Shown: piece by piece, positions 1 through 64,000 of the stretch | Layout: each line of letters begins with the position of its first letter | Numbering within the stretch: the stretch's first letter is position 1 | Origin: Flavobacteriales bacterium | Lineage (GTDB): Bacteria > Bacteroidota > Bacteroidia > Flavobacteriales_F > PHOS-HE28 | DNA length: 64,000 nt | NCBI GenBank assembly: GCA_016699575.1 | Contig: CP064979.1 | Coordinates: 400,824-464,823 of the forward strand | Reading direction: 5' to 3' | Program-made: the position numbers and the translations under genes | The notes under the pieces: model-generated | What the model was told of the DNA's origin: nothing | Databases searched by the model: none | The model's input: the letters and a program-made list of their open reading frames with translations, nothing else

Positions 1-284
1 TCGGCATCGACGAAAACGCGAGTGAGATGGCCACGAGCGGATTGACCGTTTCCGTGAACGGCGATGCCGCCAATTTGGTGCTGGAAGGATTGAACAACGA
101 TGACCTGCTCACGCTATCGCTGGTGGACATGGACGGCCGCACCGTCATGGAACGCGCGGCGAAGCCCGTTGGAAAGCGCCTTGCCGACACCATCATACTG
201 CGCGACCTGTCAAGCGGCGCCTATTTCGTGCGCCTGACGAAGAGCGGGTTCCAAAAGGTGCAACGCATTGTTGTAGCCCGATGA
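1..284 (+). CDS. C-terminal fragment of a T9SS-secreted protein (Por secretion C-terminal sorting domain); 5' end lies outside the window
   Basis: The translation ends ...DLSSGAYFVRLTKSGFQKVQRIVVAR, typical of a T9SS type-A C-terminal domain. The frame is open to the window start. Confidence 0.55.
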   Translation, partial: GIDENASEMATSGLTVSVNGDAANLVLEGLNNDDLLTLSLVDMDGRTVMERAAKPVGKRLADTIILRDLSSGAYFVRLTKSGFQKVQRIVVAR

Positions 285-619
285 GAGCGATCATCACCCT
301 CGTGGTCGCATCGGCCGCACTGATCGGTTGCCGCAAGCAACAAGCCGCAACGGACGCTCCCCCACCTCCACCACCGGCGGACATCACCGATTTCCAAACC
401 GGTGTGGTGACAACCGCATACGCGGACAATGGTTGTGCGCTGCTGGTCGAGATGGCCAACGCAGAGGGACCCAAGCTGCTCATCCCCATGGGGCTCGATG
501 AGAAGTTCGCGAAGCACGGGTTGAAACTGAAGTTCAAATTCACACCATCGCGCGCGCCGCAGGGTTCGTGCATGGAAGGCCGACCGGCGGTCCTTGAGGA
601 AGTGAGCATCCTGAAGTAA
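281..619 (+). CDS. small lipoprotein with a poly-proline linker, hypothetical
   Basis: N-terminus MRAIITLVVASAALIGC has a lipobox Cys and is followed by PPPPPP. The start overlaps the upstream stop (ATGA). Confidence 0.45.
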   Translation: MRAIITLVVASAALIGCRKQQAATDAPPPPPPADITDFQTGVVTTAYADNGCALLVEMANAEGPKLLIPMGLDEKFAKHGLKLKFKFTPSRAPQGSCMEGRPAVLEEVSILK

Positions 620-622
620 GGC

Positions 623-2323
623 ATGGAGGCCAGGACCGCTTCGCCGCCCGGGCAATGCGATGTGGTGGTGATCGGTGCAGGTATGGGCGGTCTCACGGCC
701 GCTGCGCTGCTCTCACGCGCAGGCTTGAGCGTGCAGGTGTTGGAGATGGACGCGCGGCCGGGCGGCTACCTCGCAGGCTTCCGCCGCAAGGATTTCCGGT
801 TCGACAGCGCTATCCACTGGCTGAACCAGCTCGGGCCGAAGGGCATTGTCACGCGGGTGTTCCAAGCCATCGGCAGTGATCATCCGAAGGCGGCAGCGCA
901 AACCCTCATCAAACGCTACAAAGGGCGTTCGTTCGACTACCTGCTCACCAACAGGCCCGATGATCTGAAGGCGCAACTCATCCGCGATTTCCCTGCCGAT
1001 CGCAGCGGCATCGAACGCTTCTTCCGCGACGCCGAACGATTGGGAAGGGCTTTCGATGGCATGGGCAGCTTCTTCCGAACGGAGGAATCGATGCTCCACT
1101 GTGAACGCCCTCTCCACATGATGAAGAAGTTGCGGTTCGCATTGCCCTTCATCCCCCACTTGCGCTACAGCGGCAGCACAGGCATCGATAAGGGGCTGCG
1201 CAAGTACTTCAGCGACGCACGCCTGCGCACGGTGTTCGCCAGCGAGATGGACATCCTCAGTTGCCTGGTGCCTGTGGCATGGGCGTACTACGGCGACTAC
1301 CAGATGCCGCCCATCGGCGGTAGCCAAGTGATGCCGGAATGGTTGTGCCATGTCATTGAGAAGTTGGGCAATACTGTTCACTACCACTGCCGTGTGACGG
1401 AAGTACAAGTGAACGATGGGCGCGCCGTTGGCGTGCGGCTGGCGCTACGTGGCGTGGAGCGCGAGATCCGCTGCAAGGCCGTGGTGGCTGCCTGCGATGT
1501 GGAAGCGCTCTACGAACGGATGCTGCCTTCCGCGGCCGTGCCGGAAAAGCTGAAAGCCAAGCTGCGCGAAGCCGAGCTCTATCCGAGCAGCATCACCGTG
1601 TCGCTGGGGCTCGATAAACCGGCGCAGGAACTGGGCTTCGGCGAGGAGATGATCTTCCTGTGCGATGAGTCCGTGCCGCGTGAGCGTCAATGCAGCGGCC
1701 AGCCGGAAGAGAGCGGCATCAGCATCCTGGCTCCATCACTTCGCGACCCATCGCTTGCCCCGGCCGGCTTGGGCACGCTCACACTGTACATCCCAGCCGA
1801 CTTCGATCTGCACGCGCAGTGGCGAACATCGGAGGGCGCAGAACGCGGGGATGCGTACGAAGCGCTGAAGAAGGACTACGCGGACCGATTGATCGCTCGT
1901 GTGGAGGAAAGCATCGCCCCGGGCCTGTCGAAACATGTTGTCTGGTGCGATGTGGCCACGCCCATCACGCACTGGCGCTACACGGGCAACCGCAACGGCA
2001 GCATCATGGGTGCGCGCCCGGGCAAGAAGAATTTCCAGCTGGGCATCGCGCATTACCGCACACCCGTGAAACACCTCTACCTCGGGGGCCACTGGGCCGA
2101 GCTTGGCGGTGGCGTACCCATCGCCACGCGTGCCGGGGCGAACGCGGCGCTCCTGGTGCTCTGCGATCTGAAGCACCCGGCGGCCAAACCCTTGGCCAGG
2201 TACATGGACGGCCGGATCGCACCAATGGACCTGGACAGGTCAGGGCATTTCAAACCTTACCCCGGCGACTGGGTGCGCGAAGCGACCCCGGCGGAGAAGA
2301 AGGCGGCCAGAGCGGGCACGTGA
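623..2323 (+). CDS. NAD(P)/FAD-dependent oxidoreductase, phytoene desaturase (CrtI) family
   Basis: N-terminal dinucleotide-binding motif VVVIGAGMGGLTAAALL....LE. About 560 aa with CrtI-like architecture. Paralog of the gene at 35070-36590. Confidence 0.75.
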   Translation: MEARTASPPGQCDVVVIGAGMGGLTAAALLSRAGLSVQVLEMDARPGGYLAGFRRKDFRFDSAIHWLNQLGPKGIVTRVFQAIGSDHPKAAAQTLIKRYKGRSFDYLLTNRPDDLKAQLIRDFPADRSGIERFFRDAERLGRAFDGMGSFFRTEESMLHCERPLHMMKKLRFALPFIPHLRYSGSTGIDKGLRKYFSDARLRTVFASEMDILSCLVPVAWAYYGDYQMPPIGGSQVMPEWLCHVIEKLGNTVHYHCRVTEVQVNDGRAVGVRLALRGVEREIRCKAVVAACDVEALYERMLPSAAVPEKLKAKLREAELYPSSITVSLGLDKPAQELGFGEEMIFLCDESVPRERQCSGQPEESGISILAPSLRDPSLAPAGLGTLTLYIPADFDLHAQWRTSEGAERGDAYEALKKDYADRLIARVEESIAPGLSKHVVWCDVATPITHWRYTGNRNGSIMGARPGKKNFQLGIAHYRTPVKHLYLGGHWAELGGGVPIATRAGANAALLVLCDLKHPAAKPLARYMDGRIAPMDLDRSGHFKPYPGDWVREATPAEKKAARAGT

Positions 2324-2353
2324 CCGTCCGCTTCCTTCCTGCATCTTCGCTGC

Positions 2354-3349
2354 ATGAAGAAGTCCGTTGTCCTTTCAGTGCTGCTGCTGGCCAGCACTTG
2401 GTCCGTTGCGCAGGATCGCATCATCATAGTGCCCAATTGGAACGTGGGCGATCAACGCCGCCTGCACTACACGGAGAAGACGTACGAGATGGAGAACGAC
2501 ACGGTGCGCATCGACACCCAAGAGGAATGGGACGCGAGCCTGAAAGTGACCAAGAGCACTGCCGCAGCCTTCATTGTGGAATTGGTGCATAAGGACGCCA
2601 CAATGCGCCAGCTCGAGGATTTCCACAACAAGATCGGATCGGCACCGAAGTACAAGGATCTCGTACTTCGTTACAAAGTGGACAAGAAGACCGGCAAGAC
2701 CGAACTGGAGAACTGGAAGGAGGCGCAGCAGTTCGTGCAGGGCGAGTTCGAGTTGATAGCGAAGGCGGTCGGCGAGGAAGACGCGGAAGCCGGGGCAGCG
2801 ATGGAGGCCATTCTCTCACCGCTCACTTCACTCCTGGACGATGAGGCCAAGGTGAAATCCTACTTCAATGACGAGCTCGGGTTCCTTACGAGTGCATACG
2901 GTCATGATCTGATGCAGCGGGACACCTTGCGCATCGTGGAAAAGGGCGAGAACCCGTTGCAACCCGGCGACAGTCTCTCCACAACCACTTTGATGACGAT
3001 CAGCAGCCATGACCTGGCGAAGCAGCGGATGGTGGTGCGGACCGAAGTCATCTTCGACATGAGCAAATTCGTGGAGATGATGAAGAGCATGATGGTGCAA
3101 ATGATCGAAGCCTTCGCCAAAGCCGATGCCAATAGCAAAGGCAAGGAGAAGGAGATCGCAGAAGCCAAGAAAAAGATGCAAGAGGCGATGGACAGCATGG
3201 AGATGTCGGTAAAGAACCAAACCCTCACCACCATCAACACGCTCACGTCGTGGCCGGTGAAAGTCGTTACCACGGCGCGCGTTACCGCGAAGGAACCTAG
3301 GAAGACAAGCCTGCGCACAGTGACGCGCACGGTTGACGTGCGAGAGTGA
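2354..3349 (+). CDS. secreted hypothetical protein with a Lys/Glu-rich C-terminal region
   Basis: Signal peptide MKKSVVLSVLLLASTWSVAQ. I recognise no conserved motif. Confidence 0.5.
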   Translation: MKKSVVLSVLLLASTWSVAQDRIIIVPNWNVGDQRRLHYTEKTYEMENDTVRIDTQEEWDASLKVTKSTAAAFIVELVHKDATMRQLEDFHNKIGSAPKYKDLVLRYKVDKKTGKTELENWKEAQQFVQGEFELIAKAVGEEDAEAGAAMEAILSPLTSLLDDEAKVKSYFNDELGFLTSAYGHDLMQRDTLRIVEKGENPLQPGDSLSTTTLMTISSHDLAKQRMVVRTEVIFDMSKFVEMMKSMMVQMIEAFAKADANSKGKEKEIAEAKKKMQEAMDSMEMSVKNQTLTTINTLTSWPVKVVTTARVTAKEPRKTSLRTVTRTVDVRE

Positions 3350-3444
3350 CGGGATCGAAAAGACGTTAAGTGCGGGCGGGGCGGCAATAAGTGCCGCCCC
3401 GCTGCTGTTGTGCACCAGTCCTTCACCGGCAAACCACTAATACC

Positions 3445-4191
3445 ATGCTGCACACCTCCGCCTTCTGGAAGTACCACTTCCAGCACAACCTCACCGTTCA
3501 ACGCGTCGACTGGTCCACCGCTCCGCAGCTTACGGATGCCGAGCGCGCCAACATCATCTACTCGCTGAAGGCGTGGCAACTGGGCGAGACCAGCGACGGC
3601 CGCCACCTGCTGGCCGCCACACGCAAGTACGCCGCGCGCATCGGCGATCCTGACTACGTGCAGGCGGTGGAACTCTTCATCAAGGAAGAGCAGAAGCACG
3701 GCGGCAACCTTGGCCGGTACATCGATGCCATCGGCGAGCAACGCACGCGCTCCGACTGGGGCGATACGCTGTTCCGTAAGGTGCGCTACTTCAACACCAG
3801 CATGGAGCTCTGGACCATCGCGGTGATCATCGTGGAAAGCGCGGCGCAAGTCTTCTACCAAGCCCTGCACGATGCCACGCACTGTCCGTTGCTCAGGAGC
3901 ATCTGCACCGACATCCTCGTCGATGAAGCGCACCACATCAAGTTCCAGAACGAGCGCCTGCACATCATCTTCCAGCGCAAGGGGTTCTACAACAAGGCGC
4001 TCTCCCTCCTGCTTTACTCCTTCCTGTTCTTCGGCACCATCCACGCCGTGTGGTGGGGCCACCGGCGAGCGCTCAAGGCTGGCGGCGTGGACCGCAAGAC
4101 CTTCATGCGGCGCATGTACTACAAGTTCTTCAGCAGCATGAAGTTCCTGCACGCGGCACCCGCGGCGGAAGAACGCGTGGCATTCGCCTGA
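3445..4191 (+). CDS. ferritin-like di-iron carboxylate protein (possible oxygenase or hydroxylase)
   Basis: Paired ExxH-type motifs (KEEQKH and DEAHH) plus additional Glu residues in predicted helices fit the four-helix di-iron ligand pattern. I took the start as MLHTSAFW rather than the upstream Cys-rich extension. Confidence 0.5.
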   Translation: MLHTSAFWKYHFQHNLTVQRVDWSTAPQLTDAERANIIYSLKAWQLGETSDGRHLLAATRKYAARIGDPDYVQAVELFIKEEQKHGGNLGRYIDAIGEQRTRSDWGDTLFRKVRYFNTSMELWTIAVIIVESAAQVFYQALHDATHCPLLRSICTDILVDEAHHIKFQNERLHIIFQRKGFYNKALSLLLYSFLFFGTIHAVWWGHRRALKAGGVDRKTFMRRMYYKFFSSMKFLHAAPAAEERVAFA

Positions 4192-4194
4192 TCG

Positions 4195-5418
4195 TCAGTT
4201 GCCGCCCTCCTCGAACCGCGCAGGTGCGGTGTTCACCGGGATCGCCTGCGGCACCATTGTCTCGTCGCGGAAGAAGTCGATGGCGTGGAGGTCGATGAGG
4301 TGCACGTCGGTGAAGTAGTGGTGCAGGATATCGGTGTACGTGCGCCCGCGCCGGGCCATGTGCATGGCGCCCTCCTGGCACAAGCCAACGCCGTGGCCGA
4401 AGCCCCGGCCTTCCATGACCACGCTATCCCCTTCCGGTCGGACGGAGAAGAGACCGCTGTTCAGTTTCCAATCGCTGCGCACCTGCACCACGGGAACGGC
4501 CGGGATGATGCCCGGTAGTTGAAGATTGCTTCTGTCCGCGGGAATGTTCACCGCGGCAGCGACCAGCGCACTGTCGTTGATGTTCACCTTCCACTTGCGG
4601 TGCAGGTAGCCGAGCCAATCGCTGCGGCTGATCGTTCGGGTCCAGGTGGCATGCGGTTCTGCCATGCAAAAGGTGTCGACTACCGAGCGCAGGTACGGTT
4701 CGCTCTTGCTCCACACGTTCTCGGCGTTCACCGTGGCCCCACCACAGTTGCTGTGGAAGGTCGCGTGGATGAGCTTGATACCGGCATCCACCAGCACCAT
4801 GTCTTCAGTAGCCGCCACGGCAGCAAGGATGTCCGCATTCTGCGTTCGACCTTGGTACACCTGGCAATGCACGGCGTCGCACACTTCGAAGCCATCGGGC
4901 AGGTGCTTGCGGATGTTGGTGGTGGCGTACGTGCGGCAGGTGACCGCCTGCAGTTTGTAGTACTCGGCGGTGTGGTCCTTGCCTGCTTCGCTTTGTATGA
5001 CACCCGCCGTGTAGTCTTCCATGCCCACATGGTTCGTGAGCGCCAAGCGCCCCCCCTTGGCATCAACGCGCAGGTGGCCCGGGTAGGTGCGCTCAGACAA
5101 CTTGCTATCGAGCACTTTCAACCGGAACGCGCTCTGCGGCACCTTCTGCACCAATTCGATCCATCCGGCAGTGAACGATGCCGCCAGCGACTTCGCCTGC
5201 AACTTGCCGTTCACCACTTCAACACGCAAACCATCGTTGGCCAAAAGTTCGCCCACGCGCCTCCCATCGGCCATGATGTTGTAGCCGCCGCCCGCGCTGA
5301 GCACCACGATGCGCTCAACGTTCTTATCGCGCAGGATGCCGACACGCACCGCCCGCTCCTGGCCTGCCGAACACAGGAAGAGCAGCACGAAAAGACTACT
5401 GAACAAGGCTTTGCCCAT
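4195..5418 (-). CDS. SpoIID/LytB domain protein (peptidoglycan-acting amidase enhancer-like)
   Basis: Signal peptide MGKALFSSLFVLLFLCSAG at the internal ATG at 5418. Conserved SpoIID-family stretches (FHSNCGG, YLRSV). The upstream in-frame extension to 5742 is Arg/Gly-rich noise that overlaps lpxB. Confidence 0.7.
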   Translation of the reverse strand: MGKALFSSLFVLLFLCSAGQERAVRVGILRDKNVERIVVLSAGGGYNIMADGRRVGELLANDGLRVEVVNGKLQAKSLAASFTAGWIELVQKVPQSAFRLKVLDSKLSERTYPGHLRVDAKGGRLALTNHVGMEDYTAGVIQSEAGKDHTAEYYKLQAVTCRTYATTNIRKHLPDGFEVCDAVHCQVYQGRTQNADILAAVAATEDMVLVDAGIKLIHATFHSNCGGATVNAENVWSKSEPYLRSVVDTFCMAEPHATWTRTISRSDWLGYLHRKWKVNINDSALVAAAVNIPADRSNLQLPGIIPAVPVVQVRSDWKLNSGLFSVRPEGDSVVMEGRGFGHGVGLCQEGAMHMARRGRTYTDILHHYFTDVHLIDLHAIDFFRDETMVPQAIPVNTAPARFEEGGN

Positions 5419-5453
5419 GGCGGGCCCGAAACTACCGGGGACGCCTGCGGGCC

Positions 5454-6566
5454 TCAGGCGGTGCTGTTCAGACTTTTCCACACGGCGCTGGCAACACGCG
5501 CTGATGCACCCGCACCTCCCAGCACATGCAGCAGGTCGGCCATGTCGCGGTGCATGTTGTGGCGGTAGTCCGCATCGTGCAATAGCTGGTCGAGCTCGGC
5601 CCGCAGCACGCGCTCCGTCATGTGCTCCTGTATCAGCTCCTGCACCACGGGTTTGTCCATGATGAGGTTCACCAGGCTGATGTACTTCACCTTTACCAGC
5701 CGCTTGGCCAGCCATACGTTCACCGCGCTGCCTTTGTAGCATACAGCTTCAGGAACGCCGAACAGGGCTGTCTCCAGGGTGGCGGTGCCGCTTGTCACCA
5801 GTGCAGCCTTCGACTTCCGCAGCACGCCGTACGTGTCGCCGACCACCAGCTCTGCGTTTGAGCCGCGCATCAATTGCTCATAAAAGCCTCGTGGCACACT
5901 GGGCGCCGCAGCCACCAGGAAATCGTAGCGCGGGAAGTGCTTGGCCGCCGCCAGCATCACCGGAAGCATGGTGCCGATCTCCTGCTTTCTGCTCCCGGGA
6001 AGCAAGGCTACGTACCGGGAATCTTCCTGGGGTATCTCACGCGGTGGGGCACCAGCGATCTCGTCCAGCAAGGGATGCCCGACGAAATCCACCTCCATGC
6101 CATAGCGCGCGTAGAAGTCCTTCTCGAAAGGCAGGATCGTGAACATGCGGTCCACAACCCTTTTGATGGTGTGCACGCGGCCTTTCTTCCATGCCCAGAT
6201 CTGTGGGCTGATGTAGTAGAACACTTTGATGCCCTGCTCGTGGGCCCACTCCGCAATGCGCAGGTTGAAGCCGGGGTAGTCGATGAGAAAGATCGCATCC
6301 GGCTTCCACTGGGCGATGTCCTCCTTGCAGAGGGACATGTTGCGCAGGATGGTGCGCAGGTTCATCACCACTTCGGCAAAGCCCATGAAAGCGAGCTCGC
6401 GGTAGTGCTTCACGATGTGCGCCCCTTCGGCCTGCATGCGGTCACCGCCCCACGCGCGCACATCCACCGAAGGTGCAATGGCGCGCAATGCCTTCAGGAA
6501 GTTGGCTCCGTGCAGGTCGCCGCTGGCCTCGCCGGCTATAACGTACAAACGTTTGGTCATAACCAA
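5454..6566 (-). CDS. lpxB: lipid-A-disaccharide synthase
   Basis: N-terminus LYVIAGEASGDLHGANFLKAL and a full-length GT19 family pattern. Confidence 0.9.
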   Translation of the reverse strand: MVMTKRLYVIAGEASGDLHGANFLKALRAIAPSVDVRAWGGDRMQAEGAHIVKHYRELAFMGFAEVVMNLRTILRNMSLCKEDIAQWKPDAIFLIDYPGFNLRIAEWAHEQGIKVFYYISPQIWAWKKGRVHTIKRVVDRMFTILPFEKDFYARYGMEVDFVGHPLLDEIAGAPPREIPQEDSRYVALLPGSRKQEIGTMLPVMLAAAKHFPRYDFLVAAAPSVPRGFYEQLMRGSNAELVVGDTYGVLRKSKAALVTSGTATLETALFGVPEAVCYKGSAVNVWLAKRLVKVKYISLVNLIMDKPVVQELIQEHMTERVLRAELDQLLHDADYRHNMHRDMADLLHVLGGAGASARVASAVWKSLNSTA

Positions 6567-6889
6567 CCGTGCTTAACCAACTGTTCGAAGATGATGGCCG
6601 GCACCACGTAGAGCGCATAGACGAGCATGGCGATGATCACTCCCCGCATGGCGTTCATCTGCCGCATACGGTCGAAGAAGAAGAACAAGAAAGCATCTGC
6701 TATCAGGCTCAGCGAAACGATCTGCGTCCGATAGACCGGCGTCCCGAGAAAGAGATCATTGACGAACCAGCCGATGTCGTGCTGTGGCCTGATGGCGGTG
6801 ACGTAGATGCCGCCATAGGCGAAGAACCCGAGCACCGGGAAGATCAGGCCGAGCGTGAAGCCCACACCGGTCCGATCAGTGGAGGGCAT
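6557..6889 (-). CDS. small integral membrane protein, hypothetical
   Basis: A 110 aa ORF with three hydrophobic segments. It overlaps both lpxB and surE by about 10-14 bp, so it is probably translationally coupled within the surE-lpxB operon. Confidence 0.45.
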   Translation of the reverse strand: MPSTDRTGVGFTLGLIFPVLGFFAYGGIYVTAIRPQHDIGWFVNDLFLGTPVYRTQIVSLSLIADAFLFFFFDRMRQMNAMRGVIIAMLVYALYVVPAIIFEQLVKHGWL

Positions 6890-7652
6890 GCTTCCATGTG
6901 TTCAGCTCGGCAATGGCATGGTGCGCCGTCATGTCGAACTGCACCGGCACCACGCTAGCAAACCCGTTGTTGACAGCCCACACATCAGTGTCCTCGCCTA
7001 GGTCTGCGTCCTTGAAGCGGCCCTTCAACCAGTAGTAGGCTTTGCCAGTGGGATCGCGGCGCATCTCGAAATCGTCTTCCCAGTTGCCCCAAGCTTGGCG
7101 GCACACGCGCAGTCCCTTGAGCGGTTGGCCCTCGTCCTTCGGTATGTTCACGTTGAGGCAGCTGCCCTTGGGCATGCCTTGCTGCATCACATTGCCGGTA
7201 ACGCTGCGGACGACCGGGCGCACGCGGGTGAAATCCGCGTCGATGCTGTGGTCCATGAGCGAGAAGCCGATGCTCGGGATGCCCTCCAATGCCCCTTCCA
7301 CCGCAGCGCTCATGGTGCCGCTGTACAGCACGTTGATACTGATGTTGCTTCCGTGGTTGATACCGCTCACCAACAGGGCTGGCTTCCCTTTGATGACCTC
7401 GTAGATGGCCAGCTTCACGCAATCGACCGGTGTTCCGCTGCACGCGTATGCTTCGACCCCCTCCGACATTTCCACCTTTTGGAGCCGCAGGTAACTGTGG
7501 ATGGTAATTGCATGGCCCATGGCGCTCTGGGGCTTGTCGGGAGCCACCACCAGGACACGACCGAAAGCCTTCATCTCCTCGGCCAGCGTGCGGATGCCCG
7601 TGGCGGTGATGCCATCGTCGTTGGTGACGAGAATGAGCGGTTGTTCTGCCAT
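6876..7652 (-). CDS. surE: 5'/3'-nucleotidase SurE
   Basis: N-terminus LILVTNDDGITATGIRTLAEE is a SurE signature. Confidence 0.9.
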   Translation of the reverse strand: MAEQPLILVTNDDGITATGIRTLAEEMKAFGRVLVVAPDKPQSAMGHAITIHSYLRLQKVEMSEGVEAYACSGTPVDCVKLAIYEVIKGKPALLVSGINHGSNISINVLYSGTMSAAVEGALEGIPSIGFSLMDHSIDADFTRVRPVVRSVTGNVMQQGMPKGSCLNVNIPKDEGQPLKGLRVCRQAWGNWEDDFEMRRDPTGKAYYWLKGRFKDADLGEDTDVWAVNNGFASVVPVQFDMTAHHAIAELNTWKHALH

Positions 7653-7818
7653 CGGGGCGCGAAGCTAGGTCCATGGGACCATGTGCTCATGTGTCCATGC
7701 TGCCATGTGGCCAATTGCCTCTTCACCAGGACTGGTCAGAACCACCATTGGCATCGCTTACCGAGCATTGCGAAGACGACTACCTTCACATTCAAACTCA
7801 AACATCATGTTAAAGATG

Positions 7819-7882
7819 TCAGTTCAGTCCAGCGCGTTCAGTCCAGCGCGTTCAGTCCAGCGCGTTCAGTCCAGCGCGTTCA
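7819..7882. repeat. tandem repeat, 14 bp unit (TCAGTCCAGCGCGT) x about 4.3 copies
   Basis: Perfect head-to-tail copies are visible in the sequence at 7824-7879, with partial copies at both ends. They lie in the intergenic region upstream of the CDS at 7935. Confidence 0.85.
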
Positions 7883-7934
7883 AGAAGCAAGTAGAAACCG
7901 TGACCGCCGACGAAGGCATTGGTGGCGGTCGATC

Positions 7935-8471
7935 ATGGCAGGGCTTGCTTTGCTCTGCCTCGCACCGGCAGCGCAGGCGGTAACGTACTCCTTCAACAAC
8001 CAAACACTGGCGACGTTCACGGCGCGCATCCAGTATTACACCTTCACCAACGTGCTGGTGAACTTTGGGCTGCTCACCGTACCACCGGGGCAGAACACCT
8101 TCACGTTACCGGCCAACTGCGATAGGATCTTCGGTGTTCGGGTGTACGCCCCTGCAGGTTGCGGAGGGCAAAGCACATTTTTCAAGTGCGCGCAAACGCA
8201 TCCACCGCCTATGTTTCCCCAGGTGCTAGCTGCCTGTGACACGTGCATCAGCATCCCGGACACCTTGGGCAACGTGCAGTACGTGGCGCACGATGGTCCC
8301 TACTGGATCAATACCATGGCCTGTCCGGCACTGAACCCTGGCGGCCCAGGCCCTTTCAAGATCTGCACAGACCACAGCACAGTCAATCAGGTTCTTGACT
8401 ACGGTCCCTGTTGCAACAACAAAGGCTGCCGGATTTCCGGCGCCGTGCCACCTAGCTGCGATTGCCCATGA
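7935..8471 (+). CDS. small secreted cysteine-rich protein (12 Cys in about 155 mature residues)
   Basis: Signal peptide MAGLALLCLAPAAQA. The long upstream extension in the ORF track (7095-) overlaps surE on the opposite strand and is spurious. The stop overlaps the next gene start (ATGA). Confidence 0.55.
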   Translation: MAGLALLCLAPAAQAVTYSFNNQTLATFTARIQYYTFTNVLVNFGLLTVPPGQNTFTLPANCDRIFGVRVYAPAGCGGQSTFFKCAQTHPPPMFPQVLAACDTCISIPDTLGNVQYVAHDGPYWINTMACPALNPGGPGPFKICTDHSTVNQVLDYGPCCNNKGCRISGAVPPSCDCP

Positions 8472-9889
8472 AAGCCTGGATCACATATCTGAACGCGATT
8501 GCGCTGCTATTGAGCGTTGTTGCACGCGCTCAAGCTCCCACCCTTTTCTACGCCCAGGAACAAACTCGCGACAGCGTACGCCTCGATTTCAGTCCAGGGC
8601 CGGTTGTGGTCGATTCCACAAACTTCACCGCTGGCATTCACGCCGGGTCCCATCTCTTGTGCGATCCTGCCACGGGCGATATACTGTTCGCCTCAACCAT
8701 TTCCGGCATCCTGGACGCCAATGGGACGACACTGCTCAATGGCAACACCGTCAACGGCGGCTTCGTCATACCACGACCATCGTCCATCTCGACCTACTAC
8801 GTATTAACCTGGACGTACGACAACCAGACCAATACGTTCGGCCTGGTGTATTCGGAGGTGGACTTGGCTGCGGAAGGTGGTACGGGAGCGGTGGTTTTGC
8901 CGTCAGCAAGGCCCTTGGCCGAGGGCCTCGGCATCCTCTTTTTCGGACTTTCCAGCCCCGATGGTTCGGCGCATTGGATTTTTGTAAGCAAGGTGAACAC
9001 GACTGAGTTGCTTCGCTTCAAGGTCAGCGCCCTCGACGGCTTCCAGGAAGAGCCGGACACAGTGCAGATCAGTGGCGTGGTGAACTTGGGAGGGGCCAAT
9101 GCTTCGGTATCCCATACGAACTCGAGGGTATCCATCATCAAGGCTGTGTCGAACGATGGAGTATTGGTGCTCGACGCGGACCCCTTCAACGGCACCTTGT
9201 CGAACCCTCGTTCAATCCTCGGCAGCGCAACCAGCTTGGACGGAGCCTCGGCGTTGAGCAGCAACGGCGAGGTGCTGTACGTGTCCAGTTCCGCTTACGG
9301 GTTGCCAAGGTTGTGGCAATACGACCTAACGCAATCTGATGAACAAAGCGTTATGGCCACTGAACTTGGGATTTCAGGATTAGACTCCGCCTTTGTCCTC
9401 CACACATACCCATTCCTCGGTTCTGATGGTCGTGTCTATATGACACATGACGATTGCGCGCAGGACGCCGCGAGTTTCATGTCCTACTTGGAATCCCCCA
9501 ATACTCTGGGACAAGGCTGTGGTGCGAACTGGCGGGCGATCGGTCTTGGACCGTCGTATGATACGCCATGCTCGTATCACCCCACCGTGTTCTGGCCGTA
9601 CATGGGTGCGGTTGGTATTGCGGAATGGAGTTCCGGAAGCGTCGCAACCTTGCAGGTGTTCCCATCCCCCGCTTCCAACGTCATCACCGTATCGCGCGGC
9701 TCGGCGCTGCGCGGCCCGGCACATCTGCACGTTTTGGATGAGCAAGGCCGGTTGGTGCACGACCAATCTTGGCCGAACGCCGTGCAAGCTGTTCCGCTCG
9801 ATGTGTCCACATGGGCAGTGGGGGTTTATCATCTGCGTGCCCTATCGGATGAAGGGCAAATGGCCACAGGGCGCTTTGCGGTGCAGTAA
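8462..9889 (+). CDS. T9SS C-terminal-domain cargo protein, hypothetical function
   Basis: N-terminal signal peptide. The C-terminal roughly 80 aa (VFPSPASNVITVS...GVYHLRALSDEGQMATGRFAVQ) resembles a Por secretion tail. Confidence 0.65.
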   Translation: MPMKAWITYLNAIALLLSVVARAQAPTLFYAQEQTRDSVRLDFSPGPVVVDSTNFTAGIHAGSHLLCDPATGDILFASTISGILDANGTTLLNGNTVNGGFVIPRPSSISTYYVLTWTYDNQTNTFGLVYSEVDLAAEGGTGAVVLPSARPLAEGLGILFFGLSSPDGSAHWIFVSKVNTTELLRFKVSALDGFQEEPDTVQISGVVNLGGANASVSHTNSRVSIIKAVSNDGVLVLDADPFNGTLSNPRSILGSATSLDGASALSSNGEVLYVSSSAYGLPRLWQYDLTQSDEQSVMATELGISGLDSAFVLHTYPFLGSDGRVYMTHDDCAQDAASFMSYLESPNTLGQGCGANWRAIGLGPSYDTPCSYHPTVFWPYMGAVGIAEWSSGSVATLQVFPSPASNVITVSRGSALRGPAHLHVLDEQGRLVHDQSWPNAVQAVPLDVSTWAVGVYHLRALSDEGQMATGRFAVQ

Positions 9890-9914
9890 AGCACCGATCG
9901 CAGAACGACCATGG

Positions 9915-9955
9915 AGGGGCCGTCCGGAGGGATCGGGCGGCCCTTCTGTTGTTTC
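9915..9955 (+). terminator. probable intrinsic terminator after the T9SS cargo gene
   Basis: GC hairpin GGGCCG...CGGCCC followed by TTCTGTTGTTTC. Confidence 0.4.
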
Positions 9956-10071
9956 GGACGGGTGTGGTCATGTGCTCCCTATGTACAATTGCCCGTTGAA
10001 CACCACATTCGCATCCCCATGGGCACGACATGTCCCGCCGAAGCGGGATGAGCGCATGGACACATGAGCAC

Positions 10072-10452
10072 ATGAAGAAGCCCATCCACCCGCCCGGTGC
10101 TGCCAAGCCGCTGGCACCCTACACTCCTGCGATCGAAACGAACGGCTTCGTGTTCCTGAGCGGACAGATCGCATTGAAGGGCGATAGCGGTGACCTGGCC
10201 ATGGGCAGTATCGAAGAGGAGACCACGCAGGTGATGGAGAACATCGGCCTGTTGCTCCGCGCAGCCGGGCTCGGTTACGACCACCTGGTGAAGGTGACCA
10301 TCTTCCTCAGCGACATGGCGCACTACCAAGCCGTGAACACCGTTTACGGATCGTATTTCAAGGCGGCGCCCCCCGCCCGTGAAGCCGTTGCGGTGAAAGG
10401 GCTACCACGCGGGGTGAACGTGGAGATCAGTGGGGTCGCAAGCCGGGACTGA
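10072..10452 (+). CDS. ridA: RidA family reactive-intermediate deaminase (YjgF/TdcF-like)
   Basis: PYTPAIETNGFVFLSGQIAL...VKVTIFL...REAVAV is a conserved RidA pattern. The product is about 126 aa from the internal Met. Confidence 0.85.
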   Translation: MKKPIHPPGAAKPLAPYTPAIETNGFVFLSGQIALKGDSGDLAMGSIEEETTQVMENIGLLLRAAGLGYDHLVKVTIFLSDMAHYQAVNTVYGSYFKAAPPAREAVAVKGLPRGVNVEISGVASRD

Positions 10453-10453
10453 A

Positions 10454-10825
10454 TCAGCGTTGCCGGTTCGTCTTGCGCCATCGGGCGTGCCCCCCTTTCA
10501 TGTCGACAACACGCCGGAATCCCTTCCTTTTCATACGTCGAGCGGCCAAGGGGCTGCGGTGACCGGTCTCGCAATACAGAAAGACCAGCTCATTGCGGTC
10601 CAAGTGCTCGACCATACGCCCGAACTTCAATGAGAAGTAGCTGTAGTTGACCGCCCCGTGCAGGTGCGACTTCCGATGCTCTGCCGGTGTCCGCACATCA
10701 ATGATGATGTGGTCGGCGTTGCCCTTCAGCATGGCTGCATATTCAGCAGGGCCAAGCTTCTCGTAGCTGAAATCGGGGGTGCTCCGCACCGAGAAGCAGC
10801 CCGGAAGAACCAAGAGTGCAGACAT
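10454..10825 (-). CDS. rhodanese-like domain lipoprotein (sulfurtransferase)
   Basis: Active-site loop CETGHRS and an N-terminal lipobox MSALLVLPGC. The longer ORF start at 10969 would overlap the neighbouring gene. Confidence 0.7.
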   Translation of the reverse strand: MSALLVLPGCFSVRSTPDFSYEKLGPAEYAAMLKGNADHIIIDVRTPAEHRKSHLHGAVNYSYFSLKFGRMVEHLDRNELVFLYCETGHRSPLAARRMKRKGFRRVVDMKGGHARWRKTNRQR

Positions 10826-10884
10826 GGCTCCAGCATGCAAGGGGTATCCCCGGCCAACCCAACCAAAGACCTTGTCCAGGCGGC

Positions 10885-11418
10885 TCAATTCAATCGTTTC
10901 AACTGGCTTCCGAATGCGGCTGTCATACCTACTGCCATGAGTGGACCGATAACGCCCAACTGGCTCCATGGCAACACCACCATGGGCAGGAAAATGCCGA
11001 TGATCTGGGCTGCAGCGTACGTATAGAAGCCGCTCCGTTTCGCCCGCCAGATACCGATGGTGCCCACCAGCCTGACAAGTGTGCGCATGAAGAGCAATCC
11101 CAGCAGCAGCGCGCCGCTCGCATGCAACAGCGGCAGCATGATATCCATCTGGGCCAGGTCTTCCTCCGGCATGCCGCTGCGCATGGGCCCCAAGGCTTCC
11201 TCCGCCTTCGCGGCGAACTCATCGTAGGGCATGCGCCCCACCGCGCTCATGGCCAGCCATCCGATGCCATAGACCAGCAGGAAAGCGCCCGTGTTGATAA
11301 AGCTCAGGATACCCAGAACGGAAATGACACCGGGGCGTTCGGAGCTCCCTGCTCCATCGGGCTGGTATTGTGCTGGCATGGGTCCGGTGTTGTGCGCAAA
11401 GTAACCCGGCAAAGCCAC
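10885..11418 (-). CDS. integral membrane protein, hypothetical
   Basis: Four or five hydrophobic helices. No motif recognised. Confidence 0.45.
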   Translation of the reverse strand: MALPGYFAHNTGPMPAQYQPDGAGSSERPGVISVLGILSFINTGAFLLVYGIGWLAMSAVGRMPYDEFAAKAEEALGPMRSGMPEEDLAQMDIMLPLLHASGALLLGLLFMRTLVRLVGTIGIWRAKRSGFYTYAAAQIIGIFLPMVVLPWSQLGVIGPLMAVGMTAAFGSQLKRLN

Positions 11419-11467
11419 TTCATTGAACGGCTACATTCGCCCCGCTCTTCGGGGCATCCAACAAAAC

Positions 11468-12856
11468 ATGAGCTACGACGTCATTGTTCTCGGCAGCGGC
11501 CCAGGCGGCTATGTGGCGGCCATCCGTGCCAGCCAACTCGGTTTGAAAACAGCGGTGGTGGAGCGCGAGGCGCTCGGCGGCATCTGCCTCAACTGGGGCT
11601 GCATCCCCACCAAGGCCCTGCTGAAGAGCGCGCAGGTGTTCGAGTACATCAATCACGCGAAGGACTACGGCATCACCGTTAGCGGCGGCAGCGCCGACAT
11701 GAAGGCCGTGGTGCAGCGCAGCCGCGATGTGGCCAAGGGCATGAGCAACGGCGTGCAGTTCTTGATGAAGAAGAACAAGATCGACGTGATCATGGGCACC
11801 GGCATGCTGCAGCCCGGCAAGAAGATCGAAGTGACCGGCGCCGACGGCAAGAAGCAAGTGGTGGAAGGCAAGCACATCATTATAGCTACCGGCGCCCGCA
11901 GCCGTGCTCTGCCCAACCTGCCGCAGGACGGCAAGAAGATCATCGGGTACCGCGAGGCCATGGTGCTGGCCGGGCAGCCCAAGAGCATGGTGGTGGTGGG
12001 CAGCGGTGCCATCGGCAGCGAGTTCGCCTACTTCTACAATGCCATGGGCACCAAGGTGACCTTGGTGGAGTTCATGCCGAACATCGTTCCGGTGGAAGAT
12101 GAGGAAGTGAGCAAGCAGTTGGAGAAGAGCTTCAAAAAGGCCGGCATCGAGGTGATGGTGAGCAGCGAGGTGACCAGCGTGGACACCAAGGGCAAAGGCT
12201 GCGTGGTAACCGTGAAGAACGCCGCTGGCGAGAAGAAGATCGAATGCGATGTGGTCCTGAGCGCCGTGGGCATCGCTGCCAACATCGAAGGGATCGGGCT
12301 GGAGGCCGTGGGCATCGTCACGGACAAAGGCAAGATCAAAGTGAACGAGTTCTATGCCACCAACATGCCGGGCTACTATGCCATCGGCGATGTGACACCA
12401 GGTCAGGCACTGGCACACGTGGCGAGCGCAGAAGGCATCATTTGCGTGGAGAAGATCGCGGGACAGAACCCGCACGCGCTGGACTACAACAACATCCCCG
12501 GCTGCACGTACTGCTCACCCGAAGTGGCGAGCGTGGGCATGACGGAGAAGCAGGCCAAGGAGAAAGGCCTTGCCATCAAGGTGGGCAAGTTCCCCTTCAC
12601 CGCCAGCGGCAAGGCCAGTGCGGGCGGCAACAAGGACGGCTTCGTGAAGCTCATCTTCGATGCCAAGTACGGCGAACTGCTGGGCGCGCACATGATCGGC
12701 GCGAACGTGACGGAAATGATCGCCGAGTGCGTGAGCATCCGCAAGCTGGAGACCACGGGCCACGAGATCATCAAGACCGTGCACCCGCACCCGACGATGA
12801 GCGAGGCCATCATGGAAGCGGCGGCCGCAGCGTACGGGGAGGTCATTCACTTGTGA
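11468..12856 (+). CDS. lpd: dihydrolipoyl dehydrogenase (E3 component)
   Basis: YDVIVLGSGPGGYVAAIRASQLG FAD motif, redox-active LNWGCIPTK disulfide motif, and a C-terminal HPHPT(M)SE interface motif. Confidence 0.9.
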   Translation: MSYDVIVLGSGPGGYVAAIRASQLGLKTAVVEREALGGICLNWGCIPTKALLKSAQVFEYINHAKDYGITVSGGSADMKAVVQRSRDVAKGMSNGVQFLMKKNKIDVIMGTGMLQPGKKIEVTGADGKKQVVEGKHIIIATGARSRALPNLPQDGKKIIGYREAMVLAGQPKSMVVVGSGAIGSEFAYFYNAMGTKVTLVEFMPNIVPVEDEEVSKQLEKSFKKAGIEVMVSSEVTSVDTKGKGCVVTVKNAAGEKKIECDVVLSAVGIAANIEGIGLEAVGIVTDKGKIKVNEFYATNMPGYYAIGDVTPGQALAHVASAEGIICVEKIAGQNPHALDYNNIPGCTYCSPEVASVGMTEKQAKEKGLAIKVGKFPFTASGKASAGGNKDGFVKLIFDAKYGELLGAHMIGANVTEMIAECVSIRKLETTGHEIIKTVHPHPTMSEAIMEAAAAAYGEVIHL

Positions 12857-12861
12857 AGTGG

Positions 12862-12930
12862 AAAGCTGGAAGTTGGAATAGCGAGCGCACCGACTTTCAG
12901 CTTTCCACTTTCTCTTTTCAGCTTTCGTTC
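12862..12930 (+). terminator. hairpin plus T-rich tract after lpd
   Basis: AAGTGGAAAGCTG ... CAGCTTTCCACTT is a 13 bp stem with a loop of about 25 nt, followed by TTCTCTTTTCAGCTTTCG. Confidence 0.4.
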
Positions 12931-14823
12931 ATGTGCGGCATCGCCGGAGACTTCACCTACGCAGGAAGCGATCCAAATTCGGCTGAACGCGTCCGCGCTG
13001 CGCTGACCTGTCTCGCGCACCGCGGGCCTGATGATGAAGGTGTTTACCAGGAGGGCAGCTGCGTGCTCGGCCAACGGCGCCTCAGCATCATCGACACGAG
13101 CAGTGCCGGGCATCAACCGTTCACCGACAATGGCGGCCCCGCCTCGGCGGGCAAGCGCTACACCATCACCTTCAACGGCGAGGTCTTCAACTACAAAGAG
13201 CTCCGTGCAGGCCTGGAAGCACAAGGCCACAGCTTCCGCAGCCACAGCGACACGGAAGTAGCGCTGCGCCTCTACACGCAGAAAGGACCTGCCTTCCTGC
13301 ACGACCTCAACGGATTCTTCGCGCTGGCGATCCACGACAAGGAAACCGACGAGCTCTTCATTGCCCGCGACCGCTACGGTGTGAAGCCGTTGCTGTACAC
13401 TGAGCACGAAGGCCACTTCCTTTTCGCAAGTGAACTGCGCGCATTGATGGCCATGGGTATACCAAGGAACGTCGATGGAACATCCGTCCACCAGTACTTC
13501 GACCTGCAGTTCATTCCCGCGCCGGACAGCGCGTTGCTCGGTGTGCACAAGCTCATGCCCGGGGAGCGCGCGACCGTGAACGCGCATGGCCTCCGCAAGG
13601 AACGTTGGTACGATCTGCAGAAGGCGGCACGCGCGCCCGGTCCAAGGAAAGACATCAAGAGCGATCTTTTCTCCCTGCTCGATGAGGCCGTGAAGCTCAG
13701 GCTCATTGCCGATGTTCCGGTGGGCACCTTCCTGAGCGGCGGTTTGGACAGCAGCATCGTAAGCGCCTTGGCAAAGCGGCACCACCGCGATCTGCGCACG
13801 TTCAGCATCGGATTCCCCGAAGAGCACTACTTCGATGAAACCGAACATGCCGAGCGCACCGCCGCGCACATCGGTAGCGAGCATACCACCTTCAAGCTCA
13901 CACGGGACGATCTGGCCGAGGCCTATCCGCGCTTGCTCGCCAACATCGACGAACCGTTCGCTGACAGTTCGGCCCTCCCCTCCTTCATCCTGTGCGAGCG
14001 CACCAAGCAGAATGTCACGGTTGCATTGAGCGGCGACGGGGCTGATGAGGTTTTCGGCGGATACCGGAAGCACCAAGCAGAGTTGCGCATGCGCGCGCCG
14101 GGCATGGTAGAGCGGGTCGTGCACATGCTTGGGCCGTTGTGGTCCGCAGTGCCACGGTCCCGCAACAACCTTGTGTCCGATACCGCGCGCAAACTGCACC
14201 GCTTCGCGGAACTCGCCGGGCACACGGCGGCCGAGCGCTGGTGGCGCCTGGCCGCGCAAGGGGCCGAAGCCCGAGAGCAACACTTGCTTGCCTTGCCCAT
14301 GGATGAAAGGGCCTTCGCCGCAAGGAAACAAGCCTTGACAGGTGCGTTGACCGGCGCCGGCGACATGAACGATTTCCTTCTTGCCGATCTGCAAAGCGTG
14401 CTACCGGACAACATGCTGCACAAAGTGGACCTCACGAGCATGGCCCATGCACTTGAGGTGAGGACACCTTTCCTCGACCGTCGCGTTGTTGAACTCGCCT
14501 TCTCCCGTCCGGCTTCGATGAAATTCAGCCGGGGAAGAGGCAAACAACTGCTCCGCGACACGTTCGGGCATCTTCTTCCGTTGTCAACGAACACGCGCCG
14601 TAAGCAAGGCTTCGATGTGCCCTTGCGCGATCTGTTCCTGGGCCCTCTGACCGGTCTGGTGGCGGAACTGACCGCTCCCGACCTCCTGCGCTCAGCAGGC
14701 ATGGACCCTTCAAAGGCCCATGCGCTCAAGGGCCGACTTGCTTCGACAGACCCGGGCGAGTCGCAGGCAACCGTGCACGCGCTGCTCGTCTACGTATCGT
14801 GGTGGAAAAGATGGATGGTCTGA
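12931..14823 (+). CDS. asnB: asparagine synthase (glutamine-hydrolysing) family amidotransferase, linked to the exopolysaccharide locus
   Basis: N-terminal MCGIAG Ntn glutamine amidotransferase start and a SGGLDSS PP-loop. The 229-codon upstream extension in the ORF track overlaps lpd and is spurious. Confidence 0.85.
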   Translation: MCGIAGDFTYAGSDPNSAERVRAALTCLAHRGPDDEGVYQEGSCVLGQRRLSIIDTSSAGHQPFTDNGGPASAGKRYTITFNGEVFNYKELRAGLEAQGHSFRSHSDTEVALRLYTQKGPAFLHDLNGFFALAIHDKETDELFIARDRYGVKPLLYTEHEGHFLFASELRALMAMGIPRNVDGTSVHQYFDLQFIPAPDSALLGVHKLMPGERATVNAHGLRKERWYDLQKAARAPGPRKDIKSDLFSLLDEAVKLRLIADVPVGTFLSGGLDSSIVSALAKRHHRDLRTFSIGFPEEHYFDETEHAERTAAHIGSEHTTFKLTRDDLAEAYPRLLANIDEPFADSSALPSFILCERTKQNVTVALSGDGADEVFGGYRKHQAELRMRAPGMVERVVHMLGPLWSAVPRSRNNLVSDTARKLHRFAELAGHTAAERWWRLAAQGAEAREQHLLALPMDERAFAARKQALTGALTGAGDMNDFLLADLQSVLPDNMLHKVDLTSMAHALEVRTPFLDRRVVELAFSRPASMKFSRGRGKQLLRDTFGHLLPLSTNTRRKQGFDVPLRDLFLGPLTGLVAELTAPDLLRSAGMDPSKAHALKGRLASTDPGESQATVHALLVYVSWWKRWMV

Positions 14824-14908
14824 GACCGTTCGATGAGAGGCCAACCCGGTAAGTTCGCGTCCCTTAACAAACAAGGCCGTGGCCTTGGCGAAGGCTGTTC
14901 AGCGCAAA

Positions 14909-16135
14909 ATGCCCCGCGTACTCCGCATCATCAACCGGTTCAACTTGGGAGGGCCCACGCACAATGTGGCCTACCTGAGCAAGTACCTCGCACCGGAGTT
15001 TGAAACACTGCTCGTTGGCGGCAAGTGGGGGGAGAACGAGGAAGGCAGCCAGCACATCCTCGACAACCTGGACCTGAAGCCGGTCTTCCTGCCTGAAATG
15101 CAGCGGGAGGTGGCGCCTTGGCGGGATCGGGCGGCCTATCGGCGCATCAAGAAGATCATCCAGGATTTCAAGCCGGACATCGTGCACACGCACGCCGCGA
15201 AAGCCGGGGCCGTTGGCCGCATGGCAGCCGCCGACCTCGGGGTGCCCGTGATCGTGCACACCTTCCATGGGCACGTGTTCCACAGCTATTTCGGTGCTGT
15301 GCGGACAGCGCTCTACAAGAACATTGAACGGTTCCTCGCCAAACGCAGCACACGCATCGTGGCCATCAGCGAGCGGCAGAAACAGGAACTGGTGGAAGAG
15401 CACCGGATCTGCCCTGCGGAAAAGGTCACTGTCATCCCGCTCGGTTTCGATCTCTCACGTTTCCAGGACGAGCAATCGGCCAAACGCAAGTTGTTCCGCA
15501 AGGTTTACGGTGTGGATGATGACGAAGTAGCCATCGGCATCGTAGGCCGTTTGGTGCCGGTGAAGAACCACGACCTCTTCCTGGGAGCATTGCGCAATGT
15601 GCAGGAGCGCACCGGAAAGCGGGTCCGCGCTTTCATCGTCGGCGACGGCGAGGAGCGCGAGCGGCTGGAACAGAAGGTGGGTGAAATGGGATTGAGCATG
15701 GCCAAGGGCCCGTACTTCAACGGACACGGTTTCGGTCATGGCGTCAACGGCAAACCAGTGGTTCCAAAGGCCACGGTAACCTTCACCAGTTGGATCAAGG
15801 AGATCGACATCGTGAACGCCGGTGTGGACGTGGTGGCCCTCACCTCATTGAACGAAGGGACCCCTGTCAGCCTGATCGAAGCCCAAGCGAGCAACCGACC
15901 GATCGTAAGCACCCGGGTGGGCGGTATTGAGAACGTAGTGCTGCCCGGCAAAACAGCGCTCTTGAGCGCCAGCCAGGACGAACACGGCCTGAGCGAGAAT
16001 CTGCTACGGGTGGTGGAGGACGAGCATTTGCGCAGCACAATGAGCAGCGCCGGCTGGCAGCACGTAAAAGCCCGTTACCACTACAGCCGACTGGTGGAAG
16101 ACACGGCCGCCATGTACAGGCATTTGCTCGCCTGA
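14909..16135 (+). CDS. glycosyltransferase family 4 (GT-B, RfaB-like)
   Basis: N-terminal LRIINRFNLGGPTHNVAYLSKYL and a C-terminal EGTPVSLIEAQASNRPIVSTRVGG (E-x7-E-type GT4 motif). Confidence 0.8.
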   Translation: MPRVLRIINRFNLGGPTHNVAYLSKYLAPEFETLLVGGKWGENEEGSQHILDNLDLKPVFLPEMQREVAPWRDRAAYRRIKKIIQDFKPDIVHTHAAKAGAVGRMAAADLGVPVIVHTFHGHVFHSYFGAVRTALYKNIERFLAKRSTRIVAISERQKQELVEEHRICPAEKVTVIPLGFDLSRFQDEQSAKRKLFRKVYGVDDDEVAIGIVGRLVPVKNHDLFLGALRNVQERTGKRVRAFIVGDGEERERLEQKVGEMGLSMAKGPYFNGHGFGHGVNGKPVVPKATVTFTSWIKEIDIVNAGVDVVALTSLNEGTPVSLIEAQASNRPIVSTRVGGIENVVLPGKTALLSASQDEHGLSENLLRVVEDEHLRSTMSSAGWQHVKARYHYSRLVEDTAAMYRHLLA

Positions 16136-16187
16136 TCCGGGCGGCGGGGATGGTTACTTTTGGCCGCCTTGCAAAGAGGCTATCCGC

Positions 16188-16964
16188 ATGAAAGGAAGTT
16201 GGAGGGTTGGTACGGCCATGGCAGCACTGGTGCTTCTGGCAACCGGATGCACCGTGAACCGGGACATCATGTTCAAAACACCGGTCGATTACGCCTTTGA
16301 TCAGCTGCCCGATTCCGCGCCGCCGACGTTCGAGATACAACCGAACGACAACCTGCAGTTCCGCCTGTTCGCCAATGGTGGTTTCCGCATGATCGACTTC
16401 GTTTCTGACGAAGGGGCCAATGCCATGACGGTTCAGCGTATGACCTTCACCTACGTTGTGGAGCACGATGGCATGGTGAAGCTTCCCATCATCGGACGGG
16501 TCCCGATCGCCGGTCTCACCCTGCGCCAAGCTGAGATGATGCTGGAGGACAAGTACAGCGCCTCCTACAAGGATCCTTTCGTGCAATTGCAGGTTTCGAA
16601 CCGGCGGGTCGTTGTGTTCAATGGTGGCGGTGGGTCGGCCAAAGTGATAGCCATCGAGAACAACAACCCGACGCTCTTGGAGGTATTGGGAATGGCGGGT
16701 GGATTGGACGCTAGGGGCAATGCCCACAAGGTGAAGGTCTTCCGGCGCAAGGACGGGCAATCGGGGCGCCATATCTACCAGTTCGACCTCTCCGACATCA
16801 ACGGGCTTCCTTACGGCGACATGATCATGCAAGGCGATGATGTTATTTATGTGCAACCCAATCCGGACATTGCACGAGAGGTGCTGCAGGACCTCACGCC
16901 CGTCATATCACTGCTCACCAGTGTGGTGCTGGTCATCGGCATTGTCAACGGCCTGAGCAGATGA
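16188..16964 (+). CDS. wza: polysaccharide export outer-membrane protein (Wza/BexD family)
   Basis: Lipoprotein signal ...LLATGC. Poly_export/SLBB-like segments, and its position immediately upstream of the Wzc-like gene. Confidence 0.75.
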   Translation: MKGSWRVGTAMAALVLLATGCTVNRDIMFKTPVDYAFDQLPDSAPPTFEIQPNDNLQFRLFANGGFRMIDFVSDEGANAMTVQRMTFTYVVEHDGMVKLPIIGRVPIAGLTLRQAEMMLEDKYSASYKDPFVQLQVSNRRVVVFNGGGGSAKVIAIENNNPTLLEVLGMAGGLDARGNAHKVKVFRRKDGQSGRHIYQFDLSDINGLPYGDMIMQGDDVIYVQPNPDIAREVLQDLTPVISLLTSVVLVIGIVNGLSR

Positions 16965-19426
16965 TCAACGAGGACATCAGCCAGCGGAACCTCAATTTCG
17001 AGAGCTACCGCGAGCGGATCACGAACTTCAGCAATGAGTTCGAGCTTGGCTTGTTCCTGTACATTTTCAAGCGTTCCTCGATCTGGATCGGCATGTGCCT
17101 TTTGCTGGCCGGCACGGCCGCGTTCCTGTACATGCGCTACACCCCCAAGAGCTACGAGAGCAAGGCGTTGATGCAATTCCAGCAGAGCAACACCGCCCAG
17201 CAAGTGCTGAACGTGGACCAGTTCCTGGAAGCGCAGAACCTTACGGCCGATGTGGAACTGCTCCACTCGAGGTTCTTTCTACTGCGCGCCCTGAAACGCA
17301 TCCCCATGGAGGTGAGCTATTTCTCGAAGGGCAGCATCCTGACGAACGAGCTCTATGTGGGCAGCCCGCTGGTCCTCGAAGACCTTCAAGTACTGGACGA
17401 GCGGATCCGTGAGACCCCCATCGGCATTACATCGGCAGGTACCGGAACCGCGGAACTATCCTATACCCTTGACAAGGAAGTGGATCGGACGGTGATGAAC
17501 GGAACGCGGATAACAACCCCGCACTTCACCGCCACTGTGCGTTTGGACGGCCCCGGCCTTGACGCCAAGTTGGCCGCCGGTGATCAGCTCTACCTGAAAG
17601 TGAACAACGCGCAGTCCTTGGCCGGGAAGCTTGCCGGCCAGGTCGGCGTGCGGATCGTGGATCCGCATGCCAAAACCGTGGCGGTAACGTGCGTGGACAA
17701 CAACGAGTACATAGCCCGCGACGTGGTGAAAGCCATTATCGAGGAATTCGCCGAGTACGATGTTGAACGTCGCCGCGAAAGTTCCGAGAGCATCCTTCGG
17801 TTCATCGCGTCACAAAAAGACACGGTGTTCAATGAACTGCGCAAGAACGAGTTCGACCTGAAGTACCTGCAGACCACCAACAGGGTGAGCGACAAATCCG
17901 GCCTCACAGCGATCTATTTGAGCAGGCAGGAGGACTACGAGAACAAGATGGCCGAGGTGCGCATAGAGGAGAACCTGTTGAGCGAGATCGAGCGAGCCAC
18001 GCTGGCCCAGGACGCATCTGTTGATGTACACCACCTTATACCCCTGCTGGTGGGCACCCCGTACGCACAAACGTTCGATGAACTGATCCGCCACCTCAGG
18101 GCCATGTTGGCCGAACGCGACCTTATGGCCACGGAGGCCACTCCGAGCCACACCGGGTTGAAAGCCTTGGACGACCGGATCCAGGTGCAACGGACCATGA
18201 TCATCGAGAGCGTGGCGCACATGCGCGAGCGTTTCGCCCGCCGTAAAGCCCAATACGAACAGCAGCTCAGCGAATTCGAGCGCCAATTCCTCGCACTTCC
18301 TGAAAAAGAGCTCGAGTTCGCCCGGCTCTCGCGGCTCTACAACATCAACGAGAAATACTACACGCAGTTGCTCGAGAAGGACATCGAATACCGTATCAGC
18401 CGGGCCGGTTTCGTTTCGGGCAACAGGACTTTGGAAGAACCCGAACTGGCCAAGGCGGCAGTGGCCCCCGATGGCCGCTTGGTGTACGTCTCCTACCTGA
18501 GCGTCGGGGCGGTGATCGCGCTGTTGATCATCCTGGTCCGGTACATTCTCCACGACAACATCACGTCCCTGTTCGACATCGCCAAGCAGTCCCAAGCGTC
18601 CATCGGGATCCTGGGTATGATCCCGAAGTACAAGAAGGAGATCCCCATCAGCCAATTGCTGGTGGACAAGAACCCGAAGAGCCTGATCGCGGAGAGCTTC
18701 AGGACCATTAGGACCAATCTGCAGTTCGTCGACAATACCACGGGATCGAAGATCATCGCCATCACCAGCACGATCAGTGGCGAGGGCAAGACCTTCGTGG
18801 CCATCAACCTTGCCGGCATCATCAGCTTCAGCGGCAAGCGTGTTATCGTGCTCGACCTTGACATGCGCAAACCGAAGATCCACCTCGGCTTCGGCGTGGA
18901 GAACATCCGGGGCATGAGCACCCTGCTTATCGGGAAGGATGCCTTGGAGAATTGCATCAACCACAGCACGATCCCCGGCCTCGACTTCATTACCGCCGGC
19001 CCCATACCGCCGAACCCCTCGGAGCTCATCATCAGTGATATCATGGGCCAGCTCCTCGATCGCCTCAAAGGCATGTACGACATCATCCTCATCGACAACC
19101 CACCCGTGGGCCTTGTTACCGACGGCCTGGCCATGATCCAGAAGGCGGACTACCCGATCTACATCTTCAGGAGCGACTACAGCAAGAAACAGTTCGTGCA
19201 GAACGTGGACCGGATGATCAACGAGAACAAGATCACCAAGATGAGCGCCATCCTGAACGGCGTGGACATCGACCGCAACAAGTACGGCTACAATTATGGT
19301 TACGGTTACGGCTATGGCTACGGTTACGGCTATGGGTACGGTGGGTATTACGAGGACCGAGGCAAGGACCAAGACTCGGTGAAGCTCCCGTTCGGCCTGG
19401 GGAACCGCAAGAAGAAGGGTGCATGA
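16961..19426 (+). CDS. wzc: polysaccharide co-polymerase / BY tyrosine autokinase (Wzc/GumC family) with a Gly-Tyr repeat tail
   Basis: N-terminal TM and coiled-coil Wzz region. Walker A ITSTISGEGKT, Walker A' VLDLDMRKP, Walker B IILIDNPPV. C-terminal YGYNYGYGYGYGYGYGYGYGGYY. Confidence 0.8.
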   Translation: MINEDISQRNLNFESYRERITNFSNEFELGLFLYIFKRSSIWIGMCLLLAGTAAFLYMRYTPKSYESKALMQFQQSNTAQQVLNVDQFLEAQNLTADVELLHSRFFLLRALKRIPMEVSYFSKGSILTNELYVGSPLVLEDLQVLDERIRETPIGITSAGTGTAELSYTLDKEVDRTVMNGTRITTPHFTATVRLDGPGLDAKLAAGDQLYLKVNNAQSLAGKLAGQVGVRIVDPHAKTVAVTCVDNNEYIARDVVKAIIEEFAEYDVERRRESSESILRFIASQKDTVFNELRKNEFDLKYLQTTNRVSDKSGLTAIYLSRQEDYENKMAEVRIEENLLSEIERATLAQDASVDVHHLIPLLVGTPYAQTFDELIRHLRAMLAERDLMATEATPSHTGLKALDDRIQVQRTMIIESVAHMRERFARRKAQYEQQLSEFERQFLALPEKELEFARLSRLYNINEKYYTQLLEKDIEYRISRAGFVSGNRTLEEPELAKAAVAPDGRLVYVSYLSVGAVIALLIILVRYILHDNITSLFDIAKQSQASIGILGMIPKYKKEIPISQLLVDKNPKSLIAESFRTIRTNLQFVDNTTGSKIIAITSTISGEGKTFVAINLAGIISFSGKRVIVLDLDMRKPKIHLGFGVENIRGMSTLLIGKDALENCINHSTIPGLDFITAGPIPPNPSELIISDIMGQLLDRLKGMYDIILIDNPPVGLVTDGLAMIQKADYPIYIFRSDYSKKQFVQNVDRMINENKITKMSAILNGVDIDRNKYGYNYGYGYGYGYGYGYGYGGYYEDRGKDQDSVKLPFGLGNRKKKGA

Positions 19427-19974
19427 CCGTTGAGACCACCCCCCTGCACGGGCTGCTCGTTCTCGTCCCGAGGATCTTCAGTGACGACCGCGGATGGTTC
19501 TTTGAATCGTTCAACGCCCGTGGCTTCATGGAGCGCACCGGCGTTGAGCCCCATTTCGTCCAGGACAACGAAAGCCGATCGGCCGCGAACGTGCTCCGAG
19601 GCCTCCACATCCAAGCCGAACCGCACAGTCAAGGAAAATTGGTGCGCGTGGTCTGTGGTGCGGTGCTCGACGTGTGCGTTGATGTCCGACCTGGTAGCCC
19701 AACGTTCGGGCGGCACTTCGCCATGCGCCTGGACGGCCGGGAAAAGAAAATGCTTTGGATACCCGAAGGTTTCGCACACGGTTTCCTCTCCTTGGAGGAA
19801 GGAACGGTGTTCAACTACAAATGCACCCGGTTCTTCAACCCTGCGAGCGAACGGACCATACTCTGGAACGACCCGGCCCTTGGTATCGCGTGGGGCGTGG
19901 ATGCTCCCATGGTCAGCGATAAGGACCGCAAAGGAATCCCGTTGCAGGAATACGCAGCAACAGTGCACGCCTGA
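19423..19974 (+). CDS. rfbC: dTDP-4-dehydrorhamnose 3,5-epimerase
   Basis: Cupin motifs RGLHIQ....QGKLVRVVCGAVLDVCVD and WIPEGFAHGF. Confidence 0.9.
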   Translation: MTVETTPLHGLLVLVPRIFSDDRGWFFESFNARGFMERTGVEPHFVQDNESRSAANVLRGLHIQAEPHSQGKLVRVVCGAVLDVCVDVRPGSPTFGRHFAMRLDGREKKMLWIPEGFAHGFLSLEEGTVFNYKCTRFFNPASERTILWNDPALGIAWGVDAPMVSDKDRKGIPLQEYAATVHA

Positions 19975-19977
19975 GCC

Positions 19978-21057
19978 ATGTACAGCGGCAGCCAGCTCTT
20001 CCTCATCCTAGCCGGGCTCTTTTTCGCTGCACTGGCGTTCAGTCTTCTGGTGAATTCGGTTTTCATGCGTTTTGCGAAGACGCTTGGCCTGCGTGAAACG
20101 AAAGTGCAGCACACGCGCTGGAGCAGTGCGAGCAAGCCGGCCTTCGGCGGGATCGGCTTCTTCATCGTTTTCCTCGGGGCTTTTTCGTTCTACAGTGCGC
20201 TGTTCCCAGGGCACGGCGGACCGCTGCAGCCTGAACTGCTCGGGTTGTTGGCGGCTACTGCACTGGGCTTTCTCATGGGCCTTGCAGATGATGCCTACAA
20301 TACGCGCCCCCTGCTCAAGTTCAGCGTTCAGGTCGCCTGCGGGATCATCCTCATCACCTCAGGCTCGTGCATCCATATGTTCGACGCGGCCTGGGCCAAC
20401 TGGCTGCTTACCATTCTTTGGACCGTGGGCATGATGAACAGCATCAATATGCTGGACAACATGGACGCCATCACCACCACCGTCAGCCTGTTCATCGTGG
20501 CAGCGGCCATCACCGTGCTGCACTTCCAGGAACGCGATGAAAGCGTGCACATGGTGATATGCGTGGGCGTGCTGGCCAGCTTGTGCGGTTTCCTTTTCTA
20601 CAACTGGCACCCAAGCCGCATGTTCATGGGCGATACCGGCAGCCAGTTCCTGGGCGTCTTCCTTGCATGGACCGGGGTTCAGTGCTTCTGGAACCCAGGG
20701 CCTGACCAAGGGCACCCTGACGCTTTGCGGCAGGCATTTTCGGCGTTGATCGTCTTCCTTTTGCCCATTGTGGATACGACGGTCGTCACCATCAACCGCA
20801 TCGGCCGTGGGTCCTCCCCGTTCATTGGCGGCAAGGACCACACGACCCATCATTTGGGCTACGCCGGATTGAGCGACCCACAGGTAGCCATGGTCTTTGC
20901 TGGACTTTCGGCGGTGAACTTATTGTTGGCGTTCGTTGTTGTTCGGTTCATTCCGGTTTGGATGCCGCTGCACAGCGCGATCTTCGCCACATACGCCGTG
21001 GTGGTTTTCCTCACGCTCTTCTTCTTCACCCGTCGCACCAAGCCTCCATTGGAATGA
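19978..21057 (+). CDS. wecA: undecaprenyl-phosphate sugar-1-phosphate transferase (WecA/MraY-like GT4 family)
   Basis: Multi-pass membrane protein with DDxxN-like ADDAYN, NSINMLDNMD and MGDTGSQFLG motifs. Confidence 0.8.
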   Translation: MYSGSQLFLILAGLFFAALAFSLLVNSVFMRFAKTLGLRETKVQHTRWSSASKPAFGGIGFFIVFLGAFSFYSALFPGHGGPLQPELLGLLAATALGFLMGLADDAYNTRPLLKFSVQVACGIILITSGSCIHMFDAAWANWLLTILWTVGMMNSINMLDNMDAITTTVSLFIVAAAITVLHFQERDESVHMVICVGVLASLCGFLFYNWHPSRMFMGDTGSQFLGVFLAWTGVQCFWNPGPDQGHPDALRQAFSALIVFLLPIVDTTVVTINRIGRGSSPFIGGKDHTTHHLGYAGLSDPQVAMVFAGLSAVNLLLAFVVVRFIPVWMPLHSAIFATYAVVVFLTLFFFTRRTKPPLE

Positions 21058-22013
21058 ACGTGTTGATGCGCATCTCGGTCAAATCGCTCACTTGGCTCAT
21101 GCTCATGGCTGCCGGGGCATTGACCATCCATGTGCTGGCGTTCTCCTGCACTCCGGTCGGCACGGACGAGGACCACCGTCGGCTTTTCAATGACAACTAC
21201 AAGATCTTCTCGCTCACCCTGCCGGACAACATCGACTTCTGCGGCGAGAAAGTGCCCATGGAATTACTCGACGTACGCGAGCGTCTCGACCGCGAGCTGC
21301 TCGTGAACACCTACTGGCAGAGCAACAGCCTATTGGCCCACAAACGTGCAGCACGTTGGTTCCCGGTCATTGAAGCCGTGCTGGCCAGGGAGGGCGTGCC
21401 CGACGACGTAAAGTACCTCTCCTTGATCGAGAGCGGGCTTACCAACGCCGTGTCGCCCATGGGCGCCACGGGTTTCTGGCAGTTCATGAGAGAGACCGCG
21501 CCTAAATACGGCCTTGAGGTCAGCGCCGAGGTGGACGAGCGTTATCACGTGGTCAAGAGCACCGAAGCCGCGTGCAAGTACCTGAAGGAGAACCACGCCA
21601 AATACGGTTCCTGGAGCATGGCCGCGGCCGCCTACAATCTGGGTCCCGGGGGACTCGACAAACAAGTGGGAAGGCAGAAGAACAGCGATTACTTCGCGCT
21701 GCTGCTGCCGGACGAAACTTCTCGGTACGTGTTCCGCATCCTGGCCGCCAAGGAGATCATCCGCGACCCGGCGCGCTACGGGTTCCACCTGCGGCAAAAA
21801 GACCTATATCGGCCCTACCGGACACGCACTGTAACCGTAACAGGTGCCGTGGAGGACCTGGCCGACTTCGCTATCCGGCAAGGGACCGATTACAAGACAT
21901 TGAAACTGTTGAACCCCTGGTTGCGCGACGCGAAGTTGACCAACGCCAAGGGCAAGACCTACGAGGTGCTGTTGCCCGCGGAGGATTTCGACACAGCGAA
22001 CGACGACGAGTGA
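21054..22013 (+). CDS. lytic transglycosylase domain protein (SLT/MltD-like)
   Basis: Signal peptide. SLT catalytic region [24 protein letters not shown]...AAAYNLG. The start overlaps the wecA stop (ATGA). Confidence 0.7.
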
Positions 22014-24892
22014 GCAAGAAGGCAGCGGCCGCGCGGAAACCAAGCGCCAAAGGCCAGGAGAACGGGCTGGAACATGCACCCGTGGAGCAGGAGTACGTTG
22101 AAGTGCTCGGTGCCCGCGTGCACAATCTCAAGAACATAGATGTTCGCATCCCGCGCGAAAAGCTCACCGTGATCACAGGTCTCAGTGGAAGCGGCAAGAG
22201 CAGCTTGGCCTTCGACACACTGCACGCCGAGGGACAACGCCGTTACATCGAGACGTTCAACGCCTACGCGCGCCAGTTCCTCGGTGGCATCGAACGGCCG
22301 GACGTGGACCTGATCACAGGGCTCAGCCCGGTCATCGCCATCGAGCAGAAGACCATCAGTCGCAACCCCCGGAGCACGGTGGGTACGATCACGGAGATCT
22401 ACGACCTGCTGCGCCTGCTGTACGCGCGCGTCGGCGAGGCCTACAGTTACGTCAGCGGTGAACGCATGGTGCGCTACACCGATGCACAGATCACCGACCT
22501 CATCCTGCACGACTTCAACGGCCACGACATCCAGGTGCTGGCCCCGCTCGTGCGCGGGCGCAAGGGCCACTACCGGGAGCTGTTCGAACAGTTGCTGCGG
22601 CAAGGTTTCCTGAAGGCACGGGTGGACGGGTCGTTGATGGACCTGAGCACCCGACCGCGGCTCGATCGCTACAAAGTCCACGACATTGAACTTGTCGTTG
22701 ATCGCTTCCGCGTAAAAGAGGACGCGCGAAAACGCGTTGCAGACAGCTGCAACACCGCGTTGAAGTACGGGAAGGGCAACCTTATTGTACTCGATACCGT
22801 GGGCAACAATGTGCGCTACCTCAGTCGGCACCTCATGTGCCCGACCACCGGCATCGCCTATGAGGAGCCCGAACCGAACCTGTTCAGCTTCAACAGCCCC
22901 TATGGTGCTTGTCCACGTTGCAGCGGGTTGGGACAGGTCACGGCTGTCGCATTGGACAAGATCGTTCCCGACCGCCGCAAGAGCATCAAGAAAGGTGCGA
23001 TCGTCCCATTGGGAGCCTTCAAGTCCAGCTGGGTGTTCAAGCAGGTGGAGGCCGTGCTGAGCAATTTCGGCCACGACCTCGATACGCCTGTCGAGGAAAT
23101 GGACGATGCCGTACTGGCCGCATTGCTCAACGGTATGGACGAGCCACTGCGCGTAAGCAGCAATATTGGCCTGAGCGATCGCACGGTACAGTTCGAAGGG
23201 ATCATACCCTACATCCTGGAGCAGGCCGAGGAAGGCCCGAAAACCGCACAGAAGTGGGCGGAAGGCTTCACGCACATGATCGCCTGTCCGGAGTGCAACG
23301 GGGCCCGCCTGAAGAAGACCGCACTGCATTTCAGGATCGGCGGGAAGAACGTGAGCGAAGTGGCGCAATTGAGCATTGCGGACCTGCATGCCCACTTCAA
23401 GCAATTGGGCGGAAGTTTGGAAGGGAACGCGGCGGTTATCGCCCACGACATCCTGAAGGAAGTGACCGCACGCAGCGGGTTCCTGCTCGATGTGGGACTG
23501 GATTACCTGACCTTGGACCGCAGCGCGCGCACGCTGAGCGGCGGCGAGGCGCAACGCATCCGGTTGGCCACGCAGATCGGTGCGCAGCTCACCGGTGTGC
23601 TCTACATCCTCGATGAACCCAGCATCGGGTTGCATCAGCGCGACAACCAACGGCTCATCAATAGTCTGCGGCAGTTGCGGGATGGCGGCAACACGGTGAT
23701 CGTCGTGGAGCACGACAAGGAGATGATGCTCAGCAGCGACCACATCATCGACATCGGGCCGGGAGCAGGCGAGCACGGTGGCCGCATCGTGGCCGAGGGC
23801 TCGCCAAAGACCCTGTTGGCCGACGACAGTGAAACGGCGCAGTACCTGCGAGGTGATAAGACCGTACCCGTGCCGAAGCAACGGCGCCAGGGTTCAGGCA
23901 AGAGATTGGTCCTGCGCGGTGCGAGCGGCAACAATCTAAAGGACGTGGACATCGAACTGCCGCTGGGCAAGTTCATCTGCATCACGGGGGTGAGCGGCAG
24001 CGGCAAGAGCTCGCTCATCGGCGACACGCTCTACCCGATCCTGAGCAAGCATTTCTACCGCAGCGACATGAAGCCGCTGCCGTACAAAAAGGTTGAAGGG
24101 CTCGAGCACATCGACAAGGTCATCGAAGTGGACCAAAGCCCGATCGGCCGCAGCCCGCGCAGCAACCCGGCCACCTACATCGGGCTCTTCGACCACATCC
24201 GCACGCTGTACGCCAACCTGCCCAGTGCCAAGATCCGCGGATACAAGAACGGCCGCTTCAGCTTCAACACCTCCGGAGGCCGTTGCGAAACCTGCAAAGG
24301 GGCCGGGGTGCGCACCATCGGCATGAACTTCCTGCCCGATGTGCACGTGCCTTGCGAAACGTGCCGCGGCAAGCGCTACGACCGCGAGACCCTTGAAGTC
24401 CGTTTCAAGGGCAAGAGCATCAGCGATGTGCTGGACATGAGCGTGGAGGACGCGCATGCGATCTTCAGCGATGTGCCGCAGATCGCACTGAAGTTGCGCA
24501 CGCTGCTCGATGTAGGGCTCTCTTACTTGCGCTTGGGGCAAAGCAGCACCACCCTCAGCGGCGGCGAGGCCCAACGCATCAAACTGGCCACCGAGCTCAG
24601 CAAGCGCGATACGGGCAACACGTTCTACATCCTCGACGAGCCGACCACCGGACTGCACTTCGAAGACGTTCGACAGCTCATCGGCGTGCTGAACCGGCTG
24701 GTGGACCACGGCAACACGGTCCTGGTCATCGAGCACAACCTCGACATCATCAAGACAGCTGACCACGTGGTGGACATGGGGCCCGAAGGCGGGTCAGGTG
24801 GTGGACGCATCACTGCGCGCGGCACACCGGAGGAAGTCGCGTTGATGGGAAAGGGCCATACGGCAGGTTTCCTGGAACAGGAACTGGCCTGA
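22010..24892 (+). CDS. uvrA: excinuclease ABC subunit A
   Basis: Two ABC modules ([18 protein letters not shown]; LSGGEAQR x2), zinc-finger Cys clusters, and UvrA-specific insertions. I chose a GTG start overlapping the upstream stop. The longer ORF-track start at 21572 is an in-frame extension over the previous gene. Confidence 0.93.
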
Positions 24893-24988
24893 CGGGTTGT
24901 AAGCAGCTCCCTGTGGGTTAATGCGCGATCGCGCGCCAATGTGCTGCCCCTGCTGGTATTCCTTCGCGTTACATCCGAGCATTGGACC

Positions 24989-25735
24989 ATGGCGAAGCAG
25001 AAGACCCCCGCGAAGCAACAACACGTCGATGAAGGTGAGCGCCGTATCCAGCGCGCCTTCAAGCGCAAGGGCTGGAGCGAAGTGAAGGCCAACGACAGCT
25101 GGGCGATCTTCAAGATCATGAGCGAATTCGTGGAGGGCTTCGCTGCCATGCAACGCATCCGCCCTTGCGTGAGCGTGTTCGGCAGTGCGCGCACCGCGGA
25201 GGACAAGGCCGAATACAAGATGGCGGAAGAGGTCGGGTTCCTGCTCACCAAACGCGGTTACGGTGTCATCACCGGCGGGGGTCCAGGCATCATGGAAGCG
25301 GCCAACAAGGGTGCCAAACGCGGCGGTGGCACCAGCGTTGGGCTCAACATCGAACTGCCCTTCGAGCAGCAGCCCAATCCGTACATCGACAAAGAGAAGA
25401 GCATCAACTTCGACTACTTCTTCGTGCGCAAGGTGATGTTCATCAAGTACAGCCAGGGCTTCATCGTGATGCCCGGGGGCTTCGGCACGCTCGACGAACT
25501 GTTCGAGGCGCTCACGCTCATCCAAACACAGAAGATCGGTCGGTTCCCCATCATCCTCGTTGGCACGAAATATTGGCAGGGCCTGCTGGAATGGATCAAG
25601 ACCGTGATGGGCGAAAAGCACAAGAACATCAACCCCGCGGACATGGAACTGTTCAGCGTGGTGGATACCGCCGAACAAGCCGTGGACGCCATCGACAAGT
25701 TCTACAGCAAATACATGCTACGGCCCAATTTCTGA
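24989..25735 (+). CDS. LOG family (TIGR00730) nucleotide hydrolase-like protein
   Basis: VFGSART...GGGPGIMEAANKGA...PGGFGTLDELFE are canonical LOG motifs. Confidence 0.85.
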   Translation: MAKQKTPAKQQHVDEGERRIQRAFKRKGWSEVKANDSWAIFKIMSEFVEGFAAMQRIRPCVSVFGSARTAEDKAEYKMAEEVGFLLTKRGYGVITGGGPGIMEAANKGAKRGGGTSVGLNIELPFEQQPNPYIDKEKSINFDYFFVRKVMFIKYSQGFIVMPGGFGTLDELFEALTLIQTQKIGRFPIILVGTKYWQGLLEWIKTVMGEKHKNINPADMELFSVVDTAEQAVDAIDKFYSKYMLRPNF

Positions 25736-25882
25736 GCCTGCGACAGGCGTCTTCGCCATCAACACGAGCCTGTTCGCTTTACCGTTTTCCCCTTGCCTGA
25801 CGCGCCGGGGGGGGCGGGTAGCTTCGTCGCCATCAATGTACGCGCAGGTGCGCGTGCGCAGCGTCAACGAAACCAGCGGCCC

Positions 25883-27334
25883 ATGAGCAATCTCCTCGTC
25901 ATCGTCAATTTGATCGGCCTGTTCTTCATCGACCTTTTCATGCAGAGCGGCATCAACATCACCCACGACCTGCCCTCGACCATGCAGCCGGGCAGCCAGG
26001 TGAAGGTGACGATGAACGTGGAGAAAGGAGCCTTGGGCGGCTTCGCGAAACTGCAGATCGACCTGCCCGAAGGCATGACCGCGACGCTCGTCGACGGAAA
26101 AGGGGCTTCGTTCACCTTCGATGACCAGAAAGCCAAGTTCATCTGGATGAGCCTGCCCATGGCAGCTTCCTTCAGGGTCAGTTTCACGCTGACCGCTTCG
26201 GCCACAGTGAGCGGCAAAATGCCCATCAGCGGTCGCTTCAGCTACATCGAAGACAATGAGCGCAAGACACAGGAGCTGCCTCCCACGGTGGTCGACTTGG
26301 GCGGTGGATCCGCCGTAGCACAAGAAGCCCTTCCGCCGGTTGCCGCACCAGCCACGGAAGTGGTCGAACCAGTTGAGGAAACCGCATCGGCGGAGCCCGT
26401 GGACACGACGCCCATCGACGCCCCGGCCATAACCATCACCGATGCCCCGATGATCCCGGCCAGCCAGGGTGCCGGCAACGTGAGCGCCACGCGCACCATT
26501 ACAATGGTGAGCGAAACCGAACTGCTGGTGGAAGTGTTGGTCAACAAGGGAAGCATCCGTGGTTTCGGCAAACTGCAGGAGTCGCTTCCCGCAGGCTTCA
26601 CTGCCATGGAGAAGAACAACGCAGAAGCCATTTTCACCGCCCAGGACCGGATCGTGAAGTTCGTTTGGCTCAACCTGCCCGCGAGCAACGAAGTGAAGGT
26701 GACCTACAAGCTGCGCAGCAATGCGACCGTGCCCGGCGACCACCAAGTGAACGGGGAGTTCGGCTATCTGTTGAACGACGAAACCCAAAAAGCCACCCTG
26801 GGCAGCACGCGCTTTGCCATTGGTGCCGATGCATGGGCTGCTCATCAAGCCCAGTTGAAGGCGAAGGAACTGGAGGCCTTGGTCATCAACGCGAACTCGC
26901 AGGATGCCAGCGACACCGAGATGGACCGCACCGCGCAAGAAAGTGCTTCGCAGCCCGGTGAACCCAACAACAGCGCAGCGGCCACCAGGATGGAAGACCC
27001 CGTGGCACAACGTCCGGCCAGGCAGAACATCCCCGCTCCCGAGACGGGTATTACCTACAAAGTCCAGATCACTGCCGCGCACCGGGAGGTAGGCAGCGCG
27101 TATTTCGCCGGGCGCCACCGCTACAACGGGGACTTCGGCATTGAGCGCCACGAGGGCTGGATCAAGTACACGACAGGACGCCATGCCGAGTACCGTCAGG
27201 CCCGCGACCAGCGCCAAGCCTTCGTTTCCGCAGGGCACAACTTCCCCGGACCTTTCGTTACGGCCTACAACAACGGCGAGCGCATCACCGTGCAGGAAGC
27301 ACTGATGATCACCCGCCAGAACTGGGTGCAGTAA
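25883..27334 (+). CDS. membrane-anchored hypothetical protein with a C-terminal SPOR-like domain
   Basis: N-terminal TM helix MSNLLVIVNLIGLFFIDLF. An internal Pro/Ala/Thr-rich linker. The C-terminal roughly 80 aa begins YKVQITAAH..., similar to SPOR peptidoglycan-binding repeats. Confidence 0.45.
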   Translation: MSNLLVIVNLIGLFFIDLFMQSGINITHDLPSTMQPGSQVKVTMNVEKGALGGFAKLQIDLPEGMTATLVDGKGASFTFDDQKAKFIWMSLPMAASFRVSFTLTASATVSGKMPISGRFSYIEDNERKTQELPPTVVDLGGGSAVAQEALPPVAAPATEVVEPVEETASAEPVDTTPIDAPAITITDAPMIPASQGAGNVSATRTITMVSETELLVEVLVNKGSIRGFGKLQESLPAGFTAMEKNNAEAIFTAQDRIVKFVWLNLPASNEVKVTYKLRSNATVPGDHQVNGEFGYLLNDETQKATLGSTRFAIGADAWAAHQAQLKAKELEALVINANSQDASDTEMDRTAQESASQPGEPNNSAAATRMEDPVAQRPARQNIPAPETGITYKVQITAAHREVGSAYFAGRHRYNGDFGIERHEGWIKYTTGRHAEYRQARDQRQAFVSAGHNFPGPFVTAYNNGERITVQEALMITRQNWVQ

Positions 27335-27364
27335 CGGCTTCGGCCCGGCGGCTATATTTCGACC

Positions 27365-29416
27365 ATGCCGCCACGCCTACCCTTCCGCTCTCTTCTGTTG
27401 GCCGCGTGCGTTGCGATGGGCGCAACCACGGTGCACGCGCAGGAGGACACCACCGCTTCCTTCAAGTTCAGGCCCACGTTCAGTGTGGGGGCCGGGATGT
27501 TCTCCTTCTTCGGGGACATCGGGGGCAACCACGATGGCTACAGCCCATTGGTAACCCGTCTTGCGTATGAACTGCGAGCCAGCACGGCACTGACCCCTTG
27601 GCTTGAGGGCGGGTTGTTCGCTGTGCACGGCCGCCTCGGCGCCAACGAGCGCAGCCTTTCCCGGAACCTGAACTTCGAGAGCCGTGTGACCATGGGCGGC
27701 CTCATGCTCACGTACAACTTCAAACACCTGGTGAAGCCGACAGCCAAGGTGACGCCCTATCTGAGCGTAGGCTTCGAGAGCTTGGAATTCCTGAGCAAGA
27801 CCGATAGGATGGACCGCGAGGGCCGGGTGTACCACTACTGGAGCGATGGCACTATCCGCGACATCGACGAACAAGCCTCCAACGCTTCGGATGCCGTTGT
27901 GATCCAGCGCGACTACGACCATGAGAGCGATATCCGCGAACTTGACATGGACGGGTTCGGGCAGTACACCGAACGCACGTGGGCCGTTCCTGTTGGTTTC
28001 GGAGCGCGCATGGACCTTGGCTCGGGACTCGACCTCCGCTTGGGTGCACAGATCCATTGGACCTTCACCGACCTTATTGACGGTGTTACGGACGAGAGCG
28101 TGGAGGGCCGCACGGGCGACTCGCGCAACGACCGTATCCTCTACAGCAACTTCACCATCGGCTATGCCATACCGCTGGAGCGCAAGAAGCGCACGAGCAG
28201 CAAGGGCGGCATCGACATCTCGCCGGAGGACATGCAAGCGTTCGTTGCCGATGCGGACCAGGACGGCGATGGCGTGAACGATTTCAAGGACCTCTGCCCG
28301 GGCACGCCCGCTGGCACCAAGGTGGACCAGAACGGCTGCCCGCTCGATTCCGACCTGGACGGCGTGCCCGACCACCTCGATCTGGAAGCCGGCACCACCG
28401 CCGGTGCCCCGGTGGACGCGAACGGGGTGGCCATTACCGATGACGCCTTCCTGAAAAGCTGGCTGAACTTCAAAGACAGCGGCAACGTGAACATCGTGAC
28501 AAGCCGGGTGGAGAGCGTCGGCCCTCGCCGCAGCACCCCGCAGCCCAAGCAGCGCGTGTATGTGGTGCAGGTGGGCAGTGAAGTTGAAGGCATCACTGAA
28601 GCCCAAATGCAGCAACTGCTCAGCATCCCCGATCTGCGCACGGTGGAGCACGGCGATACCATCAGTTTCGTGGTGGGCGGCTACGATGCGCTGCCCGAGG
28701 CCATCCGCCGCCAGATGCAACTGAAGAACGCCGGAGTGAACGGCAAGGTGGTGGCGCAGGACGGCGATGCGCTGGTGAACATCGACGACCAGGTAGCAGC
28801 GGCCACGGCAGGTGTTGGATCGCCTGAGGCCACCACGTCCGGTCCTGCGATCGTACGCGTGCAGTTGGGCGCGTTCAAACAAAAGCTGAGCAAGGACATT
28901 TTCGCTGGCATCGAAGACCTGGTGGTGCTGAAAGGCGATGATGGATTGACGCGCTACTACACCGGAACATTCTCCGATGTGAACCCCGCCGCGGCGCTCA
29001 AAGTGGACATGCTGACGCGCGGGTTCGAGGGTGCTTTCCTCGTGGCGTTCAAGGACGGCAAGCGGGTCTCGTTGAAAGAGGCGGGGGCCAAGCTCACGGA
29101 ACCGGAAGACCTGTCGGCCATGCCCAAAGGAGCCATCAACAAGGAAATGCTGCGGTACCGTGTGCAGCTCGGCACATTCGCAGGCAACGTGCCCAGTGAT
29201 GTGATGAGCAAGTACATCGAGATGGGCAACGTGGAACCCGTGACAAGTCCGGACGCAGTGCGTTACTACTACGGCTCGTTCAAGTCGCGTGCGGAGGCCG
29301 ATGATGCGCTGAAAGCCATCAAGGAGAAAGGGCTTGCGGATGCGTTCCTGGTAGGCGCTGTTGGCAACCGACTGGTGAGCGCGGAGGACGTGGACCGGTT
29401 GTTCGCTGAGCCCTGA
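27365..29416 (+). CDS. outer-membrane protein with thrombospondin type-3 calcium-binding repeats and three C-terminal SPOR-like domains
   Basis: Signal peptide. N-terminal beta-barrel-like region. DADQDGDGVNDFKDLCPGTPAG...DSDLDGVPD TSP3 repeats. VRVQLGAFK..., YRVQLGTFAG..., YVVQVGSE... SPOR-type repeats. Confidence 0.6.
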   Translation: MPPRLPFRSLLLAACVAMGATTVHAQEDTTASFKFRPTFSVGAGMFSFFGDIGGNHDGYSPLVTRLAYELRASTALTPWLEGGLFAVHGRLGANERSLSRNLNFESRVTMGGLMLTYNFKHLVKPTAKVTPYLSVGFESLEFLSKTDRMDREGRVYHYWSDGTIRDIDEQASNASDAVVIQRDYDHESDIRELDMDGFGQYTERTWAVPVGFGARMDLGSGLDLRLGAQIHWTFTDLIDGVTDESVEGRTGDSRNDRILYSNFTIGYAIPLERKKRTSSKGGIDISPEDMQAFVADADQDGDGVNDFKDLCPGTPAGTKVDQNGCPLDSDLDGVPDHLDLEAGTTAGAPVDANGVAITDDAFLKSWLNFKDSGNVNIVTSRVESVGPRRSTPQPKQRVYVVQVGSEVEGITEAQMQQLLSIPDLRTVEHGDTISFVVGGYDALPEAIRRQMQLKNAGVNGKVVAQDGDALVNIDDQVAAATAGVGSPEATTSGPAIVRVQLGAFKQKLSKDIFAGIEDLVVLKGDDGLTRYYTGTFSDVNPAAALKVDMLTRGFEGAFLVAFKDGKRVSLKEAGAKLTEPEDLSAMPKGAINKEMLRYRVQLGTFAGNVPSDVMSKYIEMGNVEPVTSPDAVRYYYGSFKSRAEADDALKAIKEKGLADAFLVGAVGNRLVSAEDVDRLFAEP

Positions 29417-29430
29417 GGCGACCGCCTCAA

Positions 29431-29465
29431 CGAAGAAGGGCGGCCCATGGAGCCGCCCTTCTTCG
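29431..29465. terminator. bidirectional intrinsic terminator between convergent genes
   Basis: Perfect 13 bp stem CGAAGAAGGGCGG/CCGCCCTTCTTCG with an 8 nt loop. Confidence 0.6.
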
Positions 29466-29476
29466 TTCCGCGCATG

Positions 29477-31135
29477 CTAACGCTGGACCACTACAGGCTG
29501 GACGGCCTGAACGACCCCATCGCTCCGCAGTTCAACAAGGTAGGCTCCGTCGGCCAGGTCGCTCACATCAACGCTCACCGGCCCACGGGAAGACACGGCA
29601 CGAAGCTTCAGCAGGCGGCCCGACATGTCGATCAGACGGACCTCATCAAGCTCTACGACGCCTTGCACCGTGATGTTGATGAGATCGTGTGCCGGGTTGG
29701 GGTAGAGCAGAAAAAGCCCAGCTCCGGCATTCTCCTCCACACTGTAGATGCCGCACGGGTTGTAGGTCCCGTCCAAGGTGGTGGCGCCGCTGTTCGTGGG
29801 ATCGAGCCAAACGTGCAGTTCTTCGTTGGCCGGGTTGGGGTTCTGAGCACCCCAGTGATAGCTCATCTTGCCGAAATAGTCCTGCACCGTTGGGCCTGTG
29901 CCATTGCCACAACCGTTCACCGTGCAACAAGACCCGCCACCGGTGAGCGTGCCGACGATGCGGTGGTTCTGGTTGAAAATGGGTGATCCGCTGCTACCGC
30001 CCTCGGTTACGCCCCAACCGTTCGTTGTCGCCACCCAGGTCACCCGCCAATGTGCCCCGCTCGCGTTCCACCACGTACCACTGAGCAGATTGCTGGAATA
30101 GGTGCTGATCTTCTTCTCGTCACCGGCGGGATGGTGTACGCACACCCCGGCGGTGCTCGTGCCTCCGGACGCGTCCCACCCGTTGAAGTACGGAAAGAAG
30201 TTGGCGGGTACCTGGTTATTGGCTTCCACGAGAAGGAAATCACTGCCGTTCGTGGCCCCCCCACAGTTGCTGTCGGCGCGCCGGGCACAACCTGTCATCA
30301 CCTTGTTGGCCAGCGCAACCCCGGTTCCGCAGCCACTGCGTTGGTAGCGGAAGTAGAACTTGTAGTTGTTGAAGTTCGCATCTGTGCTGTTCAAGCCGCA
30401 GTGCAGCGCCGTTAGGAAAAATGGTTTGCAATCCAGAGCAGTGTTGTTGACCAGTGATCCGCTGCACCAGCCGAGACCACCGGGTTCCACAACGCTGATC
30501 CGCACAACACCGTCCCGCTCCTGTTCCCATGCATTGCCCTCGGGGCACTCCACATCCACTTCGCAAGCATCGGCCTTGGCCGCGCCAACGAACCTGTAGG
30601 CATGCCCAACGCCGGTGATCACGAAATGCCCCTGACCGGTCACAACAGCAGGCTCGTAGTACTCGACGATGGAGCGCGGCCCCATGATCTGCGCGGTGGT
30701 GAACTGCCCGCTCGAATGGTTGTTGTACGAGGTGAACCCGCCCAACAGCTCTTCCGTCGTGGGTGAGTAAACGTGCAAAACCGCTCCCGCGGGAAGCGCA
30801 AAATCCTCGAAGAAGAGTTCCGTGGCCAAGGCACCGGGGCTCTCAATGGCAGTTCGCCAAACGCGATCACCGTTGGGCAATGGGGTCCATTGGCCATCGG
30901 TCAGCGGGGCGATGGAAACCGGCAAGATCCGCCCGTAGAGCGGCAGACTTCCTTCCGCAGCGCGCTGGTCGTCTTCAATGGCTACTTGAGCGGCATCCAG
31001 CCCCACGGTGCCAAGAAGAGGCACATTGTTGAAGGACCAACCATGGCGCTTCGAAAATGGCGTTCCACCAACGCTCTCTTGGCCAATGGCCGCAGTAACC
31101 AAAACGACAAGGAGTACTGTAACAAGGCATCGCAT
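29477..31135 (-). CDS. S1-family (trypsin-like) serine endopeptidase with a T9SS C-terminal sorting domain
   Basis: Catalytic-triad contexts TALHCG (His) and GGSSGSPIF (Ser). C-terminal YPNPAHDLINITV...YLVELRSDGVVQAVQPVVVQR Por secretion tail. Signal peptide MRCLVTVLLVVLV (start is approximate). Confidence 0.7.
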   Translation of the reverse strand: MRCLVTVLLVVLVTAAIGQESVGGTPFSKRHGWSFNNVPLLGTVGLDAAQVAIEDDQRAAEGSLPLYGRILPVSIAPLTDGQWTPLPNGDRVWRTAIESPGALATELFFEDFALPAGAVLHVYSPTTEELLGGFTSYNNHSSGQFTTAQIMGPRSIVEYYEPAVVTGQGHFVITGVGHAYRFVGAAKADACEVDVECPEGNAWEQERDGVVRISVVEPGGLGWCSGSLVNNTALDCKPFFLTALHCGLNSTDANFNNYKFYFRYQRSGCGTGVALANKVMTGCARRADSNCGGATNGSDFLLVEANNQVPANFFPYFNGWDASGGTSTAGVCVHHPAGDEKKISTYSSNLLSGTWWNASGAHWRVTWVATTNGWGVTEGGSSGSPIFNQNHRIVGTLTGGGSCCTVNGCGNGTGPTVQDYFGKMSYHWGAQNPNPANEELHVWLDPTNSGATTLDGTYNPCGIYSVEENAGAGLFLLYPNPAHDLINITVQGVVELDEVRLIDMSGRLLKLRAVSSRGPVSVDVSDLADGAYLVELRSDGVVQAVQPVVVQR

Positions 31136-31182
31136 AGTGACCGGGGTTTGCATCGGCGCTAATGTAGAAGGGCTCAACATGG

Positions 31183-34100
31183 TTGTCAGGCGACCTGCGC
31201 GCCCTTTCTTCGCAGCCCATGCCCACCACGTCCTCCCGGCTCCACGCCGTGTTGCGCCGCTACCGTTGGTGGGTGTTCGTCCTTGCCATGGGTTGGACAG
31301 GGACGGCGGGGTGGATAGCCAGCAGCCTGAAGCTGGAGGAAGACCTCTTCCAAGCGCTGCCGCGGGACAAAACCATGGAGCGCTACCGGGCGCTGCTGGA
31401 GTCCTCGGGCAATGCCGATCGCATCGCCATCGGGTTCACCGCCGATTCGTTGCAGTTGGACAGCGCCTTCGCTGCAGCCGACCGATTTGAGGCATCTGTT
31501 TCGGATGCAGAACTGCCTGTGGTGGTCTCGTCCGGCCCGGACCTCGGCCAGGTGGATGCGCTCATCGACGGCCTACTGGCGCGCCTGCCCGCCATGGCGG
31601 ATAGTGCAGCTGTGGAGCGGTTCGCAGCCAGTGACAGCGCCGCCTTGAACGCCATCCTGGCGAAGGCATTGGAGCATCTCTCCTCCCCTTCCGGCATGCT
31701 TTCGGAACCGCTGGTCTTGGGCGACCCGGCCGGTCTGCTCGGAGAAAAGCTGAGCGTTCTCAAGAGCCTTGGTGGCATGGGCGGCCTCACCGTGGTCGAC
31801 GGCCGCTTCGTTGCGCGGGACAACCGCACGGTGTTCGTGCTGGTAGCACCGGACAGTGCTGTGCGGGGCACGCCTGCCGAACGCGCGCTCGTAAACACAC
31901 TCGATTCGTTGAGCGCCGCGGAAAAGGGAGCCACGCAGCCGAGCATGTTCGGAGCACTTCCGGTGAGCATGCGCAACGCAGAGCGCATTGCCGCCGATAG
32001 CCGCAGCACCACGCTCATCTCGCTGGTGCTGGCCCTGGTGCTCGTCGTCTGGTACTTCCGCAGGGCAACTGCGCCGTTGCTCATCCTGCTTCCACCTGCG
32101 TTCGGAGCGGTGAACGCGCTCGCAGGCATGGCGTTGATCCAGGGATCGGTGAGCGCCATCTCCTTGGGTGCCGGTGCGGCGCTGCTCGGAATCGCAATGG
32201 CCTACGGCTTCCACTTCCTGACGCACCTGCGGCACAACGGCAGCGTGGTTAAGGCACTGGAAGAAACGGCAGGTCCGCTCCTCCTCGGCTGCTTCACCAC
32301 CGTGCTGGCGTTCCTTGGCCTGCGCCTGCTCGACAGCCAGTTGCTGAAGGACCTCGGCCTGCTGAGCGCTCTGATGCTGGGGAGCACGGCGCTGTTCGTT
32401 CTGATCGTGCTGCCGTTGATGGTGAAGGACCGCCCGCCGATCCGGCCTAACGATCAACATGCAGCAACGAACAGTGCGTTCGCCAAGGTGCGCAAATGGG
32501 CCATCGTTCCCGTGCTCGTCATCACGGCCATCCTGCTGCCGTGGGCCGATGAAGCCACCTTCGATGATGAGCCTGAGCACCTGGGTTGGATGCCGCCGGA
32601 CATGCGCCGAGCGAACGACCTGCTCTTCGGGAGTGAGCGCGATACACGTACCGTGTTCATCGTTGCTGAAGGCGCCAACGAGGAAGAAGCACGGGCCGCG
32701 TTGGAGCGCGCCGGCAACGCACTGCGCAAGGGTTCACCGGCCATTGCCCAGAACCTCTTCCTCCCCACGGACCTGCAACCGTCCAACGCAACCGTGAAGA
32801 AGAAGCTGGACCACTGGATGTCCCGTTTCGGCAACGCACGCGGCTTGCCGTTGTCCAAACGATTGGAAGAGGCTGCGGAACGACAGGGCTTCACACCAGC
32901 GGCGTTCCATGGCTTTACGCACTGGCTGAACGGGATGCCCAACACCGCCGCCTTGTGGGAACCCATGCCGATCCCTGATGGCCTGCCCGGTGCGACCCCC
33001 GTCGTTGAGAAAGACGGTACCGCGCTGGTGAGCGGATTGCTGCGGTGCGGACCGAGAGAACTGGCCGAGGTGAACGCAACACTGGCTGCGCTCAACCGCA
33101 CGGGAACCGCCAAGGTTGAAGCACTGGACCGCAGCATCATGGGCGAGCGCATGAAGGCCATTGCCCAACGCGACCTTGGAAAAACACTGCTGTTCACCTC
33201 GGTGCTGGTGTTCATCACCTTGCTGATCTCATACGGGCGCATCGAACTCGCGCTCATCACCTTCCTGCCCATGGCCCTGGGCTGGGTATGGATCCTGGGC
33301 ATCTGCGGGCTCTTCGGCATCCCGTTCAACATGGTGAACATCCTGATCTGCACGTTCATCTTCGGGCTGGGCGACGACTACTGCATCTTCACCAGCGACG
33401 GTGTGCTGGAGCGCTACAAGACGGGCAAGGACCATACGCGCGCCAATCGCGATGCCGTCATCCTCACCGGCATCACCACCTTGCTCGGCACCGGCGCGTT
33501 GCTTTTCGCGGAGCACCCGGCCCTGCGTTCCATCGCCACGCTTTCCGTGGTTGGCATGCTCTGTATCCTGGTGATCGCGCTCACCGTGCAGCCGTGGCTA
33601 TACCGCACGTTCATCACCGGTCGCGCCGCGAAGGGCCGATACCCGTTCACTGCGAAGAGCCTGTTCGTTTCGGTGTTCGCCTTCCTCTACTTTCTGTTCG
33701 GCTGCATCCTGCTGGTGGGCCTGTTCCCGGTGCTGCGCATCATGCCGTTCAAATTGATGGCGAAGCGCAAGTTCTACGGTCGCATCATCATGCTCTTCAC
33801 CCGCAGCCTCGTTTACATCATGATGAACGTGAGGAAGGACATCCGTTCGTTCCGCGCGCAGGTGGAGGAACGGCCGAGCATCGTTGTTGCCAACCACGCG
33901 GGCTTCATCGACATCCTGGTGATGCTGATGGTGCACCCGCGCATGCTGATGATGACCAACCGCTGGGTGTGGAACTCGCCCTTCTTCGGTGCTGTGGTAC
34001 GCTTCATGGGCTTCCTGCGCAGCGAAGACACCACCGACGAGAACGTGAAGAACGCGGCCCAGGCCCTGAAGGACGGATTCTCCATCACCGTCTTCCCGGA

Positions 34101-35073
34101 GGGCACACGCAGCGTAACGGGCAAGCTCAACCGCTTCCACAAGGGTTCGTTCTGGCTGGCCGAGGAACTGCAGGCGCCGATGGTGCCCGTGGTTCTGCAC
34201 GGGGTGGGCCACGCGATGCAGAAAGGCGACTGGCTGCTGAAGGACGCCAGCATGGCCATGCGCGCACAGCCGACAATCGAGTGGAACGACGCGCGCTACG
34301 GCAAGGGCCACCGCGAGCGCACCAAGGCCATCAGCGCGGAGTTCAAGGCGGCGTACAACGAATTGCGGATCGAACGCGAAACGCCATGCTATTGGCGCGA
34401 GAAGCTCATCCGCACCTTCCTCTTCAAAGGCCCGGTGCTGGAATGGTACGTGCGCATCAAGAGCCGCATCGACACCGACCTGCACGAGCGGATCCACGCG
34501 CTGGTGCCGTGCGAGGCCAGCGTGGTGGACCTGGGCTGCGGATACGGCATGCTCGGCTACCTGCTGCACTGGAGCAGCGAAGACCGAAGGATCCTGGGCG
34601 TGGACCACGATGCTGCGAAAGTCGATGTGGCGCAGAACGGCTTCTCGCGTGGCGAAGCCCTGCAGTTCGTTCAAGCCGACCTGAGCTCGTTCATCCCACC
34701 GGCCGCTGATGCGTTCATCCTGAAGGACGTGCTCCACTACATGCCCAAGGAAGAACAGGCGGTTCTCCTGAAGCGGTGCAGCGGTGCACTGAACGCCGGC
34801 GGCATGATCCTCGTCCGCGACGGGTTCGCCGATGACGACAGCGCCCACGCCCGGACACGCACCACGGAACTCTTCTCCACACGACTGTTCGGCTTCAACA
34901 AAACGAAGGGGGCGCTGCATTTCCTTCGGCGCGCCGAACTGGAGACCATGGCCGCAGCGAACGGGCTTGTGTGCGAATGGACCGGTGACAGTGACGTGAC
35001 ATCCAACGAACTTGTGATCTTGCGACCCCATCCCCAACCCTTCCCCGGTGGAGAAGGGAGCTTGCGAACATGA
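31183..35073 (+). CDS. tripartite fusion protein: MMPL/RND-like exporter (two TM bundles) + lysophospholipid (PlsC-like) acyltransferase + class I SAM-dependent methyltransferase
   Basis: Residues about 1-800 carry two clusters of about 6 TM helices separated by large soluble loops (MMPL architecture). About 860-1050 carry the HX4D motif ANHAGFID and FPEGTRS. About 1110-1296 carry methyltransferase motif I VVDLGCGYGMLG. It is one uninterrupted 1296-codon frame. Confidence 0.7.
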   Translation: MSGDLRALSSQPMPTTSSRLHAVLRRYRWWVFVLAMGWTGTAGWIASSLKLEEDLFQALPRDKTMERYRALLESSGNADRIAIGFTADSLQLDSAFAAADRFEASVSDAELPVVVSSGPDLGQVDALIDGLLARLPAMADSAAVERFAASDSAALNAILAKALEHLSSPSGMLSEPLVLGDPAGLLGEKLSVLKSLGGMGGLTVVDGRFVARDNRTVFVLVAPDSAVRGTPAERALVNTLDSLSAAEKGATQPSMFGALPVSMRNAERIAADSRSTTLISLVLALVLVVWYFRRATAPLLILLPPAFGAVNALAGMALIQGSVSAISLGAGAALLGIAMAYGFHFLTHLRHNGSVVKALEETAGPLLLGCFTTVLAFLGLRLLDSQLLKDLGLLSALMLGSTALFVLIVLPLMVKDRPPIRPNDQHAATNSAFAKVRKWAIVPVLVITAILLPWADEATFDDEPEHLGWMPPDMRRANDLLFGSERDTRTVFIVAEGANEEEARAALERAGNALRKGSPAIAQNLFLPTDLQPSNATVKKKLDHWMSRFGNARGLPLSKRLEEAAERQGFTPAAFHGFTHWLNGMPNTAALWEPMPIPDGLPGATPVVEKDGTALVSGLLRCGPRELAEVNATLAALNRTGTAKVEALDRSIMGERMKAIAQRDLGKTLLFTSVLVFITLLISYGRIELALITFLPMALGWVWILGICGLFGIPFNMVNILICTFIFGLGDDYCIFTSDGVLERYKTGKDHTRANRDAVILTGITTLLGTGALLFAEHPALRSIATLSVVGMLCILVIALTVQPWLYRTFITGRAAKGRYPFTAKSLFVSVFAFLYFLFGCILLVGLFPVLRIMPFKLMAKRKFYGRIIMLFTRSLVYIMMNVRKDIRSFRAQVEERPSIVVANHAGFIDILVMLMVHPRMLMMTNRWVWNSPFFGAVVRFMGFLRSEDTTDENVKNAAQALKDGFSITVFPEGTRSVTGKLNRFHKGSFWLAEELQAPMVPVVLHGVGHAMQKGDWLLKDASMAMRAQPTIEWNDARYGKGHRERTKAISAEFKAAYNELRIERETPCYWREKLIRTFLFKGPVLEWYVRIKSRIDTDLHERIHALVPCEASVVDLGCGYGMLGYLLHWSSEDRRILGVDHDAAKVDVAQNGFSRGEALQFVQADLSSFIPPAADAFILKDVLHYMPKEEQAVLLKRCSGALNAGGMILVRDGFADDDSAHARTRTTELFSTRLFGFNKTKGALHFLRRAELETMAAANGLVCEWTGDSDVTSNELVILRPHPQPFPGGEGSLRT

Positions 35074-36590
35074 ACGATCGGAAATTCGATGTGGTAGTGA
35101 TAGGCGCAGGCCTTGGCGGACTGGAGGTGGCCTACACCCTGGCCAACGAGGGCATGAGCGTGTGCGTGCTGGAGAAGAACCAGCAGTTAGGCGGCAGCCT
35201 TCAGGTCTTCAGCCGCGAGAAGACCATCTTCGATACGGGCGTGCATTACATCGGTGGCCTGCTGCCCGGCCAGAACCTGCACCGCTACCTCAGCTTCTTC
35301 GGCATCATGGACAAGCTGAAGCTGCAGCGGATGGACATGGACGGGTACGACCTGTGCAGCATGGAGGGCGACCCCAACGAGTACCCGCACGCGCAGGGCT
35401 ACGACAACTTCATCCGCCGCTTGGTGGAGTACTTCCCGGCCGAGAAAGCCGGTATCACGCGCTACACCGAGGAGATCAAACGGATGTGCGGCAAGTTCCC
35501 GCTGTACAACCTGGAGGACACCGACACGCAGGAATGGAAGGATGATGATCTGGGGCTGAACGCGAAGGACTTCATCGCCACCATGGTGAAGGACCCCACG
35601 TTGCGCAACGTGCTGGGCGGCAGCAGCGCGCTCTATGCCGGCGACGGCCGCTACTCACCGTTCTACGTGCATGCCCTGGTGACGAACACGTATATCGAAA
35701 GCTCGTGGCGTTGCATTGACGGGGGCTCGCAGATCGCCAAGCACCTCACGCACAATGCGCGGGAGAAAGGTGCCACGGTGATCGCGCGCAAAGAGGTTTG
35801 CGGCTTCGACTTCCACGGCAACGACATCAGTGCGGTGCGTACCACCGATGGCGATGTGTTCGAGTGCAAGCAGGTCATCGCGAACATCCATCCGGCCACC
35901 CTACTGGGCATGATCGGCCCGGGCCACATCCGGCCGGCCTACCGCAACCGCCTCACATCATTGCGCAACACACCGGGCAGCTTCACGGTTCACGCCGTGA
36001 TGAAGCCCGGCACCTTCCCCTACCTCAACCACAACTACTACCACATGATCGGCACCGACGTGTGGGATGCGGTGCGTTACGATCGGGTGAACTACCCCAA
36101 CAGCTACATGCTGAGCACGCCCAAGAGCACGCGCGGCGGCGACCATGCCGATGCCATCACCATCATGTGCTACATGGACTACGATGAGGTGGCGCAGTGG
36201 GCTGACAGCCACAACACCATCGTGCGGCCCGGCAAGCGCGGCGATGACTACGAGGCGTTCAAGCGGAAGAAGGAGGAACAGGTGCTGAACGTGGTGGAGC
36301 GCAAATTCCCCGGCATCAAGAGCTGCATCCAGAGCGTGCACAGCAACACGCCCCTCTCCTTCCGCGATTTCATCGGCAGCCCCGACGGCAACATGTACGG
36401 CATCATGAAGGACCACAGCGACCCGCTGCGCACCTTCATCCCGCCGCGCACCAAGATCCCGAACCTCCTGCTCACCGGCCAGAACATAAACCTGCACGGC
36501 ATCCTGGGCGTTACCGTGAGCAGCATCGTCACCGCCAGCGAACTGGTGGGCAAAAGCCACCTGCTGAAGAAAGTACGCGCGGCGAGCTGA
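35070..36590 (+). CDS. NAD(P)/FAD-dependent oxidoreductase, phytoene desaturase (CrtI) family
   Basis: VVVIGAGLGGLEVAYTLANEGMSVCVLE dinucleotide-binding fold. The start overlaps the fusion-protein stop (ATGA). Paralog of the gene at 623-2323. Confidence 0.78.
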   Translation: MNDRKFDVVVIGAGLGGLEVAYTLANEGMSVCVLEKNQQLGGSLQVFSREKTIFDTGVHYIGGLLPGQNLHRYLSFFGIMDKLKLQRMDMDGYDLCSMEGDPNEYPHAQGYDNFIRRLVEYFPAEKAGITRYTEEIKRMCGKFPLYNLEDTDTQEWKDDDLGLNAKDFIATMVKDPTLRNVLGGSSALYAGDGRYSPFYVHALVTNTYIESSWRCIDGGSQIAKHLTHNAREKGATVIARKEVCGFDFHGNDISAVRTTDGDVFECKQVIANIHPATLLGMIGPGHIRPAYRNRLTSLRNTPGSFTVHAVMKPGTFPYLNHNYYHMIGTDVWDAVRYDRVNYPNSYMLSTPKSTRGGDHADAITIMCYMDYDEVAQWADSHNTIVRPGKRGDDYEAFKRKKEEQVLNVVERKFPGIKSCIQSVHSNTPLSFRDFIGSPDGNMYGIMKDHSDPLRTFIPPRTKIPNLLLTGQNINLHGILGVTVSSIVTASELVGKSHLLKKVRAAS

Positions 36591-36593
36591 GCG

Positions 36594-37511
36594 TTACTCC
36601 ACGATGGGGATCAGGCCCCGCACACCCATATCGGTGACCACATCGAAGGCGGGCGCACCGGGCTCGTACAGGCCATCGCCGTTGTCCTGCCACTCGAAGC
36701 TGTTGTTGGTGGAGAGGGAAACCGTGATGACCACGTCCTGCGTCTCAGCTCCGGTGATGACGAGCGGTTGCGCGAATTCCCCGGTGACCACGCACGAGCC
36801 CGCCGGGATCGGTGACGTGGAGGCCAAAGGATTCGGGACGGTGGTGGCACCTGCTGGTGCTTGACCGGTCACGGGGGCGGTGGGCACGATCGGATCGATG
36901 ACCTCGAACGCCCAGAATCCCTGCAGCCTGTCGTCGTTCACCGTTACGGACTGCTGGTGCACCACGAATGAACTGATGTAGGTGTTGTAACCGATGAACG
37001 AAGCCACGGTGCCTTCCAGGTCGTAAGTGCCCGTGCCGAACTGGGTGTCGGTGTAACGGAAGTCGATGTCGTAGTTCTGGTAGGCCAAGGACACGCGCAG
37101 CCATTCGTAGGTGCCAGCATCCAGATCGCTCAACGGCACGCTCAGGAACACCTCTCCGTCGCCCGCCTTCACGCTCTGGTTGAAGTCAATGGCGGTGGCG
37201 CCGCCAGCGCTGGTCTCGGCTGCGTGGTAAACAACAGCACCACTGCCCAAGGCCGTCCAAGCGGTCGGAGCGAACTCGACATAGTGCGCGCTCATCTTGT
37301 TGAAGCGGGGGTTTTGTGCAGCATGGCCCGCCGGAATGGTGCTGGTTTGCCCGAGGTTGTCCAAGCGCACCTGGGTGCTATCGAACTTGAACTTCAGCAC
37401 GAGGTTGGGGCCGCTTGGGCCTGGCGACGGCGCAGGTGCGGGGTCCTCCTCCTTCTTGCAGGAGGTAAGCACGGCCGCTACAGCGAGGGCGGCGAGAAGG
37501 GCAGTACGCAT
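36594..37511 (-). CDS. lipoprotein, hypothetical
   Basis: MRTALLAALAVAAVLTSC lipobox, then a Pro/Ala-rich linker. The longer ORF start at 37802 would run through the MarR promoter region. Confidence 0.5.
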   Translation of the reverse strand: MRTALLAALAVAAVLTSCKKEEDPAPAPSPGPSGPNLVLKFKFDSTQVRLDNLGQTSTIPAGHAAQNPRFNKMSAHYVEFAPTAWTALGSGAVVYHAAETSAGGATAIDFNQSVKAGDGEVFLSVPLSDLDAGTYEWLRVSLAYQNYDIDFRYTDTQFGTGTYDLEGTVASFIGYNTYISSFVVHQQSVTVNDDRLQGFWAFEVIDPIVPTAPVTGQAPAGATTVPNPLASTSPIPAGSCVVTGEFAQPLVITGAETQDVVITVSLSTNNSFEWQDNGDGLYEPGAPAFDVVTDMGVRGLIPIVE

Positions 37512-37572
37512 GGTAGGTGGAAGTCTGGTCCGCAAAGAACGCATGAGCCCTTGAAGAAATTTCCCACCATAG

Positions 37573-37584
37573 TATGCATGCATA
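37573..37584. promoter_or_regulatory. palindromic operator candidate TATGCATGCATA upstream of the MarR gene
   Basis: Perfect 12 bp palindrome 46 bp upstream of the MarR start codon. A near-identical TTATGCGTGCATAA lies upstream of the acyl-CoA dehydrogenase gene at 53373. Confidence 0.5.
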
Positions 37585-37618
37585 ACAAATGCGGATACCT
37601 TGGGGGCCAAGTCAACCG

Positions 37619-38053
37619 GGGATGAAGCCTGAAGAGACGATCGACTTTCCGATCCGCCGTGTGTGGAGCCGGATTTCACGCATCTACAACACCGAGGCGG
37701 CCAAGTACGGTGGCAGCATGGCCGTGGGCCAGATCCTGCTGAACATCGAGCCGGAGGGCACGCCCAGCACCAAGCTTGGTCCCAAGATGGGCATGGAGGC
37801 ACGCAGCCTTGTGCGCACGTTGCAGGCCATGGAGGACGAAGGATTGATCAAGCGCATCGCCGACAAGAGCGACAAGCGCGTGGTGCGCATCCACCTCACT
37901 GCGAAGGGCAAGCAGATGCGCGACGTGAGCCGCAACACCGTGATCAGATTCAACGAGGCGGTGCAGAGCCGTTTCACGACGGCGCAACTGAACAACTTCC
38001 GGCAGGTGATGTCGGAACTGGACCATATTCTCGAACACGAACAACTTTTCTGA
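37619..38053 (+). CDS. MarR family transcriptional regulator
   Basis: Winged-HTH pattern typical of MarR (...MAVGQILLNIEP...LVRTLQAMEDEGLIKRIADKSDKRVVRIHLTAKGK). Confidence 0.8.
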   Translation, partial: GMKPEETIDFPIRRVWSRISRIYNTEAAKYGGSMAVGQILLNIEPEGTPSTKLGPKMGMEARSLVRTLQAMEDEGLIKRIADKSDKRVVRIHLTAKGKQMRDVSRNTVIRFNEAVQSRFTTAQLNNFRQVMSELDHILEHEQLF

Positions 38054-38056
38054 TAC

Positions 38057-38150
38057 TCACCACAGAGGCACAGAGGACACCGAGAAGAACAAGATGAACA
38101 CCGTTGCTCATCAATCGCATTCCTCCGTGCCCTCTGTGCCTCTGTGGTGA
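38057..38150 (+). promoter_or_regulatory. 20 bp perfect inverted repeat (long hairpin) in the fadB leader, enclosing an 18-codon ORF
   Basis: TCACCACAGAGGCACAGAGG ... CCTCTGTGCCTCTGTGGTGA are exact reverse complements with a 54 nt loop. The loop holds ATG...TGA encoding MNTVAHQSHSSVPSVPLW. Confidence 0.6.
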
Positions 38151-38165
38151 AGCATTCACACACAC

Positions 38166-40544
38166 ATGAGCAAACGAAACATCCGCAAAGTCGCCGTGCT
38201 CGGCAGCGGCGTCATGGGCAGCCGCATTGCCTGCCACTTCGCGAACACCGGCACCGAAGTGCTGCTGCTCGACATTCCAGCCAAGGAAGGTCCGCGCAAC
38301 AAGATCGTGGACGACGCACTCGCCGCCGCGATCAAGAGCAGTCCGGCGCCCCTGTACGATGCACGCTTCGCCAAGCGCATCAGCACCGGCAACTTCGACG
38401 ACGACCTGCCCAAGATCAAGGACTGCGACTGGATCATCGAGGTCGTGATCGAGCGGCTCGACATCAAGCAGCAACTGCTGGAGAAGGTGGAGAAGCACCG
38501 TACACCGGGCACGCTCATCACCACCAACACCAGCGGCATCCCGATCCACGCCATCAGCGCGGGCCGAAGCGACGACTTCCGCAGGCACTTCTGCGGCACG
38601 CACTTCTTCAACCCGCCGCGCTACCTGCCGCTGCTGGAGCTGATCCCCGGTCCGGACACCGACCCCGCGGTGCTCGCCTTCCTGGAGGACTACGGCCAGC
38701 GCATCCTTGGCAAGGTCACGGTGATGGCCAAGGACACGCCCGCCTTCGTGGCCAACCGCATCGGCGTGTTCGGCATCATGGACGTGTTCCACCTCGTCAC
38801 CGACATGGGCCTTACGGTGGAGGAAGTGGACCGCCTCACCGGCCCCGTGATCGGCCACCCGAAGAGCGCCACCTTCCGCACCGCCGACGTGGTGGGCCTC
38901 GACACGCTGGTGAAAGTCGCGCAGGGCGTGAAGGACAACTGCCCGCACGACGAGCGCAACAGCCTCTTCAGCATTCCGGAGTACCTGCAGCAGATGGTGG
39001 AGAAGAACATGCTCGGCAGCAAGACCGGCAAGGGCTTCTTCTTCAAGGACCGCAACTCACCCAAGGGCGAGATCCTCTCCCTCGACCTGAAGACGCTGGA
39101 GTACAAGCCACAGGTGAAGCCCAAGTTCGCCACGCTGGACGCGGCGAAAAAGGTGGATGACCTGCGCGAGCGCCTCAAACTGGTGTACAACGGCACCGAC
39201 AAGGCCGGCGAATTCTACCGCCGTTCGTTCCAGGCGATGTTCGCATACGTGAGCCACCGCATCCCCGAGATCAGCGACGAGCTGTACAAGATCGACGACG
39301 GCATGCGCGCCGGCTTCGGCTGGGAGGCGGGTCCGTTCGAGACCTGGGACGCCATCGGAGTGCAACAAGTGAAAGATGAAATAGGAAAGCTGAAAGCTGA
39401 AAGTGGAAATGCGCTGACCATCGCGCCATGGGTGGATGAGATGCTTGCGGCTGGTCATACTTCGTTCTACAAAGTGGAGCAGGGCCAACGCCTTTACTAC
39501 GATGTCGCGAGCAAGAGCTACAAGCCGGTGCCACGCGCGGAAGGCTTGATCGTTCTCAACGAATTGCCAGAAAGCAGCATCGTGTGGAAGAACAGCGCCG
39601 CCACCGTGCGTCACCTCAGCGATGGCATCCTGAGCGTGAGCTGGACGAGCAAGATGAACACCATCGGCGCGGAGGTGATCCAGGGCCTCAACAAAGCCAT
39701 CGACCTCGCCGAGCAGGGCTACAAAGGCCTGGTGGTCTACAACGACGGCGCCAACTTCAGCGCGGGCGCCAACGTGGGCATGATCTTCATGATGGCCGTG
39801 GAGCAGGAGTACGACGACCTGGAGATGGCCGTGCGCACCTTCCAGAACACCATGATGCGCATGCGCTACAGCAGCATCCCCGTGGTGGCGGCCCCGCACC
39901 AACTGTGCCTGGGCGGCGGCACCGAGCTCTGCCTGCACGCGGACAAGGTGGTGGCGCACGCCGAGACCTACATGGGCCTGGTGGAATTCGGCGTGGGCGT
40001 GATCCCCGGCGGCGGCGGCACCAAGGAATTCGCCCTGCGCCTCGCCGACGAGCTGAAGGAGGGCGACATCCGCATCAACGCCATGCGCGAGCGCTTCCTC
40101 ACCATCGGCCAGGCCAAGGTGGCCACCAGCGGGCACGAGGCTTTCACGTTAGGCTACTTGCGTCGCGGCCAGGACGAGGTCATTGTCAGCCGCGCCCACC
40201 AGCTGGCCTACGCCAAGGCCTGCGCGCTGGAGCTGTGGAACAAGGGCTACACCAAGCCCGCACCGCGTAAGGACATCAAGGTGCTCGGCCAGGAAGGCCT
40301 CGGCATCGTGTACGTGGGCGCCAACAGCATGCTCAGCGGCAACTACATCAGCCAGCACGATGCGCTGATCAGCGAGAAGCTGGGCTATGTGCTATGCGGG
40401 GGTGACCTGAGCGAGGCTACGGAGGTCTCCGAGCAATACCTGCTGGACCTGGAGCGGAAAGCCTTCGTGGAGCTGTGTATGCAGCGGAAGACGCTCGAGA
40501 GACTTCAGTCGATCATTACTACGGGGAAAGTGTTGCGGAATTGA
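38166..40544 (+). CDS. fadB: bifunctional 3-hydroxyacyl-CoA dehydrogenase / enoyl-CoA hydratase (HCDH N-terminal, ECH C-terminal)
   Basis: N-terminal KVAVLGSGVMGSRIA Rossmann motif and HFFNPP. C-terminal crotonase fold VAAPHQLCLGGGTELCLHAD. About 792 aa. Confidence 0.9.
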   Translation: MSKRNIRKVAVLGSGVMGSRIACHFANTGTEVLLLDIPAKEGPRNKIVDDALAAAIKSSPAPLYDARFAKRISTGNFDDDLPKIKDCDWIIEVVIERLDIKQQLLEKVEKHRTPGTLITTNTSGIPIHAISAGRSDDFRRHFCGTHFFNPPRYLPLLELIPGPDTDPAVLAFLEDYGQRILGKVTVMAKDTPAFVANRIGVFGIMDVFHLVTDMGLTVEEVDRLTGPVIGHPKSATFRTADVVGLDTLVKVAQGVKDNCPHDERNSLFSIPEYLQQMVEKNMLGSKTGKGFFFKDRNSPKGEILSLDLKTLEYKPQVKPKFATLDAAKKVDDLRERLKLVYNGTDKAGEFYRRSFQAMFAYVSHRIPEISDELYKIDDGMRAGFGWEAGPFETWDAIGVQQVKDEIGKLKAESGNALTIAPWVDEMLAAGHTSFYKVEQGQRLYYDVASKSYKPVPRAEGLIVLNELPESSIVWKNSAATVRHLSDGILSVSWTSKMNTIGAEVIQGLNKAIDLAEQGYKGLVVYNDGANFSAGANVGMIFMMAVEQEYDDLEMAVRTFQNTMMRMRYSSIPVVAAPHQLCLGGGTELCLHADKVVAHAETYMGLVEFGVGVIPGGGGTKEFALRLADELKEGDIRINAMRERFLTIGQAKVATSGHEAFTLGYLRRGQDEVIVSRAHQLAYAKACALELWNKGYTKPAPRKDIKVLGQEGLGIVYVGANSMLSGNYISQHDALISEKLGYVLCGGDLSEATEVSEQYLLDLERKAFVELCMQRKTLERLQSIITTGKVLRN

Positions 40545-40600
40545 ACCGACAAAACGACGATCCCGTGTCACACGCGTTCAGCTATAAGCTCGCCAAGATG

Positions 40601-41059
40601 AAAGGTGGTCTTGGTCACTATGGTGAGATCACAGTGGTGGTTGAAGCTAGACTTGCGGATGAGCCGACTATTGTAGAGGCATACAGCGGAACAGGATGGG
40701 AAAGGCAAGGATATGCGCACACTATACCGGACAAGGGTTTCGATGATTGGAAATCGGCGATCCGAATGGGCATCGAATATGCTCTTCGTCGCTTGGAGGA
40801 ACAGAGCATCCGCGTTACAGTGAAAGAAGCCACTGGCTTGATCACTGACACGAACGCGACAATACTTGCCTATGCAGCGTCAAGAGCCCTCTTGGAGAAT
40901 CTTCCCAACCTGGAATCTCAGACGGAAAAGGACCGATTCGAGCAGCTTGTTTTCAGCAGTTTCAACTATGAAGACAGCGCCCAATTGGACCTGGAGCAGT
41001 TCCAGTTAATAGGCCAACTCAGGCCGAAGTCACCATATAGGGTTCAGGCAAATGGCTAA
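40601..41059 (+). CDS. hypothetical protein (island gene A)
   Basis: 152 aa from the MKGGLGHYGE Met. Local GC is about 50% against a host figure above 60%. No motif recognised. An alternative start at 40475 would overlap fadB. Confidence 0.4.
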   Translation, partial: KGGLGHYGEITVVVEARLADEPTIVEAYSGTGWERQGYAHTIPDKGFDDWKSAIRMGIEYALRRLEEQSIRVTVKEATGLITDTNATILAYAASRALLENLPNLESQTEKDRFEQLVFSSFNYEDSAQLDLEQFQLIGQLRPKSPYRVQANG

Positions 41060-41086
41060 GCATAGCCAGCAATATCATCTCATCGG

Positions 41087-41235
41087 TTGGGGCGTGCCGG
41101 CTCGCCCTTCGGCTCCGCAGAGCCGCGCTCAGGGTCTCGCCGTCGCGCTTGGAGTTCAGCCCGGGCTCGGACCCGGGCCTACAAGTCCTCGCGCGGATTA
41201 CCGCGCTGTGGGCTTTCCGCTGCAATCGCTCACGC
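41087..41235. repeat. intergenic repeat element, copy A (TTGGGGCGTGCC...hairpin...CGCGGATTACCGCG...GGCTTTCCGCTG)
   Basis: Shares a 12-mer and a roughly 60 nt 3' module with copy B at 46639-46740. The ATTA-loop hairpin shows compensatory changes between the two copies. Confidence 0.55.
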
Positions 41236-41239
41236 ATGA

Positions 41240-41488
41240 GTGCAAGCACGTGAACCTATGATTGACTTCGACCTAAATCGAACATGGGTCTCATTCACAT
41301 GTCCATCGTGTGCCTATATGGATGAAGTTCAGGTCGTGGATGTACGCTCAGAGAAGACCATATTCTGCCACAACTGTAAGTCCTCGATCCGACTCGTCGA
41401 CGGTGATGCTTCCGTGCACACCGGAGTTCGCGACATCAACGACTCCATGACTGACCTATTGAATACGTTCAAAAAGCTCGGACGCTGA
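41240..41488 (+). CDS. small C4 zinc-ribbon protein (island gene B)
   Basis: CPSC...(21 aa)...CHNC. 82 aa. The stop overlaps the next start (ATGA). Confidence 0.45.
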   Translation: MQAREPMIDFDLNRTWVSFTCPSCAYMDEVQVVDVRSEKTIFCHNCKSSIRLVDGDASVHTGVRDINDSMTDLLNTFKKLGR

Positions 41489-42450
41489 TGTACTACAATC
41501 ACAATCTCAGAACCAACCTACAGGAGTGGAAGAATCGCGTTCAGCGCGCTTCAACAAGCAACTTCGGATACCAGATAGACCTGTTGCTGAAGCACATTCA
41601 AGAGGAGCCTGCACTCAATGCGCTCATGGTTGAAGCCGCTCAGCAATTCCCGCATGAGGACGAGCACTTGCAGGAACGAATAAATCTCTATGACTCCAGT
41701 CAGCACATTCCATTCTCTGGACAAGCGGATCGCGCAGCTTTTTCCCAAGCTCTCTTGCATTGGATCATTAGGGAACATGGTGTCGAGTCCGTACCGCATA
41801 TGACCTTATTCATAGGAAGAAAGGATGTCCTCGGAGGAATAGTAGAAGACTGCGTGTCTCCAATTCTGGACTACTTACATGACCGCTTAGACAAGTCTAG
41901 TTCCACGTTGTACCTGCTTGAGAAATACAAGCGTCGGACGGAGTGGTTCATGAAGGACTCTCTCAGAACACGATATCTGTTGGCTGAGAAAGAATACGAG
42001 AAAATCTTCGAGGATGACCTGCGACTATTCCTGTTTGACCAAGGAATCGACTATCCCTTCTCAACCCCTAGTAGTCCTTCTGGCAGAGCTGACGTTGTCG
42101 GCGCTATTGACACCTCGGATCCGCTTGTTGTCGAAATCAAGATTTTCGACCGAAGCAAGAGCTATGGGAAGGATCGTGTACGAAGTGGTCTTGCTCAGGT
42201 CATGAAGTACGTAAATGACTACAACAAGGACTTTGGCTACCTAGTCATCTTCAATGCCGACAACGCTGAATTGCACTTTCAACTCGAAGACATCAGCAAG
42301 GCCTTCCCACCGATGCTTGTCTATAACAACAAGCGATACTTCTTCATAGTGGTCAACATCGGTGAGCATGTTGCAGCTAGCAAAGTCGGCAAGCAAGAGG
42401 TGATTGAACTGTCAACAGATTTCCTGGTATCCAAAGCAGAACTCGCGTGA
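41488..42450 (+). CDS. hypothetical protein with a C-terminal PD-(D/E)xK nuclease-like motif (island gene C)
   Basis: GRADVVGAIDTSDPLVVEIKIFD...GLAQVMKY...GYLVIFN fits a D...(D/E)xK restriction-endonuclease-fold core. The N-terminal roughly 190 aa has no recognisable motif. Low GC. Confidence 0.45.
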   Translation: MYYNHNLRTNLQEWKNRVQRASTSNFGYQIDLLLKHIQEEPALNALMVEAAQQFPHEDEHLQERINLYDSSQHIPFSGQADRAAFSQALLHWIIREHGVESVPHMTLFIGRKDVLGGIVEDCVSPILDYLHDRLDKSSSTLYLLEKYKRRTEWFMKDSLRTRYLLAEKEYEKIFEDDLRLFLFDQGIDYPFSTPSSPSGRADVVGAIDTSDPLVVEIKIFDRSKSYGKDRVRSGLAQVMKYVNDYNKDFGYLVIFNADNAELHFQLEDISKAFPPMLVYNNKRYFFIVVNIGEHVAASKVGKQEVIELSTDFLVSKAELA

Positions 42451-42601
42451 GGGAGAGCAGCGGAAAGCTCGGAGGCCTGTCATCAGGCCGAGGACCTGCC
42501 TGTCCGGCAGGCAGGCTTGCAGCGGATAGCCCGACGGCGCTGCTCTTGTGCGCCGGCACGCCCAACACTTCGACAAGTTCGGTGTGACGACCACCAAGCC
42601 A

Positions 42602-43444
42602 ATGAAAAAGCGCGCGATCACCGTCAAAGGCATCCCCGTCACCGTTGTGGAGCGGAACGAGCAGGACTACATCTCGCTCACCGACATGGTGCAGGGCTTC
42701 GAGGGCGGCAGCGCGCTGATCGAGCAATGGTTGCGCAACAAGGACACGGTGCTCTTCCTGGGTGTGTGGGAGCAGCTGAACAACCCGGCGTTCAATTCCC
42801 TCGAATTCGAGGGAATTGGGAACGCGGCCGGCCGCAACAGTTTCTACCTGTCGGTGAAGAAGTGGATCGACGCCACCGGTGCGATCGGGCTGCACGCGCG
42901 CGCTGGCGGACATGGCGGCACGTATGCGCACAAGGACATCGCCTTCGAGTTCGGTTCGTGGTTGAGCCCAGAGTTCAAGCTGTACCTGATCAAGGAGTTC
43001 CAACGGCTGAAGGAAGCGGAGGCCAGCAACCAGTCGCTGGAATGGAACCTGCAGCGCACTCTGGCCAAGGTCAACTACCGGATCCACACGGATGCCATCA
43101 AGGAGCATTTGATCCCACCGGTGCTCAGCAAGGCGCGCATCAGCGGGGTGTACGCTACCGAAGCCGACCTGCTGAACGTAGCCCTGTTCGGCCTCACCGC
43201 TTCCGAGTGGAAACGGGCCAACCCATCACTTGCCGGCAACATGCGCGACCGCGCCACACTGGAACAACTGGTCGTGCTTTCCAACCTGGAGAGCATCAAC
43301 GCCGTGATGATCCAGCAGGGCCTCGGATCAGCGGAGCGCCTGCAACAACTGAACACGACCGCCATCGGACAGATGAGATCGCTCACCGCAGGTCGCGCAG
43401 CGGACAAGCTGCTGGCGGCCGGCAAGAAGAAACCAAAGAACTAA
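42602..43444 (+). CDS. KilA-N domain protein
   Basis: KRAITVKGIPVTVVERNEQDYISLTDMVQG is a typical KilA-N N-terminal DNA-binding domain. The C-terminal half is of unknown function. Confidence 0.65.
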   Translation: MKKRAITVKGIPVTVVERNEQDYISLTDMVQGFEGGSALIEQWLRNKDTVLFLGVWEQLNNPAFNSLEFEGIGNAAGRNSFYLSVKKWIDATGAIGLHARAGGHGGTYAHKDIAFEFGSWLSPEFKLYLIKEFQRLKEAEASNQSLEWNLQRTLAKVNYRIHTDAIKEHLIPPVLSKARISGVYATEADLLNVALFGLTASEWKRANPSLAGNMRDRATLEQLVVLSNLESINAVMIQQGLGSAERLQQLNTTAIGQMRSLTAGRAADKLLAAGKKKPKN

Positions 43445-43450
43445 GACCCC

Positions 43451-43618
43451 ATGAACGCATACATCATCGCCGGTTTCCGCAGCGCAGTGGGCAAAGCGCC
43501 CTGCCATCGGCAGGCAGGCGCACGCAAATTCCGTTTCACGCGTCCGGATGACCTGGCCGCGCACGTGGTGAACCACCTGGTGGGTTCGGCGCCCCATAAA
43601 CCACACCCAACCACCTGA
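43451..43618 (+). pseudogene. truncated duplicate of the thiolase 5' end (first roughly 45 codons, then a frameshifted tail)
   Basis: ATGAACGCATACAT...GTGGTGAACCACCTGGTGGG is about 90% identical to 45441-45565. It contains a 22 bp insertion and terminates after 55 codons. Confidence 0.7.
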
Positions 43619-43637
43619 CTTTCAGCACGAAACTACA

Positions 43638-43672
43638 TTTGTAACACTTTCGTATACATTTGTGTTACAAAA
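43638..43672. promoter_or_regulatory. AT-rich inverted repeat TTTGTAACAC-N15-GTGTTACAAA upstream of AbiEi (candidate autoregulatory operator)
   Basis: 10 bp perfect inverted repeat seen in the sequence about 70 bp upstream of the antitoxin start. AbiEi antitoxins are known to bind inverted repeats in their own promoters. Confidence 0.45.
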
Positions 43673-43741
43673 CAGGCCCCGATACGCCTTCGCGCTGCCC
43701 TCGCACAGCAACCCACCTAAACACACGCTTCGGCGCACAAC

Positions 43742-44374
43742 GTGAAACGCCCCTCGGTAGAAAAGCTGGTACTGGCGCGCATGGAAGAGCGTGGCCGTGG
43801 CAGCGTGCTCACCCCCAAGGATTTCTGCGACCTGGGTGGGCGCAGCGCGGTGGCCGTGGCCTTGCACCGGCTGGTGAAGAAGGAGGTGGTGCGCAACATC
43901 GGCAACGGCTTGTACTTCTTCCCGGAGCTGGGCGGGATGTTCGGGGAGTCGATAGCGGGTACCTACGAGATCGTCGCCGCCATTGCCAAGCGCGATGGGA
44001 TCACGATACGCGAGACACATGCTTACGCGTCCAACATCACGGGCATAAGCACCCAGGTGCCTACGCGTGTTGCCTTTCAAACCGATGGTCGTTCCCGAAA
44101 GATCCGTTTGAAGCCCATGATACCGGGCGGACGTGCGAATGAGATCATTCTCCGACGCACCAGTTCGCGCTACATGCGGGCGCGCACCGAGGTGGGCTAC
44201 TTGGTGATCCAGGGCCTGCGTGACTACGGTCGAAAGAACATCGGTAAGGAGGAATATGCCGAGCTGCTCAGACGGCTGCCCCCTCACGGAAAAGAGGATC
44301 TGAAAAAGGACCTGGACATCGCCCCGGTCTGGATCGCGGACATCATGCGTCGATTGATCGCTGAAGCACCATGA
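43742..44374 (+). CDS. abiEi: AbiEi-family antitoxin / transcriptional regulator (type IV toxin-antitoxin)
   Basis: N-terminal wHTH-like region, about 200 aa, 4 bp overlap with the downstream nucleotidyltransferase gene. GTG start (alternative ATG at 43781). Confidence 0.65.
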   Translation: MKRPSVEKLVLARMEERGRGSVLTPKDFCDLGGRSAVAVALHRLVKKEVVRNIGNGLYFFPELGGMFGESIAGTYEIVAAIAKRDGITIRETHAYASNITGISTQVPTRVAFQTDGRSRKIRLKPMIPGGRANEIILRRTSSRYMRARTEVGYLVIQGLRDYGRKNIGKEEYAELLRRLPPHGKEDLKKDLDIAPVWIADIMRRLIAEAP

Positions 44375-45444
44375 GCGCGCATCCATTCCTCCATTTACCG
44401 GAAGCACGGCAACGTTCATTGCTTATTCGTGCCAACAATCTACTCCCCCTCGCGATATCCAGTATCGAGAAGGATGTCTACGTCTGCCTCTTTCTGGAGA
44501 AAGTGATGGCACTTCCTGGCATCGGCGAGCATCTCACGTTCAAAGGCGGCACGTCACTCTCCAAGGCGCACAAGATCACGGACCGTTTCTCCGAGGATGT
44601 GGATCTGGTAGTTGATCGCCATGTGCTTGGTCTCGCGGAAGATGGCATCCCCGGCGGACATCATTCTCCGAGGCAACAGAAGGAGCGCGCAAAGAAGATC
44701 GCGAAAGCCTGTCGAACATGGGCTGCAAATACACTCATTCCCGCCTTACGCACTTCCCTCGCAACTGAACTGCGCAATGGCTCATGGAGCCTCGACCTGA
44801 ACGCCGACAGCGATAACCATGAGACAGTGCTCTCATTCGGCTATCCCAAGCTTTTCGTACCGGACGGCGAGTACATCCTGGACCATGTGAAGGTGGACCT
44901 CGTGGCGAAGGCCGATGCTTGGCCAAGCACAACGATACCTGTGTGCGCTTACGTACATGAGCTCTTCACGGAAGAGTTCGGCGATGGTTCATTCCCAGTC
45001 CGCACACTGGAAGCTGAACGCACGTTGATCGAAAAAGCACTGTTGCTTCACGAAGTTCTGGTCCAGCGTCCGGATGGTCCACGTCGTCGATTGGCGCGGC
45101 ACTACTTCGACCTGTACTTCCTCCATCGCGCCGGTGCAACAACAAAAGCCATCGCCCGAGCTGACCTGTATCCTGCTGTCGTTCAACAGCGCAGCATCTA
45201 CTACCGCTATCCCGGAGTGGACTACGATGCGCTATTGACAGAAGGCTTCAGCATCATTCCGCAAGGCGCGGCACGTGCTGCTTGGCATAGCGACTACGAC
45301 GGCATGCAGAGCGATATGTTCTATGGAAACGTGCCAGCCTTCGACGACATCATGACCGCCATGGAACAGTTCCAAGCAACGTTCCGCGAGCATCTTCAAC
45401 AAACGACATCAGCGCCGAGCAGTCGGCAACACGAACACCCATGA
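44371..45444 (+). CDS. abiEii: AbiEii/AbiGii-family nucleotidyltransferase toxin (DUF1814)
   Basis: KGGTSLSKAHKITDRFSEDVDLVV matches the GGT(A/S)L...R.SED(I/V)D pol-beta-like nucleotidyltransferase core of AbiEii. Confidence 0.75.
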   Translation: MSAHPFLHLPEARQRSLLIRANNLLPLAISSIEKDVYVCLFLEKVMALPGIGEHLTFKGGTSLSKAHKITDRFSEDVDLVVDRHVLGLAEDGIPGGHHSPRQQKERAKKIAKACRTWAANTLIPALRTSLATELRNGSWSLDLNADSDNHETVLSFGYPKLFVPDGEYILDHVKVDLVAKADAWPSTTIPVCAYVHELFTEEFGDGSFPVRTLEAERTLIEKALLLHEVLVQRPDGPRRRLARHYFDLYFLHRAGATTKAIARADLYPAVVQQRSIYYRYPGVDYDALLTEGFSIIPQGAARAAWHSDYDGMQSDMFYGNVPAFDDIMTAMEQFQATFREHLQQTTSAPSSRQHEHP

Positions 45445-46616
45445 ACGCATACATAATCTCCGGTTTCCGTTCCGCCGTAGGCAAAGCGCCCCGCGGCAAA
45501 TTCCGTTTCACGCGTCCGGATGACCTGGCCGCGCACGTGGTGAACCACCTGGTGGGCTCGGTGCCCGGGCTGGAGCGCGACCGCATCGACGATGTGATCG
45601 TGGGCAACGCCACGCCCGAGGCCGAGCAGGGCCTGAACATCGGCCGCATGATCAGCCTGATGGGCCTGAACACCGACAAGGTGCCGGGCATGACGGTGAA
45701 CCGCTACTGCAGCAGCGGCAGCGAGACCATCGCCATTGCCGCGGCCAAGATCCACAGCGGGCAGGCCGACGTGATCGTGGCGGGCGGCGTGGAGTGCATG
45801 AGCCCGATCCCCTTCGGCGGCTGGCGCATCGTGCCGAACGCCAAGGTGGGCAAGGCGCAGCCCACGTACTACTGGGGCATGGGCCTCACCGCCGAGGCCG
45901 TGGCGCGCGACTTCAAGGTGAGCCGGGAGGACCAGGACGCCTTCAGCCTGCGCAGCCACGAGAAGGCGCTGGCCGCGATCAGCTCCGGCAAGTTCAAAGA
46001 CGAGATCGTGCCCTACACCGTGGAGCGCGTGTACCTGGACGCGAAGGAGAAGCGCCAAGTGGAGCAATACGTGGTGGACACCGATGAAGGTCCGCGCGCG
46101 AGCACCCTGGAGGCGCTGGCTAAGCTGAAGCCCGTGTTCGACGCGAAGGGCAGCGTGACGGCAGGCAACGCCAGCCAGACGAGCGATGGCGCGGCCTTCG
46201 TGCTGGTAGTGAGCGAGCGCATGCTGAAGCAGCTCAATGTGAAGCCGATCGCGCGCCTGCTCTCCTACCATGTGGCCGGGGTGGAGCCGCGCATCATGGG
46301 CATCGGTCCGGTGGCGGCAGTGCCGAAGGCGCTGGAGAAGGCCGGGCTGAAGCTGAGCGACATCGGGCTGTTCGAGCTGAACGAGGCCTTCGCGAGCCAA
46401 TCGCTGGCGGTGGTGCGCGAGCTGGGCATCGACCCGGAGATCGTGAACGTGAACGGCGGCGCGATCGCGCTGGGGCATCCGTTGGGGTGCACGGGCGCGA
46501 AGCTGAGCGTGCAGTTGTTCAATGAGATGCGGCGGCGGAAGCAGAAGTATGGGGTGGTGACGATGTGCGTGGGGACGGGGCAGGGGGCGGCGAGTGTGTT
46601 TGAGTTGTTGAATTGA
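45441..46616 (+). CDS. fadA: acetyl-CoA C-acyltransferase (thiolase II)
   Basis: NRYCSSGSETIA (active-site Cys), ...GNASQTSDGAA..., and C-terminal NVNGGAIALGHPLGCTGA. Confidence 0.9.
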   Translation: MNAYIISGFRSAVGKAPRGKFRFTRPDDLAAHVVNHLVGSVPGLERDRIDDVIVGNATPEAEQGLNIGRMISLMGLNTDKVPGMTVNRYCSSGSETIAIAAAKIHSGQADVIVAGGVECMSPIPFGGWRIVPNAKVGKAQPTYYWGMGLTAEAVARDFKVSREDQDAFSLRSHEKALAAISSGKFKDEIVPYTVERVYLDAKEKRQVEQYVVDTDEGPRASTLEALAKLKPVFDAKGSVTAGNASQTSDGAAFVLVVSERMLKQLNVKPIARLLSYHVAGVEPRIMGIGPVAAVPKALEKAGLKLSDIGLFELNEAFASQSLAVVRELGIDPEIVNVNGGAIALGHPLGCTGAKLSVQLFNEMRRRKQKYGVVTMCVGTGQGAASVFELLN

Positions 46617-46638
46617 TGGAGCAGAAGCGGGATAGTGT

Positions 46639-46740
46639 TTGGGGCGTGCCCCCGCCTCAAATGCAGGCGGGGTCCGGCTTTCCGCTGTACTCCTCGCACG
46701 GATTACCGTGCTGCGGGGTGCCGCTCCAATCCGTCACGCG
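46639..46740. repeat. intergenic repeat element, copy B, with a terminator-like hairpin
   Basis: TTGGGGCGTGCC + CCCGCCT-CAAATGC-AGGCGGG hairpin + CGCACGGATTACCGTGCTG module, lying between convergent genes. Confidence 0.55.
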
Positions 46741-46766
46741 AATACCTATCCGGAACAACCCGGAGT

Positions 46767-47573
46767 TTACTGCAAATTAGCAGCAGCGTTCATCAATTTC
46801 GCCTGAAGCTTCGAGAAACGGCCAAGTTGTTCAGCGGTAAGATTGCTACCAGCGTTCTGCAACTTCGACTGAAGTTCTGTCGCGTTCTCCATCATCGCTG
46901 GATATTCAGCGATTGCTGAAGCATCACCGTTCTTGGCGGCTTTCGCAAGTTTGATGTAGTCATCAACGTACTGCTCATAGCTCGTCAGAATGTCGTCCCA
47001 ATCTTCATCGCCCGTAAGAGCAATGTCACCACTCGACTCAGAATCGCCGGAAGATGTAATTGGACTTGTGTCCTGCTCTTCCATTGACGATGACAACTTC
47101 ACCTTCTTGGCCTTACCCGGATTCTTTTCCAGTTCGGTATTTCCACTAAGTGAAAATTCCAACCATGCGGTCTCATTTGCTCCGAGTGAAAGAGCCTTCT
47201 CGAATGGCTCATAGCCATACTTCTCCAAGTTCGTAGCCAATGGCAAATCTCCTTCTCCCAACATATCAGCAGCGATGCACCACTGGTACTTCTTCCCAGC
47301 CCCAACGCCACATACCTGTGCATCATTGGCATCGAATGGCAGAGGCTCGTCCGTTCGCTTTATTTCCACTAGGAGCTTGGTGCCGAAGATCTCTTCACTA
47401 ACCTTAAGCACTGCCTTTGTCACGATATAGCTCTCCGACAACGTTCCAGACATTGTTTGCTCGACTTCGAGCGGAAAGTCCCCGGCTTGCTTTTTATCGG
47501 GATCGGAACTTCCTCCACAGGAAACAGCAAGGGCGGAAACAAGAAGGGCGGCGGACGGCAGCAAGAACTTCAT
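46767..47573 (-). CDS. lipoprotein, hypothetical (lower GC)
   Basis: MKFLLPSAALLVSALAVSCGG lipobox. Acidic Ser/Asp/Glu-rich middle. About 50% GC. Confidence 0.5.
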   Translation of the reverse strand: MKFLLPSAALLVSALAVSCGGSSDPDKKQAGDFPLEVEQTMSGTLSESYIVTKAVLKVSEEIFGTKLLVEIKRTDEPLPFDANDAQVCGVGAGKKYQWCIAADMLGEGDLPLATNLEKYGYEPFEKALSLGANETAWLEFSLSGNTELEKNPGKAKKVKLSSSMEEQDTSPITSSGDSESSGDIALTGDEDWDDILTSYEQYVDDYIKLAKAAKNGDASAIAEYPAMMENATELQSKLQNAGSNLTAEQLGRFSKLQAKLMNAAANLQ

Positions 47574-47741
47574 GGATGGATTGTTAACTGGTTCGCACGA
47601 AAATATGGGAAGTCGTTCACACAATCACTACAAGGGCACAGACGTAGCTTTGAGAAGCTTGCAAACCACCAGTGAATCACGGCAATCCATCCGTACGTCG
47701 TCCAAAGCGCGTTGACGAAGAAGCCATCACTCGTTGAGACC

Positions 47742-48650
47742 ATGACCACCCTTTCACGTACCTGTCGCGCTCTGGCCTGCGCATCAATGATCGCTTGTCA
47801 AACGCCCTCGCCGAGTAGCAGCACATCACCCCACGAGATCCACACCGCCGACTACGACCTGATCATCCCCGCCGAGCAGAAAGCCCTGCTGATCCTCTTT
47901 CCCTGCTTCAGTTGCGCCGCGACGGATACACGAGCGGAGTCGCGCATCGCGGACACGGCCGCGGCGAACGGCATCGCGGTGCTGATGCTGAACTTCAACC
48001 GGCACATCCTGATGAGCGAGGCCGAGCAGCAGGAGGTGATCGGCACGATCGCGGGCGCGGTAGCGGCGCACGGCGTGGATGCGTCGAACACGGTCATCGG
48101 CGGCTTCTCCTCCGGCGGCAACGTGAGCGTGCTGCTGGCGAAGGCGCTGCTGCGATCGACCGATCCGCCGGTGCAGCTGAAAGGCGTGTTCGCCGTGGAC
48201 AGTCCGCTGGACCTGGTGCACCTGTACGAATGCTCGCAGCGCGACCTGGCGAAGACCAGCTTCCCCGAATACAAGGACGAGGCGCGCTACCTGATCGCGT
48301 TCCTGGACAGCGCCCTCGGCTCGCCCACGGACAATCTGTCCAACTACGAACGCGCCGCTCCCCTGCTCAACTCGTCCGCGAGCGTGGCGCCGCTGAAGGA
48401 CCAGCCCATCCGCTTCTACACCGAGCCGGATACGGCCTGGTGGCGCACCCACCGCGACGATGTCTACGAAGAGCTGAACGCCTTTGGGTTGAAGCGCATC
48501 CACGATACACTGGTAGCGGTGGGGAATACGCGGGCGGAGTACATCACCACCGAGGGGCGGGGCGTGCAGCATGGGAACAGGCATCCGCACGCGTGGTCGA
48601 TCGTGGATGAGCAGGAGTTGGTGCGGTGGATCGAGGGGTTGGTGGAGTGA
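47742..48650 (+). CDS. alpha/beta hydrolase (esterase/lipase-like) lipoprotein
   Basis: GFSSGG nucleophile elbow (GxSxG) and a dienelactone-hydrolase-like layout. N-terminal lipobox ...ACASMIAC. Confidence 0.55.
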   Translation: MTTLSRTCRALACASMIACQTPSPSSSTSPHEIHTADYDLIIPAEQKALLILFPCFSCAATDTRAESRIADTAAANGIAVLMLNFNRHILMSEAEQQEVIGTIAGAVAAHGVDASNTVIGGFSSGGNVSVLLAKALLRSTDPPVQLKGVFAVDSPLDLVHLYECSQRDLAKTSFPEYKDEARYLIAFLDSALGSPTDNLSNYERAAPLLNSSASVAPLKDQPIRFYTEPDTAWWRTHRDDVYEELNAFGLKRIHDTLVAVGNTRAEYITTEGRGVQHGNRHPHAWSIVDEQELVRWIEGLVE

Positions 48651-48756
48651 GGCGCTCCACCTTTCGCCTTCCTGTTGTATGTTGTGGAATGCCAAGCGAC
48701 GAGGAACTCGTCAACGGCCAAGACCAATCCTTCGCTAAAGCTTCGGCTTGCAAATC

Positions 48757-49611
48757 ATGAGCGCCCTGCTTCCTTCCTCCACCCTCTTTGAACAGCACCA
48801 GATCCGCAGACTCTACGATGAAGCCACAGAGAAGTGGTGGTTCTCGGTGATCGACATCGTCGGAGCCCTGATCGATCAGCCCGACTACCAAGCTGCGCGC
48901 AACTACTGGAAGGTGCTGAAGCACAGGCTGGCCCAAGAGGGAAGTCAACTGGTTACAGATTGTAACCGGTTGAAGTTGCCCGCTGATGATGGCAAGATGC
49001 GGGATACGGATGTGGCCAAAGCCGAAACGCTACTACGACTGGTCCAGTCGGTGCCCAGCCCGAAGGCCGAACCCATCAAACTCTGGCTGGCGAAGGTGGG
49101 GTACGAGCGCATGCAAGAAATGGCCGACCCGAGCTTGGGCCTTGACCGCGCCCGCGAGCTATGGCGCAAGCACGGCCGCAGCGAGAAGTGGATCCAGCAG
49201 CGGATGATGGGCCAGGAGACGCGCAACAAGCTGACGGACTATTGGAAAGAGCACGACATCAAGGAAGGTGAAGAGTTCGCGATCCTCACCAACATCATTC
49301 ACCAGGAATGGAGTGGTGTGACGGTGAAGGACCACAAGGCGATCAAGGGCCTGAAGACCCAGAACCTCCGCGACCACATGACCGAAGCCGAACTGATCTT
49401 CACGGCGCTGGCGGAGATGAGCACCCGGCAGATCGCGGAGACCGAGCAGGCCAAGGGCATGCCGAAGAACAAGGTGGCGGCACGCAAAGGCGGCGGGATC
49501 GCGAAGAAGGCGCGGCTGGAGTTGGAGGAGAAGACCGGAAGGCCGGTGGTGTCGGGGAGCAATTTCTTGCCGCCGAAGAAGAAACAGGTCACAAAAGGCA
49601 AAAGGAAATGA
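48757..49611 (+). CDS. Bro-N domain protein (DNA-damage-inducible protein D-like, phage antirepressor-type N-terminus)
   Basis: LFEQHQIRRLYDEATEKWWFSVIDIVGAL is a Bro-N/DinD-like N-terminal domain. Lys-rich C-terminus. Confidence 0.55.
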   Translation: MSALLPSSTLFEQHQIRRLYDEATEKWWFSVIDIVGALIDQPDYQAARNYWKVLKHRLAQEGSQLVTDCNRLKLPADDGKMRDTDVAKAETLLRLVQSVPSPKAEPIKLWLAKVGYERMQEMADPSLGLDRARELWRKHGRSEKWIQQRMMGQETRNKLTDYWKEHDIKEGEEFAILTNIIHQEWSGVTVKDHKAIKGLKTQNLRDHMTEAELIFTALAEMSTRQIAETEQAKGMPKNKVAARKGGGIAKKARLELEEKTGRPVVSGSNFLPPKKKQVTKGKRK

Positions 49612-50738
49612 AAGGAACCCGCACGGTCATTTGTCAAACCCTCGGAACGCTGCTCCTCCTCTCCTGCAACGGCCAACCCGCGAGCAAGGCACCGGTGCTG
49701 ATCATGAACGATACGGTTAAGATCCCGACCGAATGGTTCCTGAAACTCGACTACCCAGAGCAACTGTGCCACTGGGTGCGCAACATGCACCAGGACAAGA
49801 GCGGCACGCTGTGGTTCGGCACCAACCACTACGGGCTGATCCGATACGCGAACGATACGCTGGAGTACCTCGCTGATAGTGCCGGCATCACCTCTGGTCG
49901 CATCAACGGGATCGTGGAAGGCGCGGACGGCATCCTGTGGGTCGCTACGGTTGGTGAAGGGCTGTTCAATTACGATCCCTCAGCTCGCCATTCCGCACGT
50001 CACGGCTTCAGTCAGTTGACCACGAAGGATGGCCTGTTGCACAACGACATCTGGAGCATGACCATGGGCCGCGATGGCGTGTTGTTGATCGGGACGATGA
50101 ATGGCATATGCACGTTTGACGGTCGCACCTTCACAACGATCGATCTGCCAGCATCCACAGCGGTGGACTCCTTGGTCCAATTATCGCCCACCCGCATCAC
50201 ATGCATCCTGGAGGACAGCCATGGCAAGATCTGGTTCGGGCGAGATGGTGATGGGCTCTTCGTAATCGACCCGAAGGAGACCGGATCGCCCGGAACGTTC
50301 AAGCACTACACCGTTGAGGATGGCCTACCCGACAACAGCGTCTCCGGCCTGATGGAGGACAGCAAGGGTCGGTTGTGGATCGGTACCAACTTCAGTGGCG
50401 TGAGCCTCTTCGATCCTTCCGCCGTAACGGAGAAAGGGAACAACGCGTTCACCAACTTCACGAAGGACGGCGTGATCCAAGGGATCGAAGCGGGTGCGTT
50501 CCACGAAGACCGGTCTGGGCACATCTGGTTCGCCGCGGAGCACCAGGGTGTTTTCCGCTACGATGGGACGAGCTTCACTAACTACGGCCCCAAGGACGGC
50601 TTGAGCTCAGGCGGGATCCTATCCATCATGGAAGACCGGGAAGGTCGTTTCTGGTTCGGTGGTTTCGGTGGGCTCTTCCGGTTCGACCGGAAGACCGAGC
50701 GGTTCACGCCGGTTGGGAAGCAGGGACCGTGGAACTAG
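49608..50738 (+). CDS. lipoprotein made of two-component-regulator propeller (Reg_prop) repeats, with no kinase domain
   Basis: Seven or more repeats of the type G(L/I)W(F/I)GT..G(L/V)..(F/Y)D. Lipobox LLLLSCNG. Stands alone, with no Y_Y_Y/HisKA/HATPase domains. Confidence 0.55.
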   Translation: MKGTRTVICQTLGTLLLLSCNGQPASKAPVLIMNDTVKIPTEWFLKLDYPEQLCHWVRNMHQDKSGTLWFGTNHYGLIRYANDTLEYLADSAGITSGRINGIVEGADGILWVATVGEGLFNYDPSARHSARHGFSQLTTKDGLLHNDIWSMTMGRDGVLLIGTMNGICTFDGRTFTTIDLPASTAVDSLVQLSPTRITCILEDSHGKIWFGRDGDGLFVIDPKETGSPGTFKHYTVEDGLPDNSVSGLMEDSKGRLWIGTNFSGVSLFDPSAVTEKGNNAFTNFTKDGVIQGIEAGAFHEDRSGHIWFAAEHQGVFRYDGTSFTNYGPKDGLSSGGILSIMEDREGRFWFGGFGGLFRFDRKTERFTPVGKQGPWN

Positions 50739-51361
50739 GACGAGGGATCATGAACAACGCACGAACACCCAGCTCCTTGAAGTCGGCGACCAAAGTTCGA
50801 TCCGCCAATGCGAATTCGCGCAAGCGGGAAGGAGCGCACATGCACATACCGTTCGCCCTCGCACAAGGCTCTTCGCAGCAGGACCACTTCAGTTACCTGC
50901 ACTTCACTTCGGGTACCGAACAGCGGGAGACTTTCCCAAGCACGCTCGAATTGCGCGGGCTTCAAACCAGCCGCGATGGTGAGGTACGGGTGCTCGGTCT
51001 CGCGGATGGCATCACGCAAGGCCTCGTTGGCCATCAGCGCCGCAACGATAGGTGTACGCACCTTGGCGATGGCGTCCTTCTGTACCGGGTCGATGTAGAT
51101 GGTGCGCTTGTCGGGGAAGCGGGTGATGCCGTCGTAGTGCAAGGTAAAGCTGCGCTTACCCTTCGAGCCGAGGGCGATGGCTTGGATGATGGCAGATCCG
51201 TGCTCGGCTGGCAGATCGAGGAAGCACAGCGTGATGTGCGGCGGCGTGTTGCGCCCGCTGAAGGAACCGACGCGCTCGTGCAACACGGTGCGCCGGCGGT
51301 CCACTTTGGCTGCAAGCGCCAGGGATGGAAGGATGGTGAGGAGATAGCGGTGTTTCATCAT
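50735..51361 (-). CDS. 2H phosphoesterase superfamily protein (LigT/2'-5' RNA ligase-like), paralog 1
   Basis: Two H-x-(T/S)-x motifs: PPHITLCF and HPYLTIAAG. Confidence 0.65.
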   Translation of the reverse strand: MMKHRYLLTILPSLALAAKVDRRRTVLHERVGSFSGRNTPPHITLCFLDLPAEHGSAIIQAIALGSKGKRSFTLHYDGITRFPDKRTIYIDPVQKDAIAKVRTPIVAALMANEALRDAIRETEHPYLTIAAGLKPAQFERAWESLPLFGTRSEVQVTEVVLLRRALCEGERYVHVRSFPLARIRIGGSNFGRRLQGAGCSCVVHDPSS

Positions 51362-51559
51362 TCCAAAGTTCCATAACGAGTGTGGTCCCGGCCCGCATTG
51401 CCGACCTGAAAGCGCTACGGCACAGCTCAGGCTTCCACCATCCTTGTGCGGGATCCATGGGCGTGCAATGCTTCCTTTGATCCGGCGGCGATCAGGTCCC
51501 TCGCGCTACTTTGTCCGACCGATCCCAAGCCCACGGACCGGCGGATAACCCAGCGCTCT

Positions 51560-52771
51560 ATGGATGCCTATGACGTACTGACCTTCCTCAGCGGGCTGAT
51601 CATCTTCAGCTACCTCTTCGATCTCTTCGCGAAGCGGACGCGCGTACCCTCGGTACTGCTGTTGTTGGCAACAGGCATGGGACTACGGGCGGTGGCGGAT
51701 TACTGGGGCTTTCAAGCGTTCGATGTGAACCGCATTCTGCCGGCACTGGGCAACGTGGGCCTGATCCTCATCGTGTTCGAAGGTGCGTTGGACCTGACCT
51801 ATACACCGTCCAAACGGCCCCTGATCCGCAAGGCGTTCCTGTCCTCGTTGTTCCTTCTGCTCTTGACGACGGCCGGGATCGCGTACCTCCTGTTCTTGCT
51901 CACAGCGGCCCCATTGACAGCCTGCGTGGCCAATGCAGTACCCCTGAGCGTGGTGAGTTCCGCGGTGGCCATTCCATCAGCGCGTGGCTTGCCCGAGCAC
52001 GAACGCGAGTTCGTGGTGTACGAGTCCTCCTTCTCGGACATCCTGGGCATCATCCTGTTCAACTTTTTGGTCTCCAACGAAACGTTCGGTGCCGTGGCCT
52101 TCGGTCATTTGGGCCTCGAAATAGTCGGTGTGCTTGCGTTGAGCGCTGTATTCTCCATCGCCCTGCTCTGGTTGCTCGGCCGCATCACGCACCACGTCAA
52201 GTTCTTCCTGATCCTCGCCATCCTCATCCTGGTGTACGCGGTCGGCAAACAATTCCATCTGTCGTCGTTGGTAGTGATCCTCGCCTTCGGCATGTTCCTC
52301 TCCAACGCGGACCAAATGCCGTTCGACTGGTTCCGGCAACGCTTCCTTTACCCTGGCTTCCACAAGGACCTGGAACAATTCCATTCCCTCTCCAACGAGA
52401 GCGCCTTCCTGATCCGCACCTTCTTCTTCGTGTTGTTCGGCTTCAGCGTGGTGGCCGGTGCGTTGATCGACACCCAGGCAGCTATGCTTTGCGGGGTGTT
52501 GTTATTGGCGATCTATCTCATCCGTCCGCTCTTCATCCGGCTAGCGGTGGGCATGCGCTCCGCAGCGGTGATGTTCATCACCCCGCGCGGGCTCATCAGC
52601 ATCCTGTTGTTCTTCTCGCTACCGGCCTCATTGCGCATACCCGAGGTGGATACCCCGCTGCTTTTCATGGTGGTGCTGGCCACATGCTTGATCATGGCCA
52701 TCGGGTTGATCGCCAGCGGAACGAGCCTCCCGCTCGTGGAGAACGGGAACGGGAACGATCAAGCGAAGTAA
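51560..52771 (+). CDS. monovalent cation:proton antiporter (CPA family)
   Basis: About 11-12 TM helices and a Na_H_Exchanger-like pattern (LLLATGMGLR, ILIVFEGALDL). Confidence 0.7.
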   Translation: MDAYDVLTFLSGLIIFSYLFDLFAKRTRVPSVLLLLATGMGLRAVADYWGFQAFDVNRILPALGNVGLILIVFEGALDLTYTPSKRPLIRKAFLSSLFLLLLTTAGIAYLLFLLTAAPLTACVANAVPLSVVSSAVAIPSARGLPEHEREFVVYESSFSDILGIILFNFLVSNETFGAVAFGHLGLEIVGVLALSAVFSIALLWLLGRITHHVKFFLILAILILVYAVGKQFHLSSLVVILAFGMFLSNADQMPFDWFRQRFLYPGFHKDLEQFHSLSNESAFLIRTFFFVLFGFSVVAGALIDTQAAMLCGVLLLAIYLIRPLFIRLAVGMRSAAVMFITPRGLISILLFFSLPASLRIPEVDTPLLFMVVLATCLIMAIGLIASGTSLPLVENGNGNDQAK

Positions 52772-52789
52772 GAGGCCGACGCGCTGTTC

Positions 52790-53335
52790 TCACCGCAACT
52801 GGAAGCTCCGCACCAGCCCGTACCGCTCGCCGGGCAGCAGCACCCGCTTGAGCAGCACGACCTCGGTCACGTGCTCCGCGCTGGTGTACGTGTGCGGCGC
52901 GAGCAGGTCCCAGGCCGCATCGAACTGGTGGGGTTTCTGTCCGGCTGCGAGGGTCAGGTGCGGGTGATCGGTCTCGCGAACGGCCGCGTGCAAGCGGGGA
53001 TCGGCGGTGAGGGCCGCAACGATGGGCGTGCGCACCACGGCGATGGCCTCCTTCTCCACCGGGTCGATGTAGGTGGTGCGCTTGTCGGGGAAATGGGTAA
53101 TGCCGTGGTAGTGTAGGGTGAAGCCCGGTTGACCGGTCACACCTCTGGAGATGGCATCAATGATGGCGGGCTCATGCGCGGCGGGCAGGTCCAGGAAGCA
53201 GAGGGTGATGTGCGGTGGGTTGTGGCGGCCGTTGAAGGAGCCGATGCGGGCGTGGAGCGCGGTGCGCAGGCGCTCCACCTCGGCGGCCAGGGCCGGGGCG
53301 GGCAGGATGGCGAGGAGGAAGCGGTGGAGCGCCAT
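52790..53335 (-). CDS. 2H phosphoesterase superfamily protein (LigT-like), paralog 2
   Basis: PPHITLCF and HPHLTLAAG. About 65% identical by eye to paralog 1 over the first roughly 170 aa. Confidence 0.65.
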   Translation of the reverse strand: MALHRFLLAILPAPALAAEVERLRTALHARIGSFNGRHNPPHITLCFLDLPAAHEPAIIDAISRGVTGQPGFTLHYHGITHFPDKRTTYIDPVEKEAIAVVRTPIVAALTADPRLHAAVRETDHPHLTLAAGQKPHQFDAAWDLLAPHTYTSAEHVTEVVLLKRVLLPGERYGLVRSFQLR

Positions 53336-53372
53336 GAGCGGTCAAACTTCACCATGACCGCTTGGAAATTTA

Positions 53373-53386
53373 TTATGCGTGCATAA
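53373..53386. promoter_or_regulatory. operator candidate TTATGC-GT-GCATAA upstream of the acyl-CoA dehydrogenase gene
   Basis: Same TATGC-N2-GCATA(AC) dyad as the site at 37573 upstream of MarR. It lies in the divergent promoter region. Confidence 0.45.
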
Positions 53387-53467
53387 CTTTAACCCGAAGC
53401 AACCGTAGAACATCAGGGGCATTTCGATCATCTGATCGTCCGATCCCTGATCAACTGATCGACACCC

Positions 53468-55258
53468 ATGAGCACCGATACGAAAAAAGCCCTGCAGGGC
53501 GGCGAGTTCCTGATCCGCGATAGCGAGCCCAAGGACATCTTCATCCCGGAGGAGTTCAACGAAGAACAGGGCATGATCGCCCAGACGGCCACGGATTTCC
53601 TGGCCGCCGAGGTGTGGCCGCACCTGGATCGCATCGACAGCATGGAGGAAGGGCTGATGCCCAAGATCCTGGAGAAGGCCGGCGAGCTGGGCCTGCTGGG
53701 CATCTCGATCCCCGAGGACTACGGCGGCTTCGGCAAGGACTTCGTGACCGGCATGCTGGTGACGGAGAAGACCGGCGCGGGGCACAGCTACAGCGTGGCG
53801 ATGGCGGCGCACACGGGCATCGGCACACTGCCCCTGCTCTACTACGGCAACGCCGAGCAGAAGGCGAAGTACGTGCCCAAGCTGGCCACCGGCGAGTGGA
53901 AAGCGTGCTATTGCCTGACCGAGCCCGGCAGCGGCAGCGACGCGAACAGCGGCAAGACCAAGGCCGTGCTGAGCCCCGACGGCAAGCACTACTTGATCAA
54001 CGGCCAGAAGATGTGGATCACGAACGGCGGCTTCGCCGATGTGTTCACGGTCTTCGCGAAGATCGATGACGATGAGAACCTCAGCGCATTCATCGTGGAG
54101 AAGGACTTCGGCGGCATCACGCTGAACCCCGAGGAGAAGAAGATGGGCATCAAGGGCAGCAGCACGCGCCAGGTGTTCTTCAACGACTGCAAGGTGCCGG
54201 TGGAGAACATGCTGAGCGAGCGGCAGAACGGCTTCAAGATCGCGGTGAACATCCTGAACATCGGCCGCATCAAATTGGCCGGTGCGGCACTGGGCGGTGC
54301 GAAGGCCGTGGTGGACCAGAGCGTGAAGTACGCCAACGAGCGCATCCAGTTCGGCAAACCGATCAGCGCGTTCGGTGCGATCCGCCAAAAGCTCGCCGAT
54401 CAAGCGACCTATTGCTACGTGGTGGAGAGCGCCACCTACCGCTGCAGTCAGGACATGGAGAACGCCATCGAGGCCCTGGAGGCCGGCGGCGCGGACCACG
54501 CCAAGGCGCTGCTGAAGGGCGTGGAGCAATACGCGGCCGAAGCCGCCATTCTGAAGGTGGCCGGCAGCGAATGCCTCGACTATGTGTGCGACGAGGGCGT
54601 GCAGATCTATGGTGGCATGGGCTACAGCGCCGAGAGCCCCGTGGAGCGCGCCTACCGCGACAGCCGCATCAACCGGATCTTCGAGGGCACCAATGAGATC
54701 AACCGCATGCTCACGGTGGACATGCTGCTGAAGCGTGCGATGAAAGGCCAGCTCGACCTGATGGGTCCCGCGCAGAACGTGGCCGCAGAGCTGATGGGCA
54801 TCCCCGACATGCCGGAGCCGGAGGAGTCACTGCTCGCCGATGAGAAACGCATGGTGGCCAACTTCAAGAAGGCCGTGCTATTGGCCGCCGGTGGCGCCGC
54901 GCAGAAGCTGGGCATGGACCTCGCGAAGCACCAGGAGACCTTGATGCACATCGCCGACATGGTGATCGATACCTACCTGGCCGAGAGCGTGCTACTAAGG
55001 ACGATGAAGCTCGCCGACCTGAAGGGTGCGGCGAACGTGCAAGAGCAGATCGCGATGTGCCAGCTCTACATCCATGACGCCGCCGACCGCATCCACAAGT
55101 GGGCCAAAGAGGCGGTATGCAACTTCGCTGAAGGTGATGAGCAACGTGCCATGCTGATGGGAGCGAAGCGCTTCGCGAAGAACACACCGATCAATACGGC
55201 GGAACTACGCAAGGCGATCGCGAAGAAGTTGATCGCCGAGGGGAAGTACTGCTACTGA
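53468..55258 (+). CDS. acyl-CoA dehydrogenase (long form with a C-terminal extension)
   Basis: ACAD N-terminal, middle and C-terminal domains (YCLTEPGSGSDA, KMWITNGG, YGGMGYS). Confidence 0.88.
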   Translation: MSTDTKKALQGGEFLIRDSEPKDIFIPEEFNEEQGMIAQTATDFLAAEVWPHLDRIDSMEEGLMPKILEKAGELGLLGISIPEDYGGFGKDFVTGMLVTEKTGAGHSYSVAMAAHTGIGTLPLLYYGNAEQKAKYVPKLATGEWKACYCLTEPGSGSDANSGKTKAVLSPDGKHYLINGQKMWITNGGFADVFTVFAKIDDDENLSAFIVEKDFGGITLNPEEKKMGIKGSSTRQVFFNDCKVPVENMLSERQNGFKIAVNILNIGRIKLAGAALGGAKAVVDQSVKYANERIQFGKPISAFGAIRQKLADQATYCYVVESATYRCSQDMENAIEALEAGGADHAKALLKGVEQYAAEAAILKVAGSECLDYVCDEGVQIYGGMGYSAESPVERAYRDSRINRIFEGTNEINRMLTVDMLLKRAMKGQLDLMGPAQNVAAELMGIPDMPEPEESLLADEKRMVANFKKAVLLAAGGAAQKLGMDLAKHQETLMHIADMVIDTYLAESVLLRTMKLADLKGAANVQEQIAMCQLYIHDAADRIHKWAKEAVCNFAEGDEQRAMLMGAKRFAKNTPINTAELRKAIAKKLIAEGKYCY

Positions 55259-55343
55259 AAGCCGGCGCACAGGCCCACGTCACTGACCGGTCGAATGACC
55301 AGCGTCAGCTTTTCCGTGCCATCTTCACGGCAGCTTCACGCCC

Positions 55344-55730
55344 ATGGACGCAACGTTGTTCTACAAGGAGCTTGGCCGCTTGCTGTACGCCATCGCCGCC
55401 GCCGACGGGAAGGTGACCCGCAAGGAAGTGGACACCGTGAAGTGGGTGGTGAAGGACATGCTGGTGCCCGTGGAAGCCGGCACTGACCACCACGGCACGG
55501 ACCAGGCTTTCATCACGGAGTTCGAGTTCGATACGCTCCTGGAACGGACGGCCAGTTCCGAAGAGGCGTATGCCTCCTTTACGGCCTACATGGACCTGCA
55601 CCGGCACCACCTGCCGAAGGAGCGCCGCGAGCTGATCTACAACTGTGCGGAGTCAGTGGCCCACGCGATGCATGGCGTCAATTCGAAGGAATTGCCGCTG
55701 CTCATCGACCTGCACCTGCTGCTGGGCTGA
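55344..55730 (+). CDS. TerB-like / DUF-type small cytosolic protein, hypothetical
   Basis: 128 aa helical protein LYAIAAADGKVTRKEVDTVK..., reminiscent of the TerB/DjlA N-terminal domain. Low certainty. Confidence 0.4.
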   Translation: MDATLFYKELGRLLYAIAAADGKVTRKEVDTVKWVVKDMLVPVEAGTDHHGTDQAFITEFEFDTLLERTASSEEAYASFTAYMDLHRHHLPKERRELIYNCAESVAHAMHGVNSKELPLLIDLHLLLG

Positions 55731-57744
55731 GCTGTCCGGTCATCGCGACCAGGTCATCCATGCTGGTGTCCTCGTCAAGGGAAAGGCACGGCACCGCCAC
55801 AACGCCATCGGTCTTGCGCAGGTGCTTGCCTTCCACCATCGCCACGTTGCCGGCATCGTCGGACAGGATCAACCAATCCATGCGGCCCGGCGCTACGCCG
55901 AGGCTCTGTTCCTCGCCACCGTTGCCCCAGATGGTCACCACCGCATTGCGCCCGCTGCTGATGGCATAGGCCGATGTCCATTTGAACGGCTGGCCCTTCT
56001 CGTCCTCGAACCGCGCGATCATCTGTTGCACACGGTCGTAGCTGATGAGCCGGTCGATGTTGCACAAGCCGAAGCCGCTTGCCCAAAGCGATTGCTGTAG
56101 GCCCTGGTTGCCCCGCTTCATCATACCGGCCATCATGCGCGCGTGTTCCCGCACGGCGTGGGCATGGAAGTCCGGGCGTTCGATGTCGGCTTCGGTGGCG
56201 GTCATAATGGGTTTCGCGCTGCTGTACGCGTACTGGCGGTGCTGCTGGTCTTCAGTGCGGATCTGTTTCGCGCGTATGGCCATGCGGTCATCAAACTGCC
56301 GTTCGCGGAGAGCGAGGGCTTTGTCGTATTCCCCCAGACAAGCGCTAAGACCACCGGCATCCTTCAGGCTGGCTTCGGCCAGTTCGGCATCCACGGGCAG
56401 ATCGATCCACTGCCCGCGGTCCTTCAGGCGGATGGTGAGCTGGCCGGTCTTGTCGTCGTGCACCAAACGCACGTCCTGGTAGTAGTGCCTGCGCGAGAAC
56501 TGCTTGCTCAATTCCTTGCGGGTGAGCGGTCCATCGTAGGCCCAGTGCATCTTCTTGGGAAAGGCGCGCCATTCCTTATGCTCGATCGCGGAGCTGTGCC
56601 AGCGCAGGCGGAAGCCTTGCTTCATGTGGTACGTCTGCCGCCCAGGAAGAAGCTCGATGGAGATGGCCACCCGGCTCCAACCCGGAGGAACGATATTGCC
56701 CTTGCGGCGGGCGTACGGCTTGGTGCCCGGCGTGCATGCAGTCGTCCCGCAGTAGTTCTCCTGTTCGGTGCGCTCAGCGAAACGCGACGTGTCCCGATCC
56801 CGATCGCGCCAGCGGTAGTTGTATCGGTCCATGTAGCGCGCCACGGCCGCTGATGTCCCGGCAGTGGTCGTGCTGTCCACGGCGAACGGCCCATTGTCCA
56901 CCCAACCACCGGTGCTTTCATCGATGGTCCAGGTCTTGAAGTCCGGTGCGACTTCCACCGCGGGCGGGAGGTCGTATTCGATGCGCTCGCCCTGTGCCAA
57001 CTGCAAGGTGCGGCCGCCCTGCGTGGCCAGCAGCTCCACCATGTAGGCGCTTTCCATGTGCTCCACCCCGCTCGCGGTGCGCACGTGCATGGGGATACCG
57101 CTGGCCACGGTCTGCCAGGGATCGGTGAAGGCGCGGAACGCAAGGTCCACCTGGCCTTGCACGGGCTTGCCGTCCGCATCGACGATGGCACCCGCATTGA
57201 TGCGCGCGGTCACACCCTCGGCCGTGGTCCAGCAGACCGGCTGCGAGGCATCCACCGCCGTGCGCTGGAACCGCACGGCAGCACCCGGGATCAGTGGTTG
57301 GTACAACGAGGTGCTCTTTTCCAGGGCATCACCACCAAAACCCACCCACTCCACTTCCACGCGGCGGTTCACCAGAACGTCGTCGCTTTCGGATGCCTGC
57401 AGCAGCGGCGCCTGCTCGCCCTGCCAGGCAAGCTCGAAGACAACACCCGGCGCGCATGCCTGCAACGCTGCACGCACGGCCTCGGTGCGTCGCTGGCTCA
57501 AGTCGATGTTGTATTCCTTGCTGCCCCGCGCATCGGTGTGGCCCATCAAGACCACGCGTTCGGGCGCATCGGTGGCAATGCGGGCGCAGAGATCATTGAT
57601 CAGCGCTCCTGCCTCGGCATCGATGTGCCAAGAGGCCGTCGCGAAGTTGATGGTAGCACGGCCGGAGCTGCCGGTAGCTGAGCCTTGCGCGGCGGCGGCA
57701 ACGGCCAGCGCACAGACTGCGGAGAATGTGATGGTGCGGAACAT
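55702..57744 (-). CDS. OmpA-family protein (N-terminal OmpA-like peptidoglycan-binding domain, large C-terminal domain of unknown function)
   Basis: Signal peptide MFRTITFSAVCALAVAAAAQG, then VVLMGHTDARGSKEYNIDLSQRRTEAVRAAL (OmpA_C motif) near the N-terminus. Confidence 0.65.
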   Translation of the reverse strand: MFRTITFSAVCALAVAAAAQGSATGSSGRATINFATASWHIDAEAGALINDLCARIATDAPERVVLMGHTDARGSKEYNIDLSQRRTEAVRAALQACAPGVVFELAWQGEQAPLLQASESDDVLVNRRVEVEWVGFGGDALEKSTSLYQPLIPGAAVRFQRTAVDASQPVCWTTAEGVTARINAGAIVDADGKPVQGQVDLAFRAFTDPWQTVASGIPMHVRTASGVEHMESAYMVELLATQGGRTLQLAQGERIEYDLPPAVEVAPDFKTWTIDESTGGWVDNGPFAVDSTTTAGTSAAVARYMDRYNYRWRDRDRDTSRFAERTEQENYCGTTACTPGTKPYARRKGNIVPPGWSRVAISIELLPGRQTYHMKQGFRLRWHSSAIEHKEWRAFPKKMHWAYDGPLTRKELSKQFSRRHYYQDVRLVHDDKTGQLTIRLKDRGQWIDLPVDAELAEASLKDAGGLSACLGEYDKALALRERQFDDRMAIRAKQIRTEDQQHRQYAYSSAKPIMTATEADIERPDFHAHAVREHARMMAGMMKRGNQGLQQSLWASGFGLCNIDRLISYDRVQQMIARFEDEKGQPFKWTSAYAISSGRNAVVTIWGNGGEEQSLGVAPGRMDWLILSDDAGNVAMVEGKHLRKTDGVVAVPCLSLDEDTSMDDLVAMTGQLSPAAGAGR

Positions 57745-57895
57745 GGCTTGGGGCTGTTGGTGGCGTTGGGGCTATAGAACTCCACGGCCCTAGCGATCCG
57801 TATGCCGGGCATTCAGGTCGGTGGCCGAACAGTTCCATGCCTTGAATGCCGACCCCTGGAAAAGGTGACCCGCACCAACGCGCATCTTCGCGCCG

Positions 57896-59098
57896 ATGCA
57901 CCCGCGCGAGATCCGCATTGCCGAATACACCTACCAGCTACCGGAGGAACGGATCGCACAAGCACCCCTTCCCGACCGCGATGCCAGCAAACTGCTCGTG
58001 CTGCGCGAAGGCCGCATCACTGATCGGCTCTTCCGGGACCTGTCCGACGAACTGCCCCCAGGCGCTCTGTTGGTGCTGAACGAAACCAAGGTGGTGCATG
58101 CGCGACTGGTCTTCCACAGGCCCACCGGTGCGCGCATCGAAGTGCTCTGCTTGTCGCCCCGCGACGGCATTCCTGTGGAAAGCGCGCTCGCCCAGAAAAG
58201 CATCAGCGAATGGCAATGCTTCATCGGCAACGCGAAACGGTGGAAGGAAGGCGAAGTGCTGCGACTCCAAGCGAACGGGATCGAACTCAGTGCGGAACGC
58301 GTGGATCAGGAAGTGGTCCGGTTCCATTGGAGCGGCACCATCACGTTCGCTGAAGTGTTGCTGAAGGTGGGGCACGTACCCCTTCCACCCTACATGAAAC
58401 GCGCCGATGAGCCCGACGATCGCGAGCGGTACAACACCGTTTTCGCCCGGAACGAAGGATCCGTGGCAGCGCCGACCGCAAGCCTGCACTTCACACCGGA
58501 AGTTCTTGGTTCGTTGCAGAGGAAGTACATCGGCTTAGCCCGCTTGACCCTTCACGTAGGCGCCGGGACCTTCCTGCCGGTGAAGAGCGAACGCATGGAC
58601 GGCCATGCTATGCACGCCGAAGAGGTACGGATCCCGCTTGGGGCCTTGGAGCAAGTGCGTGCGCAGATGGGCAAAGCTCCCATCGTGGTGGTGGGCACCA
58701 CAGCGTTGCGCACATTGGAGAGCGTGTACTGGCACGGTGTGGAACTGATGAACGGTAAGCGAACGGATGCGATGGACGTGCCGCAGTGGGCACCCTACAC
58801 AGATGAAGCGTACCTACCAACGGCGTCGGAAGCGCTCGATGCCGTCATAGCGCAGCTGAAGGCGAACGGTGGCTCAACGCTCACCGGCCGTACGCAGATC
58901 CTCATCGCACCGGGTTACCACTTCCGCTTCGCCGATGCGCTCGTCACCAACTTCCACCAACCGCAGAGCACATTGATCCTTTTGGTCGCGGCCTTCGTGG
59001 GAGAGCAGTGGCGCACGGTGTACACGCACGCCATGGCCCATGGCTACAGGTTCCTGAGCTACGGCGATGGATCACTCCTGTGGAGGAACCGCGGTTGA
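57896..59098 (+). CDS. queA: S-adenosylmethionine:tRNA ribosyltransferase-isomerase
   Basis: Y.LPEE.IAQ.P...R..SKLLVL and VGAGTF.P motifs typical of QueA. About 400 aa. Confidence 0.9.
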   Translation: MHPREIRIAEYTYQLPEERIAQAPLPDRDASKLLVLREGRITDRLFRDLSDELPPGALLVLNETKVVHARLVFHRPTGARIEVLCLSPRDGIPVESALAQKSISEWQCFIGNAKRWKEGEVLRLQANGIELSAERVDQEVVRFHWSGTITFAEVLLKVGHVPLPPYMKRADEPDDRERYNTVFARNEGSVAAPTASLHFTPEVLGSLQRKYIGLARLTLHVGAGTFLPVKSERMDGHAMHAEEVRIPLGALEQVRAQMGKAPIVVVGTTALRTLESVYWHGVELMNGKRTDAMDVPQWAPYTDEAYLPTASEALDAVIAQLKANGGSTLTGRTQILIAPGYHFRFADALVTNFHQPQSTLILLVAAFVGEQWRTVYTHAMAHGYRFLSYGDGSLLWRNRG

Positions 59099-59980
59099 TC
59101 ACGACAACGTCTCCTCCGCGTTGCGTGCGATCACCTTGCTGAGCCGGTCCATGGGCAGGTCGTTCGTGTCCTCGCCGAACGGATCCTCGATCTCCTCCGC
59201 GATGAGTTCAAGGCTGCCGAGCACGTAGAAGATGAACATCACCACCGGTACGGCGATCCATCCGAGCGAGAAGACATAGCCCAATGGCAGTGTGAGCACG
59301 TAGAGCACGATGAACTTCTTGATGAAACTGGTGTAGCTCCAAGGGATAGGTGTGTTCTTGATGCGCTCGCAGGCACCGCAGATATCGAGGAACGCGTTCA
59401 TGTCCGTGAGCAAGGCCAATTGCTGCATGTCGCTGATCTTTTTCTCGGCCACCAACCGTTGTACCCGGCGCTGCATAAGGCTCACCACTTGCGTGGGCAC
59501 GTGCTTGCTGCGATCGAAGTCGGGGATCTCGGGATGCGGCGCCGAATCGAGCTCGAGCCTGGTTTTCTCCTGCAACAGGTGCGTGCGCAGTTCACCGGCG
59601 AACATGCCAATGCACTTGGCGAAGAAAGAACGTGTGCCATGGTCCACAGGGTCAACGAGCGCATCGAGCTTCACGGCCAGGTTCCGGCTCACGTTCACCA
59701 AACTGCCCCACAGCTTGCGCCCCTCCCACCAACGATCGTAGGCCGTATTCGTGCGGAACACCAGCAGTAGACCGATGACCACGCCCAACAAGCTGTGCAT
59801 GGTGGGCAGGTTCTTCACCCGGCTGTCGTCGCCGAGCTTCAGCCACACCAGGTCGACATAGGCCACCGCCGCGCTGAACAGGCCGACACCGACCACGAAC
59901 GGCAGCATCTTCCTGAACGTGTCGGCTTTGTGGAACTGGATGACGGGCTTGAGCCAGTTGCGGGTATCGTAAGCGCGCAT
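59099..59980 (-). CDS. bestrophin-family (YneE/UPF0187) putative anion channel
   Basis: About 293 aa from MRAYDTRNWLKP. Hydrophobic segments and bestrophin-like length and pattern. The upstream in-frame extension is Cys/Pro-rich noise. Confidence 0.6.
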   Translation of the reverse strand: MRAYDTRNWLKPVIQFHKADTFRKMLPFVVGVGLFSAAVAYVDLVWLKLGDDSRVKNLPTMHSLLGVVIGLLLVFRTNTAYDRWWEGRKLWGSLVNVSRNLAVKLDALVDPVDHGTRSFFAKCIGMFAGELRTHLLQEKTRLELDSAPHPEIPDFDRSKHVPTQVVSLMQRRVQRLVAEKKISDMQQLALLTDMNAFLDICGACERIKNTPIPWSYTSFIKKFIVLYVLTLPLGYVFSLGWIAVPVVMFIFYVLGSLELIAEEIEDPFGEDTNDLPMDRLSKVIARNAEETLS

Positions 59981-60131
59981 GGTGCACAGGCAGGTTGGGG
60001 CCGCGCAAAGATGCCGCTCCGGAAGTCGCGGAAAACAGCCCCGGCTCTCCACAGGACGACGTTGGCTACACGGGGAACACCGTTGGGCAGGCCGCTCCGG
60101 CCCCGGGTAGTTTAGCGCATTCACTATGCGC

Positions 60132-63100
60132 ATGCAGAAGATGCTACGAGCACTGTTGGGGGGGGCCGCACTATTGGTACTTGGATCGGCACATGGGCAA
60201 TGCACGGCCAATGCCGGTCCGCCCAACGTGAACATCTGCGCCGGGGGGCCGCAGCAACTGAACGGCTCGGCCAACGGTGGCCAGCCGCCGTACACCTACC
60301 AATGGGCTCCTGCGGCCGGACTGAGCAACCCGAACATTGCCAACCCCATCTGCACCGCCACCACCACGACCACCTATACGCTCACCGTAACCGATGACAA
60401 CGGTGTGCAATGCACCGATGACATCACGGTGACCGTACTTCCCACGGCTGACGCGACGCTCACCAGCAGCAATGCGCTCTTCACGGTGTTCAACGGCGTG
60501 CCCACGTTCTACAAGTGCTCCGCGAACCCCAGCTCTTTGTACTTCTTCGACTTCGGTGGATCGGCCACCGCAGGTGCATCGCATACCATCAACTGGGGTG
60601 ACGGCTCGCCCAACTACACGGCGACAGGGAACACTTGGCCCACACAATCGCACACCTACAACCAAGGGATCTACACGATCACGTACACGATCACGCAGGG
60701 CAACGGCTGCAACGACACGCAGACGTACAGCGTGTTCCTGGGAACGAACCCGGCCGGTGCCTTGGTGAACCCCGGCAGTACGAACGGCTGCGGTCCTCTC
60801 ACGCTCACCTTCCCCATCGTTGGATGGACCACCAACACGCCCGGCACCATCTACACGGTGACGTTCAACGACGGCACGCCACCGATCGTGTACAGCCATC
60901 CGCCCCCGGCGTCCATCACACACACCTTCGCCATCGGTAGTTGCGGCACCACCAGCACCGACGGCATCAACACCTACACGAACAGCTTCTCGGCCAACAT
61001 CCTCATCGAGAACCCGTGCGGAACAAGCGGCAGTACCGTGCTGCCCATCACGGTGAGCCTTGCCGGTCAGAGCGGCTTCACCATCAGCCCGAACGACACG
61101 GCCTGCGTGGCGACCACCGTGACGTTCACGAGCACGAGCACGGGCAACGAGATACAAGGGGCCGTGTGCGACCTCACCCCTGCCCTGCTCTGGAGCATCG
61201 CACCCGCCGCAGGCTGGACGATCAGCAGCGGATCGCTCGGCAATAACAATGGCTTCATTGGTCCCACCTACGATCCCAGCAGCTGGCTCACCGGCAGCCA
61301 ATCGCTCGGTATCAACTTCAACACGCCGGGCACGTACGCCGTAACGCTCGTCACGGGCAACTCATGCGGCGGTGACACACTTGTGCAGTCCGTCTGCATC
61401 GAAAGCCCGCCGGTGCCAGCGTTCACGATGAACCCGGTGCTGGGCTGCGCACCCTTGCTGAGCCTTACGGACAACACCAGCACCAGCCCGAACAGTTGCT
61501 TGACCCGCTATCAGTGGAACGCTGTCTTCAATGGTGCACCGTGCGGTGGCGCTGGTACATGGAACTACGCGGGCGGCACCTCGGCCACCAGCTTCGAACC
61601 GCAGTTCAATTTCACCAGTCCGGGAAACTACACGGTGACGCTGCAAGCGATCAACTCGTGCGGCACCTTCCCTGTGAACCAGTCCGTCACCGTTGGTTCG
61701 CCGCCGCAAGTGGTGCTGAACCCGTTGCCGCAGATCTGCGAAGGCCAGAGCGTGACACCGTCCGCGACGTTCACGCCGTGCGGCAACCCCATCACCAGCT
61801 ACAACTGGACGATGACAGGCGGCAATCCGGCCACCGCAAACACGCAGAACCCCGGTAGCATCACCTACAACACGGCTGGCAGCTTCACGGTGACCGCGAG
61901 CGCAACCAACTCGTGCGGCACCGCCAGTGACAGCGAACCGATCACCGTCATCGATACGCCACCCGCGCCCACGGTGCTGCCAGCAGCGATCACCTTGTGC
62001 GCAGGCCAGACCTTGAACCTGAATGCCACCACCGTGCCCGGCGCCACATTGAGTTGGACAGGTCCCGGAGGATGGAGCGCGAGCGGTGGCACGCCGAGCA
62101 TCGCGAACATCACCGTCGGCCAGGGAGGCATTTACACTGTCACCTCAACATTGAACGGGTGCACCGGACCGAGCAGCACGGTATCCGTGACCGTGAACAC
62201 CGCGCCTGCGATCAACATCGCCGTGAGCGACCCCGTGATCTGCGTGGGCGATGCGGTGACGTTGACGGCCAGCGGCAGCAGCAACTACACCTGGACGGCC
62301 AATGGTGCACCCGCCGGGAGCGGCACCACCATCAACGTTTCCCCAACGGTGAACACGACCTATGTGCTCACGGCGACGCCGGGGGGCGGCTGCCCCGGCA
62401 CGGCGAGCACCTTGGTGCAAGTGAACCCCTTGCCCGCAGTGAACGCCGGACCCGACGTAACCCTTTGCGATCAACCCATCGGTGTTCAGCTGGTTGGTTT
62501 CTCGCCTGCCGGTGGTACTTGGAGCGGTAGTCCGAACGTGACTTCCGGCGGCCTCTTCACCCCGAACGGTGCGGGCACGTTCAACCTTACCTACACCTAC
62601 ACCGATGCCAACGGCTGCGTGAACAGCGATCAGATCACCGTGACGGTGAACCCGCTGGGCGCTCCCGCGAACGCGGGTCCGGATGAAACGCTCTGCGTTG
62701 GTGATCCTGCGTTGCAACTGCCGCTCACACCGGGCGGTGGCACTTGGAGCGGCAGTCCGAACGTGACGGCCGGCGGTCTCTTCACGCCGATCACAGCAGG
62801 CAGCTTCGTGCTTACCTACACCGTTGGTGCTGGCACCTGCCAAACGACCGATGCCATGACGGTAACCGTGAACGCGCTGCCCGTGGTGAACGCAGGCCTC
62901 GATCAGACCGCATGCACGAACGGAGCGACGATCACCTTGAACGGAACGCCAGTTGGTGGCACCTGGACCGGACCGGGCCTAACAGGCAGCACATGGGATC
63001 CCGCAACCGCTCCGCTCGGCGCGAACAACCTCACCTACACATACTCCAACGCGAACGGTTGCACGGCGAGCGATGCGATCATGATCACTCTGTTCGCCGC

Positions 63101-64000
63101 GCCGGTAGTTGATGCAGCAGGGCCTTGGACCTTGTGCGATCAGCCGGGCAGCACGCAACTCACGGGTGCGTTGCCGGTGGGCGGCACCTGGAGCGGTCCC
63201 TTCATCACACTTGCTGGCAGTTTCGGCGGTAGTGGCGTGGGCTCGTTCACCGTGTACTACAACTACACGGATGCGAACGGGTGCAGTGGCATCGACAGCA
63301 CGGTGATCGATGTGGTGCCCGTGCAGAACCCCGCGAACGCCGGTCCTGACGAACACGTTTGCGAGGGCGATCCTCCTTTCGGCTTGGCCAGCATGCCTCC
63401 CGGGGGCACATGGAGCGGCAGCATCTACGTGGCCGCAAATGGAACGTTCACGCCGAGCGTTGCGGGAACGTACGTCCTCACCTACTCCGTCGGCAACGGG
63501 AGTTGTTTGACAAGCGACCAGATGGTGGTGACGGTGGACCCTCCACCGACAGTGACCGCGGGCAATCCTGCGAGCTTCTGCGTTGATGATGCGGCCACGC
63601 AGTTGAACGGTACACCGGCAGGCGGCACTTGGAGCGGCACCGGGGTCGCGCCCGGCGGAAGTTTCGACCCCGCCCTTGCGGGAGTTGGTCAACACACGCT
63701 CACCTACAGCTACACCTCGCCGATCGGCTGTTTCAACAGCGCCACCGTGGTATTGACCGTTAACCCGCTGCCCGTAGTGGATGCGGGTCCTCCGATCGTC
63801 TTCTGCGACCAGCCCTTCCCGCAGCAGATCACCTCCGGCACACCGGTGGGCGGCACGTGGTCAGGACCGAACGTCACCGCAGGCGGTTCGTTCACCCCGA
63901 ACGGCGTCGGTACGTTCTCGCTCACCTACACCTACACCGACGCGAACGGTTGCACCAACAGCGACAACCTGCAGGTGGATGTTGTGCCGATCGTGAACCC
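60132..64000 (+). CDS. giant cell-surface adhesin with tandem PKD-like and SprB-type repeat domains; 3' end lies outside the window
   Basis: Signal peptide MQKMLRALLGGAALLVLGSAHGQ. More than 12 tandem modules of about 75-80 aa of the form GPD..C......G.P.GGTWSG......FTP...G.F.LTYTYTDANGC..SD...V.V.P.P. PKD-like AINSCG/ATNSCG motifs. The frame is open to the window end. It does not appear in the ORF track because it has no stop inside the window. Confidence 0.75.
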   Translation, partial: MQKMLRALLGGAALLVLGSAHGQCTANAGPPNVNICAGGPQQLNGSANGGQPPYTYQWAPAAGLSNPNIANPICTATTTTTYTLTVTDDNGVQCTDDITVTVLPTADATLTSSNALFTVFNGVPTFYKCSANPSSLYFFDFGGSATAGASHTINWGDGSPNYTATGNTWPTQSHTYNQGIYTITYTITQGNGCNDTQTYSVFLGTNPAGALVNPGSTNGCGPLTLTFPIVGWTTNTPGTIYTVTFNDGTPPIVYSHPPPASITHTFAIGSCGTTSTDGINTYTNSFSANILIENPCGTSGSTVLPITVSLAGQSGFTISPNDTACVATTVTFTSTSTGNEIQGAVCDLTPALLWSIAPAAGWTISSGSLGNNNGFIGPTYDPSSWLTGSQSLGINFNTPGTYAVTLVTGNSCGGDTLVQSVCIESPPVPAFTMNPVLGCAPLLSLTDNTSTSPNSCLTRYQWNAVFNGAPCGGAGTWNYAGGTSATSFEPQFNFTSPGNYTVTLQAINSCGTFPVNQSVTVGSPPQVVLNPLPQICEGQSVTPSATFTPCGNPITSYNWTMTGGNPATANTQNPGSITYNTAGSFTVTASATNSCGTASDSEPITVIDTPPAPTVLPAAITLCAGQTLNLNATTVPGATLSWTGPGGWSASGGTPSIANITVGQGGIYTVTSTLNGCTGPSSTVSVTVNTAPAINIAVSDPVICVGDAVTLTASGSSNYTWTANGAPAGSGTTINVSPTVNTTYVLTATPGGGCPGTASTLVQVNPLPAVNAGPDVTLCDQPIGVQLVGFSPAGGTWSGSPNVTSGGLFTPNGAGTFNLTYTYTDANGCVNSDQITVTVNPLGAPANAGPDETLCVGDPALQLPLTPGGGTWSGSPNVTAGGLFTPITAGSFVLTYTVGAGTCQTTDAMTVTVNALPVVNAGLDQTACTNGATITLNGTPVGGTWTGPGLTGSTWDPATAPLGANNLTYTYSNANGCTASDAIMITLFAAPVVDAAGPWTLCDQPGSTQLTGALPVGGTWSGPFITLAGSFGGSGVGSFTVYYNYTDANGCSGIDSTVIDVVPVQNPANAGPDEHVCEGDPPFGLASMPPGGTWSGSIYVAANGTFTPSVAGTYVLTYSVGNGSCLTSDQMVVTVDPPPTVTAGNPASFCVDDAATQLNGTPAGGTWSGTGVAPGGSFDPALAGVGQHTLTYSYTSPIGCFNSATVVLTVNPLPVVDAGPPIVFCDQPFPQQITSGTPVGGTWSGPNVTAGGSFTPNGVGTFSLTYTYTDANGCTNSDNLQVDVVPIVN

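Follow-up and report, generated by a model that had tools for sequence, protein, structure and literature searches.

A fused exporter–acyltransferase–methyltransferase gene and its neighbour in a Flavobacteriales bacterium are probably the flxU/flxV pair of a flexirubin-type pigment cluster

Organization of the locus

The window, a 64-kb stretch of DNA from an uncultured Flavobacteriales bacterium, carries a long three-domain gene followed directly by an oxidoreductase gene. The features considered here are as follows.

29477..31153, − strand: T9SS-secreted trypsin-like protease (Por_Secre_tail above the Pfam cut-off, Trypsin_2 below it), the flank that the inversion moved beside flxU
31154..31218, unstranded: 65-bp intergenic region with the inversion junction; similarity to L001, a relative with the flxA–flxU type of arrangement, starts at 31205 (alignments)
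31219..35073, + strand: flxU homologue, 1,284 aa, RND/MMPL exporter plus PlsC-type acyltransferase plus class I SAM methyltransferase (Pfam, start in L005, identity to QQR87008.1, relatives)
31219..33612, + strand: RND/MMPL exporter part, 12 predicted TM helices, two periplasmic loops, conserved GLGDDY in TM10 (Pfam, PDB matches, hydropathy)
33643..34272, + strand: hydrophobic two-helix anchor and PlsC/LPLAT acyltransferase domain with HAGFID and FPEGT (Pfam, 5KYM, ApeD match, AlphaFold)
34366..35013, + strand: three-helix linker/cap and class I SAM methyltransferase domain with VDLGCGYG (Pfam, invariant motif columns, Foldseek)
35070..36590, + strand: flxV homologue, FAD-dependent CrtI-superfamily oxidoreductase (Pfam, NCBIfam, ATGA overlap, structure matches)
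36594..37523, − strand: hypothetical protein, 309 aa, a neighbour conserved in L001
37622..38053, + strand: MarR-family regulator, likewise conserved in L001

The flxU reading frame (31183..35073, + strand) is real and uninterrupted and, as originally predicted, counts 1,296 codons; its first codon is a TTG. The start is likely to be ATG 31219, giving 1,284 residues, and this same start was called independently on Logan contig L005. GenBank protein QQR87008.1 is 100% identical to the window protein across 1,284 aa, and an independent 12.2-kb assembly of the locus is 100% identical to the window. FlxU relatives are encoded by more than 591 species genomes; in 80 species genomes (tblastn, GTDB species representatives) they match over their full length at 31–76% identity. 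All 80 species loci examined, type strains included, hold the gene as one frame with the same domain order (this count, and those of flxV and KS neighbours below, come from the best 80 of the more than 591 genomes). Chitinophaga, Dyadobacter, Crocinitomix and Wandonia have matches that are collinear along the full length, and all three Pfam domains (MMPL, acyltransferase and methyltransferase) were found in the same order in four cultured strains or isolates of Bacteroidota. An artefactual fusion, in which a sequencing frameshift or misassembly joined two or three genes, is rejected on the identical assembly, the identical GenBank protein and the 80 single-frame loci; nothing in its favour emerged, and we give it practically no weight.

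Domains of the fusion protein

A single polypeptide thus runs from an MMPL/RND exporter through a PlsC-type acyltransferase to a class I methyltransferase, each of the three predicted domain assignments scoring above its Pfam gathering threshold. Hydropathy shows the 12 TM segments typical of RND proteins and, after them, a PlsC-type hydrophobic anchor. The MMPL model (PF03176) matches in two stretches at 50.6 bits (gathering cut-off 20.5), the GLGDDY motif at 716 falls in TM10 (1,284-aa numbering), and the GDD, Y and H columns of the exporter alignment are invariant. These features agree with an MMPL/HAE3-like (APPE-type) layout of the RND superfamily, defined by 12 TM helices arranged as two 1+5 repeats, a pair of large periplasmic loops and a charged/Tyr relay in TM4 and TM10. 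PDB sequence matches of the exporter are MmpL4 and HpnN. Scores against the NCBIfam HAE3, HpnN and BstA models are far below every cut-off, which places the FlxU exporter, by profile, outside all three subfamilies. Its similarity to E. coli ApeM is weak, at 20% identity over 484 aa, yet collinear (pairwise E = 3e-6).

The acyltransferase model (PF01553) scores 67.5 bits (gathering cut-off 23) at residues 895–1005 of the 1,296-aa ORF. Both family motifs are intact, the HX4D motif as HAGFID at 893 and the FPEGT motif at 959 (1,284-aa numbering). Thermotoga PlsC (5KYM) matches FlxU residues 823–1018, anchor helices included, with E = 2e-12. A model of the acyltransferase–methyltransferase half (AlphaFold, pLDDT 79.5) confirms both folds; its acyltransferase part has helices at 13–42 and 47–68 and then an α/β domain, consistent with the N-terminal membrane-embedded helix pair of LPLAT/PlsC enzymes. 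The domain is 28% identical to E. coli ApeD (E = 4e-13) and is the sole ApeD match in the flexirubin-type loci tested.

Four methyltransferase models score above their gathering cut-offs, Methyltransf_25 (39.6 bits), Methyltransf_2 (33.2), Methyltransf_11 (32.5) and Methyltransf_12 (32), spanning residues ~1102–1263 (1,296-aa ORF numbering); for Methyltransf_23 and Methyltransf_31, FlxU lies below the cut-offs. The VDLGCGYG sequence at 1103 is intact and G1108, G1110 and D1131 are invariant (1,284-aa numbering), supplying the GxGxG motif I and the acidic residue ending strand 2 of class I SAM-dependent enzymes. Foldseek, run with the acyltransferase–methyltransferase model, returned DnrK-type aromatic-polyketide O-methyltransferases as best matches (E = 2e-12), with DnrK, CalO1 and Plu4895 at E of about 1e-11 to 1e-12. 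As these neighbours are solely generic small-molecule methyltransferases, the fold does not assign a substrate.

Equating this domain with ApeB, the aryl head-group methyltransferase, proved wrong. BLASTP gave no significant alignment between the two, and the FlxU domain does not combine ApeB similarity with the Dimerisation2-like plus Methyltransf_2 arrangement of an ApeB orthologue. A separate 347-aa gene, 49% identical to ApeB, is present in the L003, L006 and Chitinophaga loci. As a minor new point, the ApeB equivalent is this separate gene and not the FlxU domain. An unrelated KS/radical-SAM lipid cluster also encodes an MMPL protein fused to a FlxU-type methyltransferase domain, including the helical extension at the domain’s N terminus.

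The flxV start codon overlaps the flxU stop codon as ATGA (35070–35073), in keeping with the predicted translational coupling, and flxV lies directly 3′ of flxU in 64 of 71 species loci. Its product carries the FAD motif VIGAGLGG and scores 70.3 bits against Amino_oxidase (cut-off 19.8), bearing out a CrtI-superfamily oxidoreductase. Scores against the NCBIfam CrtI, CrtD and CrtISO models reach 74–98 bits versus cut-offs of 238–587 (crtI_fam, TIGR02734, 74.2 versus 238.1; CrtD, 98 versus 549.7), putting FlxV in the superfamily but, by these scores, outside the three families proper. FlxV is 98.8% identical to the L001 copy. With dN/dS against L001 of 0.019 for flxV and 0.10 for flxU, both genes are under purifying selection.

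Identity with FlxU and FlxV

The fused gene and the one next to it very probably correspond to flxU and flxV, a pair described before from the gene cluster for flexirubin (aryl-polyene) pigments in Bacteroidota, and the arrangement is hence a known one. The original prediction had linked the locus to aryl-polyene and flexirubin pigment clusters, which this pair bears out; it had also taken the three functions to be separate genes in flexirubin-type clusters, where the fusion (FlxU) is in fact the norm, and had not recognized an arrangement that is already on record. A 2014 study noted FlxU with acyl- and methyltransferase domains plus an exporter, and listed Chitinophaga pinensis flxV (Cpin_1874) as a reductase. 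The NCBI names of U (Fjoh_1078) and V (Fjoh_1077) are given in PMC12968099, with FlxU named ‘trifunctional ...’. Fjoh_1078 lies within the fragment Fjoh_1078-1089, which complemented a flexirubin-negative mutant. Across residues ~1–1270, FlxU is 33–36% identical (tblastn) to proteins of Chitinophaga spp., among them one from a C. pinensis-labelled MAG, a similarity measured on these homologues rather than on reference Cpin_1873 or Fjoh_1078 themselves.

Our scan of the NCBIfam library found no dedicated ‘trifunctional’ model, all FlxU matches being far under cut-off, so the NCBI name must derive from a domain-architecture rule. In GenBank, the product of the window gene is labelled simply ‘1-acyl-sn-glycerol-3-phosphate acyltransferase’.

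Separation from the polyketide core

The window lacks KS, ACP, DH and ammonia-lyase genes throughout its 64 kb (0 of 13 L001 core proteins match, tblastn), extending what had been noticed close to the pair for the first three. Among ~40 window ORFs scanned with Pfam were housekeeping genes, a polysaccharide locus, genes of fatty-acid oxidation and a toxin–antitoxin island. In relatives at 90%, 76% and 49% identity, flxU stands back-to-back with core genes: tyrosine ammonia-lyase, KR, KS, ACP, LpxL-like acyltransferase, ApeP-like DH, 4HBT, KS, ACP, KS and CLF. In 47 of 55 species loci, KS genes are located no more than 10 kb from flxU.

The window genes 5′ of flxU showed no synteny with the flxU loci of relatives, and we therefore tested for an inversion. 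In relatives, the protease gene directly follows a gene for a PKD/CHU_C protein, and all four junction types were found: flxA–flxU in L001, L003 and L006; PKD-CHU_C–protease in L089–L091; protease–flxU in the window and L005; and PKD-CHU_C–flxA in L086 and L087, where the whole core comes next. By these alignments one inversion split the cluster, with one end between flxA and flxU and the other between the genes for the PKD protein and the T9SS protease, and the pair looks isolated only because it was thereby moved from the rest of the cluster. Sequence beyond ~15–45 bp upstream of flxU was removed, so expression of flxU may have changed. A shared 8-bp inverted motif (TATCTTCG / CGAAGATA) was considered as the crossover site and rejected, as L087–L001 similarity runs past it.

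Core genes elsewhere in the genome, which it had been proposed to look for, are represented by QQR87229.1, an intact flexirubin-type ammonia-lyase of 504 aa that is 97.4% identical to that of L001. It probably shares one chromosome with QQR87008.1, partly on the strength of neighbouring accession numbers; its surroundings are represented here by the closest relatives, L086 and L087. The core (ammonia-lyase, KS/CLF, ACP, KR and DH), absent from the window and present in sister genomes, would be retained in the window’s own genome, as QQR87229.1 and the inversion junctions suggest.

Alternative explanations

This history bears on the suggestion that the pair is a stand-alone module, acylating, methylating and exporting some other lipid or pigment independently of a polyketide core. 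The empty 64-kb window invites that view, and so do some 8 of 55 species loci in which no KS gene is found within 10 kb of flxU. The core nevertheless directly adjoins flxU in close relatives, one inversion, with the full core at its other end, accounts for the isolation, and the intact ammonia-lyase is probably on the same chromosome; we regard a stand-alone module as very unlikely. We hold it equally improbable that the locus is a decaying remnant, with the pathway lost or broken by rearrangement and flxU and flxV becoming pseudogenes. The cluster is physically split and the original sequence upstream of flxU has been replaced, but both frames are intact with all catalytic motifs, dN/dS is low (0.10 and 0.02) over a dS of 0.3–0.6, and the ammonia-lyase is undamaged. 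The protease–flxU junction also appears to occur in several diverged strains (FlxU 89–90% identical), and would hence have been maintained.

Slightly less probable still is a carotenoid system, in which the CrtI-family enzyme modifies a carotenoid that the fusion protein esterifies, methylates and exports. CrtD and carotenoid isomerase are the best sub-threshold family matches of FlxV, CrtD and CrtI are its nearest solved structures, and the window has a second CrtI-superfamily gene at 623–2323. Against this, every CrtI, CrtD and CrtISO score is far under its curated cut-off, and across Bacteroidota the flxU–flxV pair is accompanied by type II PKS and ammonia-lyase genes rather than by crtB, crtY or crtZ; a non-exhaustive scan of window ORFs found no phytoene synthase or cyclase domain.

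Proposed role in the pathway

The best explanation, and in our judgement a strongly favoured one, is therefore the flxU–flxV pair of a flexirubin-type aryl-polyene pigment/lipid cluster. FlxU would combine in one protein the late membrane steps of the pathway as they occur in Bacteroidota. The ApeD-counterpart acyltransferase domain, anchored by its two helices to the inner membrane at the cytoplasmic side, most likely takes a polyene or fatty acyl chain from ACP or CoA and attaches it to an acceptor of the lyso-lipid type; the methyltransferase domain would methylate the pigment or its carrier. The ApeM-counterpart RND/MMPL domain most likely draws the finished lipid from the inner membrane using the proton gradient, and would hand it to the cluster’s LolA-like carrier for transfer to the outer membrane. 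FlxV, translationally coupled to FlxU, is most likely a reductase, desaturase or isomerase acting on the polyene chain. Substrates, step order and export route are extrapolated from the ape system in Xenorhabdus and E. coli, using the literature roles of ApeD, ApeM and ApeL.

With the ring-methyltransferase role belonging to the separate ApeB-like gene, the FlxU domain may not be the ring methyltransferase. Tentatively, and with the odds against it, the exporter-tethered domain could be a distinct family that methylates the polyene lipid or its anchor during export, an undescribed reaction. Were export-time methylation true, flexirubin-type clusters would make a larger lipid conjugate, comparable to Xenorhabdus APE lipids.

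The significance of the locus goes little beyond correct annotation: the gene product is best annotated as a FlxU-type trifunctional protein belonging to a flexirubin-type pigment cluster, and the organism is best scored, on genomic grounds, as a probable flexirubin-type pigment producer despite its two-piece cluster. For genome mining, the locus is an example of how a rearrangement can hide the export/tailoring half of an aryl-polyene cluster from tools that call cluster boundaries. The FlxU/FlxV family is still worth experiments on the late assembly steps, for which this window gives no special handle.

Comparison with known systems

Of the known systems, FlxU/FlxV of C. pinensis (Cpin_1873/1874) and Flavobacterium johnsoniae (Fjoh_1078/1077) share the three-domain order at ~1,250–1,290 aa, with a CrtI-superfamily flxV directly 3′ of flxU as in the window, and the cluster partners in the window’s sister genomes are those of the known pair. 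The window pair differs in being split from flxA-flxT by inversion, in lacking 3′ of it the flxW, flxY and ApeB-like methyltransferase genes that L003 and L006 have there, and in its high sequence divergence from the named reference proteins.

HpnN/MmpL-type exporters resemble FlxU in their 12-TM RND layout, two periplasmic domains and Asp/Tyr motif in TM10, their lipid substrates parallel the proposed role, and in mycobacterial MmpL systems synthesis is coupled to export; FlxU carries a fused acyltransferase and methyltransferase, whereas they carry neither. ApeB is, like the FlxU domain, a SAM-dependent class I methyltransferase encoded in aryl-polyene clusters.

In the ape cluster (E. coli CFT073 and Xenorhabdus doucetiae), ApeD matches the FlxU acyltransferase domain and ApeM the RND part. 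Ape and flexirubin-type loci have in common a LolA-like carrier, GT2, an LpxL-like acyltransferase, a 4HBT thioesterase, ApeI/ApeP dehydratases and KS/CLF/ACP. Only the proteobacterial ape clusters keep ApeM and ApeD as separate genes, with no methyltransferase attached, and they have no CrtI-like gene, whereas the flexirubin-type pair includes flxV. ApeJ is one protein in ape clusters and two genes in flexirubin-type loci, and the starter unit is 4-hydroxybenzoate in the former versus tyrosine-derived coumarate in the latter.

Architecture of FlxU and FlxV

The two genes overlap by four nucleotides (ATGA).

31183–35073, + strand: flxU, 1296 uninterrupted codons from TTG
35070–36590, + strand: flxV, FAD-binding Amino_oxidase/CrtI-superfamily protein, its ATG overlapping the flxU TGA

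The original prediction of an uninterrupted three-domain fusion, translationally coupled to a CrtI-family neighbour, is borne out by this frame and overlap and by domain searches, in which all three functions score above Pfam gathering thresholds: MMPL in two stretches over roughly the first 800 aa, Acyltransferase PF01553 at 67.5 bits and, at the C terminus, a number of class I methyltransferase models. The start is likely the ATG at 31219 (product 1284 aa), called likewise on the independent Logan contig L005. Hydropathy follows a 12-TM RND pattern with two large loops, then a 40-residue hydrophobic stretch. Thermotoga PlsC (5KYM) aligns with both this stretch and the domain after it (E 2e-12), its pair of membrane-embedded N-terminal helices included, which places the acyltransferase on the cytoplasmic membrane face. 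The motifs HAGFID, FPEGT, VDLGCGYG and GLGDDY (the last in TM10) are all present, and are invariant in an alignment of 17 sequences with identity down to 25%.

The flxV product falls far below the curated CrtI, CrtD and carotenoid-isomerase cut-offs. Members of the CrtI superfamily take polyene chains as substrates, for desaturation, isomerisation or saturation. Schöner et al. proposed that FlxV is a reductase. The window holds a second superfamily member, only 24% identical to FlxV, followed by an uncharacterised 331-aa ORF and then one whose match to AurF-like di-iron proteins is weak (window 623–4191).

623–2323: second CrtI-superfamily gene, 566 aa, best match carotenoid isomerase (146 bits against a cut-off of 587)

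Distribution of the fusion in Bacteroidota

Schöner et al. (2014) described the flexirubin cluster flxA–flxY of Chitinophaga pinensis and its Flavobacterium johnsoniae counterpart, and NCBI product names for the same flx genes are reproduced in a 2026 taxonomic paper (PMC12968099). Scanning one genome per GTDB species, we found FlxU relatives in more than 591 genomes (a lower bound) and studied the best 80 loci, which include Chitinophaga, Dyadobacter, Crocinitomix catalasitica, Wandonia haliotis, Owenweeksia, Chryseolinea and Sporocytophaga. In all 80 the alignment covers query residues ~1–1270. Among them, a flxV homologue lies directly 3' of flxU in 64 of the 71 loci with sufficient flank, and ketosynthase genes lie within 10 kb in 47/55; four cultured strains or isolates each showed the MMPL, acyltransferase and methyltransferase Pfam domains.

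An artefactual fusion is poorly supported. L005 (12.2 kb) is 100% identical to window 25478–37708, disposing of the frameshift concern, and QQR87008.1, from a 'Flavobacteriales bacterium' MAG in GenBank, is 100% identical to the 1284-aa protein. The frame is also single and unbroken in 80/80 best loci, three apparent stops being extreme ends of BLAST segments. Given this single frame, the flxV pairing, the proximity of ketosynthases and the domains in cultured strains, the fusion is the ordinary, already annotated state in Bacteroidota.

A probable inversion between flxU and the polyketide core

None of the 13 core proteins of L001, a relative's locus, matches the 64-kb window (0/13), in line with the originally noted absence of KS, ACP and dehydratase genes nearby; the remainder of the window comprises housekeeping, polysaccharide and fatty-acid oxidation genes. 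In L001, L006 and L003, whose FlxU proteins are 90%, 76% and 49% identical to the window's, flxU lies back-to-back with the tyrosine ammonia-lyase gene flxA. After flxA come KR, KS, ACP, an LpxL-like acyltransferase, an ApeP-like dehydratase, a 4HBT thioesterase, KS, ACP, KS, CLF and a polysaccharide deacetylase.

At the nucleotide level the window and L001 become similar at window 31205, 14 bp 5' of the flxU ATG, and stay so across flxV and three further genes (hypothetical, MarR and fadB-like). Upstream of flxU the window, unlike L001, carries a gene for a T9SS-secreted trypsin-like protease. A search with the L001 ammonia-lyase found close relatives (97–98% identical) on contigs L086 and L087. 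There a PKD/CHU_C protein gene, and not flxU, stands ahead of the complete core, which runs from flxA to LolA, an ApeI-like dehydratase and GT2/DUF2062. The window protease in turn led to L089, L090 and L091, where the PKD/CHU_C gene is followed directly by the protease gene and an OMP/SPOR gene. Both ancestral junctions (flxA–flxU and PKD–protease, present in more distant relatives too) and both derived ones (protease–flxU and PKD–flxA) are found. Together the four are exactly what a single inversion, broken in intergenic DNA at each end, would leave. Several further strains seem to have the protease–flxU junction as well, the contigs with their FlxU and those with their protease being identical in length.

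The 8-mer T[AT]TCTTCG precedes the flxU, flxA and protease start codons by 6–35 nt, and similarity between the window and L001 starts exactly at this motif. It may be the Bacteroidota −7 promoter box.

Sites of T[AT]TCTTCG
Window: 31205–31212
L001: ~10025
L087: ~9960
L089: ~9985

Looking for the flexirubin core elsewhere in the genome, as the original prediction proposed, identified QQR87229.1, a flexirubin-type ammonia-lyase of 504 aa that is intact and shares 97.4% identity with its L001 counterpart. Its contig is as long (4,479,215 bp) as the one with QQR87008.1, apparently in one and the same GenBank genome. The accessions are 221 numbers apart, from which we infer that ammonia-lyase and flxU are ~220 genes apart. 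Both flxU and flxV are kept under purifying selection, since dN/dS between the window and L001 is 0.10 for flxU (0.02–0.14 by domain, the poorly conserved first 40 residues excepted) and 0.019 for flxV.

These data bear on two readings of the isolated pair. A stand-alone module working without a polyketide core, as originally entertained, has the 0/13 result in its favour but is poorly supported: the core adjoins flxU in relatives, a single inversion accounts for the isolation, and the ammonia-lyase is intact. That intact enzyme, together with the selection on both genes, also speaks against a decaying remnant of a broken pathway, likewise poorly supported. The earlier interpretation thus has partial support: it stands in its link to aryl-polyene and flexirubin pigment clusters, and falls in its stand-alone module and in its view that flexirubin-type clusters encode the three functions separately. 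Apart from the inversion splitting the cluster, nothing local is peculiar about flxU–flxV, a pair that is already known and widespread.

Elsewhere in the window, the fadB-like gene (38166–39758 against L001 16998–18575) has a dN/dS of 0.25, the highest of five syntenic genes (others 0.02–0.10). Beyond this gene lies what looks like a small island set within a fadB–fadA pair.

12244–21057: polysaccharide biosynthesis/export locus (asparagine-synthase-like protein, GT4 glycosyltransferase, Wza-like, Wzc-like, RmlC, WecA-like transferase)
38166–40544: fadB-like gene
~40500–45450: GC down to 0.546, several ORFs without family matches and an AbiEii toxin gene (44371–45444)
45441–46616: thiolase gene

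The FlxU methyltransferase domain

An AlphaFold model of residues 800–1284 (pLDDT 79.5) runs from two long helices through an alpha/beta acyltransferase domain and a three-helix connector to a Rossmann methyltransferase domain. The nearest solved folds are small-molecule O-methyltransferases of DnrK, CalO1 and Plu4895 type, and these neighbours suggest that the substrate may be a small aromatic or polyketide.

A fused ApeB equivalent is ruled out: the domain has no detectable similarity to ApeB, and L003, L006 and Chitinophaga loci have, next to flxV, a distinct 347-aa gene with 49% identity to ApeB (E 2e-123). The ApeB equivalent is a separate gene in both lineages, 44–49% identical across phyla. 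On these comparisons the FlxU methyltransferase is an additional enzyme, a small new point.

A related domain, 29% identical over 137 aa including the helical N-terminal extension, occurs in P0019, whose cluster differs from flx (KS genes, ACP, ApeI-like dehydratase, 4HBT, PS-DH and three radical-SAM genes).

L092/L093 10001–13144: P0019, 1047-aa MMPL protein fused to a FlxU-related methyltransferase, without acyltransferase

The ~1150-aa FlxU relatives P0015–P0018 have MMPL and acyltransferase domains (P0016–P0018 by Pfam listing). In P0015, whose sequence we read, the methyltransferase is cut down to a short stub that stops just past motif I, either a real truncation or a contig end.

Comparison with the aryl-polyene system

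We compared the flexirubin-type loci with the ape cluster of E. coli CFT073 (L088). The FlxU acyltransferase domain is the only ApeD homologue in the loci tested (28% identity, E 4e-13), and ApeM gives a weak but collinear alignment to the RND part (20% identity over 484 aa). In Xenorhabdus, ApeD is proposed to put a conjugated fatty acyl chain on a lysophosphatidylglycerol and ApeJ to add sugar and aryl polyene, the lipid then being carried to the outer membrane by ApeM with the LolA/LolB-like ApeL and ApeN. E. coli genetics agree, unattached intermediates building up in apeD and apeJ mutants. By analogy, FlxU would be a single protein doing both the acylation at the membrane and the extraction and export. 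Fusion patterns are opposite between the two lineages (L001, L003, L006, L013, L024 and L087 against E. coli): ApeM and ApeD are separate in E. coli and fused in FlxU, whereas ApeJ joins GT2 and an LpxL-like acyltransferase that are two separate genes in flexirubin-type clusters.

Follow-up and report, generated by a model that had tools for sequence, protein, structure and literature searches.

The window analyzed here, a 64-kb stretch of DNA from an uncultured high-GC Flavobacteriales bacterium (GC ~0.61), carries the same short palindrome in front of a gene for a MarR-type regulator and in front of a gene for an acyl-CoA dehydrogenase, and this raises the question of whether the palindrome is an operator through which fatty acid breakdown is controlled. 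Beta-oxidation genes of Flavobacterium psychrophilum are induced by fish mucus and plasma (PMC9723704). In the literature, we found no transcription factor for fatty acid catabolism in Flavobacteriia or other aerobic Bacteroidota, and neither a MarR-type fad regulator in Bacteroidetes nor the motif itself, the known fad regulators encountered being of the GntR or TetR type. The dyad, unchanged at the same places in approximately 100 related bacteria, is very likely the site that the regulator uses to switch the genes for fatty acid breakdown.

The two dyads and the genes beside them

Exactly two matches to TATGCNNGCATA occur in the 64 kb of the window; after dinucleotide shuffling, the mean is 0.02, and not one of 100 shuffled sequences contains as many as two. 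The predicted operator O1, TATGCATGCATA (37573-37584; extended form GTATGCATGCATAA, 37572-37585), lies in the marR promoter, and the predicted operator O2, TATGCGTGCATA (53374-53385; extended form TTATGCGTGCATAA, 53373-53386; context TTATGCGTGCATAAC, 53373-53387), lies in the spacer of the fadE promoter (PfadE). Both are intergenic and each stands in a divergent promoter region, the first flanked by a lipoprotein gene (36594-37511, minus strand) and marR (37622-38053, plus strand) and the second by a LigT-like gene (52790-53335, minus strand) and fadE (53468-55258, plus strand). The original prediction had placed a dyad at both of these promoters, and the sequences are indeed present there. 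Its distances are amended here: the copy said to lie 46 bp from marR is 37 nt from it, as the homologues (mostly 143 amino acids) fix the start at the ATG at 37622, and the 95 bp given for fadE holds if counted from the start of the motif, whereas the distance from the end of the dyad to the ATG at 53468 is 82 nt. The center of the dyad had been taken to be a free N2, but this dinucleotide is R-Y in all 87 related sites described below, which makes the unit a gapless inverted repeat of TATGCR that can be extended to KTATGCRYGCATAM.

The genes had been called correctly as a MarR regulator (PF01047), a FadN/FadB-type enzyme directly 3' of marR, and the acyl-CoA dehydrogenase FadE. The fadB-like gene fadN (38166-40544, plus strand), encoding a 3-hydroxyacyl-CoA dehydrogenase/enoyl-CoA hydratase, is the first enzyme gene of the marR operon, and fadE, encoding a Bacillus-type acyl-CoA dehydrogenase of 596 amino acids (NF058590, 802.9 bits versus a cut-off of 600), forms the second dyad-bearing transcription unit. 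The ancestral order is marR-fadN-fadA-fadE. The third gene of the ancestral operon, fadA (45441-46616, plus strand), encodes an acetyl-CoA C-acyltransferase (thiolase). Here it lies behind a 4.9-kb island, overlaps the abiEii stop codon, and lacks a dyad, so that control over one of the three core enzymes may be lost in this genome. The island (40545-45440) is lower in GC and splits fadA from fadN; its genes encode a KilA-N protein (42548-43444), an AbiEi-like/DUF6088 protein (43742-44374), and AbiEii (44371-45444, overlapping the fadA start), and a second copy of the first ~150 bp of fadA (45438-45566) is present at 43448-43594. In relatives, fadN and fadA are between 11 bp and 6.4 kb apart, and the gap thus looks like an insertion hot spot.

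The divergent lipoprotein has 305 amino acids and no Pfam match; 64 of 75 relatives carry its gene upstream of marR, mostly as the direct neighbor. The conserved -7 box of the lipoprotein gene (TAGCTTTG, minus strand, in most relatives) lies approximately 80 to 90 nt from the dyad, and the LigT-like gene adjoins fadE in some loci only, so that occlusion of the divergent promoters by the dyad is not supported. Two paralogous genes for LigT-like 2H phosphoesterases (50735-51361 and 52790-53335, both minus strand) lie 1.4 kb apart in the window, one of them divergent from fadE, a pairing also found in L018, L050, L055, and L071. Further upstream, a gene for a 1,296-amino-acid fusion of MMPL transporter, acyltransferase, and methyltransferase domains (31183-35073) is followed by one for an amine-oxidase-like flavoprotein (35070-36590). 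This module is without a dyad and looks like one for lipid or pigment biosynthesis and export beside the fad locus.

Conservation of the dyad and the extent of the proposed regulon

Related marR loci were fetched by similarity to the MarR protein alone, without reference to the motif, and the exact dyad was found upstream of marR in all 81 protein-retrieved loci (50 to 97% identity). At each of the 75 species-level genome loci (61 to 97% identity), it lies 35 to 60 nt before the marR start; leftward of it, these loci cannot be aligned, such that the flanks diverge and the 12 bases stay fixed. Five more distant loci (GC 0.43 to 0.46; ~50 to 63% identity to the window MarR, as read from a 119-sequence alignment), among them that of the cultured Halocola ammonii, all carry it as well; in each, marR-fadN-fadA-fadE form a compact operon, and a single dyad is present, before marR.

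Within 1.07 Mb of related DNA, made up of the 75 loci plus the window, 87 exact copies of the motif were counted, of which 76 precede marR and 11 precede fadE, so that no other position has one; copies with one mismatch number just two, and the chance expectation, scaled from the shuffles of the window, is well below one. A comparable frequency inside coding regions had been named as grounds for abandoning the prediction, and in this related DNA the motif is never found in coding sequence. Both arms are invariant over the 87 sites, as expected for a dimeric binder. The central dinucleotide is AC (30), GC (25), AT (17), or GT (4) at the marR sites and GT at 8 of the 11 fadE sites. The proposal of a shared operator, with autoregulation of MarR and control of beta-oxidation, thus gains support from phylogenetic footprinting, which is evidence of a comparative kind. 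In one locus (L079, 8001-8501), the database MarR call (166 amino acids) starts inside the dyad; the true start is probably at the conserved MKPEET approximately 20 codons further down, an annotation error that hides the operator.

The fadE genes illustrate where a second site is kept. Among those with an upstream region of their own, the dyad is found in 11 of 16 cases (it is kept in L008, L010, L018, L025, L028, L050, L055, L057, L065, and L071), and its context, GGAAATTTGTTATGCGTGCATAACTTTA, is strongly conserved. No second dyad is present where fadE lies directly 3' of fadA (L037, L068, L076, L077, L079, and L080) or where the two genes are separated by an 80-nt gap (L078). This restriction of the second dyad to detached fadE genes is the pattern expected if the operator is needed only where fadE has its own promoter. 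The other 5 of the 16 separate fadE genes (L051, L058, L062, L063, and L066) show no dyad within the locus, and in three of these a Bro-N gene stands immediately before fadE (L051, 18164-19096; L062, 17079-17957; L066, 17979-18863). The same gene is found in the window at 48748-49611; it looks like a mobile gene that displaces the regulated promoter. Degenerate dyads were sought before fadA and before those fadE genes that lack the exact one, and neither of the two one-mismatch copies in the 1.07 Mb lies there. The fadE leader of the window (53420-53467) contains five GATC motifs in ~45 nt (ATCTGATCGTCCGATCCCTGATCAACTGATCGAC) and matches no family in an Rfam search; such a leader also precedes fadE in L008, L051, L057, L058, L062, and L063, several of them without a dyad, and is absent in L010, L018, L025, and L028.

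Additional insight into the reach of the site comes from metagenome contigs, which were scanned for the perfect 16-mer GTTATGCRYGCATAAC and yielded at least 120 stretches. Among the 120 matches listed, 28 are directly upstream of marR (18) or fadE (10), and the 18 listed marR orthologues (34 to 71% identity) are mostly followed by fadN-fadA-fadE. A further 19 listed matches lie beside other acyl-CoA or lipid genes, namely, those for KASIII/FabH-like proteins (6), EtfB (4), NMO/FabK-like proteins (3), the 2,4-dienoyl-CoA reductase FadH (3), 4HBT thioesterases (2), and a short acyl-CoA dehydrogenase (1), with the gene identities confirmed by Pfam. In total, 47 of the 120 listed matches adjoin acyl-CoA or lipid genes, and approximately 99 of the 120 fall outside any long open reading frame, a count tempered by the fact that AT-rich palindromes are commoner between genes in any case. 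These extra regulon members were found by a motif-first search and come from low-GC relatives, not from the lineage of the window. One site thus stands before several beta-oxidation transcription units: marR-fadN(-fadA) and fadE in this lineage and, from the motif-first search in low-GC relatives, etfB, fadH, the thioesterase, and the short acyl-CoA dehydrogenase.

The regulator, its promoters, and a proposed mechanism

The proposed binder of the dyad is the MarR protein itself, a winged-helix protein of 143 amino acids whose closest homologues are all from metagenome-assembled genomes of uncultured Flavobacteriales. Its sequence matches the MarR domain (PF01047) with 32.2 bits (gathering score, 24.6), and its Pfam matches are only of the MarR and winged-helix types, with no GntR or TetR N-terminal DNA-binding domain. 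No curated NCBIfam equivalog claims it, the scores being 42.2 bits versus a cut-off of 120 for SlyA (NF002926) and 27.3 versus 200 for FabT (NF050133), and a profile search of the PDB returned remote matches only, the best being SlyA (E = 2e-9). An AF2 model built from 20 close sequences reached a pLDDT of 48 and was discarded; with the 119-sequence alignment, the pLDDT was 93.6. In Foldseek, this monomer model aligns with DNA-bound MepR (TM 0.86), SlyA (0.79, 22% identity), E. coli MarR (0.79), and FabT (6jbx, 0.78) and with CouR in complex with p-coumaroyl-CoA (5cyv, 0.80), and the predicted fold is that of a canonical MarR protein, with dimerization helices and a winged helix. The helix-turn-helix and wing are its most conserved part, with T47, P48, S49, T50, P54, M56, G57, E59, S62, R65, D84, and R86 invariant in the 119 sequences; an invariant DNA-reading region fits an unchanging operator.

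A scan for sigma-70 promoters around marR found nothing. This is expected, as the organism uses Bacteroidetes -33/-7 promoters, and the sequence was hence read against the consensus TTTG-N19-TAnnTTTG, whose -7 box spans -12 to -5 (PMC9723704). On this reading, the predicted -7 box of the marR promoter (PmarR) is TACCTTGG (37596-37603, plus strand), 19 nt after the TATG of the dyad, and the start site would lie near 37608. As PmarR thus reads TATG-N19-TACCTTGG, the left arm of the dyad occupies the -33 position. A TAnnTT box is located 22 to 25 nt from the start of the dyad in all 81 marR promoters (23 nt in 57 of them), and in low-GC relatives the -7 box is a perfect TATATTTG or TATCTTTG. For PfadE, consensus suggests TTG (53362-53364, plus strand) as the -33 element and, 19 nt downstream, TAACTTTA (53384-53391, plus strand) as the -7 box, with a start site predicted near 53396. 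The arrangement is then TTG-N19-TAACTTTA, with its spacer taken up by the dyad, which also covers the first two bases of the -7 box. As for the -33 element, the 11 fadE sites have TTTG or TTGG at -13 to -10. Where fadE promoters of the high-GC lineage have a single dyad, those of low-GC relatives (metagenome contigs L127, L163, L167, L171, and L199) have two, which bracket a perfect TATATTTG -7 box, one at -33 and the other just downstream of the box. Across the predicted promoters, the dyad therefore takes positions of approximately -35 to -24, -22 to -11, and +4 to +15, and as all three lie inside the polymerase footprint and are mutually out of helical phase, they suggest repression by occlusion rather than activation. 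A role of the dyad as a hairpin of its own was rejected, as a 12-nt gapless palindrome gives no stable stem-loop and the PmarR copy lies upstream of the predicted start.

A different element separates marR from fadN. The gap between them holds a long hairpin (38057-38150, plus strand; -54.2 kcal/mol, z = -7.8) with 28-nt arms of CACAGAGG-like 8-nt units, for which no U-tail, no Rfam family, and no second copy in the window were found. An equally stable hairpin occupies the same gap in 56 of 70 high-GC relatives (loci among L001 to L072), with different arm sequences built of approximately three tandem 8-nt units, for example, CACAGAGG, GCAACGAC, or GCAAAGAC; in 14 of the 70, at most 2 nt separate marR from fadN. 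When 30 sequences are aligned, pairing is seen in 93% of cells, both-sided changes occur at 10 of 17 pairs, and double-sided cells number 81 versus 33 +/- 4 in shuffles, with slid controls pairing at 31 to 54%; the variants fall into few sequence types and so represent a small number of independent events. A search of all loci for inverted repeats was dominated by stretches of N and was used qualitatively. After the hairpin, there is no promoter-sized gap before fadN, and the hairpin is probably part of the marR-fadN transcript, where it may be an attenuator, a processing site, or a stabilizer.

When these observations are taken together, the adjacent MarR quite likely has the dyad TATGCRYGCATA as its operator and would repress its own operon (marR-fadN, ancestrally with fadA and fadE) and the separate fadE promoter. 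A MarR dimer would bind TATGCRYGCATA in the marR-fadN(-fadA) and fadE promoters and, while bound, keep RNA polymerase off PmarR and PfadE, so that the regulator represses itself together with the beta-oxidation enzymes. An effector signaling fatty acid supply would then free MarR from the DNA and lead to derepression. The likeliest such signal is a long-chain acyl-CoA, at about even odds in our estimate; the proposal is made by analogy with the remaining fad regulators and with those members of the MarR family whose ligands are CoA thioesters. That this MarR is the binder, and that it represses rather than activates, is what we infer, repression being read from the position of the sites. Autoregulation is likewise judged by position, a perfect palindrome of 12 to 14 bp adjoining the regulator's own promoter 37 nt before marR.

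The dyad could be real and yet be bound by another transcription factor encoded elsewhere, with marR merely a member of its regulon. The link between MarR and the site comes from comparison, and the motif-first scan does show sites at many loci without marR on the contig. We nevertheless consider this improbable, as the dyad accompanies marR at all 81 loci gathered without bias and at 18 others of greater distance, over a GC range of 0.33 to 0.62 and identities of 34 to 97%, as the 12-bp palindrome has the 5-2-5 geometry of a SlyA site, and as the residues that read DNA are invariant like the site itself. In the MarR family, moreover, a self-operator directly upstream of the regulator gene is the rule. 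A mere coincidence of two dyads, or a generic promoter or sequence feature without a specific role, could be entertained from the window itself, which has just two copies. It is refuted by the 0.02 copies expected there, by 87 exact copies in two promoter classes against two one-mismatch copies in 1.07 Mb, and by 12 bases that stay fixed while their flanks diverge, and we give it practically no weight.

If MarR is the binder, it might still act as an activator or dual regulator, for instance, through a surrogate -33 contact at PmarR, where the left arm stands in for the -33 TTTG. Some MarR proteins, such as SlyA and RovA, can activate (PMC2156107, PMC5797941). Against this stand the three non-phased positions in the core promoter, including those over and downstream of the -7 box, and the promoters in which two copies bracket that box, a pattern that fits occlusion and is at odds with activation; we consider an activating or dual role improbable as well. 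Repression by the adjacent MarR through promoter occlusion hence remains the preferred reading.

Comparison with known regulators of fatty acid metabolism

A broader proposal would be that MarR and its invariant TATGCRYGCATA form a master fatty acid regulator of aerobic Bacteroidota, controlling fadN, fadA, fadE, fadH, etfBA, and the thioesterase together with FabH-like and FabK-like genes, and coupled in the high-GC lineage to an intercistronic hairpin of conserved structure and drifting sequence that sets the ratio of regulator to enzyme. We hold this to be a toss-up. If true, bacteria of this group would have arrived independently, by way of MarR, at an answer to the task of the GntR-type FadR of enterobacteria and of the TetR-type regulators FadR, PsrA, and FadP found outside them. 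What is new is the assignment (protein subfamily, site, pathway, and phylum), the mechanism of a promoter-occluding MarR repressor being textbook. For the Bacteroidota, with their unusual promoters and few mapped regulons, the result supplies a concrete and testable regulator-operator pair (an exact 12- to 14-bp site, a predicted promoter geometry, and a candidate effector class), makes regulon prediction possible in thousands of genomes, and offers a candidate inducible promoter/repressor system for genetic tools.

Among MarR proteins, SlyA and RovA are alike in that SlyA is the best sequence match among solved structures and that its site, TTAGCAAGCTAA, is a 5-2-5 palindrome (PMC2156107, PMC5797941) with the same layout as the dyad; the window protein differs in that it does not reach the NCBIfam cut-off for SlyA. 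In enterobacteria, SlyA is a counter-silencer of H-NS and not a metabolic regulator. FabT of Streptococcus pneumoniae shares the MarR family, a role in fatty acid metabolism, a palindromic site, and the fold (TM 0.78). However, FabT controls the genes for synthesis with acyl-ACP as corepressor, and at 27 bits versus a cut-off of 200 for its model, the window protein is not a FabT. Similarly, CouR of Rhodococcus jostii and Rhodopseudomonas palustris is a MarR repressor of a CoA-dependent catabolic operon with a CoA thioester as effector (TM 0.80), but it senses aromatic acyl-CoA and is only 21% identical; the comparison made here is one of overall fold.

A likeness of regulon is seen with FadR (YsiA) of Bacillus subtilis, which has the same enzyme set, the order fadN-fadA-fadE, and the logic of a local beta-oxidation repressor, and which is released from beta-oxidation promoters by acyl-CoA. 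In contrast to the MarR protein here, it belongs to the TetR family, and its operator sequence is unrelated. FadR of E. coli is likewise a master fad regulator with a palindromic operator, and a possible link to fatty acid synthesis through the KASIII-like and FabK-like neighbors recalls its dual role; it is, however, of the GntR family, its gene is not the first of a fad operon, and no relation of sequence or fold was found. The window MarR would thus work like both FadRs yet belongs to neither family, and with it MarR would join the protein families that have independently evolved fad regulation.

Follow-up and report, generated by a model that had tools for sequence, protein, structure and literature searches.

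The inverted repeat between marR and fadB, at positions 38057-38150 of the window (the whole 64,000-nucleotide stretch of Flavobacteriales DNA analyzed here), is best read by analogy with the cyanobacterial STRR hairpins or with REP elements, that is, as an intercistronic, dispensable stem-loop. With moderate confidence, we assign it to a widespread class of intergenic palindromes with tandem-repeat arms and place this copy inside the marR-fadB operon. Comparison of orthologous junctions shows that the hairpin is old at this place, that its arm sequence turns over while the pairing is kept, and that it can be lost. At the locus itself, a tempting leader-peptide switch for fadB is discarded and attention shifts to a likely control site upstream of marR. 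The arm of ~20-30 nt recurs at gene junctions in gut Bacteroides, soil Sorangium, cyanobacteria, and phages; no associated enzyme was found for it and there is no Rfam entry. We consider the octamer family more interesting than the marR-fadB locus.

The hairpin and its neighbors

Upstream of the hairpin lies marR, encoding a MarR-family regulator of 143 amino acids (37622-38053, plus strand), the start of which agrees with its homologues. The mechanical list of open reading frames (ORFs) began this gene at the upstream ATG at 37589, yielding 154 amino acids; because nearly all marR homologues encode 143 amino acids, the start is most likely 37622. The nearest relatives of this MarR protein are found in Flavobacteriales metagenome-assembled genomes. 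Downstream lies a fadB-like gene (38166-40544, plus strand) for a 3-hydroxyacyl-CoA dehydrogenase/enoyl-CoA hydratase of 792 amino acids, whose domain order, with the dehydrogenase at the N terminus, is that of the staphylococcal FadB model.

Only 3 nt separate the end of marR (38053) from the stem, and 15 nt separate the stem from the fadB ATG, the latter distance as given in the earlier note. That note's central observation also holds: the 20 nt at 38057-38076 (TCACCACAGAGGCACAGAGG) are the exact reverse complement of 38131-38150 (CCTCTGTGCCTCTGTGGTGA), a repeat far beyond chance, with ~6e-6 expected per 64 kb by our own arithmetic. With 93% complementarity, the inverted repeat reaches 28 nt per arm (38057-38084 / 38123-38150), and the arms are then separated by 38 nt. 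Each arm consists of two exact tandem octamers, CACAGAGG, and a degenerate third unit. The left arm (38057-38084, perfect core 38057-38076) reads TCACC, two copies of CACAGAGG, and the degenerate unit ACACCGAG, and belongs to a T-free, purine/C-rich run that by its sequence reaches ~38092; such T-free runs are found family-wide. The right arm (38123-38150, perfect core 38131-38150) reads CTCCGTGC, two copies of CCTCTGTG, and GTGA, and the sequence is A-free from ~38119. The variable center, or loop (38085-38122), holds a small inner stem (38093-38112) and has no alignable counterpart in most orthologues or in the other family copies. Between the stem and the fadB ATG lies an unstructured A/C-rich leader, AGCATTCACACACAC (38151-38165, plus strand).

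The folding energy as RNA is -54.9 kcal/mol for the plus strand (z = -7.95) and -75.5 kcal/mol for the minus strand (z = -9.5); for either strand, none of 200 shuffles folded as well. The region 38057-38150 forms a single long hairpin, and we found no alternative hairpin or alternative pairing within it. No Rfam covariance model matched the window hairpin, and an Rfam search of the region with E values up to 10 returned only sub-threshold, generic miRNA-precursor models, which reflect the long hairpin and nothing more. Within the 64-kb window, this is the single example of a tandem-octamer inverted repeat.

Arm turnover, kept pairing, and loss at orthologous junctions

Relatives were gathered from protein look-ups and by scanning metagenomes, and nearly every high-GC Flavobacteriales relative has a similarly built hairpin, at MarR identities of 62-93% and in spacers of 87-155 nt. 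The arm units at these orthologous junctions include CACAGAGG, CGCAGAGA, CGCAACGA, CGCTACGA, CGCCAAG, and GNGAGAGT, and pairing is kept despite these differences between lineages. Past the stem there is always a short A/C-rich leader without structure. Low-GC relatives, with MarR identities of at most 61%, have short AT-rich spacers without structure. The earlier note had proposed comparing stem and small ORF across related genomes and had named a stem missing from orthologous leaders as the observation that would count against it. What we find is a stem in about 20 related lineages, with its pairing kept, and its absence from five; the small ORF, by contrast, varies in frame, sequence, and presence. 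Because pairing has been kept through complete changes of arm sequence in these ~20 lineages, a structural role between marR and fadB is possible.

In eight aligned orthologues, 95% of the cells are paired on the minus strand, with 12 pairs changed on both sides, a result that none of 500 shuffles reached; on the plus strand, 94% are paired and 11 pairs have changed on both sides. These arm changes do not look like independent pairwise compensation. Rather, they are concerted over the tandem units: the same A-to-G change appears in both units of both arms, L244 carries an A-to-T change in all three left-arm units with an uncompensated right arm, and L246 has one unit more than L187. Such concerted changes point to repeat dynamics, with slippage and correction of one arm by the other, or to a different family member having taken the place of the original. 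For the variant arms of L187 and L191 there are no matches in viral contigs, so that they may be local derivatives.

In five lineages the hairpin is absent and the marR stop is joined directly to the fadB ATG. One identical MarR protein occurs in both states, with the hairpin in L121 and L123 and without it in L122, L124, and L125, where TAG abuts ATG; L250, L257, L259, and L201 likewise have no hairpin, and their junctions read TGAATG, ATGAATG, or TAAATG. Hairpin-bearing and hairpin-free sites have nearly identical flanks, and their alignment contains no target-site duplication; the flanks of other copies are variable. The L121 and L123 hairpins share identical arms around a diverged center. 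Compared with window positions 37572-40547, hairpin-bearing L121 is 89.7% identical throughout, whereas hairpin-free L122 is 92% identical in fadB and 86% in marR, a pattern that hints at recombination at or near the junction.

A few sequences break at the element. In L126 (3433-3612), the DNA adjoining the right end of the hairpin has no relation to fadB; contigs L186 and L196 stop within the left arm, and in L199 a run of N starts there. These breaks are assembly breaks or recombination at the element.

A family of intergenic palindromes and its known counterparts

The 18-mer arm core ACCACAGAGGCACAGAGG was found by exact search, with one genome per species, in at least 120 genome stretches from at least 13 phyla; our own arithmetic gives ~17 matches by chance under a uniform expectation. 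Among the matches listed, the phyla are Pseudomonadota, Planctomycetota, Cyanobacteriota, Acidobacteriota, Gemmatimonadota, Chloroflexota, Myxococcota, Verrucomicrobiota, Bacteroidota, Spirochaetota, Chlamydiota, Nitrospirota, and Thermodesulfobacteriota. Cultured carriers include Sorangium, Anabaena/Nostoc, Gemmatirosa, and Bacteroides finegoldii, and BLAST against plasmid records recovered copies in cultured Gemmatirosa, Anabaena, Nostoc, Calothrix, and B. finegoldii. In viral contigs, the core occurs in 58 stretches and the variant CACGGAGG in 33, and a permuted 18-mer of the same composition has no matches there. A BLAST search of the window element against annotated phages returned no match. 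The proposal that the element is specific to fadB does not survive this distribution, as the same arms stand at hundreds of unrelated junctions in at least 13 phyla and in phages.

We collected 91 distinct complete hairpins of 47-288 nt, mostly intergenic. Their common form begins with (T)TCACC or TGAACC, continues with tandem ACRGAGG-type units and a variable center, and closes with an inverted copy ending in GGTGA(A) or GGTTCA; the 5' arms lack T over 18-66 nt. The flanking genes are co-directional for 48 copies, convergent for 14, and divergent for six, and many copies are within 20 nt of both the upstream stop and the downstream start. The centers of different copies are unrelated, and copies within one phage share only 30-45 nt of arm, so that the repeated unit is the arm. 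Single arms occur as well, most often just past a stop codon (35 of 81).

Several arrangements depart from a lone inverted pair. L106 (6724-6992), L015, and L039 carry head-to-tail arrays of arms, with a module and spacer every ~48 nt and no inverted pair. The phage contigs L137, L143, L153, L167, and L169 (9.6-12 kb) have three to six hairpins each, most of them with tandem-repeat arms; the units are others, for example CACGAAGR, CGCGAAGA, and CGCAAAGG, and many hairpins have TCAC...GTGA ends. Between phages L137 and L136, ~175 nt of such repeats differ at one gene junction. In Bacteroides finegoldii (L322, 2470-2684), a family copy (TCACCACAGAGGACGCAGAGGACACAGAG ... GTGGTGGA) directly follows a classical terminator hairpin with a T-run between convergent genes, and encloses a second, unrelated palindrome.

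The search for a mobilizer gave no candidate. All-against-all clustering of 5,187 ORFs in the 8-14 kb surrounding 210 copies revealed no recurrent transposase or RAYT gene; the clusters were generic only (ABC ATPase, histidine kinase, phage terminase, and tail proteins). We found no autonomous element with the same ends, and distant arm pairs enclose ordinary genes. A link to genes of the GxxExxY type (PD-(D/E)XK) was rejected, as only three of 211 loci have one: in L033 (1096-1365) a truncated gene of this type lies inside a Prevotella hairpin of the octamer-arm family, and in L044 (~5380-5900), from a Phycisphaerales metagenome-assembled genome, 8 nt separate a single arm from the start of an intact one. 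An integron attC site was likewise rejected: attC core sites have the form R''/R' = RYYYAAC ... GTTRRRY, which the hairpin ends TCACC...GGTGA do not fit. Searching 18 family loci against Rfam at gathering thresholds produced nothing that overlaps a family copy; at an unrelated locus in L090 (2588-2772), ~700 nt from a family copy, two Acido-Lenti-1 RNA matches exceed the gathering score. A literature search for the arm sequences returned human primers only, and a limited literature search found no description of the octamer family or of its spread across phyla.

Among described systems, the cyanobacterial hairpins built of STRR (short tandemly repeated repetitive) sequences come closest. They occur between hupS and hupL and in other intergenic regions, are built of 7-bp units, and have been proposed to act in transcript stability or translational coupling (PMC2670836). 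The present hairpins resemble them as intergenic hairpins between co-transcribed genes, with arms of tandem short repeats in inverted orientation (PMC2670836), as candidates for the same roles, and in intergenic regions that are highly variable yet structured among close relatives; at the marR-fadB junction, unit number and unit sequence vary among relatives. They differ in having an octamer (CACAGAGG and variants) in Flavobacteriales rather than 7-bp units in filamentous cyanobacteria, and in how widely the arm with its TCACC/GGTGA ends occurs (at least 13 phyla, and phages), a spread that the literature compared does not report for STRR. REP/BIME elements and REPINs are likewise extragenic stem-loops, transcribed within operons and polymorphic in presence (PMC3733652, PMC3116915), and share with our copies the enrichment between co-directional or convergent genes and the depletion between divergent ones (here the 48, 14, and six copies given above). 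REP/REPIN sequences are, however, defined by a GTAG or CGTC head on a palindromic unit of 20-40 bp (PMC3733652). Our copies have neither head, their arms are tandem T-free/A-free octamers that are not internally palindromic, no RAYT gene was found nearby, and the copy number is low, with one in the 64-kb window.

MITEs share the terminal inverted repeats, the small non-coding body, the intergenic position, and the presence/absence polymorphism, for which the L121/L123 versus L122/L124/L125 sites and the phage pair L137 and L136 provide examples. Unlike MITEs, the copies described here show no target-site duplication and have unrelated interiors, no parent insertion sequence with the same ends was found, and the octamer-family arms also occur singly or in direct arrays. 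TAACTGA heptamers are intergenic direct repeats of Beggiatoaceae, Cyanobacteria, and Bacteroidetes (PMC4679880), comparable as short tandem repeats near gene boundaries in distant phyla, with no evident transfer mechanism and with a suspected post-transcriptional role (PMC4679880); they differ in unit and sequence and are direct repeats that form no hairpins. The intrastrand-triplex repeats (PMC4666352) appear to have a different G/C-rich motif and were set aside.

We suggest, tentatively and with rather less confidence than we place in the class assignment of the window hairpin, that the copies of the octamer family constitute an undescribed cross-phylum superfamily of the form TCACC(ACRGAGGC)n ... 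(GCCTCYGT)nGGTGA, present in at least 13 phyla and in phages and without a transposase. Such a superfamily might represent small DNA of a new kind, mobile or self-propagating, or else a general operon-punctuation module that gates downstream translation: its UCACC/GGUGA ends resemble a ribosome-binding pair, UCACC being the sequence found in the 16S rRNA 3' tail. The spacing between the GGUGA right end, taken as a sequestered ribosome-binding site, and the start codon fits about half of the clear cases and not the rest, and dependence on sites of this kind is not expected in Flavobacteriales. Should the copies form a single family, two questions arise: how so small a sequence spreads or regenerates across phyla, and whether the arm shapes expression within operons.

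Small ORF, strands, and operator

The ORF of 18 codons described in the earlier note is present (38094-38150, plus strand; ATG at 38094, TGA at 38148-38150; product MNTVAHQSHSSVPSVPLW), and its stop does fall within the right arm. It is a by-product of stop-free arms and an ATG in the loop. A 5' arm without T implies a 3' arm without A, and neither can then hold a stop codon; any ATG in the center therefore opens an ORF through the right arm. Stop-free arms account for spurious small ORFs in this way, and the element possibly accounts for contig breaks in metagenome assemblies. Among orthologues, contig L185 has a small ORF in the same frame, contigs L121 and L195 have one of 25 codons in another frame that ends on a TGA overlapping the fadB ATG, contig L191 has one of 33 codons with its TAA directly before the fadB ATG, and contig L197 has no ATG in the loop. 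With frame, length, sequence, and presence all varying, with such an ORF expected from composition, and with no alternative hairpin, the leader-peptide attenuator proposed earlier falls away; as far as the sequences go, a conserved leader peptide is excluded. The suggestion of a terminator for marR fares no better, as the plus strand offers no terminator-like site: the stem is followed by AGCATTCACACAC and not by a U-tract.

What remains to be weighed is whether the hairpin serves this locus in some other way. It could be a cis-regulatory RNA hairpin specific to marR-fadB and kept by selection on its structure, for example as a place where RNase III processes the transcript, as a partial attenuator, or by insulating the start of fadB translation, with the family likeness being secondary. 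Its recurrence at ~20 orthologous junctions across 62-93% MarR identity with compensatory changes, and the A/C-rich leader that always follows the stem, speak for this reading, and long retention with kept pairing at one junction could mean selection for a locus-specific function. We nevertheless consider it unlikely: five lineages dispense with the hairpin, sense pairing is systematically worse than antisense pairing, the concerted changes across units (in L244 in one arm only) better fit repeat dynamics, identical arms stand at unrelated junctions in many phyla, and there is no U-tract. A modified form of the leader-peptide idea would have ribosomes traverse the right arm within a small bridging ORF, open the stem, and stop near the fadB ATG; it is weakly possible that this restores the translational coupling broken by the insertion and gives translation through the stem a role. 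The fadB start context bears on it, as it reads ATGA, with a TGA over the start codon (window 38166-38169), in 19 of 20 hairpin alleles and ATGG in four of five hairpin-free alleles. Moreover, 12 of the 19 ATGA alleles have an ATG-started ORF that ends on this TGA, several of them starting just past the marR stop (TGAAATG). The window is not among the 12; its own ORF uses a different frame and terminates 15 nt short of fadB. The remaining seven alleles have no ATG-started ORF in that frame, neither frame nor peptide is conserved, four of the five nucleotide differences between the window ORF and that of L185 change an amino acid, and stop-free arms make such ORFs likely by chance. A bridging ORF thus strikes us as improbable.

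Two further readings look away from the sense transcript. In every hairpin allele that we folded (sets of 8 and 14 alleles that partly overlap), the antisense stem is stronger than the sense stem (in the window, for example, -72 versus -54 kcal/mol), since wherever A.C is mismatched on the sense strand the antisense strand has a G.U pair. A sense stem that is always weaker argues against optimization of a sense RNA hairpin, and it speaks in favor of a functional minus strand, either as an antisense RNA element or as a single-stranded DNA hairpin for a strand-specific enzyme such as an HUH nuclease of the kind that acts on REP or IS200/IS605 hairpins. Family-wide, there is no such bias relative to gene direction, with 18 cases favoring each strand. 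The minus strand here also has neither a gene nor an evident promoter, and no HUH or RAYT gene recurs near the copies. The asymmetry agrees, besides, with the composition of the window, where A exceeds T on the plus strand in 14 of 15 segments (skew +0.02 to +0.13) and GC skew is slightly negative in most; we tentatively consider strand composition skew a plausible cause of the weaker sense stem, and give a functional minus strand very little credence. Least credible, to the point of being almost negligible, is that the MarR protein made from the upstream gene uses the hairpin as its operator, a notion suggested by an inverted repeat adjoining a MarR gene. The arms are 38-54 nt apart, a spacing not found in MarR sites as these are generally described, and they differ wholly in sequence among orthologues whose MarR proteins are 85-93% identical. 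The arms are not conserved along with MarR, and an operator at this position is not supported. A different palindrome of 12 bp, TATGCATGCATA (37573-37584), lies ~38 nt upstream of the marR ATG and is kept as TATGCRYGCATA in 20 of 21 sequences compared, whether the hairpin is present or absent and including a relative with 59% MarR identity. From its conservation, this palindrome is a likely candidate for the MarR operator (or a promoter element), and it would be a likelier operator than the hairpin arms.

If the hairpin is, as we favor, a copy of the widespread palindrome class, it would persist mainly through processes acting on the DNA, with the tandem units slipping and the two arms correcting each other. 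The stem-loop would be transcribed together with the marR-fadB operon and would replace an ancestral direct stop/start junction (TGAATG, TAGATG, or TAAATG), and this replacement would uncouple fadB translation from that of marR. It may serve as a barrier to 3' exonucleases or as an RNase III substrate, in which case the regulator and enzyme segments of the mRNA could differ in stability. Control by fatty acids would be exerted at the conserved palindrome upstream of marR and not at the hairpin.

Two other inverted repeats in the window are of different build. At 29429-29467, a perfect repeat of 16-18 nt with a loop of 3-7 nt lies between the convergent ORFs 27365-29416 (plus strand) and 29477-31180 (minus strand) and looks like a bidirectional terminator. 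At 12856-12910, a 21-nt repeat with 90% complementarity and a 13-nt loop (AAGTGGAAAGCTGGAAGTTGG / CCGACTTTCAGCTTTCCACTT) stands at an ORF boundary.

Follow-up and report, generated by a model that had tools for sequence, protein, structure and literature searches.

A layered accessory island at the fadB–thiolase junction of a Flavobacteriales operon, in a probable recombination hotspot confined to one clade

Gene content and composition of the island

The 64-kb stretch of Flavobacteriales DNA analysed here (the window) carries a fadB-type 3-hydroxyacyl-CoA dehydrogenase/enoyl-CoA hydratase gene (38166..40544, + strand; 792 aa; Pfam 3HCDH_N, 3HCDH and ECH_1, NCBIfam FadB-type) and an intact acetyl-CoA C-acyltransferase (thiolase) gene (45441..46616, +; 391 aa; Pfam Thiolase_N/C, NCBIfam), which are the left and right core flanks of an accessory island. 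The island (40545-45440) is exactly the interval from the fadB stop at 40544 to the thiolase start at 45441, 4896 nt long, in agreement with the ~4.9 kb that a first-pass annotation had found wedged between the two genes. It contains, in order, orfA, a Zn-ribbon gene, p320, a KilA-N gene, a thiolase 5' remnant and an AbiEi/AbiEii pair. The gene list of that annotation matches these contents with two amendments: the start of orfA was moved to GTG 40565, and a 69-aa ORF at 41052-41261 was rejected as a gene, being a mere translation of a repeat element.

The first gene, orfA (40565..41059, +; 164 aa), is a clade-restricted orphan with no match in Pfam, PADLOC, NCBIfam or PHROG. Only five homologues were found in 5.8 billion proteins, every one from the same clade, including a 100% identical protein from a Flavobacteriales MAG (IPJ76_01940). 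The closest relative (locus L001) encodes a 95% identical protein (aa) at the identical position. Its AF2 model was unusable (pLDDT 51). The Zn-ribbon gene (41258..41488, +; possibly starting at GTG 41240) encodes ~76 aa with two CxxC motifs and yields only weak Zn-ribbon matches among Pfam and NCBIfam profiles. It is followed by p320 (41488..42450, +; GC 0.477), whose 320-aa product has a helical N-terminal domain and a PD-(D/E)xK nuclease-like C-terminal domain, with its closest homologues (~50% identity) in low-GC Bacteroidota. In all seven contexts examined, the p320 homologue was immediately preceded by a Zn-ribbon homologue; the pair is a conserved two-gene module found amid defence genes across Bacteroidota. 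We read it as a putative defence or toxin module, recently acquired and of low GC.

The KilA-N domain gene (42548..43444, +) encodes 298 aa from GTG 42548, with a likely start at ATG 42602 (Pfam KilA-N, 1.8e-19), and its product matches the PADLOC defence candidate PDC-S22 over its full length (3.1e-125) as well as PHROG 2657. PDC-S22 is a computational candidate only, for which we know of no published phenotype, and KilA-N proteins can alternatively be plain regulators, as the PHROG label has it. Aa identity is 90-93% to the proteins of loci L016, L145 and L153, and 50-54% to proteins of Staphylococcus phage EW and Streptococcus satellite phages. Its GC3 of 0.83 is host-like, and the gene is a long-term resident of the clade. 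The protein resembles BstA and other single-gene KilA-N abortive-infection proteins (Owen et al. 2021, PMC8585504) in its N-terminal KilA-N DNA-binding domain, its stand-alone size of ~300 aa and its defence, phage and satellite contexts. As PDC-S22 is its sole PADLOC match at E ≤ 0.01, it would be no more than a possible BstA homologue.

Adjoining the thiolase gene is a predicted AbiE module, a type IV toxin-antitoxin/abortive-infection system (Dy et al. 2014, PMC3985639; Beck et al. 2020, PMC7319586). It comprises an AbiEi-type antitoxin/regulator (43742..44374, +; 210 aa; Pfam DUF6088 1.6e-29, PADLOC AbiEi 5.6e-44) and an AbiEii nucleotidyltransferase toxin (44371..45444, +; 357 aa; Pfam AbiEii 2.5e-37 over profile positions 2-237 of 238, PADLOC AbiEii 2.1e-80). 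As in known AbiE systems, the antitoxin gene comes first in a bicistronic abiEi-abiEii arrangement with a 4-nt overlap, and the toxin is a DUF1814-type nucleotidyltransferase (PF08843). A difference is that AbiEi is matched by DUF6088 and scores just 17 bits with the NCBIfam AbiEi equivalog, whose cut-off is 150. Upstream, at 43634..43671 (+), two TACATTTGT motifs of the Bacteroidetes -7 type (TAnnTTTG) lie 21 nt apart with an overlapping perfect 10-nt inverted repeat (TTTGTAACAC/GTGTTACAAA). These are two of the four TAnnTTTG occurrences in the 64 kb, and the sequence is conserved in L153. An inverted repeat is likewise present in the promoter region of known AbiE systems (PMC3985639, PMC7319586), and by analogy with AbiEi autoregulation (PMC7319586) this segment may act as promoter and operator. 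The AbiEii stop and the thiolase start overlap (ATGA), which joins the predicted module to a housekeeping gene.

The cargo is thus mostly of toxin or abortive-infection type (AbiE, the PDC-S22-like KilA-N protein and the putative Zn-ribbon/nuclease module), together with the orphan orfA, and each module would have a defence activity. GC falls to 0.475-0.56 (400-nt windows) across 40.4-42.6 kb, whereas the window averages 0.605, and windowed GC and tetranucleotide z-scores bear out the earlier placement of the sharpest drop at 40.55-42.45 kb: of 253 1-kb windows tested, 41251-42250 was the most deviant (GC 0.48, z = -4.45; tetranucleotide distance z = +4.8). Across orfA (0.53), the Zn-ribbon gene and p320, GC3 ranges over 0.53-0.57, versus 0.88 in fadB and 0.91 in thiolase, and it is intermediate in AbiEi (0.74) and AbiEii (0.61). 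Composition is clearly foreign over 40.5-42.5 kb and intermediate in AbiE. Neither the island nor the rest of the window, with 49 predicted ORFs in all, yielded an integrase, transposase or recombinase domain, as the first-pass annotation had stated for integrases and transposases.

Variation at the junction among relatives

The fadB gene is conserved in 80 relatives. Across ~60 distant ones, fadB, thiolase and acyl-CoA dehydrogenase (acad) genes are adjacent or nearly so, with a fadB-thiolase spacing of 2-150 nt in about half and ~450-600 nt, unannotated and with room for one small gene, in most others. Within the close clade the gap spans 11 to 6505 nt and holds mosaic, co-oriented and differing cargo. 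The expectation that fadB and thiolase are normally neighbours therefore holds in distant relatives (2-600 nt apart) and in loci L017 and L019 (11 nt). The latter are empty alleles nested within the clade on the fadB tree, which may itself be distorted by recombination.

Rather than the same genes with host-like composition, close relatives carry other cargo at this junction, including a type II REase-MTase fusion (L015), AlbA_2/HATPase_c_4 proteins (Schlafen-like ATPases; L006, L008 and L010) and further AbiE pairs (L001, L012 and L153), with KilA-N also among the contents. At the nucleotide level the window and L001 are 92-95% identical in both flanks, yet diverge over the whole interior from 41104, inside the left repeat described below, to 45435, 5 nt before the thiolase ATG. 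Conversely, the KilA-N/remnant/AbiE block is common to the window and the more distant L153, whose thiolase is 86.7% identical. Cargo and flanks are incongruent. Some of the mosaic could reflect differential loss from one large ancestral island. The island divides into at least four layers that differ in age and origin, in keeping with the earlier proposal that several modules had accreted at one hotspot. The hotspot is limited to one clade, and the thiolase-acad junction is a second one.

These comparisons bear on whether anything was inserted at all. If the intervening genes were ancestral operon members lost elsewhere, the host-like composition of the KilA-N gene and its wide distribution in the clade would be accommodated, but the ~60 outgroup loci with adjacent genes, the most deviant composition of the window at 40.5-42.5 kb and the closest p320 homologues in low-GC Bacteroidota all oppose this. 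Misassembly of a metagenome bin was rejected: independent contigs reproduce the Zn-ribbon/p320/repeat/KilA-N order (L083), the KilA-N/remnant/AbiE/thiolase order (L153) and the fadB/orfA junction (L001), so the arrangement is real. Absence of insertion, in either form, is largely refuted and we regard it as highly improbable.

Bracketing repeats and gene-end remnants

GC-rich, structured repeats resembling the Flavo-1 RNA motif bracket the variable core of the island. The left copy (R+; 41079..41239, +; CM R1 85.5 bits, E = 8e-16) and the right, inverted copy (R-; 42441..42574, -; 92 bits, E = 3e-17) form inverted-repeat pair I1, and a third (46631..46743, +; 97.4 bits) opens the second variable junction 15 nt past the thiolase stop. 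Flavo-1 (RF01705; Weinberg et al. 2010, PMC2864571) is found in Bacteroidota only, and its matches in F. psychrophilum run sense or antisense to transcripts with no consistent gene association (PMC9723704). The Rfam Flavo-1 model scored 20.1 bits on R- (+ strand) and 32.8 bits on the third copy (opposite strand), against a gathering score of 42, and did not report the remaining copy at E ≤ 10. Flavo-1 and the window copies share a core of two AGCGGAAAG-type boxes flanking a variable hairpin; unlike Flavo-1, the window copies are GC-rich, ~35-85 nt longer, carry extra hairpin modules and are tied to an insertion hotspot.

Several properties of the repeats would suit attC-like or transposon-end-like sites, at which a recombinase encoded elsewhere inserted promoterless, co-oriented cassettes into operon junctions. 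In every subclade the most variable segment has them at its borders, and homology is lost at their inner ends: it stops at 41235 in R+ with relatives and begins at 42438-42444 in R- with L016, L013 and L009. They are structured, with variable central hairpins, and in a 22-copy alignment 8 of the 13 predicted pairs show compensatory changes. In 418 kb of clade sequence, each of the 28 strong CM matches lay either within the gap or immediately behind thiolase; a search of 1.04 Mb of distant loci, where the operon is intact, gave none. The cargo is co-oriented and tightly packed, with stop and start signals within repeat ends (the p320 stop codon, 42448-42450, falls in the terminal bases of R-). 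Integron cassette arrays and CALINs likewise have co-oriented, tightly packed, mostly promoterless genes, with imperfect palindromic structured repeats of ~60-150 nt between them. Such insertion is nevertheless unlikely. The 64 kb hold no integron integrase (IntI) or other recombinase, the aligned copies show no attC-type GTTRRRY ends or R/L boxes, and copies occur in both orientations, in other Bacteroidota mostly singly at hundreds of unrelated intergenic sites. Some cassettes have no repeat: the KilA-N/remnant/AbiE boundaries lack one, and modules found between the brackets here occur without it in other genomes. The repeats may simply colonise new intergenic DNA, taking no part in recombination.

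The thiolase 5' remnant (43451..43594, +; 144 nt; families D1 and D3) comprises codons 1 to ~42 plus an 18-nt insertion and forms a direct repeat with 45441-45566. Alignment of 43448-43594 with 45438-45566 gave 80% identity over 147 columns including the insertion (E = 4e-38), and L153 has the same breakpoint and context. Remnant and live thiolase are 97.1% identical over nt 58-129 within the window genome, and 91.7% identical within L153, versus 75-76% between orthologues; the two copies show gene conversion. Further gene-end remnants were seen in L013, from a 5' end, and in L001 and L003, from a 3' end. Gene ends are recombinationally active, and the remnant of thiolase suggests a route of recombination for which the island need encode no enzyme.

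The AbiE module has a copy of the thiolase 5' end on either side, and these direct repeats could also be the duplicated att region of a prophage, satellite or genomic island that integrated there and later lost its integrase and most genes. The KilA-N gene and a Bro-N gene downstream of thiolase do have phage and satellite-phage homologues. However, the duplicated segment encloses merely a 1.85-kb two-gene module, the window contains no integrase remnant or phage structural genes, relatives carry many small independent cassettes rather than variants of one element, and remnants of both gene ends adjoin unrelated single genes in L001, L003 and L013. We consider a decayed element of this kind unlikely. 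Clade-specificity, the second hotspot, the bracketing repeats and the hint, in the remnant, of recombination without an island-encoded enzyme had all been missed by the first-pass annotation.

Probable turnover by host recombination and comparison with known hotspots

Different genes occupy the same spot in close relatives, and we therefore favour a recombination hotspot of a known kind over a new type of mobile element. The locus is likely a layered accessory island in a clade-specific hotspot, at the fadB/thiolase junction of an ancestral fadB-thiolase-acyl-CoA-dehydrogenase operon, whose contents are turned over by host homologous recombination. Three kinds of homology would serve as anchors. 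With the conserved flanking genes as the first, DNA taken up from relatives would replace whole interiors, which would therefore be swapped as alleles. The two inverted repeat copies around the most variable segment may be a second substrate, and gene-end duplications a third. AbiE could have entered by a crossover within the first ~130 nt of thiolase, either a Campbell-type single crossover or homology-facilitated illegitimate recombination, leaving the old 5' end behind as the remnant. Addiction to AbiE, which is reported to stabilise a mobile element (PMC11062541), might then guard the module from loop-out loss.

Turnover by conserved-flank recombination has been proposed for cDHS1 and cDHS2, the core defence hotspots of Pseudomonas aeruginosa (Johnson et al. 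2023, PMC10250203). The present locus resembles them in its fixed core-gene pair, its highly variable, lower-GC, defence-rich content and the lack of an obvious mobile element. Unlike them, it sits within a three-gene metabolic operon, at both intergenic junctions, and is small (0-6.5 kb here versus a cDHS median of 26 kb). Its fadB-thiolase cargo runs in the same direction as the operon, to which translation couples part of it, and a structured repeat, with no tRNA or tmRNA gene at the border, brackets the variable core.

As described in the citing source, the minimal mobile elements of Neisseria (Saunders and Snyder 2002, cited in PMC1538595) also place whole-gene cassettes that vary from strain to strain between the same two conserved genes, exchanged through flanking homology and without mobility genes. 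Natural competence, by contrast, is not known for these uncultured Flavobacteriales. Small dispersed repeats are common around the Neisseria sites. Those at the present locus are Flavo-1-like, not Correia or dRS3, and gene-end remnants that show gene conversion add a further feature.

Gene content of the split operon

The fadB-type gene (792 aa; 3HCDH_N, 3HCDH, and ECH_1 domains) ends at 40544 and the thiolase gene (391 aa; Thiolase_N/C) starts at 45441, leaving 4896 nt between them in which every gene lies on the + strand. In order, these are orfA, encoding a 164-aa orphan (40565–41059, start set from homologues), a Zn-ribbon gene (41258–41488), the gene for p320, a 320-aa PD-(D/E)xK-like protein (41488–42450), a KilA-N gene (42548 or 42602 to 43444), a 5′ remnant of the thiolase gene (43451–43594), abiEi (43742–44374), and abiEii (44371–45444). 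A 69-aa ORF at 41052–41261 was rejected as a gene because it only reflects an open frame through a repeat element. The first-pass annotation had described a 4.9-kb, partly low-GC island at 40545–45440 made up of three uncharacterised genes, a KilA-N gene, a thiolase 5′ remnant, and an AbiEi/AbiEii pair, with no integrase or transposase; all of this was confirmed. Among 253 overlapping 1-kb windows, 41251–42250 deviates most in GC and tetranucleotide composition (GC 0.481, z −4.45; tetranucleotide z +4.8). GC3 is 0.53–0.57 in orfA, the Zn-ribbon gene, and p320, compared with 0.88 in fadB and 0.91 in thiolase, while KilA-N is host-like (0.83) and AbiEi (0.74) and AbiEii (0.61) are intermediate. 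Composition therefore supports a foreign origin for the left part of the island. A Pfam scan of the 49 predicted ORFs in the 64-kb window found no integrase, transposase, or other recombinase domain, and conjugation genes were likewise not found in or beside the region. The possibility that the arrangement is a chimeric assembly was ruled out because three junctions recur on independent contigs (L083, L153, and L001).

Scans of the island for sigma-70 promoters and intrinsic terminators, which do not model Bacteroidetes promoters, returned nothing useful. A 28-nt inverted repeat (38057–38150; 93% complementary, 38-nt loop) sits 16 nt 5′ of the fadB start codon and may function either as an operator or as an upstream terminator; Rfam gave only sub-threshold microRNA families for it, which we take as chance.

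AbiEii matches nearly the full PF08843 profile (2.5e-37) and the PADLOC AbiEii model (2.1e-80). AbiEi matches the PADLOC AbiEi model (5.6e-44) and Pfam DUF6088, and falls below the NCBIfam AbiEi equivalog threshold (17 bits vs 150). The two genes are bicistronic, abiEi upstream with a 4-nt overlap, and the stop of abiEii is fused with the thiolase start. On sequence grounds the pair corresponds to both components of type IV toxin-antitoxin AbiE systems, a DUF1814 nucleotidyltransferase (AbiEii) and an upstream AbiEi. About 70 nt 5′ of abiEi, a perfect 10-nt inverted repeat (TTTGTAACAC/GTGTTACAAA) overlaps two TACATTTGT motifs spaced at 21 nt; L153 keeps this element. The motif TAnnTTTG, the Bacteroidetes −7 promoter motif, occurs only four times within the 64 kb. 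Known abiE operons are negatively autoregulated, with AbiEi binding inverted repeats in the promoter (PMC3985639, PMC7319586), and by analogy the inverted repeat upstream of abiEi fits a putative autoregulatory operator. AbiE has also been reported to stabilise an ICE (PMC11062541), and the persistence of the module here may similarly owe something to toxin-antitoxin addiction.

Residues 19–288 of the KilA-N protein align with positions 1–273 of the 281-position profile for PDC-S22, a PADLOC defence candidate (E = 3.1e-125). The product of 42602–43444 shares 50–54% identity, over >90% of its length, with proteins of Staphylococcus phage EW and of phages and satellites from Streptococcus and Mannheimia. 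For an accessory gene, conservation of this extent across phyla is unusually high. The precedent for abortive infection by a KilA-N protein is BstA (PMC8585504); the likeness is at the level of the KilA-N domain.

For p320, 457 homologues were detected, most of them from Bacteroidota and none above ~54% identity except on an identical 2.3-kb metagenome contig. Its residues D202, E216, and K218 are invariant in a 33-sequence alignment. A gene for a 70–76-aa Zn-ribbon protein lies directly 5′ of the p320 homologue in 7/7 genomic contexts. Neighbours of the pair are MmeI with TIR, a Gabija-like pair with patatin, AbiEii, HEPN, KAP NTPase, and Hypoth_Ymh genes. Neither protein is represented in PADLOC v2. 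The phage collection contained zero p320 homologues, and plasmids only distant ones (actinobacterial and Polaromonas). Association and fold lead us to regard the two genes, Zn-ribbon and p320, as a putative defence or toxin module that is so far uncharacterised, and a Zn-ribbon/nuclease-like pair accompanying defence genes across Bacteroidota is a lead worth following. orfA has five homologues, all clade-restricted, and its structure prediction was unusable (pLDDT 51).

Variation at both operon junctions among relatives

The FadB-based scan, with one genome per species, recovered 80 loci, all from uncultured or little-studied Bacteroidota and mostly Flavobacteriales; the closest relative (L001, FadB identity 95%) is an activated-sludge MAG. 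fadB and thiolase flank the region in every locus long enough to show both. In distant relatives (FadB 64–70% identical) they are 2–600 nt apart and acad, the acyl-CoA dehydrogenase gene that is third in the operon, usually follows thiolase after 15–70 nt; ancestrally, therefore, fadB, thiolase, and acad formed a compact operon. In the close clade (FadB identity ≥80%), L017 and L019 have 11 nt between fadB and thiolase, and other members have 214, 573, 693, 724, 1361, 1562, 1665, 1960, 2259, 2367, 2720, 2911, 3308, 3824, and 6505 nt. The proposals made at first pass, that the two genes are normally contiguous and that several modules accreted at a single hotspot, both agree with these spacings and with the cargo, which is a mosaic of genes, some shared between loci and some not, almost all of them closely packed and running in the same direction as the operon. 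It includes 23S-rRNA-IVP-type four-helix-bundle genes (L004, L005, L012, L013, L014, and L153), a 600-aa AlbA_2/HATPase_c_4 protein (L006, L008, and L010), an RHS-repeat protein (L003 and L006), a type II restriction enzyme-methyltransferase fusion (L015), other AbiE pairs (L001, probably frameshifted, and L012), and KilA-N (L016, L145, and L153, with fragments in L007 and L009). In a neighbour-joining fadB tree the empty loci L017 and L019 are nested within separate subclades. Judged by gene content, the hotspot cargo is rich in defence systems: AbiE, the candidate PDC-S22, the restriction-methylation fusion, and the AlbA_2/HATPase_c_4 proteins.

The 23S_rRNA_IVP (PF05635) inserts at this junction are single genes (L004 2360–2934; L005 12382–13076; L013 13359–13921; L153 2862–3557) flanked by their own inverted motifs (TGTCCTATG... 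/ ...CATAGGACA), and look like IVS-type mini-elements between operon genes. The AbiEii homologue of L001 (14066–15258) is broken into two overlapping frames beside an intact AbiEi, and is probably a frameshifted pseudogene. A tmRNA gene lies 4–8 kb 5′ of fadB in four relatives (L001 3819–4218; L006 1843–2241; L013 6332–6728; L016 5404–5801) and is absent from the window, so upstream synteny is broken in this genome. A tRNA or tmRNA gene as the insertion target was rejected, the 64-kb window carrying neither.

The thiolase-acad junction is equally variable, with a spacing of 13 nt in L013, 13–70 nt in most relatives, and 6852 nt in the window, and thus the island of the first-pass annotation is one of two that split the operon. 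This second variable region (46617–53467; acad follows at 53468–55258) holds a low-GC DUF6591 gene (46767–47624, − strand; GC3 0.52), a 312-aa gene, genes for a Bro-N protein (48748–49611) and a Reg_prop protein (49308–50738), two LigT-like 2′-5′ RNA ligase genes, and a Na+/H+ exchanger gene. The Bro-N and Reg_prop ORFs overlap by ~300 nt as listed, and the real start of the latter probably lies further downstream.

Probable recombination scars and comparison with known systems

Identity between the window and L001 is 92% over the stretch from fadB to the end of orfA and 95% for thiolase, and the two share nothing between 41104, inside the first repeat, and 45435, 5 nt before the thiolase ATG. 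The KilA-N/remnant/AbiE block is instead collinear with L153, breakpoint and operator included, and the L153 thiolase is only 86.7% identical. The thiolase 5′ remnants of the window and L153 end within 2–3 nt of the same position. Other loci carry comparable scars: a 53-nt thiolase 5′ remnant ahead of the IVP gene in L013, an 82-nt thiolase 3′ remnant (89% identity) 3′ of an inserted 131-aa gene in L001 (16446–16965), and a 151-nt thiolase 3′ remnant (71% identity) 3′ of an inserted 245-aa lipoprotein-like ORF in L003 (15200–16138). Over thiolase nt 58–129, identity between remnant and live copy reaches 97.1% in the window and 91.7% in L153, compared with only 75–76% in orthologous comparisons between the two; nt 1–57 have no such within-genome excess. 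This excess is gene conversion between remnant and live thiolase. Together, the incongruence, gene-end scars, and gene conversion lend indirect support to island turnover by host homologous recombination. A Campbell-type single crossover would leave gene-end scars in thiolase, as might homology-facilitated illegitimate recombination anchored in the gene, and the thiolase 5′ direct repeats should also permit the AbiE module to loop out.

In its fixed flanking genes, its content that varies among close relatives down to empty sites, its defence-rich cargo, and its lack of integrase, transposase, and conjugation genes, the island fits a core-gene-flanked defence hotspot; exchange through homologous recombination in the flanks, a further hallmark, has indirect support. 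It was compared with the cDHS of P. aeruginosa (PMC10250203) and with the minimal mobile elements described in Neisseria. An integrase-mediated genomic island with att duplication would share the direct repeats of the target-gene end that are present here (43448–43594 vs 45438–45566, the thiolase 5′ end), but only abiEi and abiEii lie between them and there is no integrase, so this origin was rejected. What is unusual is the siting at both junctions of a compact metabolic operon, the thiolase/abiEii fusion, the repeat bracket, and the converting remnant. An integrase-free defence hotspot can reside within a conserved metabolic operon. With a toxin-antitoxin module fused to the start of thiolase, the flux of phage-defence genes becomes physically linked to how beta-oxidation is regulated. 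Gene-end remnants with gene conversion offer a concrete, checkable scar of hotspot growth without mobile-element enzymes.

Flavo-1-like repeats

A GC-rich element of 110–160 nt occurs in three window copies, at 41079–41239 (+), 42441–42574 (−, with the p320 stop codon inside its end), and 46631–46743 (+). Its layout is TTGGGGCGTGCC, hairpin, GTCGCGCTTTCCGCTGCAA, GTCCTCG, hairpin, CTGTGGGCTTTCCGCTGCAATCGCTCACGCGAA. In a covariance model built from 22 copies, 8/13 predicted pairs have compensatory changes; folding is only modestly better than for shuffled sequence (z −1.2 to −2.5), and therefore the case for structure rests on covariation and not on energy. Across 418 kb of clade sequence the model gave 28 strong hits, every one of them within the fadB-thiolase gap or immediately past thiolase; 1.04 Mb from distant loci whose operons are intact gave none. 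With copies written by orientation, the usual order is fadB, R(+), variable cargo, R(−), optional KilA-N or other genes, thiolase, R(+), and homology between loci stops at the inner ends of the repeat pair.

Against Rfam Flavo-1 (RF01705; gathering threshold 42 bits), window copies reach 32.8 and 20.1 bits, so we call the element Flavo-1-like and not certified Flavo-1; among related metagenome copies one reaches 42.9 bits and the others 32–36. A metagenome scan with the 26-nt core of the repeat matched >120 stretches. Among the matches listed, most are away from fadB or thiolase and many are in low-GC contigs, where intergenic copies occur every few kb. This rejects a repeat specific to the locus. 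The repeats also do not travel with the Zn-ribbon/p320 module, which is found elsewhere without them. Flavo-1 is without known function, and its F. psychrophilum copies are sense or antisense to transcripts (PMC9723704). We therefore treat the element as a dispersed REP/MITE-like repeat that marks the hotspot in this clade; it may supply recombination homology, and might conceivably play a more active part. Its association with variable DNA may help to explain a motif to which no function has been assigned since 2010.

An integron or CALIN would have an IntI tyrosine recombinase with attI beside the array, and attC sites with conserved R/L boxes, one for each cassette and all facing the same way. 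No Phage_integrase-type domain, and so no IntI, is encoded in the window, and the repeats, which end in GGGCGTGCC ... CTCACGCGAA, are found in either orientation and are lacking from several module borders, so that the integron/CALIN reading was rejected. We think it quite unlikely that the Flavo-1-like repeats are, instead of passive intergenic sequence, the borders of a Bacteroidota cassette-capture system operating with no recombinase in cis. If this were true, the inverted repeat pair at an operon junction would be a landing pad for swapping promoterless, co-oriented, and largely defence-related genes, and the orphan Flavo-1 motif would gain a function at the DNA level. A separate reading, judged just as unlikely, is that the Zn-ribbon and PD-(D/E)xK-like pair would be a new two-gene anti-phage system widespread in Bacteroidota.

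In two relatives (L003 12780–13787 and L009 12594–13376) cargo frames run in frame from the repeat into a signal peptide/lipobox, with junctions ...AVGFPLQSLTRNA|ALVLALCLIAHVASAQ and ...TRNAT|GIVLVLLIAAFVTGC and no in-frame ATG past the repeat. Here either the repeat provides the start codon or the cargo genes are captures truncated at the 5′ end.
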